From assembly GCA_951406725.2 (NCBI GenBank), contig OX597831.1:17670001-17734000 (forward strand): a DNA stretch of 64,000 bases, given 5' to 3'. Below the pieces are notes generated by a model. It made no database searches and was not told where the DNA came from. It saw only the letters and a list, made by a program, of their open reading frames with translations. Both the position numbers and the translations under genes were made by a program. Shown here piece after piece: positions 1-64,000 of the stretch (within the stretch, counting starts at the first letter, position 1; every line of letters begins with the position of its first letter). The DNA is from Octopus vulgaris (Eukaryota).

Positions 1-836
1 GGAGCCGGAAACGTTATCTGAGGGAGGAGCCCGTTGTAGTTAAGGCCGCAGAAATCTACATCTTGCGTCCACCGGGAGAGTCGTTCTAAATTGTGGTGCT
101 TCTTTGTTTTGCAGTCCCGCCACATGTTCAGCGATTCGTGAGATTGCTCAAAGAACGAAAAGCTGGCTTCCGTGAAAGTCATTTTTCTGCTGAGGAGAAC
201 GGCCGCGAAAAGCCGTTTCATATTTCAAAAGGACATGAGAAAAACCCCTAGTTTATAAGTGGTTTCTATACTTAAAGAATGCTAAACTGTTGCTTGAAGA
301 CCAACCTCGTTACGGTCGAACGTCGACCTATAGAACGAATGAAAAGTTCATGAATATTCGTGAACTAATCTTGGGGTAGCGCCACCAAGAAATTGACCTT
401 CTTGTTAAACTGAATGTGTCTTGGTTATTTCTGCCAACGAAATTTGAACGACGATTTGCGACTGAAATGAGTTGCAGGAAAATTTGTGCCACGCTTACTG
501 ACGGAAAACCAAAAGCAGCCAGGAATGAACGCTTGTTGTGAAATTGAAAAAACTTTAAAAACATTTGGAAATTGACAATGTTTGGAAGGCCATCAATGGT
601 GAGGAAAAGGTGATGCTAAGAATTATGCCGTTAATGAGAAGGTGAAGAAACAATCATTGGGGGTGTTAAAGTGTATAATCTTCTACGAGGTTCACCAATA
701 CTCGGAATAGTGGAAAATGTATCTGGACCACTGCAATGTTTAAATGGAGAATACTCTAAAGTGCATAAAAGTGTAAACATGTAGAATGAAATAATTTTGA
801 AATCGTCCCGTTTTTTGTGTGTGCACTCCCTTGCTT
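1..836 (+). mobile_element. Decayed, internally deleted mariner-type DNA transposon (5' end outside window)
   Basis: Interrupted + strand translation gives ...VAGKFVPRLLT (mariner WVPRxL motif) at ~470-503. A degenerate right TIR (tcccgttttttgt...ccttgctta, ~805-836) matches the left TIR of the sister copy at 63385. Confidence 0.7.
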
Positions 837-1207
837 AAATATGTACATATATATATGTTACACATATATATATATACATATATAAATATGTGTGTCTGTT
901 CCCTATCCATTTCAAACGGCTAAAACCAAATCGAATCAAGATTATATGGTAATAACCAGACACATTATGTGTAATATATAAACACACAGATATCGACACA
1001 CACACACACACACGCACGCACACACAAACACACAAACACACACACACACACACACAGATACATATATATATAAATATAATTCTTGTGTCAAATACTGTTA
1101 AATTAGCAGTTGCGTACTAATGCTATGCTACTTAGATAAGAAGCGTTAAGACAATATTCCGTACTTTTTCAAGAAAGTTATCCCATGTGTTGTCAATAGT
1201 CAACTTA

Positions 1208-1470
1208 TCTTTAAATATATAAAACTGAGAATATGTGTCTCTCTATCTGTCTGTCTGTGTATTTCACTAAAACCTAATAACTACACAACCAATTTCATTC
1301 AAATTTTACACATGCCTTACTTAGGGCCGAGGAGTGTCAATGGAAAAAATGTTCAACATTTTGCCTAGAGCGAGCCCATAGCAATATCATATTTTCTCCA
1401 CTATTTCAGTATTACGTGTTAAAAGTGAAACAAAAGCATTTCTCTATTTTATGCCAGATGCTTTCGCTTT
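1208..1470 (+). mobile_element. Possible non-autonomous Helitron-like repeat fragment
   Basis: Starts TC..aatatataaaa, then a (ctgt)n tract and accaatttcattcaaatttt, a layout typical of short invertebrate Helitron-like repeats. No 3' hairpin/CTRR end was found. Confidence 0.3.
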
Positions 1471-1868
1471 AACAATAAAAATAATAATAACAATTGAATT
1501 ATATGTTGTAAGTAATAATTAAAATCAACCTAAAGTATAATATAATCGTAACATAAAAAACAGTAAAAATAGCAATTGGTATAAATTTTCATCAATGACT
1601 TGAACTTGAATAAGTGGTTTCACATGAATGGGAATAAATTAAAAATACAATTAGCGTGGAGAAATGGAATAGTCCAGATGGATAATAAAAAAATTAAATT
1701 AAAGAAAAGACTATTGTCTATAAAGTATACAATGTAGAGGAAAAAGGTCGGTTTTTTTCGGCTCCCGTGTTTTTTTTGAGTTAGTTAGTTGGAGTTATTC
1801 TGGTGTGTTTATTTCGAGTAAAGAGGTTGTGAGTTCGAGTTCGTTGGAGGACGTGGAATAATTTTTTC

Positions 1869-3204
1869 TTGAAAATGCAAGAGCAGACTTACGCGCGAGC
1901 GGCAGGCAGAGGCCTGGTTGCCGGTGAACTGGAAATGGAGGAGGTGATGGTCGAACAGAAGACTTTACAGAAGTATTTCGACAGTTTAAAGAGGGAGGGT
2001 GACTGTGTGATAGTCACACCGTCCGAGGAGGAGGAAAGCAGTGCAGAGAAGCGTACTATAACGTACAGGACGTGGTGCGTGGAGTCGAAGAAGATTGAAG
2101 TAGCGGAAATGGAAGAAGTGGAAAGGTGTCTGAAGGAAATTGAGGGTGAACCAGCATTTTTTAAAAGAGGAAGGAAGTATGCCACGGTAGTGGTGTATTT
2201 TAAAACAGAAGAGGAGGCAAAAAAGAACGCTACAAGAATTTTGAAATCGGATAAGTGGACTTTGCTACCAAGTTACTGCGGAAGGAGAGCAGTGAGGATG
2301 AGAATCAATAGAATCTCACCCGAATTTAATATGGAAAGGTTGCTGGCAGCAGTGCTGTTTAACTGCAAGGATGATGTGGAGGTACTGAAGGTGGAGAAGT
2401 CAGCAGAGGTGAAGTGGTGGGGATATACGGTGCAGGTTCTGGCACACATAACCGTGCGAGACCTGTACAACATCCCGGAGGAGTTGGTCTACCCTGACGA
2501 AACACGGCTCCGAGTTGTGATAGAGGGAAGACCCCCAATTTGCTATAACTGTAAATCGAGGGGCCACATGAAGGATGTGTGCCCGCGAGAAAAAACAAAA
2601 GCACCAGAGGTTGTGATAGAGGAGTGTAAAGAAGCGTGTGTGGAGGAAGCGAAAGCGGAGGAAACACAAATGGAGGAGCAGTTAAATGAGGAAGAACGAG
2701 CAAGTGCAGAAGAGGAAAAAACAGAAGACAAGAAGAGATCAAGGGTGGAATCACCACCGAAAGATATAAAAAAGAAAAAAATCAAAAGCAAGATAGCAGA
2801 AGAGAGAGAAGAAAAAAGAACAGGAAGTAAAAGAAAAGGTGAGAGAGCGACCAAGGACAGAGTTTGAACAAGAATGGGAGACAAGAGTGAACGAACAATT
2901 GGAATCGTGTAAATATGGAAGAAGGCCTACAGGAAAAAACTTGAAGGCAGTTGTGATGTATATCAAGAATACAGAAGTGGAAAAGAGACTTGTAGGTAAG
3001 AAAGGGTTGGTCAGGGTGAAGGTGAACCCAAAACTGTATGGTGAAGATGTAAAAGGCGTCATTATAGACAAGGAGACATACACAAAATTAAAAAAGATAT
3101 ATCATGCTATGCATATAATGCATTATGTACGGTATGATAAATTACCAGATGTAATAGATCAAACGGACCTATTGGATTATATGACGGACGAGTGTCTAAT
3201 GTAA
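1869..3204 (+). CDS. Unit 1 (1746-3532) ORF1: RRM-like regions + CCHC zinc knuckle + C-terminal domain; split into 1869-2867 and 2839-3204 by a probable frameshift
   Basis: RGRKYATVVVYFKTEEEA, VRMRINRISP and VVIEGRPPICYNCKSRGHMKDVC (CX2CX4HX4C) align with the ORFs of the other units but are strongly diverged. Confidence 0.75.
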
Positions 3205-3695
3205 AAGAATTAGAATTGTTACTTGTAAAATTATTTGATGTAAAGTTGTGTTTTTGAACAGGAATATATGTAATGTTAACATGTAAAATTGTAAAATTAT
3301 TGTACTGTGAACTGGAATATATGTAACTGTAAAATTGTATTTTGAACTGGAATATATGAAATGTATAATTGTATTTTAAACGGAACTGCGAGTTGGGGGT
3401 TCGTAAGCCGTTCCATCTCATTACATATAAATTCATCTTTTACTTCATATTTTATTTTTACTTTATGTACCCCATGTCCCGTGTTGTCATGTCCCCCTCT
3501 TCGTGGCCCCTTGTGGGTAATAAAAAAAAAAATCGCGGTTTTTTTCGGCTCCTGAAATTCGGTAAAAAAGAACAAAAAGCGTTGTTGTTGTTGTGGAATT
3601 CTGAACGGCGTTGACGCGGTTTCGCGTTTCGCTCGTTCAGCGCGTTACACTTTTTCTGTTTTGGCGGCCGTTTTCGGTCTGTCAGACAGAAGGAA

Positions 3696-5059
3696 ATGGA
3701 CAACCCCTACCTGATGGGAGATACGGCTGCAGTTTTTGAGTCTTTAACAGACTTGTCTACGTCTGAGGAGGAGCTAGAAATAGCAGTGAGGAAAATGGAT
3801 CAGAAGCTGGGTTATACCTATGCCGGTGTAACCAAGAAGGCGGAAGAGAAAGGGGTCGACATGGCCAAGTTGCCAAGTTACCAGAAATACATGAAAAAGG
3901 AAAGCGGTGAGGTGGAACTATCACCGACACCCAGGAGAAAAGAATGGTATGACAAGAGGACCATTGTTTACAGGGTGTGCGCAAACGAAAGGAAGAGGGT
4001 AGAAGTTGTATCCATGGAATGGATAGAGGAAGCCCTGCGAAGAACTGAGGAGGAAATAAATTTTCTGACTCGAGGATCCAAGTACGGGACCGTAGTTGTG
4101 CACTTTAAAAGTGAATCTGCAGCGAGGAAGATGGCAGCGAAGGCGGTGAAGTCGGAAAAGGTAACACTGTTACCTACGTATTTAAACAGGAGGATTACAC
4201 GAATAAGGGTGGAGGGAGTGCCACCAAACGTGGAGGCAGAATGGATTGTGGCGGCTGTGATCAGCGGCCACGAGGACGAAGTGGATATTCTCCATGCCTC
4301 GGTTAAGTCCGAGGGCTGGAGAGGCGTAACAGTGGAGCTGAACGTACAGGCAGAGACCGAGGTACTGGTGGACCTGACGGAAAGCATCAGACTGGGAGAC
4401 GTGGTCATGAGAGTGTGGGTGGAGGGCAGGGCTCCACGTTGTTACAAGTGTGGCCTGAGGGGCCACATAAGAGCCTTCTGCCCTCCCCCAGGAAAAGAAA
4501 TGGATTCCGAACCAGAGAGAGAGAAGCAGAAACCAGAGGAGAAGGAAACAGAGGAAGAGAATACACAGAAATGGAAGGAAGCTGGAAGTAAGAGGAAGAG
4601 AAGAATATGTGGAAAAAAAGAAAATAATATGGAACTCCAATCTACCCCAAAACCTCCCACACCCTCTGAGTCCCACCCTATCCATGCAGACATTGAACCC
4701 ACCCGCTCCCCCCCAACAAGAAAACAAAAGAAAAAAAGAATACACACACACAAGAGATTGAAATCGAACCCAGGCCGTACATTTGTACTATGACTGAACA
4801 GAAAGAAGTTAAAAGTCTAATGGAAGAGTATAAATGGTATGATGTTGGAGAGACTAGGTATGCTGTGATTGAAAAGAAGAACATAGGTGAGTTTATGGGG
4901 AGGTGTGAAAGGGAGAATTGGGAGGTGAAAGATATAAGAATGAGCGATGAATTCGTGGAAAATATGGATGAGTATTTCGGAGTAAGAATGGATATGGAAT
5001 TTATTCGTATTGACAAAGAACATTCAAGTGACTATGAAAAACAAAGGACAGGTAAGTGA
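3696..5059 (+). CDS. Unit 2 (3533-5211) ORF1, ~455 aa, one -1 frameshift in an A-run near 4731
   Basis: ORFs 3696-4793 and 4790-5059; RGSKYGTVVVHFKSESAA, VWVEGRAPRCYKCGLRGHIRAFC. The A-run has 7 A here and 8 A in the in-frame unit 3 equivalent. Confidence 0.8.
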
Positions 5060-5372
5060 TGCTGACGGACGGGGCCGTTGGTATCGCTTTCATTTTATCA
5101 TTTTTTTCGTTTAACAATTCATGTTCATAAAGTTTAATTATAATGTTCTATGTCCCCATGTTTTGTTATGTCCGCCATTCTTCGTAGCCCCTTAGTGGGT
5201 AATAAAGAAATACGTGTTTTTTTCGGCTCCTGAAATTCAGTAAAAGGGAACAAAAAGCGTTGTTGTTGTGGAAATTGTGAACGGCGTTGATGCGGTTTCG
5301 CGTTTCGCTGGTTCTGCGCGTTACACTTTTTTCTGTTTTGGCGGCCGTTTTCGGTCTGTCAGACAGAAGGAA

Positions 5373-6735
5373 ATGGACAACCCCAACCTGATGGGAGATA
5401 CGGCTGCAGTTTTTGAGTCTTTAACAGACTTGTCTACGTCTGAGGAGGAGCTAGAAATAGCAGTGAGGAAAATGGATCAGAAGCTGGGTTATACCTATGC
5501 CGGTGTAACCAAGAAGGCGGAAGAGAAAGGGGTCGACATGGCCAAGTTGCCAAGTTACCAGAAATACATGAAAAAGGAAAGCGGTGAGGTGGAACTATCA
5601 CCGACACCCAGGAGAAAAGAATGGTATGATAAAAGGACCATTGTTTACAGGGTGTTCGCAAACGAAAGGAAGAGGGTAGAAGTTGTAACCATGGGATGGA
5701 TAGAGGAAGCCCTGCGAGGAACTGAGGAGGAAATAAATTTTCTGACCCGAGGATCCAAGTACGGTGCCGTAGTTGTGCATTTCAAAACTGAGTCTGCAGC
5801 GAGGAAGATGGCGGCGAAGCCGGTGAAGTCAGAAAAGGTAACCCTATTACCTACGTATTTAAACAGGAAGATTACACGAATAAGGGTGGAGGGAGTGCCA
5901 CCAAACGTGGAGGCAGAATGGATTGTGGCGGCTGTGATCAACGGCCACGAGGACGAAGTGGATATTCTCCATGCCTCGGTTAAGTCCGAGGGCTGGAGAG
6001 GCGTAACAGTGGAGCTGAACGTACAGGCAGAGACCGAGGTACTGGTGGACCTGACGGAAAGCATCAGACTGGGAGACGTGATCATGAGAGTGTGGGTGGA
6101 GGGCAGGGCTCCACGTTGTTACAAGTGTGGCCTGAGGGGTCACATAAGAGCCTTCTGCCCTCCCCCAGGGAAAGAAACGGATTCCGAACCAGAGAGAGAG
6201 AAGCAGAAACCAGAGGAGAAGGAAACAGAGTAAGAGAATACACAGAAATGGAAGGAAGCTGGAAGTAAGAGGAAGAGAAGAATTCGTGGAAAAGAAAATA
6301 ATATGGAACTCCAATCTACCCCAAAACCACCCACACCCTCTGAGTCCCACCCTATCCATGCAGACATTGAACCCACCCGCTCCCCCCCAACAAGAAAACA
6401 AAAGAAAAAAAAGAATACACACACACAAGAGATTGAAATCGAACCCAGGCCGTACATTTGTACTATGACTGAACAGAGGCAAGTTAAAAGTCTAATGGAA
6501 GAGTATAAATGGTATGATGTTGGAGAGACTAGGTATGCTGTGATTGAAAAGAAGAACATAGGTGAGTTTATAGGGAGGTGTGAAAGGGAGAATTGGGAGG
6601 TGAAAGATATAAGAATGAGCGATGAATTCGTGGAAAATATGAATGAGTATTTCGGAGTAAGAATGGATATGGAATTTATTCGTATTGGCAAAGAACATTC
6701 AAGTGACTATGAAAAACAAAAGGACAGGTAAGTGA
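5373..6735 (+). pseudogene. Unit 3 (5212-6886) ORF1, near-identical to unit 2, with premature TAA at 6231
   Basis: ORFs 5268-6233 and 6303-6731 align nearly residue for residue with unit 2; GAA>TAA at 6231. Confidence 0.8.
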
Positions 6736-7063
6736 TGCTGACGGACGGGGCCGTTGGTATCGCTTTCATTTTATCATTTTTTCGTTTAACAATTCATTTT
6801 CATAAAGTTTAATTATAATGTTCTATGTCCCCATGTTTTGTTATGTCCGCCATTCTTCGTAGCCCCTTAGTGGGTAATAAAGAAATCAGATTGAACGGTC
6901 GTGTTTTTTTGCGCTCTGTAAAATTCGGTTAAAAAAGAACAAAAAGCGTTGTTGTTGTTGTGGCAATTTTGAATGGCGTTGATGCGGTTTCGCGTTTCGC
7001 TGGTTCTGCGTGTTACACTTTTTCTGTTTTGGCGGCCGTTTTCGGTCTGTCAGACAGAAGGAA

Positions 7064-8483
7064 ATGGACTATGAGTCTCTAACAGACTTGTCCACGACAG
7101 ATGAGGAACTGGAACAGGCAGTGACAATGAAGCTGATGGGAGATAAGGGTGGAGTTTTCGAGTCTTTATCAGACACGTCTACGTCTGAGAAGGAACTAGA
7201 AATGGCAGCGAGGAAATTGGAACAGAAGCTGGGTTATACCTATGCCGGTGTAACCAAGAAGGCGGAAGAGAAAGGGGTCGACTTGGCCAAGCTACCAAGT
7301 TACCAGAAATATATGAAAAAGGAAAGCGGTGAGGTGTAACTAGCACCGACACCCAGGAGAAAAGAATGGTATGATAAAAGGACAATTATTTACAGGGTGT
7401 TCGCAAACGAAAGGAAGAGGGTAGAAGTTGTAACCATGGAATGGATAGAGGAGGCCCTGCGAAGAACGGAGGAGGAAATTAATTTTCTGACTCGAGGATC
7501 CAAGTATGGTACCGTAGTTGTACATTTTAAAAGAGTCTACAGCGAGGAAGATGGCGGCGAAGGCGGTGAAGTCAGAAAAGTTAACACTTTTACCTATGTA
7601 TTTGAAGAGAAGGATTACACGAATAAGGTTGGAGGGAGTGCCACCAAACGTGGAGGCTGAGTGGATTGTGGCGGCTGTGATCAACGGCCACGAGGAGGAA
7701 GTGGATATTCTCCATGCCTCGGTTAAGACCGAGGGCTGGAGAGGCGTAACAGTGGAGCTGAACGTGCAGGCAGAGAACGAGGTACTGGTGGACCTGGCGG
7801 AAAGCATCAGATTGGGAGACGTGATCATGAGAGTGTGGGTGGAGGGCAGAGCTCCACGTTGTTACAAGTGTGGCCTGAGGGGTCACATAAGAGCCTTCTG
7901 CCCTCCCCCAGGGAAAGAAATGGATTCCGAACCACAGAGAGCGAAGCAGAAACCAGAGGAGAAGGAGACAGTAGAAGAGGAAGAGAATTCACAGAAATGG
8001 AAGGAAGCTGGAAATAAGAGGAAGAGAAGAATACGTGGAAAAGAAAATAACATGGAACACCAATCCACCCCAACACCACCCACACCCTCTGAGTCCCACC
8101 CTATCCCTGCAGACAGTGAACCCACCCGCTCCCCCCCAACAAGAAAACAAAAGAAAAAAAATAATACAGACAGACAAGAGATTGAAATCGAACCCAGGCC
8201 GTACATTTGTACTATGACTGAACAGAAAGAAGTTAAAAGGCTAATGGAAGAGTATAAATGGTATGAAGTTGGTGAGACTAGGTATGCTGTGATTGAAAAT
8301 AAGAACATAGATGAATTTATGGTGAGGTGTGAAAGGGAAAATTGGGAGGTGAAAGATATAAGAATGAGCGAGGAATTCGTGGAAAATATGGATGAGTATT
8401 TCGGAGTAAGAATGGATATGGAATTTATTCGTATTGGGAAAGAACATTCAAGTGACGGTGAAAACCAAAGGACAGGTAAGTGA
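7064..8483 (+). pseudogene. Unit 4 (6897-8619) ORF1, same family, with a stop at 7337 and a frameshift near 7530
   Basis: ORF pieces 7010-7339, 7397-7660 and 7518-8483; duplicated ESLTDLST/ESLSDTST N-terminal motif; CCHC knuckle intact. Confidence 0.8.
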
Positions 8484-8786
8484 TGCCTTTAGCATCGCTT
8501 TCATATTATCATTTTTTCATGTAACAATTCATCCTTCATAAATTTAATTGTAATGTTCTATGTCCCCATGTCTTGTAATGTCCCCCTCTTCGTTCGCCCC
8601 TTGTGGGTAATAAAGAAATAGTGTTTTTTTGCGCTCTGTGAAATTCGGTTAAGAAAGAAAAAAGAACAAAAAGTGAATGGTTGTTGTTGTGAAATTTTGA
8701 ACGTCGTTGATGCGGTTTCGCGTTTCACTGGTTCTGCGCGTTGCACTTATTCGGTTCGGAAGGCCGTTTTTCGGTCTGAGGCGACT

Positions 8787-10151
8787 ATGAGCCGCCTCTA
8801 CCAAACGGATGAGATGGAAGGGAGAAATTTCTCTGAAATTTTGTCGACATCTGAGGAGGAGTTGGCGGTGAAAAAAATGGAAAGCACCAATGCAGGTATA
8901 ACGAAGAAGTCAACAGAAAAAGAGATAAACCTGGCTAAGTTGACGGACTTCCAGGAGTTCATGAAGGAGGAGGAGAACGGTGAGGTTGAGCTGTTGCCTC
9001 TAGCAGGGCGCGGAGACTGGTTCCATCGTAGCACCATTAAATATAAAGTATTTATGAATGGAGGTAGAAAAATGGAAGGGATTAACATGGAAGCAATTAA
9101 AGAGGCTTTCAAACAGACAGGAGAAGAAATTGTGTACATGACAAAAGGATTAGAATATGGAACCATAACGGTACAATTTAAAAGTGAGAAAGCAGCCAGG
9201 AATATAGCAGCCAAGGTGGTGAGTACAGAAAAGTTTTACTTGTTCCCCTCGTATTTGAATAGAAGGACCACCAGAATTAGGGTGGTGGGAATACCTCCAC
9301 ACCTAGAGGGCGAATTAATAACGGCTGCTGTTATCAAATGAAATGAAGATAAAGTGGACATCCTCCACGCCATTATGAAATATGAAGGCGTGAGAGGTGC
9401 CACACTAGTAATGAACATACAGACGGAGGCGTAAGTTATAGAAAAGCTTACGGACAGTATAAAAACTGGAAATATTATTATGAGAGTGTGGGTGGAGGGT
9501 AGGGCACCCAGGTGCTACAGGTGTGGCCTGAGGGGTCACATAAGAGCCTACTGCCCTCCCCCACCAAAGGAAAAAGAAAAGGAAATCGTCGCGGAAGCCC
9601 CAAAAGAGGAAGAAACAAAAGAGAACCAAAGGGAAAAAGAAACGACAAAAGAAGAGGAGATGCAACAAGAGTGGGAAGAAGGAAGAAAAAAGAGAAAAAG
9701 AAAGAAAAAGAAAAACTGTGCGAAGCCCCAACCCACCCCAACACCACCCGCACCCTCTGAATCCCACCCTTCCCCTGCAGACAGTGAACCCACCCGCTCC
9801 CATCCAACAAGAAAACAAAAGAAAAATATACACAGACAAGTGTTTGAAAACGAACCCAGGCCGAACATTTATATTATGACTGAACAGAAAGAAGTGAAAA
9901 GCGTAATGGAAGAGTATAAATGGTATGAAATAGGTGAGACCAGATATGCAGTGCTGGAAAAGAAGAATATAGATGAGTTTGTGTTGAGGTGTGAAAGGGA
10001 GAATTGGGACGTGAAAGATACAAGAATGAGTGATGAATTCGTGGAATATATGGAGGACAGTTTCGGAGTAAGAATGGATATGGATGGTCTTCGTATTGGG
10101 AATGAACATTCAGCTGACAGTGAAAACAAAAGGACAGGTAAGTGGTGCTAG
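8787..10151 (+). pseudogene. Unit 5 (8620-10288) ORF1 with a divergent N-terminal half and in-frame stops at 9339 and ~9432
   Basis: KGLEYGTITVQFKSEKAA, TRIRVVGIPP, CYRCGLRGHIRAYC; C-terminal domain MTEQKEVKSVMEEYKWY. Confidence 0.78.
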
Positions 10152-10508
10152 CGGATGGGGCCGTTGGCACCGCTTTCATATATCATTTTCAAAATTCATT
10201 TTACTCATATCTATGTAATTGTGATGTTCCATGTCCCCAATGTTTGTAATGTCCCCTCTATATGGCCCCTAGTGGGTAATAAAGAAATAGGTCGTGTTTT
10301 TTTGCGGTTATTGTAAGTTGATATATTTTTGCTGTCGTATTATTATCTCTGTTATTCTCTACTGTTTGTCTACCTGTTTTGTATATTGCTGTCTAACTGT
10401 CGAAGTCAGCCTTCGCGCGAGGACTTCGCGTTTGTGTTCCCCCCTCCGTGGGGGAAAAATATCAATTATCTTGAAGTTACCAAGGGCTTGTGAAGCCAAC
10501 TGTTCAAG

Positions 10509-11868
10509 ATGGAGTCCCCCTTCTCTGATTCTCCCGTGAAGAGTGAAGAGGAGTATCCGGCGATGTCGCCAAGGAAAAAAGAGGCGGTGTCGCCAAAGAA
10601 AAAAGAGGCGACTTCACCAAAGAAAAAGGAAAACCCAGCACCTGCACCAGCTTCAGCGAAAAAAAATCTCTGAAGTGGCCGGTAAAAAGATTAAAAAAAT
10701 AAATGTGGAAGATTTGGAAATATATGCGGACTGTGTAAAAAAAGAGGGCACGGAAGTGACAGTGGTCACAAACGTCCAAAGACACGATGAAATAGAAAAA
10801 AAAAGAATAATTTATAAGACATTTAACACGACGACAAAAATGATCAAAAAAATTGAAGAAAAAAAATAGAGAACTGTCTTAAACCATTAATGGACAAAAT
10901 AACTTACAGTAACAGAGGAAAGAGATACGGCACAGTGGAGGTGCGTTTCACTACAGAGGAGATAGCAAAAAAACTATCTATGGAGCCGATTAAAGCGGAG
11001 AACATTGTTCTCCTCCCCTTGTATAGAGGGAAAAGAACATCGAGAATTACGATGAACAACATTCCCCCATAGGCAGATGCCGAATGTCTGGTGGTAGCAG
11101 TGATGGTAGGCCTGGAGGAAAAAATAAACATCCTCCAGGCCACAGTGAAGGAAGAGGAATTTTGGAAAGGACAGAAAATAGTAATAGCCATTCAGGCGGA
11201 AGTTCAAACACTGGAGGAAATTCCAGAAACTTTAAAAATAAATGAGGAAGAGAGAATAACAGTTTTCGTGGAGGGCAGAAAGCCGAGGTGCGTCTGCTGC
11301 GGCAAGAAGGGTCATGTAAGGGCGGAATGCCAACCCCAACCCAAGCCGCAGGAAGCACCTCAGCCAGGTGAAAAAGAAGATAAAGTGTCACAAGAAGCAG
11401 CGCCGGGCGGCCCAGAAGGGACGACTGAAGGTGTGGAGGTGAAAAAGGCAGCAGAACCAGCGGCGGAGGAAAATAAGAGCGAGGAAAAGAAAAATGAGGA
11501 GGGGTGGGCAAAAATCACCAGAAAAAAAAAAGAAAAACGGAAACCACCCCTCCCAGAGTGAACTTAAAAAGAAAAGAGAGTCGATGTACTCGTATATGGC
11601 CGTTAAGGCATCAAATAACAGACTTGGAAACGTATTGGCAGCTATGGCCAAAGTGGAGAGAATAGGGAAAAAGAACGACTATGTAGTTTACAGAATAGGC
11701 CGGAAGGATTACGGGCGGATAAAATCCGAATTCTTCCATGACGTAGGCCCACTTAGAATGGATGTGACATCTCCACATATATTCGAGGGCCTACGTCAGA
11801 CTCCCCCACGAGGCCCTGAAAAAGAGTTAAACAAAGAAGAGAAAGACAAAACCGAACCACTGATATAA
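10509..11868 (+). pseudogene. Unit 6 ORF1 (SPKK repeats, RRM-like, CCHC knuckle, C-terminal domain), with several frameshifts and a stop
   Basis: ATG 10509 MESPFSDSPVKSEEEYPAMSPRKKEAVSPKKKEATSPKKKE; RGKRYGTVEVRFTTEE; VFVEGRKPRCVCCGKKGHVRAEC. Confidence 0.78.
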
Positions 11869-11877
11869 AGGTAAGTA

Positions 11878-14657
11878 ATGGATTACATTTATGTTGGTTG
11901 TTTGAATGTGCGCGGCCTGGGAGCAGGCTGGAAGCAAGGTCGCTTCCTGCATGATATCAGGTCGCGTAATTTAGATGTTATTGTTGCTACAGAAACCCGG
12001 TTAGAGGGGCAAAGAGGTCTACTCCCGCTGTTTGACGGCTACGAGAGTTTTTTCTCTCTGGCAGTCCTACTGGCAGAAGTGGGGTGTTGGTCCTAATAAA
12101 AAGAAACCGGGTTTCTGAGAAAAAGTTAATTTTTGCAGATCCAGAAGGTAGGCTGGTCGTCATGGATTTGACGTTCAGTAACGGTAAAGTTATCAGACTG
12201 GTTGCAATTTACGCACCCAACCATACAGGGCAAAGTGATTATTTTCGTGAACTAGAAAACTTTCTTGGTACTTCGCATTCATTAGTTGTGCTAGGAGACT
12301 TTAACACAATTTGTAAAGCGGATGTAGATTGTGTTCGCTCGCGTTCAGATAGAAAAGGTAACAGTGGCTTCATAGAACTGCTAAGCCGCTTTGAGCTAGC
12401 AGATCCTTATAGGCTGGAATTTCCGAACGCTCCATTGTGGACATGGTCAAACAGCGACGGATCTTCCAGGTCATATTTAGATAGAATACTAATTAGAAAA
12501 GTAGACAGAAAAATAGCTAAGTGTCCACAGTTTTACCCGATCAGCTACAGTGATCATAAAATGGTCACCTGTAAGCTTGACATAGATAAGGTTAAAAATA
12601 GAGGATCCGGTTACTGGAAACTTAATACGTCCCTTTTGGCGATTAAGGAGTACAAAGACCGGATTAGGACTATAATTCAGAGGGCACTATCTGGTACCAT
12701 CATTAATAACAAATGGTGGTACGCCCTCAAACGAGCCATCAAGTTCGAGTCAATTAGATATAGCATAGGAGTAGTGGCTAGAGAGGCTAGGATGGAAACT
12801 ACTCTAGTTAAGGAATTAGAGGAAGCCTTGAAAACTGGCTCTGCGGCTCAGGTGGCGTCCAAGAGACTGGTTTTAAACCACCACCTCGAGGCCAAACACA
12901 TGCGCTGCATTGTCAGGGCTAGGATCCGCGCAATAGGATGTGAAGGAATCAACGCTGTGAGATGGGCCCGATTGGTGGAAGCCAAGCGTGGTAACGATGC
13001 CACGATTCGATCTATGACGAACCAACAAGGTGAGTTGATAAACGAGCCCGAGGAGATGTGTGAGGCCTTTCAGGAGCACTTCGCTCAGCTTTTCGGTGAG
13101 TGCGGCGGACTGGATAGGAGGAGCGCCTTTACGGATCTACTCGACGGGATGCCGCGCTTATCGGGGCGAGATGCGGAGGGCTGTGAAGGGCCAATCACGC
13201 CTGAGGAAGTGGTTGAGGCAATGGCGGACTGCGGCGCGGGCAAGGCGCCGGGTTTGGATGGTCTACCCTATGAGTTATATAAGAGTATGCCAGACTTGTT
13301 CGGGCACCTACTGGCGGAGGTCTATGCGAACTGGCAGCAGAACGGTATATACCCAGATCTGTGCGCCGGGGAGTAGTGACACTCGTCAGAAAGGACCCGA
13401 GCAAGGGGGAGTGTATTGATAAATTCAGGCCCATCACTCTGCTAAACACAGAGTTGAAGATTTTGGCCAAAGTGTTATCGAAAAGATTGGCGCGTGTCAC
13501 GGATGGTCTGATCGGGGAGGCACAGACATGTGCCGTTCCGGGCAGAACCATTCAGGATAATCTCCATCTAATGCGGTATACTATAGAGGGTTTTAATAGT
13601 GATTCTGGCAAGCGTGGGGCACTGGTCCATTTAGACCAATCTAAAGCATTTGATAGGGTCGGCCATCGGTACCTGGTATCTGCCCTGGCACAGTTGGTTG
13701 ATCAAGTTGGAAAGACAGCTCTTCTACTTCTTGTGGAAGGGCGGGAAACCACTTGTGAAACGCTCTACTTGCTGTCAACAACCGTTAAAGGGTGGGCTAG
13801 GGATGCCTTGGCTGATGATACGCAGACATGCGCTGAGGTTAAAACATCTGTGGCTCTACCTGGATGGTGAACGGGTGTGGTCTCCGCTAGCAAAACTGAT
13901 GTTTCCCAAGTTCACTAGTTTCGGTGGATGGGAAACCTGGCTGAATCGTAGATCGAAACTTGGTACTTGGTACACGGAGTGTCGCAAGGCTCTCCTGCTA
14001 TTCCGTCGCTCAGGTAACGCCTGCGGTGGGGGTTCCACCACATTCTTCTATAGAGGGTTGGTAGAGGCGGAATGTGAAGATACCTTGGGGGAAACCCTAG
14101 GTCTCGACGATAATCAGCTGGCCAGTCTGTTCCGACGTACGTTCAAGCCGAAGACACTGGACAACTTCCAGAAGTCTCTGGCATGGCAATGCTACAGAGG
14201 AGCTCTACCTGTTCGGGATAAACTCGCAAGGCACGGTGGCCGAGACAGTCCGATATGTCCAAGATGCGGGCGGGACAGGGAAACCGTTCCGCACGCTATT
14301 GTTCATTGTCCGGACGTGTCTGAGGTGTGGGTTAATGCCGAACAGCTGTTGTCAAGTACACGAAGAGTACAGCTGTCGACTGAGTCGATTACAAAAATTG
14401 ACCCACCGGATTTCCTCGCGAATGAAGGTAAGTTTCGTTTTCTCGTTGTAGTAGCAATTGCGAAAGAGGTGATATGGAAGACGAGAATGAAAGGTCTACA
14501 ATCAGGCAAGTTCATCTCCGGCCCTGGTTTGATGAATTATTTCATCTTTCACCTGAAAAGGAAGATAGGGCTGGAGAGAATATGCCTGACTAAGAGAGTG
14601 TATGAAGAACGATGGAAAGATGTAGCACGAAAGTTGCGAGTGAATGATACAACATAA
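11878..14657 (+). pseudogene. Unit 6 ORF2: AP endonuclease - reverse transcriptase (core deleted) - zf-RVT-like zinc finger
   Basis: APE motifs LNVRGL, TET, IYAPN, LGDFN, SYLDRILI, SDH, GYWKLN. RT motifs KAPGLDGLPYELY, FRPITLLNTELKILAK, LDQSKAFDRV. At ~13690 it jumps to the post-RT FLWKG..GGLG region. C-terminal CPRCGRDRETVPHAIVHC. Confidence 0.9.
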
Positions 14658-14863
14658 ATGTAAAACCAAACGAAACCAAAAGTATCAGTGGGGAGGCGGG
14701 TCTCGTGGGGTCAGAGCTAAACCCGCACCCACTCCACCCGTAATGTCTTCCGGTCTGTTCCAACATTCGATTTCTTGCTATTTTTGTAAATTTCTGTAAA
14801 TTTTTAAAATTCGCTTTTTTGTAAAACCCATTTGTGTGTCTGACCCCATCATCAGATAGTATT

Positions 14864-15659
14864 ATATTATTATGAGAGTGTGGGTGGAGGGTAGGGCGCC
14901 CAGGTGCTACAAGTGTGGCCTGAGGGGTCACATAAGAGGCTACTGCCCTCCCCCACCAAAGGAAAAAAGAAAAGGAAATCGTCACGGAAGCCCCAAAAGA
15001 GGAAGAAACTAAAGAGAAACAAACAGAAAAGGAAACGACAGAAGAAGAGGAGATGCAACAAGAATGGGAAGAAGGCAGAAAAAAGAGAAAAAGAAAGAAA
15101 AAGAAAAACTGTGCGAAGCCCCAACCCACCCCAACACCACCCACACCCTTGGAGACCCATCCTGCCCCTACAAACAGCGATTCCAACCACTCCCCGCCTA
15201 CAAGAAAAACAAAAACAGACACTCAGAACAAACAAGAGCCCCAGACCTACTTTTTGTGTGTTGTGAGGAAGGGGGACACCGAGGACGCAAAAATGATTTT
15301 TCATAATGACGTATGGCAAGTGTATGAAGACGGCAGTTACGCGGTGTGTGATTTTGAATTTATGGACTCATTGACGAACAAGTGTAACGAATTGTGTATA
15401 AATTTGGTGAAAGCGTATATGAGGGATGATATGATAGAGATGTATGAAGGAGAAATGAAGGGTGTGGTACACGGGTTTGGAATTGTGATGGGAAACGGAC
15501 AGGTAAGTGATGCTGGCGGAGGGGGCCGTTAGCATCGCTTTCATATTATCATTTTTTCATTTTAATATTCATTTGCTCATAATTTTAATCATATTGTTTT
15601 ATATCCCCCATGTCTTGTAATGTCCCCTCTTCGTCGCCCCTAGTGGGTAATAAAGAAAT
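14864..15659 (+). mobile_element. Unit 7: 5'-truncated ORF1-only unit with a distinct C-terminal domain
   Basis: 14864-15215 is nearly identical to unit 5 at 9473-9820. ORF 15053-15532 then encodes a different C-terminal domain, followed by the shared 3' UTR/tail. Confidence 0.78.
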
Positions 15660-17315
15660 AGGTTGTGTTTTTTTGCGCTCTGTGAAATTCGGTAAAAAAA
15701 GAAAAAAGAACAAAAAGTATTGTTGTTGTTGTAGAAATTTTGAACGTTGTTGATGCGGTTTCGCGTTACACTGGTTCTACGAGTTACACTTTTTCTGTTC
15801 GGGCGGCCGTTTTCGGTCTGTCAGACAGAAGGAAATGGACTTTGATTCCCTATCAGACTTGTCTACGTCTGAGGAGGAACTGGAACAGGCAGTGAGAATG
15901 ATGGATCGAAAGCTGGGTTATACCTATGCCGGTGTAACCAAGAAGGCGGAAGAGAAAGGGGTGGACTAGACCAAGCTGCCAAGTTACCAGAAATATATGA
16001 AAAAGGATAGCGGTGAGGTCGAACTAGCACCGACACCCAAGAGAAAAGAATGGTATGATAAAAGGACCATTATATACAGGGTGTTCGCAAACGAAAGGAA
16101 GAAGATAGAAGTTGTAAACATGGAGTGGAGAGAGGAGGCGCTGAGAAGAACGGAGGAGGAAATTAATTTTCTGACTCGAGGATCAAAGTATGGTACTGTA
16201 GTGGTACAGTTTAAAAGTGAGAATGCAGCAAGGAAGATGGCGCCGAAGGCGGTGAAATCCGAGAAGGTAACTCTTTTGCCTACATATCTAAATAGAAGGA
16301 TTACACGAGTAAGGGTGGAGGGAGTGCCACCAAACGTTGAGGCAGAGTGGATTGTGGCGGCTGTGATCAGCGGCCACGAGGAGGAAGTGGATATTCTCCA
16401 TGCCTCGGTTAAGACCGAGGGCTGGAGAGGCGTAACAGTGAAACTGAACGTGCAGGCAGAGAACGAAGTACTAGTGGACCTGGCGGAAAGCATCAGATTG
16501 GGAGACGTGATCATGAGAGTGTGGGTGGAGGGCAGAGCTCCACGTTGTTACAAGTGTGGCCTGAGGGGGTCACATAAGAGCCTTCTGCCCTCCCACAGTG
16601 AAAGAAATGGATTCCGAACCACAGAGAGAGAAGCAGAAACCAGAGAAGGAGACAGTAGAAGAAGAGAATTCTCAGAAATGGAAAGAAACTGGGAATAAGA
16701 GGAAGAGGAGAATACGAGGAAAATAAAATAACATGGAACACCAATCCACCCCAACACCACCCACACCCTCTGAGACCCACCCTATCCCTGCAGACAGTGA
16801 ACCCACCCGCTCCCCTCCAACAAGAAAACAAAAGAAAAAAATAATACAGACAGACAAGAGTTTGAACACGAACCCAGGCCGAACATTTATATTATGACTG
16901 AACAGAAAGAAGTGAAAAGGGTAATGGAAGAGTATAAATGGTATGAAATGGATGGGACCAGATATGCAGTGCTGGAAAAGAAGAATATAGATGAGTTTGT
17001 GTTGAGGTGTGAAAGGGAGAATTGGGAGGTGAAAGATACAAGAATGAGCGATGAATTCGTGGAAAATATGGAGGAGTATTTCGGAGTAAGAATGGATATG
17101 GATGGTCTTCGTATTGGGAATGAACATTCAGGTGACAGTGAAAACAAAAGGACAGGTAAGTGATGCTGGCGGAGGGGGCCGTTAGCATCGCTTTCATATT
17201 ATCATTTTTCATTTTAAATATTCATTTGCTCATAAATTTAATCATTTTGTTCTATGTCCCCCATGTTTTGTTATGTAAGCCAATCTTCGTAGCCCCTGGT
17301 GGGTAATAAAGAAAT
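15660..17315 (+). mobile_element. Unit 8: ORF1-only unit (ORF remnants 15835-17163 with stops and frameshifts)
   Basis: ORF 15997-16698 resembles units 2-4; ORF 16894-17163 resembles the unit 5 C-terminal domain; shared termini. Confidence 0.8.
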
Positions 17316-17801
17316 AACATGGAGGAAAGCGCCTTCGAAAAGTTTGTTGGTGCGATTATGAAAGATATCTAATCTGAGGCGGTAAATTCGCCACAATAGA
17401 AGCAAGGTTCGAGTCAACGGAGAGTGCAAGGGAGTACTCGACTCGAACTTGATAAGTGCAAATATTTTATTTTTACCGTTATGTAAAAAAAAAATTTATG
17501 TCCCCCTCCCCTTGTAGGCTTGATGGTAGACACACTTCTATACAAGCGGGAGGACAAGATACAATTGATCGAAATTACAACAGACGGGCTAACAATTCCA
17601 GCCTGTTATATATTTTGAGTATTGTCATCACTGGCGATATCAAGATATAACTTTGTATTTTGTATTTTATATCTAGATGTATATATATAGATGTACCTGT
17701 AATATGGACACATATATATATATATACATATATATACATGCACTAGCACTATGACCCAGGATCGACGGGTCTTTAATGCTGGTTCTTAATATAAAATAAA
17801 G

Positions 17802-18606
17802 TACATTTAAACATAAGATACGCCTGCATACGGCAGGCAGTTTTTACACGCTAGAAGAAGTAGTCAAAACGCCCAAAACCACAATTAAGAGCAATCGTCA
17901 AAGGGAATAAAATATATCTTTTGCCTCCTTATTTTAATCCGGTCAGACCGAGGTTTCTGATTTAGCAACTAAAATATTTTTGCTAGGCGAAATTTTTTTA
18001 TCAGTGACCGGGCCATAACACTAAGATGTCATTAAGAGACAATTAACACGTGTCTTATTAACCGAACAGGCGCATTACCAGCCGGCGGTAAATGAATGAC
18101 TGCCGAAATAATGTTTTAAAAATTGATCAAAATCATATACGTGTGATTTAAACTCTACATTTAAACTCAAGAGAAACCTGCCTTCAACAGGCAGATTTTC
18201 CACGCTAGAAGTAGTAACAACCACCAACACAATATACGTATATGTCTTTAGCAATTTCTTAGTGATTAGTTCTGTAGTCGTTTATTTACCGTCGATTGAT
18301 ACATCGCTTGCGCAGTGGATTTCAAATGTTATAATGTATAACGAAGAGACACGTGTTAATCGTCTCTTAATTTTATGTTAGTGTTATGGCGCGGTTACTG
18401 ATGAAAACTTTCGCCTTGGAAATTATCTTATTTGCGAAAAAAATTTAGAAATCTCTGTCAGACCGGAATAAAGTAACAAGATTAAATTTATTCTTTTTCA
18501 TTCCTTTTGAAGATTGTTCTTAAGTGTTGTTTTGGTAGTATTGACTCTTTCTTCTAGCGTATAAAACCTGCCTGTTGGACGCAGATTTCCCTTTTGCTTA
18601 AATGTA
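17802..18606. mobile_element. Foldback/MITE-like element with ~260-bp imperfect TIRs
   Basis: 17802-18060 is the reverse complement of ~18345-18606. Ends are tacatttaa...ttaaatgta (TA-flanked). A third partial terminus lies at 18157-18215. Confidence 0.65.
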
Positions 18607-18735
18607 AACTATTTCATATTGAGAATATGCTGTCTATTGTCTTTTTATACAAGCTAGGACGCTTGTAGTGAAATTTATTTTTAAAAAAACCCTCATAACC
18701 ACACACATATGTATAAATAAAAAATAAATAAATAA

Positions 18736-18794
<59 letters not shown>

Positions 18795-19689
18795 TTTATT
18801 AGGTTAGCTGCACTGTTTCAGCTTTCGCATGATATATTGTTGTACAGCTGTGCTTCCATAATGGAAGTCTGAACTGAATTTTGTGTCTTTGTTACAGTGT
18901 TTCCCTTCTGAATTATCAGATGCGACGGGAAAAATAACTGCGCAAATAAGCAAAAACAGTCTTCATCGATAGATCGAACTGTTTGTAGAACGTTAGAAGA
19001 GGTTCATTGAAAAGCAAGGAAAGTTTCTGGAAAAATGCCATTCGATTCTGTATAATGAAGTATATAAACCAAATTTTATTTCAAAGTTGATTAATTTAGT
19101 TACATAAATATAGTTATATATATAAAGGGGACATACTTGCAACTGCTACTGTGTCTTTTATAGGCAGCAAGATCTTTGGGGCACGCGTGTTCTGCAGCCC
19201 TTCCGCATCCAGTGTCCCATATGTCGGTTACAACAACTGAAACGTCGAAAATTCCTAATTTATTCTTAAATGCTTCACAATTGGGAAATATTACAATGTT
19301 AATTACAACACGGGCGAAATAAAATGAAAATTTCAGTTATTTTCTATTCTTATGCTAGACCGTATACGTTTATATATATCTAAGGGCTCATTGATTTATA
19401 AATTCTGTATTCTACACACACAAACACACACACTCACTAACATGCATACATGGACACACACTAACCACTCAGATTCTCACAGACGCATATACGTTTCTAT
19501 AGGTACAAGTTGTGGAATCTGAAAGCTTGACAATAAATGACTGAGAATTGCGTTGTGGAATTGTGTATGCATTAAAGCAGCTCTTCATAAATAGCTACCA
19601 TCTTTCTGATAAACTCATAAATGCCGCTTCAAAAACAACTTAAATAGTTAGTAGCGAATTCTGGACAAAATACTTTACTGCAAAACGAA

Positions 19690-20120
19690 CAGAAAAATGG
19701 TTTAATCTGCATAGGTGTGCATGTGGGCAAGGTTGCTACTTCAGGGGTGATGTTAGAGCAATAGAAACAGAGGAAAAGTTTGTCAGATGAATTTAGGTGA
19801 GGAATGGATTGACTTGAAAATAATGCGATGCCTGGACGTCCTGCAACTGCCGCTATAGTGGAAGACATTACTGGTCTTCCCCATATGGTAACAGATAACA
19901 TGTGACTTGTTTCAAAATCAAATTACCAACGTTACTAGCATATCGAGTGAGACAATTACAGATATTATGGGTAATGAATCTGGCGTGATTTGGGATTTTG
20001 CTCGATGGATACCACGTCATCTCACACGTAAACAAAAGCACATCTGACTGATCACATCACAGGAAAATATCACAATATTTGAAACAGATCCATTCGGCTT
20101 CATTGAAAATTTCCTAAAAT
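19690..20120 (+). mobile_element. Old mariner transposase remnant (mirror copy at ~31420-31850, - strand)
   Basis: Interrupted translation ...LENNAMPGRPATA...ARWIPRHLTRKQK...DPFGFIENFL (mariner GRP and WVPRxL motifs). Confidence 0.7.
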
Positions 20121-20169
20121 CGTTCCGTATTGGTAATTTTGATATGTTGTGATAGTACAATATAAAATT

Positions 20170-20350
20170 ATATTATTTATTTATTGCTCACGGGGACCTA
20201 ATCAGGGCGGTGACAAACAAGGCCAGACATCGACCTCAGAGCGTAACTGCTACATATTTAAAAGACCCCGAATGGATGAAGTACAAAGGGCACCTCCACG
20301 ACATGTCAACTCAGAACGAAATCCGAGATGAAATACCACCGTCTGCACGC
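20170..20350 (-). mobile_element. tRNA-type SINE remnant (mirror of 31190-31370)
   Basis: Reverse complement contains gttctgagtt..ttcatccattcggggtc and the tail ttgtttgtc..ccccgtgagcaataaataaat. Confidence 0.6.
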
Positions 20351-20504
20351 CCATCATGCTCTAAGAATTTCACTTGAAAATAACATTTTAATATATGTTT
20401 CTAAAATATTCACTACGTTAATTCGTGTGCGTTCCTTAGTTTAAACATCCTGGTACTATCAAAAGAAAACTATCGTGAGCAAGAATATCTTTTAAGTAAA
20501 GTAG

Positions 20505-20925
20505 TTTTATTAACCTTATTAATGGTGTTGATTTGGCAGCCAACAAGTTCACACTGCTGCAGTCAGAATATAAGGCGAATTTAGAATCAGTAGGGTATAT
20601 AATACCACTTGCTAAAATCAGAGTCAAGGCTCCAAAACTACTATAAGCTTACAATAAATATAAACGCTAGCAATCCAATGCAGGTAATCCAAAGGTTATT
20701 GAAATATACATAACTTCCTGTTGTATTCAAAGCAAAGGTAAGCCTATTTCTAATGTGTTCATAGCATTGCTCTTAGGAATCTTTATCGTGAGTTTATGGT
20801 GGTCTGGATTATTAGCGCTGATTTTAGCAAGTGGTATTATATGCCCTGATGGTTCTAAATTCCCCTCATATAGCGCCTGTAGCGGTGTGAAGTTACCTTA
20901 TTAATACCATTAATAACGGTAATAA
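20505..20925. mobile_element. MITE-like element with ~120-bp imperfect TIRs
   Basis: 20505-20625 (..gggtatataataccacttgctaaaatcag) is inverted at 20817-20925 (ctgattttagcaagtggtattatatgccc..). A shorter version lies at 28945-29100. Confidence 0.6.
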
Positions 20926-21254
20926 TACATCTGTATTTCCATTATGTTGTTTTCTTTTAGTGTCAGCACTACTACTGTATTGAACTATTTAATAACATTT
21001 TGTTTGAAACTTTTTAAACTGTTCTCGGTCTGCTGACGTCTAGGCGTTCAGACGAGTAATATTGGCATTGATGTAGGTACATTTGAAACTTTGTCTAGGT
21101 GAATCCAACGGAAAAAGGACCAATGAAATTTACATAAATAAAAGTGATTTAAAATGTTCGAAACCTAGATTATCGACATTCGGGTTGTATATTTATATAA
21201 TGGTCATTTATTTAACGTCCTTCCTTCATGTCCGCAACTCGCAAACATTCTTTC

Positions 21255-21256
<2 letters not shown>

Positions 21257-21326
<70 letters not shown>

Positions 21327-21461
21327 GTATATATGTATATATGTATATATATGTATATATGTATATATATATATATGTATATATATAAATGTATATATAT
21401 ATATGTATATATACATATGTATATATATATATGTATATATATATATATGTATATATATATG

Positions 21462-21512
<51 letters not shown>
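21257..21512. repeat. (TA)n microsatellite, representative of many (e.g. 28550, 32894, 33436, 34906, 36735, 38855, 41920, 57350, 59221, 59636, 62680)
   Basis: Directly visible. Confidence 0.95.
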
Positions 21513-21514
<2 letters not shown>

Positions 21515-22131
21515 CGTGGGTGGGGGCGTATAATGAATATGGTGTGGAATGGGCGGATAAAGTATTAACATATGTATATCAGCATAGAATTCTAGATAAC
21601 TTAATAGATAACCATTTATGTAATGTAATTTTCTAAACACTTACCAAGGTTAGGAAGCAAAAGATATATGTAGATTGCTATCATGGTTCTGTTGCCTCTC
21701 ATATTCCACGTCTTATCTCTTGCATAGGTAAATACGTCACATATAACATCATTCGTATTATATACAACACTTTGATGTAACAGGTGCTTTTCCTAGAATG
21801 GCACAACGTATAAATTTCACTTTATGATTGTTTTCACTGCCTTTGTTTTCATTATTTGACGATTCGCATTTTTTATGTCCGACAAGTTTTATGTATGTGG
21901 AATGATATATTTCAACCACCGTATATACACTTTTTAACCCTAACGCTAAACGCACAATGGAAAGAATTTTCTGAGATGTACCTATCCAAAGGAACGATTT
22001 AGCAATATCAAAGTCGATTATAGCTGAGATACACGGAAATTCATAAATATATACATTAAATTCCATCCAATTCTATAAACAGATAGGACCAAACCGACGT
22101 TACTTAGTGCACATTATTGTTGATGATGATT

Positions 22132-22167
<36 letters not shown>

Positions 22168-22454
22168 ATGATGATGATGTCTACGACGACGACAGCTAGG
22201 ATGATGATGATGATGAAGAAGAAAAATATGAAGACGAAGAATAATATGAAGAAAAATAAGAAGCAGAAGAGGAAGAAGAAGGAGAAGAAGAAGAAGAAGA
22301 AGAAGAAGAAGAAGAAGAAGAAGAAGAAATGACCGGTGAAATTGAATAAAGGAACCTGTTGAATATTTGATGGAAGCGGCTTTTTAATGAAAATAATCGC
22401 AAAAAATGAAATTTATTGCCATAGAAAGCACAATTTAACAATGCTCTGATGCAG

Positions 22455-22974
22455 TAAGAGACAATGGTTCTCATGGCTTCTGATATTAACTGATTGGATG
22501 TGTTATCATGTACATTGTTTTGTCTTGGCGTAAAAGATGGGCTACAGTAAATATTCTGCTCAATACAACAGATTTGCTTGTCAGTTCTTTGACCTTAACC
22601 AGTTGAGCAGGTCTTTTAGTGGCTGACGATATGTGCATCTCTGATCACGAACAGAAGCAGTTGTGGAGCATCATAGCCATAACTTGAGAAGCAATCTTTG
22701 GAGTTTGAACAATTCAACTCTGGAACCATGGTTGTTTCGTCCTCCCATAATATATACAAGCCTCTTTCAGGAAATATTTCAGCAGTATTGGCTACTCGAC
22801 CTGAAGAAAATTCCAGCTAGTTCCCAGTTGTTAGGTCAGACGCAAACGATACATGTTTGTGATGCATCCGCCAGTTGTACACTTATCATACGTGTTGGCA
22901 TCATAAAATTACAGGGCATAGCACATTTTATCCCAGGGTCAATTTGTTGACATGCTCTGCTCTCTCAATCGATA

Positions 22975-22975
<1 letters not shown>
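22455..22975. repeat. Unclassified dispersed repeat; further direct copies at ~25560-25630 and 25750-25975
   Basis: catggcttctgat..tgttatcatgtacattgttttgtc..gggctac..aaatatt.tgctcaatac is shared between ~22473 and ~25776. Confidence 0.6.
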
Positions 22976-23212
<237 letters not shown>

Positions 23213-23214
23213 TA

Positions 23215-25423
23215 TCAAATGAAACAGCAAAACCAGAAAACTACAGACCAATAACCTGCTTCCCTACTATGTTCAAGGCATTTACTGCAGTGATATCGCA
23301 AAGGCTGAACAAGCACCTGAACGAAAACAAACTGTTCATGGAAGAGCAGAAAGGATGCCGCAAAGGCTCATATGGCTGTAAAGATCAACTAATGATTAAT
23401 AAAGCCGTAACTGAAGACAGCCACAGAAAGAAGAAAGGCCTCAGTATGGCCTGGATTGACTACAAAAAGGCGTTTGATAGCATCCCCCAAACATGGATAC
23501 TCGAAACACTAGCCATTAACAAAGTAGCACCAACAATCATAAAATTCATAGAGTGCTCTATGAATAAATGGCAAACAGTCCTACACCTCCAAACAAAAGA
23601 GGGACTCATGAAAACCAAAGACATCCCCATTAGAAGAGGAATATTCCAGGGAGACACGCTCTCTCCACTCCTATTCTGCTTGGCACTGTAACCTCTATAT
23701 CATATGCTAAATAGAACTGGATGCGGATATAAATGTTACGGCAAAACGATTAGCCACCTTTTATATATGGATGACTTAAAACTATACGCTGCAAATGACA
23801 AACAGCTGGAAACACAATTAAAGACAGTTCAAGGATTTACCAAAGAAATAGATATGAAATTTGGATTAGAAAAATGCGCCAAAGTAACCATGAAAAGAGG
23901 AAAACTAGTTAAGAATAACAACATCACACTAGATAAAACCAATGAAATAAAAGAATTAGACCAAAGCCAAACTTACAAATAATTAGGAATCCATGAACTA
24001 GATAAGACACAACACACACAAATGAAAGAGAAAATAAAAATGAATATTATAGACGAGTTAGATCAATACTAAAAACAGAGCTCAATGCTAAAAACAAGAT
24101 AATAGGTATCAACACTTTAGCTGTCCCAGTTATAAGTTACAGCTACAATATCCTTAACTGGACACGAAATGAACTGTCCAAAATAGATAGGAAAACAAGA
24201 AAAATACTGACAGGATCTAGGATGCATCACCCAAAATCTGACATAGAAAGACTATATATACAACGTATAGAAGGTGGTAGAGGACTTATACAGCTGGAAA
24301 ACTACTGTAAAATAACCACCATAGGACTGCAAAAATACCTACTTCAGAAGGAAGGAAAACTGATCCAGATAGCAGCAAAACACGAGCAAAACAAAAAACT
24401 GTTCTCAGTATTTAAGGAAGCTGACAAATACAAACAAGAAATCATACCACCTAATAAACACGAAGAAGAAGAAGAAGATGATGAAGAAAACACAAAAGCT
24501 ATAAAACAAATGAAATCCAAACAAAAAATAGAACAGCAACGAACCATGATAAAACGATGGCAAGAAAGCCCCATCATGGTAAATACTGCACTAAACTAAA
24601 CGCAAATGAAATAGACAAAGAAAAATCCCAGCAATGGTTGAGAAGCTCAGGACTCAAAGCAGAAACAGAGGGATTTTTAATTGCAGCACAAGACCAAAAC
24701 CTCCCCACCAGAAATTACCAAAAACATGTAATGAAAAGACATATTACAAGTAACTGCAGAATATGTGAAGATGGACAAGAAACAATAACTCATATTATCT
24801 CTAGCTGCCCAGTCCCGGCTAAGAAGGAATATATTCACAGACATGACAGAGTTGGAATCTACATACATTGGAAGCTATGCCAACATTATGGAATAACAAC
24901 AGAAAAAAGATGGTATAGGCACACACCAGAAAAGGTCACAGAAAACGAGAAAGCAACCATACTCTGGGATATGCCGATACACACAGATAGAGAAATTAAG
25001 GCCAACAGACCAGATATAGTTGTCAGAGATCATGAAGAAAAACATGCTTTCTAATTGATGTATCAATACCGGCAGATGACAACGTGTCTCTAAAAGAAAT
25101 GGAGAAACTCTCAAAATACAAAGACCTGGAAATAGAGGTAACTAGAATGTGGAATCTGAAAACAGAAACAATTCCTATCATAGTAGGTGCATTAGGCATG
25201 ATAAAAAAATATTCAGACAAATACATAACAAAAACACCAGGACTTACAAACACATATAACATAAAGAAAATTGCTTTACTAGGCACTGCACACATCCTAC
25301 GCAGAACACTTTCCATACAATAACAATCAGAGCATCACAACAAATCACAGCACATACCCAAGGCACACAGAGCTGCGCTCGGTAGTGAAGTGAAAGCACG
25401 CTATAAAAATAAAACTACTGAAT
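23215..25423 (+). mobile_element. 5'-truncated R4/Dong-clade non-LTR retrotransposon (RT + restriction-like endonuclease) in (AAT)n
   Basis: WIDYKKAFDSI, GIFQGDTLSPLLF, HLLYMDDLKLYA, CRIC..ETITHIISSC, RHD, NRPDIV, EKLSKYKDL; (AAT)n tracts on both sides. Confidence 0.88.
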
Positions 25424-25424
25424 G

Positions 25425-25501
<77 letters not shown>

Positions 25502-25669
25502 AAGAAGAAGAAGAGGAAGAGAAAGTAGAAACCGGATGTACTATTATTCTTTCCTCTTCTGATCAATACCACAAACTTTCTTTTCAGTTGCTTTAGGAGA
25601 ACCAATTGAGCATGTCTCTCAGTGGTTTACGATACAACTCGTACAAATATAAAGCAAAAGTCATACATA

Positions 25670-25748
<79 letters not shown>

Positions 25749-26251
25749 CCTGATGTAGTACCATGCAATGGCTCCCATGGCTTCTGATCTAATCTTATTG
25801 GAAGTGTTATCATGTACATTGTTTTGTCATGATATAAAACTTGGGCTACTGCAAATATTTTGCTCAATACCACAAATTTGCTTGTCAGTTGCTTCAGCAT
25901 AACCAGTTAAGCTTGTCTCTCAGTGGTTGAAGATACGTGCATCTATGCTCCTGATCAGATGTAGTGTGGTAGCACTACATAATTAGCAGGAATAACAAAT
26001 GGTGTCAGATACTGACTACCTAGAAACTCAACGATGTATCAATGGAATTGAAGCTTTCAATGACTGCGTGCACGAGATGCAGAGGCTGGTCTCTGACTCT
26101 TGTTAGACTAATTCTAAGAACATGACAAATAAAATAAAATATATCCAAAGAAAGCACACCTGCGTATATTCCTTTTCATAGCTTCTCTCTGAAGAGTTAC
26201 ATTACAAGCGAACCAAAAAGGAGTTGTCATGGATAATGCATATTAGTTACC

Positions 26252-26290
<39 letters not shown>

Positions 26291-26341
26291 AATCATCATC
26301 ATTATTATCATCATCATAATCATCATCATTATCATCATCAT

Positions 26342-26379
<38 letters not shown>

Positions 26380-26639
26380 ACAATAATGTGCAATAAGTAA
26401 CGTCGGTTTGGTCTAATCTGTTTATAGAATTGGATGGAATTTAATGCATATATTTATGAAATTCCGTGTATCTCAGCTGAGATAAGACGTGGAATATGAG
26501 AGGCAACCAAACCATGATAGCATTCTACATATATCTTTTGCTTGCTAACCTTGGTAAGTGTTTTGAAAATTACATAACGTAAATGGTTATCTATTAATTT
26601 ACCTAGAATTCTAAGCTGATATTTGTCATTTTTAATTTT

Positions 26640-28490
26640 TTCATTTTCATCTAGTTTCAGCTCCCAAGCTGTGGCCAAGCTGGGTCACCGCCATGCGGTG
26701 TTGCTACACGATTTTACTTCATGAATGCTTTTTAGCAATTGACATTTGGTGCATGAGAGAGTTTGATGCAGCTTCCCTCATTTGCACCTCCTGTCTTGAA
26801 GTTGGTTCCTCTGGGACACCTGATAGTAAGAGGTCCAACTTTATTTTAAAGGCATCCTCATCCACCCCATGCTTGTCTTTCAGGTCGTTCGAGAGGTTAT
26901 TGAAGATCTGTGGACCTCTGAAACCAAGGCTATCACAGTATCTTGACCTACATCTTGAGGGAAAATTTAGAGTCCTGGCACTATGCAGTGGCGCCCAGTC
27001 CTTGCATTTGTGTAACTCTCGATGCCAAAGTTTGGGACAATTCCTTCTAGGATCTTCCAGATGTATATTATGGCATATCTTTCTCGCCTACGCTCTAAGG
27101 TATAGAGTCTTAATCTCCTGAGTCTTTCCCAATAACTTATATGCTGCACAGAGGCTATCTTCTTCGTGTAGCTTCGTTGGATCACCTCAAGTTCTGTGAT
27201 TAATTTGACACTAGATGGTGACAATAGCTGAAATCAATAGTCAAAGAGGCTTAGGACAAGCGTCCTCCAGAGGACCATTATGGTTTCTTGGTTTCTTGGT
27301 CTCTTCTTCTAAAAACTCTAAGAATCCATCCGGTAAGCCGTCTATAATTCTTGCCCAACTTAGAAATGTGCACAGGAAAGGTTGCATCATCACTCATGTA
27401 AATACCCAGGTCTCGCACTGATTGTTCCACTGGGATTTCAGTCCATCCATATCCAGTGTATTTATTGGGTATTGCATTTAGTTTTGCGTGCTGATAGCAT
27501 AAATCTTGAAACTTTTCAGCATTGAACTGCATGCTATTCTTTTCAGCCCACTTGTATATATTGTCCAGCTCACAATGCATGTGCTTAGTGTCTTTAGGGT
27601 ACTAAATTGCCTGTGAAACCTTTGTATCATCTGCATAACTTGTGATCGTGGCTCTCTTTAGTAGTGGTCCCAAAACAGTGCCTTGCGCAACACCACTCAC
27701 TATTTGTGTGTTAATGGAAGTGGCCCCATTGGCTACTACCACCTGACTTCTATCCTTCAGAAAGTCACGAAGCCATTCTCCCAATCTTACTACTATTCCA
27801 AGATCACGCAGTGTGTGACATATCATTCCATGATCGACTTTATCAAATGCCTTTTCAAAGTCGAGATATATGACTTCCACTTTTGAGTGGTTGAGCAGTC
27901 GTTTCAGCACCCAGTCATAGTGTGGTAGGAGCTGAGTTAAGCAGCTTCTTCCTGGTCGGAAACCATATTGGGCGTCAGGCAGCAAGTCATTTTCTTCAAG
28001 GAAGGTGATTAGTTTCCTTCTGACTATTCGCTTTATGACCTTGCTGATGTTTGAAGTCAGAGAGATAGATCTATAAGTTTTGGCTCCACTCTGCTACTTC
28101 CTTTATGAATAAGGCATATTTTACTCTCCTTCAGTTTTCTTGGAAGTTTGTCAGTTGCAAGGAAGCTCTGAAAGAAGAACTGCAGTGTTCTTGCTAGGAC
28201 TCGCTTACATACATTTAGAAGGATTCCTGGGAATCCTTCGGGGCCAGTAGCTGAGTTTGGGTTCATTTCATCTATTGCCCTTAATACATCGTCTTCCTTT
28301 ATATTGATGTAATCAATCATCATTGCCTCCTTTTTTACATCTGCAGTGGTAAAGAACTCAGTTGGATTGGTGACTTGAAAGTGCCCTGGGGATGGAGTGA
28401 AAATACTCTTTAATTGCTCATTTAGTATTTCACGTATCCTCATTGGATTTCCTGTGAGTGTACAATCTTTTTCAAGGAGTGTCCCTATAT
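26640..28490 (-). mobile_element. Decayed CR1/L2-group LINE RT fragment with 3' tail
   Basis: QYGFRPGRSCLTQLL, YLDFEKAFDKVDH, SGVAQGTVLGPLL, YADDTK, SYWERLRRLRLYTLERRRER. Confidence 0.85.
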
Positions 28491-28548
28491 ATATAAACAT
28501 AAGATAGTGGTACAACACTGCACCAATATTTACTGGAAATACCTTTAC

Positions 28549-28614
<66 letters not shown>

Positions 28615-29099
28615 AACGAATGTTTGCGAGTTGCGGACATGAAGGAAGGACGTTAAATAAATGACCATTATATAAATATACAACCCGAATGTCGATAATC
28701 TAGGTTTCGAACTTTTTAAATCACTTTTATTTATGTAAATTTCATTGGTCCTTTTTTCCGTTGGATTCACCTAGACAAAGTTTCAAATGTAACTACATCA
28801 ATGCCAATATTACTCGTCTGAACGCTTAGCCGTCATCAAACCGAGAACAGTAAAAAAAGTTTCAAACACAATATTATTAAATAGTTCAATACAGTAGAAG
28901 TGCTTGAAACTAAAACAAAGCAACATATTGGAAATACAGATGTATTATTACCGTTATTAATGGTATTAATAAGGTAACTTCACACCGCTACAGGCGATAT
29001 ATAAGGGGAATTTAGAAGCATAAGGGCATATAATACCACCTGCTTATTGTGGACATGAACACCTGGCTCTGATTTTAACAGGAGGCATTATATACCCAA

Positions 29100-29157
<58 letters not shown>

Positions 29158-29289
29158 AAAACTTACTTGGAGAAGAGAAACGACGCGTGCGTTTGGTGAT
29201 ATAATAACATTATAATAAATAAATAAAATATATGCATATATACATACATATATGTACATACTTACATCTGCAGGTATATATACAAGCAA

Positions 29290-30630
29290 ATATATATATA
29301 TGAAAAGGGAAGAAATTGAAAAGGAAAAACGTTTCAGATATGAATACAGAATCGCGGCAAATTCCAGTCGCAATCCAAAAACCTTCTTTGACCTTGTCCA
29401 ACGGAATTCCCGCTTGAACAACAAAATTGCAACGTTGGTAGACTCAACAGGCATATCGATTGAGAACCCTTATCAACAGAGTCAGTTATTTGCCTAGGCC
29501 TTTTCAACTATTTTCAAACAAGATGATGGTCGTGAACCCCCTCCATTTGATAGATCGGTACCTCAAATGCGTCGATTGGTCATCACGCGGGACGAAGTCG
29601 AACGCCTTATTCAAGGCCTCGATGTCAACAAGGTTCACGGCCCTGACGGCATACACACACGGGTTATTAAAGCGTTGGCTCCGGTCATCTGCGAGCCCTT
29701 AACGCGTCTATTCAATAAGTCATTGGCGACGGGTGTTATACCTTCGGACTGGAGAACAGCGATAAACTGCCCAATTTTCAAGAAAAGGAGCCGCGAAGAC
29801 CCGCTTAACTACCGACCGGTTTCCCGTACATCAATAATCAGCAAAATGTTCAAAGCCATCCTTAAGACAAGCATGATGCTCCACCTCCAAACGCAGCCTC
29901 CATCTCTGATTCCCAAAACAGCTTCGTGCCGAAGAGATCATGTTGACCAACTTACTAGTAATGGAAGAATTGGTGACGCGCATCCTTGATGATAGTGATG
30001 CTGCTGACATCGTTTTATTGGACTTTGCCAAAGCTTTTGACTCGGTAAACCACCGCCTGTTACTTGTCAAGCTTCAAGCATATAGTTTTCATCCGGATAT
30101 TGTACGATGGGTTGGTGCCTTCCTCTCAGATCGCTCCTTCCAAGTCCAAGTTAATGGTTCGTGGTCCGACGTCTTCAGTGCGAGCAGTGGAAACGCCTCA
30201 AGGTTCAGTGCTTGTGCCCTTATTGTTCTTAGTCTTCAAAAATAACTTGCCCCACGCCCTCACGCAACACACCCTTCTATTTGCCGACGATGTCAGACTG
30301 GTCGATCCTCGCGGTGGTATAGAGGATTTTCGTCGATGCCTCCACCAAATTTGGAGATGGTCTAACGAATGGGACCTGTGTCTGAACGTGTCAAAGTGCT
30401 GTCATCTGCCTGTCGGCTCTACTCCTGCAACTCAACTTGATTTCGAGCCGGTTCGTCTGCTGCTGGAGAGGACCGATCAGGTAAAGGACCTGGGTATCTT
30501 GGTGGATTCCTTCTTTTCGCTTTCAGCCCAGTGCGTCTATGCTGCCAACAAAGCACGCGGATTTCTGTTCTTGATTCGACGGTCATTCGGAATGCTCACA
30601 GCAGCCATATTCCTACCACTCTATGCCACA
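29290..30630 (+). mobile_element. Decayed CR1-group LINE RT fragment (different, GC-richer family)
   Basis: GPDGIH, NYRPVS, LDFAKAFDSVNH, PQGSVLVPLLFL, FADDVRL, KDLGILVD. Confidence 0.85.
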
Positions 30631-31189
30631 AGATTAACTAACTAACTAACATTTCAGTACAGGACACCACAAATAAACGTAGAGCACAACGAGAAACGAA
30701 AACATAAAATCAAACACGGAAACGGACTTTTTTGAACAACGAAGAAACAGAGTACAGGAAAAGCAATACAAGGAACATTCCCCTTCATCAGATCCCCTGG
30801 TGCTACTCAAAGCGTGTTTAGAAGGTAAGGGCAGAACACGGCCAGGCCTAAACAATCCTTCCTGCAAAAGGAATTAAATAAAATTATTTTGATGGAGGGT
30901 AAAACAAGTGACAAAAACAGGACGTAAAAGCAATACAAATGAAGAAAAAACAGTACAAATAATGAATAACAGGACAGGGAACCAGCAAAAAGTGCTTTCT
31001 TTAGGCCTAGACGGTGGAGACGCTCACTCTTACCCTTTATTTCACCTTTCCTCCCTGCCTGTCTGTCTTCACATATATATATTCGGATATATTCCTTCTA
31101 TATTTTATGTTTAAATATTATTTTTTGCAGTCATTATATTGTGGGCATGTTGGTGTAGCACACATAAGGTTTTAATCAAACGGCTACAT

Positions 31190-31370
31190 CTGGGAAATTC
31201 TTATCTGTGTTCCATCTGCGGTTACGTTCTGAGTGCAGATGTCGCCGAGGTCAACTTTGCACTTCATCCATTCGGGGTCAATAAAATAAGTAACAGTTAC
31301 GCTCTAAATCGATGTCTGTCCTTGTTTGTCCCTTACATGTTTAGCTCCCCGTGAGCAATAAATAAATAAT
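31190..31370 (+). mobile_element. tRNA-type SINE remnant
   Basis: gttacgttctgagt..gccgaggtcaactttgcacttcatccattcggggtcaataaaataag..tgtctgtccttgtttgtccc..ccccgtgagcaataaa; related to the copy at 45944-46080. Confidence 0.65.
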
Positions 31371-32889
31371 ATCATTTTATTCTGTAATATAACAACATAT
31401 CAAAATTACATATAAGGAACGATTTTAGGAAATTTTCAATGAAACCGAATGGATCTGCTTCAAATATTGTGATATTTTCCTGTGATGTGATCAGTCAGAT
31501 GTGCTTTTGTTTACGTGTGAGATGACGTGGTATCCATCGAGCAAAATCCCAAATCACGCCAGATTCATTGCCCATAATACCTGTAATTGTCTCACTGGAT
31601 ATGCTAGTAACATTGGTAATTTGATTTTGAAACAAGTCACATGTTATATGTCACCATCTGGGGAAGACCAGTAACGTCTTCCACTATAGCGGCAGTTGCA
31701 GGACGTCAATGCATCGCATTATTTTCAAGTCAATCCATTTCTCACCTAAATTCATCTGACAAACTTTTCCTCTGTTTCTATTGCTCTCACATCACACCTG
31801 ATGTAGCAACCATGCCCACATGTGTACCTATGCAGATTAAACCATTTATCTGTTCGTTTTGCAGTAAAGTATTTTGTCCAGAATTCGCTACTAACTATTT
31901 AAGTTGTTTTTGAAGAGGCATTTATGAGTTAATTGGAAAGATGGCAGCTATTTATTAAGAGCTGCTTTAATGCATACACAATTTCAAAGCTCGTAAATAT
32001 CCCATGTTATTTGACAATTCAAAATTCTCATTCATTTATTGTCGTGCTATGAACCTTTCAGACTTCACTCTTTGTAACTATATAAACTTATGTATATGAT
32101 CACAGAAACTTATATGCGTTGGTGAGAATCTGGGTGGTGCGTGTGTGTCCATGTATGTATGTTAGTGAGTTTGTGCGTTTGTAAGTGTGTGTGTGTGCGT
32201 GTAGAATAGAGAAGTTATAAATCCATGATCCCTTACACATATATAAATGTATATGGACTTGCATAAGAATAGACAATAACTAAAATCATTTTATTTCGTC
32301 CAAGTTTTAATTAACAATGTCATATTTCCCTATTTTAAAGTAGGATTTTTTCTCGTTTCAGTTGTTGTAACAGACATATGGGACACAGCATGCTAGGGCG
32401 TAGCACAAACCGTGTGCCCCAAAGAGTTTGATGTCTATAACAGAAACAGAATCAACTGCCTGTATGTTCCATATAAATAATATTATTTATGTAACAACTA
32501 AATTTATCAATTTTAAATAAAATTTTGTCTATATAATTCATTATAGAGAATCGAATGATATTTTCTCGACATCGTTTTCTTGCTTTTCATTGAACCACTT
32601 CTCACGGACCACAAACATCTTGATCCTTCGGGGAAGACTGTTTTTGCTTATTTGCGCAGTTATGTTACCCATCGCTTCCGATACATCTCCGAATGTTGCA
32701 AAATCGATGATCTCGTGAATGATACTTGAGTTTCCAGTAGACGCAATGGATGTAGAGAGCGAGATCTAGATTGTATATAGTGATTCGAGAAGGGAAACAC
32801 TCTTACCCCAAGACAAAAAATTGAGCTCAGACTTTCATTACGGAACATATACCATGCGTAAGCTGAAGCAGTGCAGCTAAGCTAAGAAA

Positions 32890-32987
<98 letters not shown>

Positions 32988-33057
32988 TAGGGAATAAATC
33001 GAAATTTACAAGGAAAAATCAGATTTAAGATTGAATCCAATTTTATAATAAAATATT

Positions 33058-33644
<587 letters not shown>

Positions 33645-33711
33645 GTATATATATATGTATTTATATATATGTATGTATATGTATATATAGATCCTTATAT
33701 ATATATATGAT

Positions 33712-34906
33712 CTTTCTGAGAAAGCTGTCCAATATTGGTGTCACTGGAAAGCTGCTGCAGTGGATCAAGTGCTTCCTGTCTAACAGAACCCAACATGTTG
33801 TAGTCGAAGGAGTCAAATCCAGCCCAGCCAAAGTCAGCAGTGGTGTCCCACAATGCACTGTGTTTGGGCCCACTTCTCTTCATCATCTACATAAATGATA
33901 TTACTGACACCATCAAACACAGTAGCATCAGAACCTTCGCTGATGATTCCAAGCTCCAGAAGGTCATCAATGGCGTGGATGACCGAATAAGCCTTCAGTC
34001 AGACCTACTGGCTGTTGTACAATGGGCGGAAAAGAATAACATGCTGCTAAACGAAGACAAATTCGAACTGATCCACTTTGGAAGGGAGGACGCTCTGAAA
34101 CTCCTATACTCTCTTCCTTCTGGAGAAATTCTCAAGGCGTCCAACAACATTAGAGACTTGGGAGTAACAGTGGACAACAACATAAGCTGGGCTACACATA
34201 TAAGCAGCAAAGTTGACATGACCCGCAGAATGTGTTCCTGGATTCTCAGAACCTTCCAGTCGAGAGATTCCCACAATATTATCCTTCTCTTCTCCACTTT
34301 TGCCCGCCCCACCTTGAATACTGCTGTCCACTGGTCTCCCTACACAAAACAAATTATTATGAGAATTGAAGCTCCCCAAAGGTCAATCACAAAAAAGATA
34401 GATGGCGTGTCAGACCTTGACTACTGGGGTAGACTAGAGAAGCTGAAATTGTATTCACTCCAACGACGCTGTGAACGCTACATTATCTGTATGATGTGGA
34501 AAATATTCCATCAGCACTGTCCGAATGATGTTGGCATCACCTTCAAAATACATCCAAGGCTTGGACCACGTGCCATCCGTCCACAGCAAAAATCTAAATC
34601 GCATCACATAACGACAATACGGCACAACTATTTCACCTCAATTGGACACACTCTCTTCAACATTACACCAGGACACGTCAAAAAAGAAACTGAGCACACA
34701 AAATTCAAGAAGTCTTTGGACAAATTCCTTCAAACAGTACCGGACAAACCACCCACACCCGGCTATGTCTCCGCAAACAATAACTCTCTGCTCGAATGGG
34801 AATTGGTGCCCAAAGCCTGAACTGAAAGACTTCGCCAGGTGGTGCTATTAAATTAGACATGGACTGGGCCAATACTGGCCAAAACCTTTCTAAGTTATTC
34901 TAAGTT
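33712..34906 (+). mobile_element. 3' part of a CR1-group LINE
   Basis: [47 protein letters not shown]; ends in a (ttctaag tta) tail repeat. Confidence 0.85.
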
Positions 34907-34921
34907 ATATATATATATAAA

Positions 34922-34978
<57 letters not shown>

Positions 34979-34990
34979 GTATATATATGC

Positions 34991-35065
<75 letters not shown>

Positions 35066-35169
35066 CATGCATATACCTGTATACATACATACAAACATAT
35101 ATACATATGCATGCATATACCTGTATACATACATACAAACACATATACATATAGATATAGATTATATAT

Positions 35170-36720
35170 TTTTATTTTCTTGTTTCAGCTCAGAGCTGTG
35201 GCCATGCTGATGCACCACCGTTTTGTGCTACACTGTTATTATGAAGGACCTCCTCTAATATGTGGCACTTGGTGAAGTATGGAGTTTGATATAGCTACTC
35301 TCATTTGCACATCTTGCAGTGAGGTAGGTTCATCTGGGACTCTCGACAGGAAGATGTCCAGCTTTGATTTAAAAACCGCTCCATCTACATTGTGCAAGTT
35401 CCTCAGACTCTTTGGGAGGATATTAAAAAGCTGTGGGCCCTTGAAACCCAGGCTGTTGCAGAAGCTGGTCCTGAAGAGTGATGTCATTGCTGGGATTTTG
35501 GCACTATGCAGTGTCGTCCCGTTCTAGTATTGGTGTAGTTTAAAATGCCAAAAGTTGGCAAAATTCTTTCCAGGATCTTCCAGATATATATATTACTGTA
35601 TACGGCTCCCGTCTTCTCTCCAGGAAGTAGAGCCTTAGCTGTTTCAACCTTTTCCAGTAGCTGAGCTGTTACAAAGAGACGATCTTCTTTGTGAATCTTA
35701 TCTGGATCGCTTGAAGGTCCGCTGTTAATTTCACCCTGGTGGGTGACCATAGCTGTGAACAGTCATCCAGGCGGCTGAGGACAAATGTCCGCCAGAGGAC
35801 AATCATGGTTTCCTTATCTCTGATTCTGAATGTTCTTAGGATCCATCCAGCCAGTCGTCTGCACATTGTCGCCATCCTGGTAATGTGCACTTGGAAAGAG
35901 GTATCATCACCCATGTCGAATCCCGGGTCCCTCACAGACTTAGGCTCTGGGATTGAAATTCCCTCTGGACCGGTGTTTCCTGTAAGTTTAATATTCAGTT
36001 TGGGATGCTGGCAGCGCAGGGCCTGGAATTTTTCAGCATTAAACTGCATATTATTATCCTCAGCCCATCTGTGGATTGAGTCCAGGTGTGCAACATCGCT
36101 GGGGTTCTGTATTTACTGCGAGACTTTCGTATCGTCTGCATAGCTTGCCAGAGTGGCTATCCGGGCATTTGTGAGCATATCTGAGAGGGACACTATAAAA
36201 AGCAGTGGTCCGAAGACAGTTCCCTGTGGATCACCGCTCACTATTTGTGTGTTCATAGATGTGGCACCATTAACCACTACTGCCTGATTCCTATCTTTCA
36301 GGAAGTCATGTAACCACACAAGTTTTCCAGCTATGCCGTGGTCAAGCAGTTTGTGACAGAACATTCCATGATCCACCTTGTCAAAAGCTTTTGCAAAATC
36401 AAGGTAGATTACGTCCACATTTGATTTGTTGAGTAACTGCCTCAACGCCCAGTCATGATGTTGTAAGAGCTGGGTCAGGCAGCTCCTACCTGGTCGAAAA
36501 CCATGCTGGGTATCACTCAGCAAGTTATTTTAATCGAGGAATGCGATTAGTTTCTTTCTGACTATCCGTTCCATGACTTTGATGATGTGTGAAGTCAGAG
36601 AGATAGGCCTATAGTTTTTGGCATCTGCTCTACTTCCCCCTTTATGTATTGGCATATTATTCCCTCCTTCAGTTTGCGTGGCAGTTTGCAATTCGCAAGA
36701 ATGCACCGGAAAGAGATCTT
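35170..36720 (-). mobile_element. Decayed CR1-group LINE related to 26640-28490
   Basis: [55 protein letters not shown]. Confidence 0.85.
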
Positions 36721-36729
36721 GACGGGTTT

Positions 36730-36783
<54 letters not shown>

Positions 36784-36855
36784 TATACATATATATATAT
36801 GTATATATATATGTGCGTGTATCCATATATATATCTATAAATATATATAAATATA

Positions 36856-36899
<44 letters not shown>

Positions 36900-36902
<3 letters not shown>

Positions 36903-38852
36903 ATAAAACGGTAAGATAACAAAAGAAAGAAAGAGACCTCAATATTATGTAAATAGAGGAAATTTATCTATACAATATGTTACATTACTCGGTAGTCAAG
37001 ATAAAACTCTGAGTTTCAGATGCCGAAGTGGAAATCCACAACACCATCTCATCGGTTATCTGGCTATTTGAAAACGTTATGAAAAAATATACCGTTAAAA
37101 ATGAAGGGAAATTACTCTGTTATAACTCTGCTTTGCCTGCGTACTTATACATCGCTCGCATTTTTCGTCATAAAAATTATATAAAAATACATAAAAATAT
37201 ATAAAATTATATAAAAATATATAAAATCTTCTTGGGACATAACACAGAAAGCATGTTCTATCCGTTTTCTTTAGGGGAACAAAAACGTAACAGAAATTTA
37301 GTCACATGTGGGCATGATCCGAAAAGCTCTGTCGCTTTCGATGTGGTAGGGTCTAAGCTGCTTTTCCAGATAAGCCATCTCTCCATGTCGCATAAACCGC
37401 ACCTTCCGCTGCCGGGTTCATATGATGGGGCAGGCATCTGTGATCTAATTGGACTCTTTCTCCTAGATACCTTCGGTAAGACATTCCCTAACGTACATTT
37501 CGCCATCTACAAAGATGATGCCCTCGCCTTAACAGCTAATACAAATGGACCAGCACAAGATCGTTTTAGGAAGGATATTATCCAGTTAATGAAACACTTC
37601 GGACTTAGTTTAACTATAGACACTAACCTGACGGTTGTCAATTTCTTAGACGTTTCCTTAGATCTTAATAATAATATTTATAAGCCTTATAGGAAGCCCA
37701 ATGATAGACTAAGTTATATTAATGTAGGTTCATGCCATCCCCCTATAGTATTCAAAAATTTTGTTAAAAATATTAGTAAGAGGATTTCTAGCCTCTCATC
37801 TAATGAGGACATCTTCAATAGCGTTGCCCCAGTTTATAATAAAGCTTTAAAAGATAGTGGTTTTAGCGAAAAAATAAAATATACACCTATCACCAGCCCA
37901 ACAATAAGGAAAAGGAATAATAGAAATAGGAAGGTCATCTGGTTTACGCCCCCTTACTCACCCGAGGTGGCCTTCAATATAGGTAAATATTTCCTAGCAC
38001 TGATAGATAGACATTTTCCAGTTAACCATGCTTATAGGAAACTCTTCAATAGACACAATTTAAAAATTAGTTTTAGTTCAACTACCAATTTTAAAAACAT
38101 AATCAATCATAACATACAAAAAACACAAGAAGAAAACAGCTGTTCATGCAGGAATAAGTAATTGTGCCCGCTAAATGGAGCTTGCATGTCCAAGACCATC
38201 ATATATGAAGCTACCGTAAACTCTATAACCACTAAAGACACCGTTTCGACGAAGAAATACGTGGGCCTGACAGAGGGTAATTTCAAGGCCAGGTTCAATA
38301 ACCACACTTTGAGCTTTAGGCACTGGAACAAAAGAAAAGCGACACAATTATCCAATCATATTTGGTCTTTAAGAGATAAAGGTGTCGATTATAACATACA
38401 ATGGAAGATTTTGGCCAGATGTAAGCCCTATACTAACGGCAGCGGAAGGTGCGGTTTATGCGACATGGAGAGATGGCTTATCTGGAAAAGCAGCTTAGAC
38501 CCTACCACATGTCTAAATACAAGGACAGAGCTTTTCGGATCATGCCCACATGTGACTAAATTTCTGTTACGTTTTTGGTCCCCTAAAGAAAACGGATAGA
38601 ACATGCTTTCTGTGTTATGTCCCAAGAAGATTTTATATATTTTTATATATTTTTATATATTTTTATGTATTTTTATATAATTTTTATGACGAAAAATGCG
38701 ATCGATGTATAAGTACGTCAGGCAAAGCAGAGTTATATAATTATACTAATTTTTTCATAACGGCTAACCGATGAGATGGTGTTGTGGATTTCCACTTCGG
38801 CATCTGAAACTCAAGTTTTATCTTGACTACCGAGTAATGTAACATATTGTAT
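36900..38852 (+). mobile_element. Penelope-like element: RT C-terminal half + GIY-YIG endonuclease, with an inverted copy of its 3' end at the 5' side
   Basis: GSYDGAGICDLIG, YKDDALA, VNFLDVSLDL, YKPYRKPN, SCHPP; CSC..CPLNGAC, IIYEATV..YVGLTE..FKARFNNH. ~36960-37415 mirrors ~38440-38850. Confidence 0.85.
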
Positions 38853-38914
<62 letters not shown>

Positions 38915-38955
38915 GTATATGTATATGTATATATACATATATATATATATGTAAA

Positions 38956-38998
<43 letters not shown>

Positions 38999-39007
38999 TT
39001 GTGTGTG

Positions 39008-39065
<58 letters not shown>

Positions 39066-39089
39066 CATCTAATTGCGTGTGCGTTTGTG

Positions 39090-39225
39090 TGCGGCACAGA
39101 CATACAAAAATTTAACGAAATTAATAAAGAAGCTAGCGTCATCGACACTAAACTTAAATTAGATAAAAAAATAGAAACCCTCCCCCAAAAAGAGGCCTTT
39201 ATTACTATTTAAGACCACAAAGAAT
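39090..39225 (+). mobile_element. Short upstream RT fragment of a Penelope-like element
   Basis: [24 protein letters not shown](K)DHKE motif. Confidence 0.5.
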
Positions 39226-44268
<5,043 letters not shown>

Positions 44269-45304
44269 TGAGGTCTCCCGGTTTCAGTCCCCTGTAGGGC
44301 ATAGAGCGCAACGATATGAGGGATAGCTCTAGTTCAGAATGTTTGAAGTTAGCATGCTTAGAGATGGTCGGAGTGAAAATGAATAATGTGCATTGCGGGA
44401 TTGCGTTAGGCCTGACTGGTCTGCGATGTTTATTGGGAAAGCGAATTGCGTGTTACAATTTTACTCCAGGGTTTGGGATCTTGGAGATTTTGCCGTAACC
44501 ACCTTTGGTTATAATATCTCTCATGATTATAAAAGATGTCCTCAGTTGCTGATATGTTAGATATTTTAATGGAAACATCGGTGACGATGCTTTTACAGGT
44601 AAGTTCAAGCTGATTGGTTTAGTCTTTTATATACTGCAGCAATACATTCATGGGGTTAATGTAAATTTTGCATCTAAGTCGAGAGAGACACATCTAAGAA
44701 GTGAGCTATTTGGATGTTATTTCCATAGGATTAAATAATGTTATAATTTTCAAAGATACGCCGATGGAGATCCAAGTGTATTCGCCGAACGTTCGAGATT
44801 AATGCAGTGGCATTGAAAAGTGTACTACGTACGTTATGGACCAAGGAAAAGGTTTAGAAATCGTTGGTTAATCTGGGAATGAAAGAATAGATGAACCAGA
44901 TCAGTAGCCGCTGATATACCAAACATCAAATATGCAATCGCTGATACACGTACACACACATACACAGACACACACACACACACATACACACGCGCAAACA
45001 CCCCCCCACACACACACACACGTAGACATATATATAGATATGACATTATATCATGATGAAAAATGCATTTAAAATATTTCTATATTTTTATAAATTTCGA
45101 ACGAAATAGCTGATGGAAGGTGTGAATGCCATTTGCATTTGCATTTTATACCTACACCTCAGCAAGGAACCGCTTGGATTTATTTTTTTAAAACTGGATT
45201 TGATACTTACGTAAGAAAACGATACATAATATACACTCCGACTGAGAATCCGTCCATGACTATAAACACATATTCACTGATTTAACTCATATAATATATA
45301 GTTG

Positions 45305-45352
<48 letters not shown>

Positions 45353-45943
45353 CACACACTCACACACTCACACTATACTAGTATATGGCTTCCTAATGCG
45401 GTCCCATTTTAGAGAATGTGTATAAATTTTAAGGGTTTTCACAGGATCTTAGCGTAAAATTTGCAGGTTGATAAAAATAGATTAAAGTTCATATACGTAT
45501 ATATTTGCGTTTTGCACAATATCCTGTCGAATTCTTTGGCATGTATTAGGTAAAGAATGTGGAATATAATTCTAGATATATATTACTGTTATTCATAGTG
45601 AGCATATAAGCGATGTAGAAGAATTTGCCGAAGGTGGAGAGGTGTCCATGTGGATGTGTGAACATGCTTTATCTTTTGAATGTCGTTTTGTTTATTGAGC
45701 AATCACTCGGGGAAATTCATTTCACTAATATTTAAACTGTTCTGTATTGATATCAGATGGAATTACGTCGATCCATTCAATGTTACACCGTTCCTGCATG
45801 AAATTGTCTGTGAGATAATCATTAAGAGACATGTTAAATATGAAACTGAAATATGACGTATTACATTTAATGTAACTCGGAAAGGATTACCTTCTCTTCT
45901 ACAATATTACTTTTTGTAACCTATATTGTAGTTTAGAGGATAT

Positions 45944-46080
45944 AAGGCGGCGAGCTGGCAGATACGATTGCACGCCGGGCGAAATGCGTAGCCGTATTTC
46001 GTCTGCCGTTACGTTCTGGGTTCAAATTCCGCACTGATGTCGATGTATTCGACTTAATCCCTTTGTCTGTCCTTGTTTAG
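45944..46080 (+). mobile_element. tRNA-derived SINE, internally deleted
   Basis: ggcggcgagctggcaga (A-box-like), ggttcaaattcc (B box), then cgacttaatccctttgtctgtccttgttt. Confidence 0.7.
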
Positions 46081-47249
46081 AGGATATCTAAGTAATTCTA
46101 AACTCTAGAGATTGTCATATATCAAAGATAGATTTGTAATTGAGACAAAATGTGCCAATCTATAAAATAATGAATAGAAAAAGCTAAACGGTTAAGTAAA
46201 TATATTCCACTAAGTACATTTCAAGGTAATATAATTAAACATAATCCGATTGGTATTAACATCTTTATTTTCAATTATTAGTTAGCATTTGGAAAATTAA
46301 AATTATGAGAAACTTGTAAAACAAAGATATACGTTTAAGTTTCAGATGTTTCCTTATTCTAGGTATTGATATATTTCAAACGTTCAAGATCGAATCATCG
46401 AAAGGATTTAGTTGATAATGCATGCTGATTATGATTGCAACCATGTACCTATATTCAATAAATAAACCACAAATGCAGAAAGAAGAACCGGTATGTAAAA
46501 AGTCACCTGTAAAATAAATTGGAATGAATGTTAGACATAAACATTGAAAGTAGTGTCATGTGAATTACAGAATTATGTCGATGTGTATATATTTCTATTT
46601 ATTAAACGTTGTTGTGTTACACGGCATATCACTTCGGATATTTCAGGTTTGTTGTAGAAATGAGCGACGGACATAAATTTCTAAAAGAGACCACCAGAAA
46701 GAGAGCGATGGTGTCAATGACGAGTTTGCACCGATTTATAATTAAAGAAAAGCAGAAAGAGAATTATTGCGTAGGTAAAAATTGAGTCCTTGCTACTCGC
46801 CCCATGAAAAGATAGGGACTATATTGTTTAGCCCTTTTTGGCTGCTGAATATAAATGAATGTTAACAAAATTGCGATGAATGAAATCACATTCATGAAAC
46901 CTTTTTTCGTTTATTTTTCTAACCTTATAGAGTACCAGATGTTTTTATTAGGGGTCAAAATATTTTAATAATTATTTCATCTTCTTTCTATATGCATAAA
47001 TGTGTTAACATTATGAACGTATTTTTATCGCAGTGATATTCAACTTCTCATATTCAAATTAGTTTGGCAGAACTGCCATCATTCCATCAATTACAAATGG
47101 ATATATTACAATAAATTATAAAAGAAAATAAAAATCAATATACAGGACGGCACAGTTTTTATCGATCTCCATGTTTTGGAACATAACACCGCGATAGTCA
47201 TTTACTTTCATATTGCAACGCCAATGTAGCCAATGCTAAAAATAAGTTG

Positions 47250-47308
<59 letters not shown>

Positions 47309-47309
47309 C

Positions 47310-48347
47310 ACTTTTTTTTTCTTCTTTCAAATTTGCTTACATTTCTTGCCGGGTGTCTTCCCGACTCCTAGGGCAAAGAAACTCATAGTGTATACATTGG
47401 TAGGCCATTAAACCAAACTCAGTAGTTCGTTCATTTTTTTTTTTTTTTGTTTTTAAAGTTAAATTAAAATACATGAGCAGCAACAGTTCTCACATCGACA
47501 ATGCTCTTCTCAATACGTGTGATGTATCAGTTAAGACAATATTTTGCACTTCTTGCAGGGGTGGTAAACCAGGGATCATTCTCATATAATTTTCGGTTCC
47601 CTTCTTGATCATTCCTAGTGCTCCTACGATCACTGGTAATGTAACTGCCTTGAGATGCCACATTTTCTCAATTTCAATGAGCAGGTCTTTATATTTTCTG
47701 AGCTTGTCAAACTCTTTCGCTGAGATATTATGATCACAGAGGGATGCTCATGTCGATCAAGAAGCAAACTTTATTGTTTTGGTCTTTCACAACAATATCT
47801 TGTTTATTGGCCTTGATGCTTCGGTCTGTATGTACTGGAAAGTCCCACAGAATGGTTACATTTTCTCCTTCAGTTACAGCCTCAGGGTGGTGATTATACC
47901 ACTTGTCGGCAGTTTTGATATTGTAATGCCGACTTATTAGCCAGTGGAGATATTGGCCAACTCTGTCATGTCTTAATTTATACTCCACTGGTGCTAAGAC
48001 TTTACATCCAGAGATTAGGTGGTCCACTGTTTCAATCATGTCGTTGCAGAATCGGCATTTTGGGTCTGCTCCATTTTTCATCACATTGGCCTGGTAGTTC
48101 CGGGTTAATAGGCTTTGGTCTTGAGCAGCCAAGATGAAACCTTCGCTCTCTGCTTTTAGCCCTGAGCTCCGCAGCCACTAATGGGTTTGCTTCTGGTCAA
48201 CATCAGCTTGTTTGCTGCGGGTCACATATTTGCCGTGCAGAGGTTTCTCCTTCCCACCTATCAGCCAATTGCTCGTGCGCTTTTTTCATTGCCATCATTT
48301 TCACCTTCTTTGCAACAATAGTTGCCGTACTTCCCTCGGGTTGTTCA

Positions 48348-48349
<2 letters not shown>
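47310..48349 (-). mobile_element. 3' fragment of a second R4/Dong-like family in (AAT)n
   Basis: AAQDQSL.TRNY, CRFC..ETVDHLISGC, RHDRV, LWDFPVHTDR; flanked by (att)n. Confidence 0.8.
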
Positions 48350-48397
<48 letters not shown>

Positions 48398-48438
48398 GAT
48401 TGTTTTTAGTATTATTATAATTAATATTATCATTATTA

Positions 48439-48489
<51 letters not shown>

Positions 48490-48490
48490 G

Positions 48491-48523
<33 letters not shown>

Positions 48524-48571
48524 TTCTATTATTATTGATATTGTTATTTTATTATCGTTATTATTATTGCT

Positions 48572-51500
48572 CATTATATTTTTATAGCGTGCTTTCACTT
48601 CACTACCAAGCGCAGCTCTGTGTGCCTTTGGGCATGTGCTGTGATTTGTTGTGATGCTCTGATGGTTATTGTATGGAAAGTGTTCTGCGTAGGATGTGTG
48701 CAGTGCCTAGTAGTGCAATTTTCTCTATGTTATATGTGTTTGTAAGTCCAGGTGTTTTTGTTATGTATTTGTCTGAATATTTATTTTCATGCCTAATGCA
48801 CTTACTATGAAAGGGATTCTTTCTGTTTTTAGATTCCACATTCTGGTTACCTCTCTTTCCAGGTCTTTGTATTTTGAAAGTTTCTCCATTTCTTTTCGAG
48901 ACACGTTGTCATCTGCCGGTATTGATACATCAATTAGAAAACATTTTTTTTTCTTCATGATCTCTGACAACTATATCTGGTCTGTTGGCCTTAATTTCTC
49001 TATCTGTGTGTATCGGCATATCCCAGAGAATGGTTGCTTTCTCGTTTTCTGTGACCTTTTCTCGTGTGTGCCTATACCATCTTTTTTCTGTTGTTATTCC
49101 ATAATGTTGGCATAGCTTCCAGTGTATGTAGTTTCCAACACTGTCGTGTCTGTGAATATATTCCTTCTTAGCCAGGACTGGGAAGCCAGTGATAATATGA
49201 TTTATTGTTTCTTTTCCATCTCCACATATTCTGCAGTAACTTGTTATATTGCTTTTAATTACATGTTTTTGGCAATTTCTGGTGAGGAGGCTTCGGTCTT
49301 TTGCTGCAATTAAAAATCCCTCTGTCTCTGCTTTGAGTCCTGAGCTTCTCAACCTTTGCTGAGATTTTTCTTTGTCTATTTCTTTTGCATTTAGTTTAGT
49401 CCGGTATTTACCATGAAGGGACTTTTCTTACCATCGTTTTATCATTGTTCTTTGTTGTTCTAATTTTAGGTTGGATTTCCTTTGTTTTATAGCTTTTGTT
49501 GTTTCTTTATCTTCTTATTCTTCTTCATAATTTTTAGGTGGTATGATTTCTTTTTTGTATTTTTGAGCTTCATTAAATACTTAGGACAATTTTTTTGTTT
49601 TGCACGTGTTTTGCCGCTATTTGTATTAGTTTTCCTTCCTTCTGAAGTAGATATTTTTGCATTCATATGGTGGTTATTTTAAAGTAGCTTCCCAGCTGTA
49701 TAAGGCCTCTACCACTATCTTTACTTTGTATATATATAGTCTTTCTATTCAGATTTTGGTTGATGCATCAAAGATCCTGTCATAATTTTGGTCAGTTCAA
49801 TTATTGTCCAGTTAAGGATATTGTAGCTGTAACTTGTTACTAGGACAGCTAAAGTGTTAATACCTATTATCTTGTTTTTAGCATTTAGCTCTGTTTTTAG
49901 TATTGATCTAACTCGTCTCTAATATTCTTTTTTTTTCTCTTTCATTTGTGTGTGTTGTGTCTTACCTAGTTCCTGGATTTCTAAGTACTTGTAAGTTTGG
50001 CTTTGGTCTAATTCTTTTATATCATTGGTTTTATCTAGTGTGATGTTGCTACTCTTAACTAGTTTTCCTCTTTTCAGGGTTACTTCGGTGCAATTTTCTA
50101 ATCCAAATTTCATATCTATTTCTTTAGTAAATCCATGAACTGTCTTTAATATGGTTTCCAGCTGTTTGTCATTTGCAGCGTATAGTTTTAGGTCATCCAT
50201 ATATAAAAGGTTGCTGATCGTTTTGCCGTAACATTTATATCCGCATCCAGTTGTATTTAGCATATCCGATAGAGGTGATAGTTCGAAGCAGAAAAGGAGT
50301 GGAGAGAGCGTGTCTCCCTAGAATATCCCGCTTCTACTGGAGATGGCTTTAGTTTCCATGAGTTTTTCTTCTGTTTGGATCTGTAGCACTGTTTGCCAGT
50401 TATTCATAGTATGTCCTATGTATTTTTTAATTGTTGGTGCTACTTTGATAATCACTTGTGTTTCGAGGATCCATGTGAGGGGGATGCTATCAAACGCCTT
50501 TTTGTAGTCGATCCAGGCCATACTGAGGCCTTTTTTCTTTCTGTGGCTGTCTTCAGTCATTGCTTTATTGATATTTATTTGTTCTTTACAGCCATATGAG
50601 CCTTTGAGGCATCCTTTCTGCTCTTCTTTTGGAAACAATTTGTTTTCGTCCAGGTGCTTGTTCAATCTTTGTAATATTACTGCAGTAGATGCTTTGTACA
50701 TTGTAGGGCGATAGGTTATAGGTCAGTTGTTTTCTGGATTTGCTGTCGTATTTGATTTGGGAATTAAGATGGTTTTCCTCTTCGTGAGCCATTCAGGCTT
50801 TGTCTCTGGTTCTGCTAGTCCGTTGTTAAATATTTCAGCCATCTCTTTGTGCATTCCTGTAAGATATTTCAACCAGAAATTGGGGATCTTGTCATGCCCA
50901 GGTGCCTTCCAGTTGCTTAGACTTTGCAGTGCCTGGGTGACCTCTTCAGTTGTTATGGGGGTCCAAAGTTGCCCAGATGCTATGTTTGTTGTTTTAATAA
51001 TCATTTATTTTGGTTGTTCGTTCGCCGACCATATACCTTTCCAGAATTCTTCCACTTCTTCTGCCGTTGGTGCTGCAGAGATTTCTATTTTATTTTTGCC
51101 AAGTTCTTGGTAGAACTTTTTGGGGTTGGAGTTGAACTGTTTGTTTTGTTCAAAGAAGCGCTGGCATCTCTCGTACTGGCGGAGCCTTTGAGATTTGGCA
51201 AGGATATCTTGCTTTAGCTTTTCTTTTATCTCAGATAAATCTTTTTCTGTGATGTATTTGCACAGTATTTTTGTTTTCTTTTTGTTGCTTAGTAGCGTTG
51301 ATTGTCTACTGATTTTGTTAAGGATCGACAGATCTTTTCTATTTTTTAAATTTCGTTTTGGATGTTATTTATGCACAGGGTTTGTTTGGGTGGTGGTACT
51401 CCTGTTTGGATGGGTTTGAGTGTGTAACTAGCTTCTTTTGTGACTGCAGTTGCTGCTGCATATACTAAGTAATTTAACTCAGTGATATCGCTATTTGTGT

Positions 51501-51873
51501 CAGTGGCTATTAATTTTGTGACAGTTAGGTTTATGCTGTTTATAATTGGTGTTGTTTCGTCTATTTTGATTTTTGGGAGTTATGGTCGGTGTTCCATTTT
51601 GAGACCTGTGTTTTCCATTTCTTTGATTATTCTACTTTTTATAGTGTCATAATCATTAGGCTCCCCTTCTTTGTTTCCAGGTTATAGATTTGTGTCGCTT
51701 TTTTCACGTTCGTATGTTTCTATGTCGTGTTTTGGCTTGATGCTTGTCGTGCATTATTATGTATCCTTACGGTTTGGGTTTGTTGTTTTTGTTTACATCG
51801 TTTTTGTGGGAAATGTTACGTTTGTCTTCGTATTTTGCAATCGCAGTGTTCATATTATTTGGCATTTTCGTGT
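48572..51873 (-). mobile_element. Longer decayed copy of the R4/Dong family found at 23215-25423
   Basis: NWKAPGHDKIPNFWLK, WIDYKKAFDSI, LLYMDDLKLYA, RHD, NRPDIV; 3' end in (AAT)n. Confidence 0.88.
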
Positions 51874-52007
51874 AGCTTCTTCTTCTTCTTCTTCTTCTTC
51901 TTCTTCTTCTTCTTCTTCTTCTTCTTCTTCTTCTTCTTCTTCTTCTTCTTCTTCTTTCTTCTTATTCTTCTTCTTTTCTTCTTCTTCTTATTATTATTAT
52001 AATTATA

Positions 52008-52045
<38 letters not shown>

Positions 52046-53399
52046 TATTACTATTATTATTATAATTATTATTATCCATTTTGGTATAATCGCAACGCTC
52101 GATATTTTAGGTGGTTATTCAGTTCATTTCATCGACCTCGTCCTCAACCGGTAGTTATTATATCATCCAGAAAGCCTACAAAATGAAATCGACCTCTACT
52201 GAATATCATTAACTGAGGACGTATCTCCGATGAAATTATGATAAATAATATATCCCGGGTGTTATCAACTCCACCGGGTTGTCTCGTTGCAATTTCGAAT
52301 TTCTGCAATGACCAATATTTTCGTGTTAGTGGGTAGGTCTATAACTTTGGAATCAGTACTCAACAGGTATATGATGTATAGAGCCGGAAATGATTTAATA
52401 TAAACAAAAGATAATTTATGGAACTAAATATTGTATCAACGTCAAAACTCCAAACTGATCAGAAAATGAGGTCTCGTTGATGGCATCTCAGCTAAATTTA
52501 GTAGCCTGACCTTTTGGAGTAGACTGCTGTCCTTCCAGATCGACTCTAGCCTCATGTACGTATATTCTGATGAAATGCATTTTTGAAAAGTGGCATAAAA
52601 CAGCCGGTTATTTTGTTTCTGCAGATAGGTGGGTCGTTTGTCTTTGATGCAAACTGTAGGTATTTCACGAGCAGCTCCGTACATATTTCGTTTAGTTTTA
52701 ACTCATAGGCTTTAACTTATTCGGGGTGTTTATTGCGCTGTTTATATGTTTCTGTATATAATTATTTAGATTATAATTGTCTGTGTTTCTGGGTGTGCAT
52801 CTTGCAATTTCTTACTGTTGTTTATGTTGTGTGATGTAATCAGATTTGTTTATAAATTTGATTGTGCATATACCTGTGATAATGCCGATAGTGGAGTTGT
52901 GGGTGGAGATGATGGAGTGTATATTCATAATGTAGACGCTGTTCCCCTTGGTGGTGGTGCATGGTCGTTAGGAGGCATATATCTGTTGGTATCTAACAGC
53001 TGTTCGATCTACTCTTTCTTGTTTCTCTTTTTAATGGCTTTGTAACTTTGATCTATTTAACTTCTATCCCATCACGCTTACTACACGGTGCGTGGTTTGG
53101 GCAGCGGCGATGGCGGATATGCTTTCAAAAAGATTGTAGTACGACATTGTTGAGGAAATTGTTTTGTTGGGGACAAACATTGCAGATTTTATTGGTAGGG
53201 TCTCTGAGAAGGTGGTACTAAATATTGGTGTATTTTCTTCTGTTTATTTGAAATTCTTCCATTGTTATTATTATCCAGGCTTTCACCATTGCAACTATAA
53301 ATACGAAACTCAGTTATTAGATGCTAGCGAGTGAGAGGGTGAATATGCGTGTGATTATATGTGTGTTAGTGACAGATTATGTACCATTAATATTTAGGT

Positions 53400-55469
53400 T
53401 CAAATTTCAGGTTCAAATAAAATCCAAGACGTGTTTCTGGGTGAGAAAAATGTCTTAATTCTGATTACGACCTTTATTTCTCCAGATTAGGCAATGTTTT
53501 CCTGTACCATGAACCAATTTTTTAAATAATATCCTGCATAATATTGCGCACTGAATACAACATTGTAAATGCTGAAAATTACAAAAAAACAAAACAAAAA
53601 TGTAGTTTGTATAACAAAGCATATATTGGTTAAGAATTAAAAACACACCTGTCTGTTTAAACAACTTTTGTCCTTTTAAGCTTCTTGTGCGGGTTGTGAT
53701 CTTCTTTTTATACCCCAGCAGTAGTCCGCTAGAATTCCAGGTTTCTATTTTCCTTTGAATCGTCGCTCCATCACTGAAATATGCTGATGGAACCTTTCGT
53801 CATGTTCATCACTCACATCACCAAGATTTTCCGCGAAAACATCCAAATGAGAGGGAATCACCTGGACCTTTAGAGACATATTACATCCCATATCATGGTA
53901 ATGACTCCGCAGATCATTTACAACTTGCACATCGTCTTCCGAACGATGGATGCCCAGGAGGTTATCGCTACTTGAATGACTCAAAGGCAAGCTTCTCTTT
54001 TCTCTTGAGATGTGTGAAGAAGGTTTCAAGTACAAACCGTTTAGATTGACTTGGGGAAGGGCACTTTTTCTGCAAGATATGCAAATGCGGAGGATTCCTT
54101 GTCCCAGGCTTCACAAATTGTTAAACAAACCAAGTTTCATATGCAAAGGTGTTAAGAAATATTTCTATCACTTTTCACAAGTGGTTTGTGCATGACGCTG
54201 TGTTTTCCTTGCTCAATTTCATCTCGGATCGGCCAATCCATGCATACATAATGTTCAGCTCTTACCTTGGAATACCATAAACACAGGAAGTAGCAAAATT
54301 TAGTATAGTCACGCTGAAGGCCAGTAATCAAGGCCACAGCATTACAATCTGCACAAATATGCCAGGTATGGTCATCATACTGTATGCTTGTTAGAATTGC
54401 TTTCAGATATTCATATGGTTTTTTCATGGTTGTGCTATAAGCTATGGTTATAGAAACCAGAGTGTTACTATTCTGTAGCAGAACAGCTTTGATGCTGTCA
54501 TTGGATGCATCTATGAAAATTCGCCAATTGGTTTTTTCAAATGGTATTTCCAGTTGCTCAAAAAGTTCAGTGATGTCAATAAAAAAGCATAAGTCATTTT
54601 TCATGTACAGGATTATCTTCACTCCTTACTCACGAAGATTACGTTCTTGAAGCCTTGACGCCAGAAACACATTTTTATATTTGGTTAAATAGAGATCCCT
54701 GCACAAGTTATTTAGAGTCTCTTGAGAAAAAAGGATTGGTTTATTATCACTTTCTGGATCGTTGGGCTCCACACATTCACCACCGGAACGTTCATCAGCA
54801 CTACTGACACTCTGCATTTCTTGATCTGGATGTTTAGGCAGAGGTAATTTTCTGAGTACTCTACTTGGCGCATTGCTGATTGCAAATTTGTGTAAACAAT
54901 CTGTTTCGTTTTCTTTGATGTAGTACAGTCTGTAAAGTCATGGTGAGAGAAATAGCAATCATTAGAGTGATCTTTCTGCTCACGCCAAATCATTGGCACG
55001 CCAAACTTCATGTGAACATTTTTTCCTGTATACCAGGCATTCAATGCCTTCACACATGTAAGGCAACGCACGGGAGGAGCCATGACATATCCTGGTCTCC
55101 TAAATAACAGTCAAAGTATGCCATGTATAATTTCTTTTAATGGCGTGTAATACTGGGCTGTTCTTTCTCAAAAATCAATTCCCCACAGATATAACAGAAC
55201 CCATTGGGATCACTTTTGCACTGTCAAACACAAGCTTTGAATCACATTGTAGGTGTTTCTAAGATAGGCCTCTAGTTCTGTGTTGAAAGCCATTTTACAA
55301 TGCGATAAAGAATTTTATTTAAGGATAATGACAAAAAGGGTACACAGTGACAATACTGTAGAAAGCATGCCTAATTTAAAAAAAAGAAGCCCAGAAATTG
55401 ATTTCCCATGTCATATTGCATGTAAAAATGGACACAGATCTCTTGTACTTTTTTGAGTTTTGCAAAGTG
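53400..55469 (-). mobile_element. Decayed DNA transposon, Chapaev3-like (CMC group) transposase
   Basis: FGVPMIWREQKDHSNDCYF, WRIFIDAS..SIKAVLL, GLQRDYTKFCYFLCLW, GCNMSLK..SHLDVFAENLGDVSDEHDERFHQ. Starts CACT at 55469 on the - strand. Absent from the mirror arm. Confidence 0.7.
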
Positions 55470-56064
55470 TATCCGGCCGCTAAATTTATGATTAATCTTC
55501 TATCATTTAACAACTAATAAATTGCTCAATCGATGAACAACTGTATATGCTTTCCTCACATTGTGTGATCTATCTCCGAATATTTCCACTTCATTACCTC
55601 TTCTCATCCTGTGTTACACGTTTACACCTCCTATCCAGTGATAAAACATTCCATTTAAAAACATGGGTAAAGTATGCATGCCCGTGTATGTGTATATCTT
55701 TGGGTAAACTTAGCAATCTGGGTAAATGTCTTTGAACTTGCGTATGTGTAAGACGTGCAAACAGTTTTAATCTTCTCACTGTTATACTTTTGTAATTCCG
55801 ATATTGTTGTGTGTGTGTGTGTATGATACATTGTGGTGTCTTTCATTTCTGACATTCTTACTCTTTGTGATTTATCATGCCTCTCATAAAGTAGCGTCCA
55901 ATAATAATCCGCTGCATTAACAATAGCGAAATTACAGTTCCTGGTCTAATCTTACATATTAATTGAAAGCTAGAGTGAAACATATCAAAGTGAGACACGT
56001 GATTTATTTGTCATTGATTTTGATGTGTGTATGTGTATCGTATATATATATTTATGTATATATA

Positions 56065-57340
56065 AGTGGCTGTGTGGTAAGTAGCTTCTTTACCAACCAC
56101 ATGGTTCCGGGTTCAGTCCCACTGCGTGGCATCTTGGGCAAGTGACTTCTACTATAGCCTCGGGCCGACCAACAAATTGTGAGTGGATTCGGTAGATTGA
56201 AACTTAAAGAAGCCTTTCATATATATGTATATTATATAATTAGGGCTTAGTAAAATAAATTACTTTGCCACATACTGAACTTAGTAGAAATAGCAGCCCA
56301 AAAAATTTTTTTAGCTATTTCTACTACTTAAAGAAAATTTCTCTCAGGTAATGTTTACTCCAGATAGTTCACGAAGGTTTGGAGGTAAATACAGAAAAAT
56401 ATCACAAGTACATAGTTCGTTTGAGTACGTCAACGTTTCAAGATTAGCCAAATAAAATCAGCATTTCTTTCGTCAGCTCCAACCACTCCAACTGACAGTG
56501 CCAACAAATTCAAAATGCGCAGGCGTAAATTTCTGCACTCAATTGTTGATATTATAATTCATTTCTCTCTGCCATACTGCCTCGGTTCTCGCGGTTAGAA
56601 TATGATGTTTGCTGGATAGACCACGTGGGTGGAAGCGGAGTGCAGAAATTTACGCCTGCGCATTTTGAATTTGTTGGCACTGTCAGTTGGAGTGGTTCAT
56701 CTGAAGCGACAAGTTCGCTGATAGGTAAAGTTCCTTCTTTTTAGTGTTTCCAAATCCAAATTAAGAAATTTTGAGCTGACGAAAGAAATGCTGATTTTAT
56801 TTGGCTAATCTTGAAAAGTTGACGTACTCAAACGATCTATGTACTTGTGATATTTTTCTGTATTTACCTCCAAACCTTCGTGAGCTATCTGGAGTAAACA
56901 TTAACTGAGAGAAATTTTCTTTAAGTAGTAGAAATAGCTAAAAAAAATTATTTTGGTTGCTATTTCTACTAAGTTCAGTATGTGGCAAAGTAATTTATTT
57001 TACTAAGCCCTAATTATATAATGTAATATTCTGAATTCGCCTTAAATGGTCCTTTTACATACTGAACACTTGGTGAAATTGATTAATTAATTTTACACTC
57101 AATTGTTGATATATATATATGTATGTGTGTGTTTGTTTGTGTTGTGTCTGTGTTTGTCCCCCTAGCATTGCTTGACAACTGATGCTGGAGTGTTTATGTC
57201 CCGTCAGTTAGCGGTTCGGCAAAACAGACCGATAGAATAAGTGCAAGGCTTACAAAGAATAAATGCCGGGGTCGAGTTGCTCGATTAAAGGCGGTGCTCT
57301 AGCATGGCCGCACTCAAATGACTGAAAAATGTATAAAAGA
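56065..57340 (+). mobile_element. tRNA-derived SINE (head 56065-56220, tail 57130-57340) split by an insertion in its internal microsatellite
   Basis: gtggctgtgtggtaag (A box), gggttcagtccc (B box), cttgggcaagtg; tail ggcggtgctctagcatggccgcactcaaatgactgaaa. Confidence 0.7.
56230..57115. repeat. ~310-bp inverted repeat element nested in the SINE (Penelope-terminus-like)
   Basis: 56231-56540 is the reverse complement of 56638-57022, where the second arm has a ~75-bp extra segment. cactcaattgttgatat is directly repeated at 56536 and 57096. Confidence 0.7.
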
Positions 57341-57386
57341 GAAAAAGTTATATATATATATATATTTATATATATATAAATATATA

Positions 57387-57477
<91 letters not shown>

Positions 57478-57479
57478 TC

Positions 57480-58012
57480 ACTAAATGAATTGAAGGCATG
57501 GATGCTCTCGATTATTTGGACCGCCTTAAGGTCTTGAAACTCTACTCTCTCCAGCTTCGCCGTGAGCGTACATCGTTGGTACGATGTGGAGAATATACCG
57601 CCAACTTGTGCCCAAACGACCTGAACATTAGCTTCAATGTTTATCCCAAAATGGGACTACGGGCCATACGACCCCTGCCAAATTCAAGATCACAGCATAC
57701 ATGTACACTGCAACATTATTTCTTTTCCTCAACAGGCCCTAACCTATTTAACATTCTCCCGATAGGGATCAAAGAAGAAAAAGGGTCCCATCAACTTTAA
57801 AAGGAATCTGGATAGATTCCTTCAAGGAATACCAGATAAGCCACCCATAATTGGATACAACTCACCCAACAAAAACTCACTACTTGATTGGAGCATAAAC
57901 AAAACTTAACTTAAACAGGATTTAGAAAATCCTATCAGGGGGGGGGGGCTATTAAGTTGCACATGGCCTGGACCTACCTTTGGTCGAATCACATCTAAAT
58001 TTATCTAAGTTT
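57480..58012 (+). mobile_element. 3' fragment of a CR1-group LINE
   Basis: [34 protein letters not shown]; similar to 34400-34900. Confidence 0.75.
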
Positions 58013-58286
58013 TATATATATACAAACATACATATATAAATATACATATATAAATATTTACATATATATATAAATATCATATATAAATATTTACATATAT
58101 ATGTATCTATTAATTATAATGGCCTGGGCCAATCAATGTATCAAACCTATCAAAGTATCATATATATATCATATATATATATATATATATATATATACTT
58201 TGATACTTTGATACTTTGATAGGTTTCGGCCATTATTGGCCCAGGCCATGTATAACTTAATAGATACATATATATATAAATATTTA

Positions 58287-58338
<52 letters not shown>

Positions 58339-58340
<2 letters not shown>

Positions 58341-58965
58341 TCCCGGGTTGAGTCGTGGTTAACCACAGTAAATAAGGTACTCAATACATAGCAGAGTAAA
58401 TTAATTTATTTTATAGAAGGAGCTTCTACAGGACTAGAACAGTTTCATTCAAAAAAATCATCAGAAAGCTAGGTGACAAGAATAGTTTTGGCATTTATAC
58501 ATTTAGGCAGGTTTAAAGGGGTGATGGTTGGGGGACCTTTTGGGGTAGGCATGGCGTAAACTATCATTCTTAGAGTGGTCAAAGGAATCAGTGATAAAGT
58601 AGATAAAAGAATAAATAGAATAATAGAGTTTTAGGTAAATAAGGAGACTCTCACTTATACACACATATATATATATATATATATATACACATACACATAC
58701 ACATAAATATATGTGTGTATAAGTGAGAGTCTCCTTATTTACCTAAAACTCTATTCTATTTATTCTTTTATCTACTTTATCAATGATTCCATTGACCACT
58801 CCCCTAAGAATGATAGTTTGCGCCATGCCTACCCCCAAAAGTCCCCCACCACCACCCCTTCAAACCTGCCTAAATGTATAAATGCCAAAACTATTCTTGT
58901 CACTTAGCTTCCTAATGATTTCTTTTGAATGAAACAGTTCTAGTCCTGTAGAAGCTCCTTCTATA
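58339..58965. repeat. ~250-bp inverted repeat element around a TA/CA microsatellite
   Basis: 58412-58665 is the reverse complement of 58712-58965. Each arm has a degenerate CTGATGA..GAAA motif. Confidence 0.7.
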
Positions 58966-59216
58966 AAAAAAAATATATATATATATACATATATATATAT
59001 ATGTATGTATATATATATATAAGATTATGCATGTATATTGGCGATTTTTTTTCCTCTGTGTTCCGTTCTCTGGATCTTTCCTTCTCCTATGTTTCCGACG
59101 AAGAGCTCTGCACGAAATGTTATACAATCCATGTTTCCTTTCCGTCCGATAATACTATATGTGTTTCACGTCCTTGCGTTGTTGTGCTTACTATTTCTGT
59201 TTTAATGTTTGGATTA

Positions 59217-59307
<91 letters not shown>

Positions 59308-59607
59308 GTATATATATGTATATATGTATATACATATATATATATGTATATAAATATATATATATATATATATCAGTATTCACTAACTAACGGCTATGCA
59401 GGTAAAGCTGGTAAACAATACTTTTTTATTAAAATATATGTCTTTCTAAGTATAACTGTGACATGTGAAACGAATTAGCAAATAGCTGAAAAATAGTAAA
59501 AGTTTTACAAATTACCAAGTGAAGTCAATTCTTGTAACAACTTTAATGAATGTCACTAAATGAATACGTTTAGATCTTCAGAACTGCTATTCTCACACAA
59601 TCATATA

Positions 59608-59678
<71 letters not shown>

Positions 59679-59718
59679 ATTTTAATATAGATGCATATTC
59701 ATATAAATATATATATAT

Positions 59719-59815
<97 letters not shown>

Positions 59816-61441
59816 TATATAACGCAAGCACATTTATATATATATATATGCTCACGCACATACATATACAGCCAAGCACACATTAAACATATTGCAATTG
59901 GTATAACAACGCGTTTATCTACTAATAAGATTAACACTAACAATATGTGAACATTTTCTTCTTTATTTTTTTCTGATTATTTTCAAAAGTGTCCCCTCTA
60001 GATATTGATTAGACAGAACTTCAGAACGTGTGAACCTTATATGAAAGAACAATACTCATTCGTTAATCTGTTCCCATTACAACACATTTCAAATATTTAA
60101 GCTTGTACTACAACTGTGAATTACGGAATAACTCATGCATATCATTATTTCAACACTGCCCTTATTTTTGCTTTAATAATTGAACCGCGAATGAAGCAAG
60201 GAATATTCTTTGTAAGGAGATCTGGAACGAGAATTGGAGAAAAGGATATATATATAGATAAATCTGGAATCCACGTATGTTCAAATTAGTTCGACGTTAA
60301 TTATACGAGAAACTGACATATTATACTCTTTCATTCATGAACAAATATGAGATTTACTAGGATCTTGCTGATGATGATTCAGTTTAAATTACAGAAAAAA
60401 TTAGGCCGGTACCAGGGTGCCACATACTTGTGAGTTCAATGTGGTGCACTTTGCAGAAGAGAAAAACCGGGTTCAAACCTTCTCTGGGGGAGGGCTAACT
60501 TATTTCTTGCTGTTTCTTTCAGGCGATGTGTGTTGGTTATGAGCCGAGGCAATCGTGTTGTTATAGCTGTTCACTATAGAGGACCAATACAAAATATTCT
60601 GTTCTACTCTGGGCACAAGGCCGGTAATATTATCATTATTATTATTGTGCGGGAACGGGACATTCGATTTGATCGACCTCAGTAAGCAACTGGTATTTAA
60701 TTTATCAACCACGAAACGACGAAAGGCAACCTCCGCAGAATTTGAATAGAAATATTGCAACAACTTCCTTCATCTTAACGTGAATGTGTATGACCTTTAT
60801 TAGTAGTATCACCCTGAAATTATATAGCAAAAGGTACAATGAGTTTCACCTCTGCATATTAATGAGATTTCTAACTCCTTATTGTAGATGTATCTTAAAT
60901 ATTTATATAATAATATCAAAACAATTATGCAATAATAATGAATGTATTGATATTGTAATATTCACGCAGTTGTCAACTCGTAAATATACCATGTTATTTG
61001 ACCGCTATGTAATAATAAATGAAGAAAATGCTTGAATATTTGTTGCTATGATGTTACTATTATAATGCATAAAGCAATCCGTAATTATACTTACAATTAT
61101 CACAGACGCAGCAATGAATTTTGTGAGGGAACAGGCCGTGGTCTCAAAGCGACGAAAAAGCGACGAGTGTTTTCGTTCCAGCACACGATTCAAATCAGGT
61201 CATTTGCTATGCAAGTACATCTCCGTAATTTATAATAATATTCCTGAAGAAAGTTCTCAAGTGAAATGGGATTCGGTCAAAGATATTGCAGTATAAACAG
61301 GTTGCTGGGGGAATTGTTAGAATGAAATCACTTACCTTAACGCTAGAAGGATTGCCCAGGTTCTGCAAAGAAATAACATATATGTTGAAAAACCAAGAAT
61401 TTTGCATATCTGGATTTAATAAATCTACACAAAAACACACA

Positions 61442-61507
<66 letters not shown>

Positions 61508-62674
61508 GTATGTATATGCATGTATATTTATGTATGTGTGTATGTATATCCTAATGAGGGGGTATAAAGGTTATCATTCTCGATATCTTAAGCGAAGAAT
61601 GCAATTATATTATCTCTTATACTACCTGTCATTCTTGCTCTCTCATTAAATTGTATTGTAGATTCAATACGAAAGCATGAATACAAATGCGGCGCTGGTT
61701 TTTAGAACACTATACCTTCAAGATCGATTCTCACGAATGACACTAATACTAGAGACTTATATTTGCTAATATTTAATTTTTTGTTTAATTTTGAATAGCC
61801 TGTTTCTCTTGACAGAGAATTTGTCAGGAGCGAGTTTATAAAATGTTTTCTATGTAGTTAGTAAAACAATGAACTTCACTGACTTTACTAGTGATACATG
61901 AGCTTTATAAAAATGGAATCCTTCTGGCGGCGTTTAAAATATACACTACACCAGTCACAACTTAATACAACACCAAAAAAGGAAGCGTTTTGTGATGACA
62001 TCTGGGGCTTGGATTGAAGCTTCTCGTTCGACTTAAAGAATTAAGTGTAGTAAATAATCTGGTTTCCGAGTTTAATAAAGCTCACTCATATACTTCAAAG
62101 CAGTTATTGTCTGTTCACGAAATTTAATTCGCTTCTAAATGTATCGACCCGTCTCATGATGACAGAAAACATTCTCAAGTGTTTTCTGCTATCAACATCA
62201 GCAATAGTTTCGAAAACATTTATGGTATATTGTTTCTATATTGAAAAGTTAATAGCAATGAAAAAGAATGTCAGTGCTGCAAAAATCCATTAGATAGTAC
62301 AGACTATTCATTTTTCCTACCCATACCTCGCAAACAAATTAAAAATATATTACGAATAGAAAAGTCAAAAGTAATCATTGCTCAAAATTCATAGATATTT
62401 CAAGGGGAATTCGAAGACAGAACGGAAAAGTATTTCAAGAAATTCTATCAATTTTGTAATGGGAAATTAACTTACGCCGCAGCTGTAATTTTCTTGAAAA
62501 AGAAAATAGCATTTAGGTGTGACGAAATAATAAAAGCATCTTATAAGATTTTCGTTATACCTGAAAAAGAATGTTAATGAGGAAAATTCCTTTACAAATT
62601 AGCCACCGAAATATACACAACACGGATACGCGCACACAAACGCACACGCAGATATATGCATGTATATATGTGTA

Positions 62675-62743
<69 letters not shown>

Positions 62744-62749
62744 TACATA

Positions 62750-62809
<60 letters not shown>

Positions 62810-62829
62810 AATATTTATATATATATATA

Positions 62830-63085
62830 ACTTAGAATAACTTAGATAGGTTTTGGCCAGTATTGGCCCAGGCCATGTCTAACTTAATAGCACCACCTGG
62901 CGAATTCTTTCAGTTCAGGATTTGGGCACCAAGGCCGATTCGAGCAGAGAGTTATTGTTAGCGGAGACATTTCCGGGTGTGGGTGGTTTGTCCGGTACTC
63001 TTTGAAGGAATTTGTCCAAAGACTTCTTGAATTTTGTGTGGTCAGTTTCTTTATTGACGTGTCCTGGTGTAATGTTGAAGGACGC
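62830..63085 (-). mobile_element. 3' end of the CR1-group family found at 33712-34906
   Basis: Reverse complement of 34655-34906, including the tail. Confidence 0.8.
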
Positions 63086-63095
63086 GTCAAAAAAA

Positions 63096-63158
<63 letters not shown>

Positions 63159-63278
63159 GCTGATTTGTTCTGCTTTTATATCTAACCCTACAGTCTCTTA
63201 TGTGGTGGTTTAATAAAGTATGTGATTGAGTATTATCTGGTAATTGATATTTGATTTAAATGTATTTCTCCATTATCT

Positions 63279-63339
<61 letters not shown>

Positions 63340-63384
63340 ACGTATTTATGTATTCATACATTAATGTAACACTATATATACTTA

Positions 63385-63999
63385 TACGAAGGGTACAAAA
63401 AAGGAGCCGGAAACGTTATCTGAGGGAGGAGCCCGTTGTAGTTAAGGCCGCAGAAATCTACATCTTGCGTCAACCGGGAGAGTCGTTCTAAATTGTGGTG
63501 CTTCTTTGTTTTGCAGTCAGGCAACAAGTTCAGCGATTCGTGAGATGGCTCAAAGAACGAAAAGCTGGCTTCCGTGAAAGTCTTTTTTCTGCTGAGGAGA
63601 ACGGCTGCGAGAAGCCGTTTCATATTTCAAAAGGACATGAGAAAAACCCCTAGTTTATAAGTGGTTTCTATACTTAAAGAATGCTAAACCGTTGCTTGAA
63701 GACCAACCTCGTTACGGCCGAACGTCGACCTATAGAACGAATGAAAAGTTCATGAATATTCGTGAACTAATCTTGGGGTAGCGCCACCAAGAAATTTACC
63801 TTCTTGTTAAACTGAATAATGTGTCTTGGTTATTTCTGCCAACGAAATTTGAACGACGATTTGCGAATGAAATGAGTTGCAGGAAAATTTGTGCCACGCT
63901 TACTGACGGAAAACCAAAAGCAGCCAGGAATGAACGCTTGTTGTGAAATGGAAAACATTTTAAAAACATTTGGAAATTGACAATGTTTCGGAAGGCCAT
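63385..63999 (+). mobile_element. Second copy of the decayed mariner at 1-836 (runs out of the window)
   Basis: TA+cgaagggtacaaaaaaggagccggaa TIR; 63403-63999 is nearly identical to 1-593. Confidence 0.75.
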
Positions 64000-64000
64000 C

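What the first reader, a model, noticed from the sequence alone, without database searches (positions are those of the whole stretch)
3500..17315. Conserved termini across divergent units suggest self-targeted insertion
Seen: all seven ORF1-only units end ...TGTCC..N..GCCCCT(T/A/G)GTGGGTAATAAA(GAAAT). A GCCC/GGGU mini-hairpin precedes the polyadenylation signal, and there is almost no poly(A). Units 1-6 and 8, including the two-ORF element, begin with a variant of GGTCG(T/G)GTTTTTTT(G/C)CG. Junctions differ by a few bases (extra CAGATTGAAC at 6887-6896, shortened 5' ends at 5212 and 8620, an A-run at 3522-3532), as expected for separate TPRT events. Inference: the ORF2 endonuclease cuts at an element's own terminus, or RT jumps from template to template, so arrays grow.
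Basis: partly seen in the sequence, partly recalled or inferred. Interest (0 to 1): 0.7.

Follow-up and report, generated by a model that had tools for sequence, protein, structure and literature searches.

The report
Retrotransposon trains with inherited landing addresses
In this octopus-type genome a complete jumping gene and its half-size relatives sit head to tail at one spot inside another transposon, and each sub-lineage keeps turning up beside the same short sequence, likely because its RNA carries the parent copy's flank along as a landing address.

Summary
The array (1746-17316) lies inside a 1-kb non-autonomous Helitron-type repeat (at least 1,388 copies), at a site used again at dozens of loci: 34 of 37 other array loci touch this Helitron, and 22 of 29 two-ORF copies end at the same base. 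Flanks differ by 4-5% between loci while units differ by 0-1%, so insertions are independent. The tail is shared with the two-ORF L1/Tx1-type LINE and a SINE (23,815 copies), so it is likely a recognition signal, not the target. Later arrivals land at the front end of resident units; window units 1-2 are youngest. New here: the tail variant predicts the landing site (purity 0.83 against 0.48 shuffled), even among near-identical bodies, and one foreign flank travelled to two other chromosomes. Best reading: successive target-primed insertions, with RNA-borne flanks acting as addresses, as proposed for Drosophila R1. One RNA contig and two junctions argue against the address step. This scan already noted the Helitron stacking at least eight times in this genome, and tail-to-site coupling once for SINEs in another genome.

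The parts
1208..1745 (+). Left arm of the host: non-autonomous Helitron-type repeat carrying a decayed ORF1-like fragment
   Evidence: Same sequence precedes heads at other loci and continues into the right arm at empty sites; shared 5' terminus; ORF1 likeness E 4e-14 by tblastn on empty copies
1746..3532 (+). Unit 1: ORF1-only element, divergent family (38% aa to unit 2), ends in an A-run; youngest unit
   Evidence: ORF 1875-2867 with weak zinc knuckle; 0.1% from a copy on another contig; a 16-17 nt direct repeat flanks it but is probably lineage-borne
3533..5212 (+). Unit 2: ORF1-only, family A
   Evidence: ORF 3696-4793; 0.2% from nearest copy elsewhere; tail joins the head of unit 3
5213..6887 (+). 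Unit 3: ORF1-only, family A, in-frame stop near 6231
   Evidence: 2.1% from nearest copy
6888..6896 (+).
   Evidence: Matches Helitron sequence immediately upstream of the empty landing site; the same tail-spacer-head junction occurs at C10:43.6 Mb
6897..8620 (+). Unit 4: ORF1-only, decayed
   Evidence: 4.5% from nearest copy
8621..10289 (+). Unit 5: ORF1-only, decayed
   Evidence: 3.7% from nearest copy
10290..14862 (+). Unit 6: two-ORF L1/Tx1-type LINE, broken (frameshifts, about 610 nt of the RT region missing, last 45 nt with the tail missing)
   Evidence: Translation; Pfam endonuclease and zf-RVT; gap against intact copies at ORF2 position 1820; intact relatives have 1131-aa ORF2
14863..15660 (+). 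Unit 7: 3' part of an ORF1-only element
   Evidence: 91% to unit 5 over 351 nt; carries the tail at 15643
15661..17316 (+). Unit 8: ORF1-only, family B, joined to the Helitron landing site
   Evidence: the same tail-host junction at other loci; 2.5% from nearest copy
17317..17782 (+). Right arm of the host Helitron-type repeat, ending in a short hairpin and the shared 3' terminus
   Evidence: Follows 22 of 29 other two-ORF copies; terminus shared by empty copies

Best explanation
The array sits inside a Helitron-type repeat and was likely built by successive target-primed insertions, first at one fixed Helitron base and then at the front ends of resident units, with each element's RNA likely carrying a few bases of its parent's flank that pair with, and so choose, the next site. 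Shown: the host and its fixed site, independence of the insertions, target duplications, the shared tail, the coupling of tail variant to landing site, and transport of one flank between chromosomes. Inferred: that the two-ORF ORF2 protein mobilises the ORF1-only units and the SINE in trans through the shared tail; that transcripts start upstream of the head and run past the tail; that the 3' overhang anneals to the nicked strand (priming) and the 5' overhang to the upstream strand (second-strand joint). What brings the particle to this Helitron region in the first place is open; a longer RNA arm or a loose endonuclease preference are both possible.
For: Host: 34 of 37 other array loci have the Helitron on at least one side (loci chosen from head, junction and host hits, so not unbiased). 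Unbiased samples: 22 of 29 two-ORF copies end at the same Helitron base; 24 of the first 30 of 132 two-ORF 3' ends lie in the Helitron or at a resident head; 23 of 26 genuine ORF1-only 3' ends among the first 30 of 293 hits lie in arrays or the Helitron. Independence: flank divergence among filled loci 4.0% (left) and 4.9% (right), like empty copies (4.2, 6.0), while first and last units are a median 0.4 and 0.7% from copies elsewhere; the neighbour is co-inherited in only 32 of 180 cases. DNA-level events: 79 of 233 units have a bounded direct repeat or host piece at both ends, several with a locus-specific variant on both sides (L246, L249, L253, L264, C8_64.9, C20_32.4). Address: tail class predicts landing class, purity 0.83 against shuffled mean 0.48, maximum 0.54 (210 junctions); within family A alone 0.87 against 0.57, maximum 0.67 (55 junctions). 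The nearest body at another locus has the same landing class in 78.3 of 111 cases against 34.8 shuffled, though bodies of different classes can be 0.1-0.3% apart. A family-A copy in a different repeat on C22 has an 18-nt duplication; its left-junction string reappears as spacer at 7 junctions on C2 and 1 on C17, always behind tails of the same sub-lineage. A donor-type 4-nt deletion appears in the left joint at C15_0.8 but not in its right copy. In loci fetched later, both new junctions of the A-rich-tail lineage and both of family D begin with the first 3-5 or more letters of their lineage's usual site (read by eye). Precedent: R1 transcripts carry 28S flanks and R1 tandems form at the 5' duplication (PMC2718515, sections 13-15 read).
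Against: One contig of a run guessed to be RNA has 17 A's directly after window 5210, with no flank; two others read through 30 and 37 nt. At C20_32.4 and C38 an element landed at the usual distance from the left Helitron arm although the downstream sequence was different, pointing to upstream recognition. Two-ORF copies land on host variants mismatched at the second or third base. Unit-1-type elements end in A-runs of 7-22, as if copied from a poly(A) tail, yet 9 of 9 join a head. In one class the last tail base could be target-derived, which inflates purity; classes were drawn after seeing the data. No overall age polarity across arrays (rho 0.10, p 0.25, 134 units). 138 of 233 units showed no repeat of 8 nt or more (exact matching, output partly cut). 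Neighbour co-inheritance (18%) exceeds background (2.3%), so some multi-unit RNAs or template switches may occur. No transcript end was observed directly.
Confidence: 0.65

Rival explanations
1. Protein-determined targeting: several ORF2 endonuclease variants, or each family's own ORF1 protein, recognise different sites; successive insertion is right but RNA flanks are passengers.
For: Two-ORF subfamilies differ by 21-25 residues in the endonuclease and use different flanks. Landing at a fixed distance from the left arm despite changed downstream sequence at two loci. Kojima 2015 states that target choice is mainly set by the endonuclease (PMC4494074, passage). All 37 filled copies with a readable left arm are the short Helitron variant, against 18 of 29 in the host sample.
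Against: About ten different landing sequences with no common consensus; family-A bodies 0.1-0.3% apart use four different sites, each tied to a cis tail variant; the hairpin-loop region of the endonuclease is the same in all readable copies but for one Leu/Ile change.
Confidence: 0.2
2. Template jumping: one reverse transcriptase primes once at the Helitron site and hops from the 5' end of one RNA to the 3' end of the next, writing the whole array in one event.
For: Many junctions have no spacer; several arrays are uniformly young (0.1-1.2%); neighbours are co-inherited more often than background (32 of 180).
Against: Window units span 0.1-5.1% divergence without A-to-G skew; single units carry their own duplications with locus-specific variants; where the downstream unit begins depends on the upstream tail class, not on the downstream family.
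Confidence: 0.12
3. DNA-level copying: the Helitron carried a founder array around by rolling-circle transposition, or arrays grew by tandem or segmental duplication.
For: Identical junction strings at many loci; one pair of loci (C10_43.6, C15_65.7) shares left flank at 0.5% and three units.
Against: All other filled flanks are 1.3-6.8% from their nearest relative while units are often under 1%; unit order differs between loci.
Confidence: 0.03

Closest known systems
Tx1L in Tx1D (Xenopus); Tx1-Mar LINEs and SINEU-3 in Mariner-N4_AMi (crocodilians). PMC4494074: passages and section 15 read
   Same: Tx1-type LINE and its non-autonomous passengers target one site in a non-autonomous DNA transposon; tandem copies sandwich a target duplication; insertions independent of host spread.
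   Different: Host here is a Helitron-type repeat, and the site lies in a captured ORF1 fragment; passengers encode ORF1; arrays mix families (up to 15 units); sub-lineages use different sites.
Drosophila R1 tandem arrays and flank-bearing R1 transcripts. PMC2718515: sections 13, 14, 15 read; R1Bm needing downstream target on its RNA as cited in PMC7265360 (passages)
   Same: New copies insert at the 5' end of resident copies; RNA is proposed to carry downstream and upstream target sequence; off-target sites share a few bases with the usual target; 12-14 nt duplications or short target deletions.
   Different: R1 has one invariant rDNA target. Here the target is mutable repeat DNA, and the carried flank appears to diverge into lineage-specific addresses served by a shared enzyme. 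ORF2 is L1-like, not R1-like.
HAL1, HeT-A, Ag-Sponge (ORF1-present non-autonomous LINEs). PMC5786205: passages read; the HAL1 paper itself is not held
   Same: ORF1 kept, ORF2 lost, 3' end shared with an autonomous LINE; head-to-tail mixed arrays recall HeT-A (recalled).
   Different: Derived from an L1/Tx1-type element with a zinc-knuckle ORF1; dispersed on many chromosomes inside a Helitron, not at telomeres.
SINE-LINE tail sharing (stringent recognition; established knowledge, mentioned in PMC4494074 passage)
   Same: A very abundant SINE ends in the same tail and shows 11-19 nt duplications starting right after it.
   Different: The SINE has only a short local preference; its partner LINE subfamily was not identified.

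Membership tests
Tx1 clade of non-LTR retrotransposons | ORF2 with AP-type endonuclease, RT and C-terminal cysteine-rich domain, no RNase H | tested here: met
   Pfam PF03372, PF00078, PF13966 on an intact 1131-aa copy; best solved relative is L1 ORF2p, E 1e-64
Tx1 clade of non-LTR retrotransposons | RT phylogeny groups with named Tx1 families rather than L1 | not tested
   No named Tx1 reference came back (23 hits, none named); the label Tx1 rests on architecture and recall
Tx1 clade of non-LTR retrotransposons | Preference for a repeated target | tested here: met
   22 of 29 copies at one Helitron base; 24 of 30 in Helitron or heads
ORF1-present non-autonomous LINE (HAL1-like) | Encodes only an ORF1 homologous to the partner's ORF1 | tested here: met
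   33-40% identity to the two-ORF ORF1; no ORF2 in 1.7-kb units
ORF1-present non-autonomous LINE (HAL1-like) | 3' end shared with the autonomous partner; moves as its own unit | tested here: met
   Tail alignment; independent loci and duplications
HAL1 in the strict sense | Descent from the L1 clade | tested here: inconclusive
   L1 versus Tx1 placement not resolved by a tree
Non-autonomous Helitron (host) | 5' TC and 3' CTRR termini, subterminal hairpin, insertion between A and T | tested here: met
   Termini shared by most of 30 copies; end motif found in 21 of 30; window termini 1208 and 17782. Defining features recalled
Non-autonomous Helitron (host) | Termini shared with an autonomous Rep-helicase element | not tested
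   No search made
R1 clade | Insertion in 28S rDNA; R1-type ORF2 | tested here: not met
   No rRNA match in window 1-25000; ORF2 closest to L1 among solved structures. Works like R1, is not R1
Deu/Nin-domain SINE (the tail-sharing SINE) | Central Deu/Nin domain | not tested
   Label recalled from memory only

The most novel reading that the evidence does not exclude
One LINE enzyme is retargeted by its cargo: each RNA carries a short copy of the parent's flank, so landing sites are inherited in cis, mutate, and found new target lineages after a stray insertion. That would be natural RNA-programmed site selection in an L1/Tx1-type retrotransposon.
Probability: 0.45. Interest if true: 0.75.

Novelty: new variant of a known kind. 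Interest (0 to 1): 0.52.

Why it matters
Target choice of AP-endonuclease LINEs is usually credited to the endonuclease. Here about ten landing sites are used by sub-lineages that differ only in a few terminal bases, which gives a ready natural experiment on how much RNA-DNA pairing contributes to target-primed reverse transcription, an open question for L1-type elements and for transgene-insertion tools. It also explains why divergent families share ends (shared recognition tail; captured or shared heads) and shows a young, apparently active system (units 0.0-0.2% apart, many intact ORF2s). The parts (Tx1 in DNA transposons, ORF1-only helpers, R1-type flank carriage) are each in print; I found no paper on the combination in 8 searches of an open-access library, which lacks most subscription papers and Repbase reports.

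Tried and rejected
RNA-gene target (U2, tRNA, 5S): no Rfam match above threshold in 1-25000. General 5'-to-3' age gradient: not significant; seen only in some arrays (window, C38). A left-arm base variant enriched at filled loci (12 of 37 against 1 of 29) as proof of a carried 5' arm: rejected, those loci form a Helitron subfamily that is homogeneous 300 nt upstream. The repeat flanking window unit 1 as a fresh duplication: doubtful, two other unit-1-type copies carry the same left piece although their downstream neighbour differs. Polymorphism of this array: four DNA contig sets show empty-site joints but cannot assign them to this locus; no listed holder is on record as RNA, so expression is untested. 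Hairpin covariation: none; single-sequence folds split 27 mini-hairpin to 40 longer stem. Protein search gave no named Tx1. A pooled statistic for off-target matches to each lineage's usual site was not obtained, so those matches rest on reading outputs by eye. L156, counted as empty, is in fact filled; the effect is one row. Supplements of the papers were not read; those of PMC4494074 list further Tx1 targets and could bear on novelty. PMC13282606 (passages) lists active L1-Tx1 and Helitron families in an octopus but 0 hits for 'nested'.
Full report
Observation. The array really runs from 1746 to 17316: seven ORF1-only units of about 1.7 kb (one of them a 3' fragment) and one broken two-ORF element. 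The organism label 'octopus-type' comes from the scan's notes and recall, not from a call on the genome.

The tail. The pattern has 23,815 matches in the genome, control 0. The first 30 are all one SINE, with mixed downstream flanks; 7 of these 30 show an 11-19 nt duplication next to the SINE start, in 5 beginning exactly six bases after the polyadenylation-like hexamer. All 29 other two-ORF copies examined end in the same tail. So the tail marks three kinds of element and is best read as the signal by which ORF2 takes its template (inference from known SINE-LINE tail sharing). The small hairpin is conserved but unproven.

The partner. At least 150 two-ORF copies match at 91-100% amino-acid identity, many with open frames of about 1130 residues. 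An intact copy has endonuclease, RT and zf-RVT domains and is closest to L1 ORF2p among solved structures. Placement in Tx1 was not tested by a tree.

The host. The sequence after the window's last tail also follows 22 of 29 other two-ORF copies, and the sequence before unit 1 has 1,388 exact motif matches. In most of the first 30 the two halves are contiguous: the empty site (2 of 30 are filled). The repeat is about 1 kb with fixed ends of Helitron type and holds a decayed ORF1-like fragment across the site. Of 37 other array loci fetched, 34 touch it. Unbiased 3'-end samples agree: 24 of 30 two-ORF ends and 23 of 26 ORF1-only ends lie in the Helitron or an array. Arrays outside this Helitron exist (C5_118.8, C4_45.6, C4_80.1).

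Independent, successive insertion. Filled Helitron flanks differ among loci as much as empty ones (4.0 and 4.9% against 4.2 and 6.0%), whereas units are typically under 1% from a copy at another locus; the neighbour is shared in 32 of 180 cases. One pair of loci is a block duplicate. Solo and tandem two-ORF copies carry 11-15 nt duplications, with locus-specific variants on both sides in four cases. In the window, distances to the nearest relative are 0.1, 0.2, 2.1, 4.5, 3.7, 5.1 (units 6+7) and 2.5%, without editing skew, so units 1 and 2 are recent additions at the left end; these distances are upper bounds on age because sampling is partial. Across 134 units there is no general gradient. 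Families that land on the Helitron site lie 3', those that land on heads or just upstream lie 5', which follows if later arrivals need a resident unit.

The junction differences. The 10 extra bases at 6887-6896 are one tail base plus host sequence from just upstream of the landing site, and the same junction recurs on C10. The 'shortened' heads at 5213 and 8621 are recurrent joint positions inside the head. The unit 6/7 joint lacks both the tail of 6 and the front of 7; a later deletion or a truncated insertion both fit.

Addresses. Sorting 275 junctions by 3' UTR family and last bases, the class predicts the landing site: purity 0.83 on 210 de-duplicated junctions against at most 0.54 in 2,000 shuffles, and 0.87 against at most 0.67 within family A. 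Examples: family B 23 of 23 on the Helitron-site sequence; the common family-A tail 48 of 51 on heads; an A-rich variant 6 of 6 on or like a site 70 nt up the left arm; family D 9 of 20 on or like the leader site at window 3631. Bodies cut off before the tail carry the same signal (78.3 of 111 against 34.8), yet bodies of different classes can be 0.1-0.3% apart, so ORF1 cannot explain it. A copy on C22 sits in an unrelated repeat with an 18-nt duplication, and its left-junction string is found at only eight other places, all spacers in Helitron arrays on C2 and C17 behind tails of the same sub-lineage: flank sequence travels with the RNA. Stray insertions tend to begin with the first few letters of their lineage's usual site (4 of 5 two-ORF strays; the new junctions; read by eye, no pooled statistic). 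Against: a poly(A) directly after the tail in one contig of a run only guessed to be RNA, two landings fixed by upstream context, mismatches at the second and third base, and variable A-runs in unit-1-type tails.

Mechanism. Most likely the ORF2 particle binds the shared tail, nicks near a site that pairs with the RNA's overhang, primes there, and closes the 5' joint by homology with the upstream strand, as proposed for R1 (PMC2718515, sections 13-15). The founding site is in the Helitron; each insertion leaves duplicated or carried flank at the front, which becomes the next landing zone. Confidence about 0.85 for successive site-specific insertion, about 0.5 for the RNA address.

Known and new. 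Tx1 elements in DNA transposons with tandem passengers (PMC4494074), ORF1-only LINEs (PMC5786205) and flank-bearing R1 RNA are published. The scan had noted the Helitron stacking in this genome at least eight times and tail-to-site coupling for SINEs in another genome; these are unchecked notes and not support. My reading, address idea included, was stated before the first look-up. Verdict: new variant of a known kind, interest 0.52.

Noticed in passing
window 5051, 6727, 8475, 11870, 15502, 17155: ORF1-only units keep the overlapping stop-start motif that joins ORF1 to ORF2 in the two-ORF element; it also reads as a strong 5' splice site. Suggests origin by deletion just after the ORF2 start.
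   Followed up: no
window 1-594 and 63403-64000: The two ends of the window are 96.7% alike over 598 nt: a repeat or local duplication.
   Followed up: no
L187 (C1:12.8 Mb) unit 1; L206 (C6:90.0 Mb); L231-L232 (C38) unit 8: Strong A-to-G excess against nearest relatives (41, 81 and 49 changes), as expected from RNA editing copied into DNA; not seen in window units.
   Followed up: partly
L103, L106, L248, L356: A second host repeat, apparently holding a mariner-like piece (label recalled), is the landing site of another two-ORF sub-lineage whose head resembles that site.
   Followed up: partly
L272, L329, L330, L333; equivalent to window about 17591: A second landing site in the right arm of the same Helitron, used by one two-ORF tail variant.
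   Followed up: partly
G000 C1:4607445-4608383; L019, L025: The tail-sharing SINE forms 184-nt tandem arrays joined at a fixed internal position.
   Followed up: partly
L360, L361, L362 (C22, C27, C30): Homogeneous 5.3-kb tandems of a diverged two-ORF subfamily (ORF1 about 70%, ORF2 about 94% to the window copy); no Helitron arm in the stretches fetched.
   Followed up: partly
L211-L213 and L226-L229: Two loci share left flank, three units and upstream tandem: a block duplication.
   Followed up: partly
window 23269-25054, 29567-30645, 34041-34820, 37253-38599: Fragments of other retroelement ORFs (RTE-, CR1- and Penelope-like by recall), unrelated to the array.
   Followed up: no
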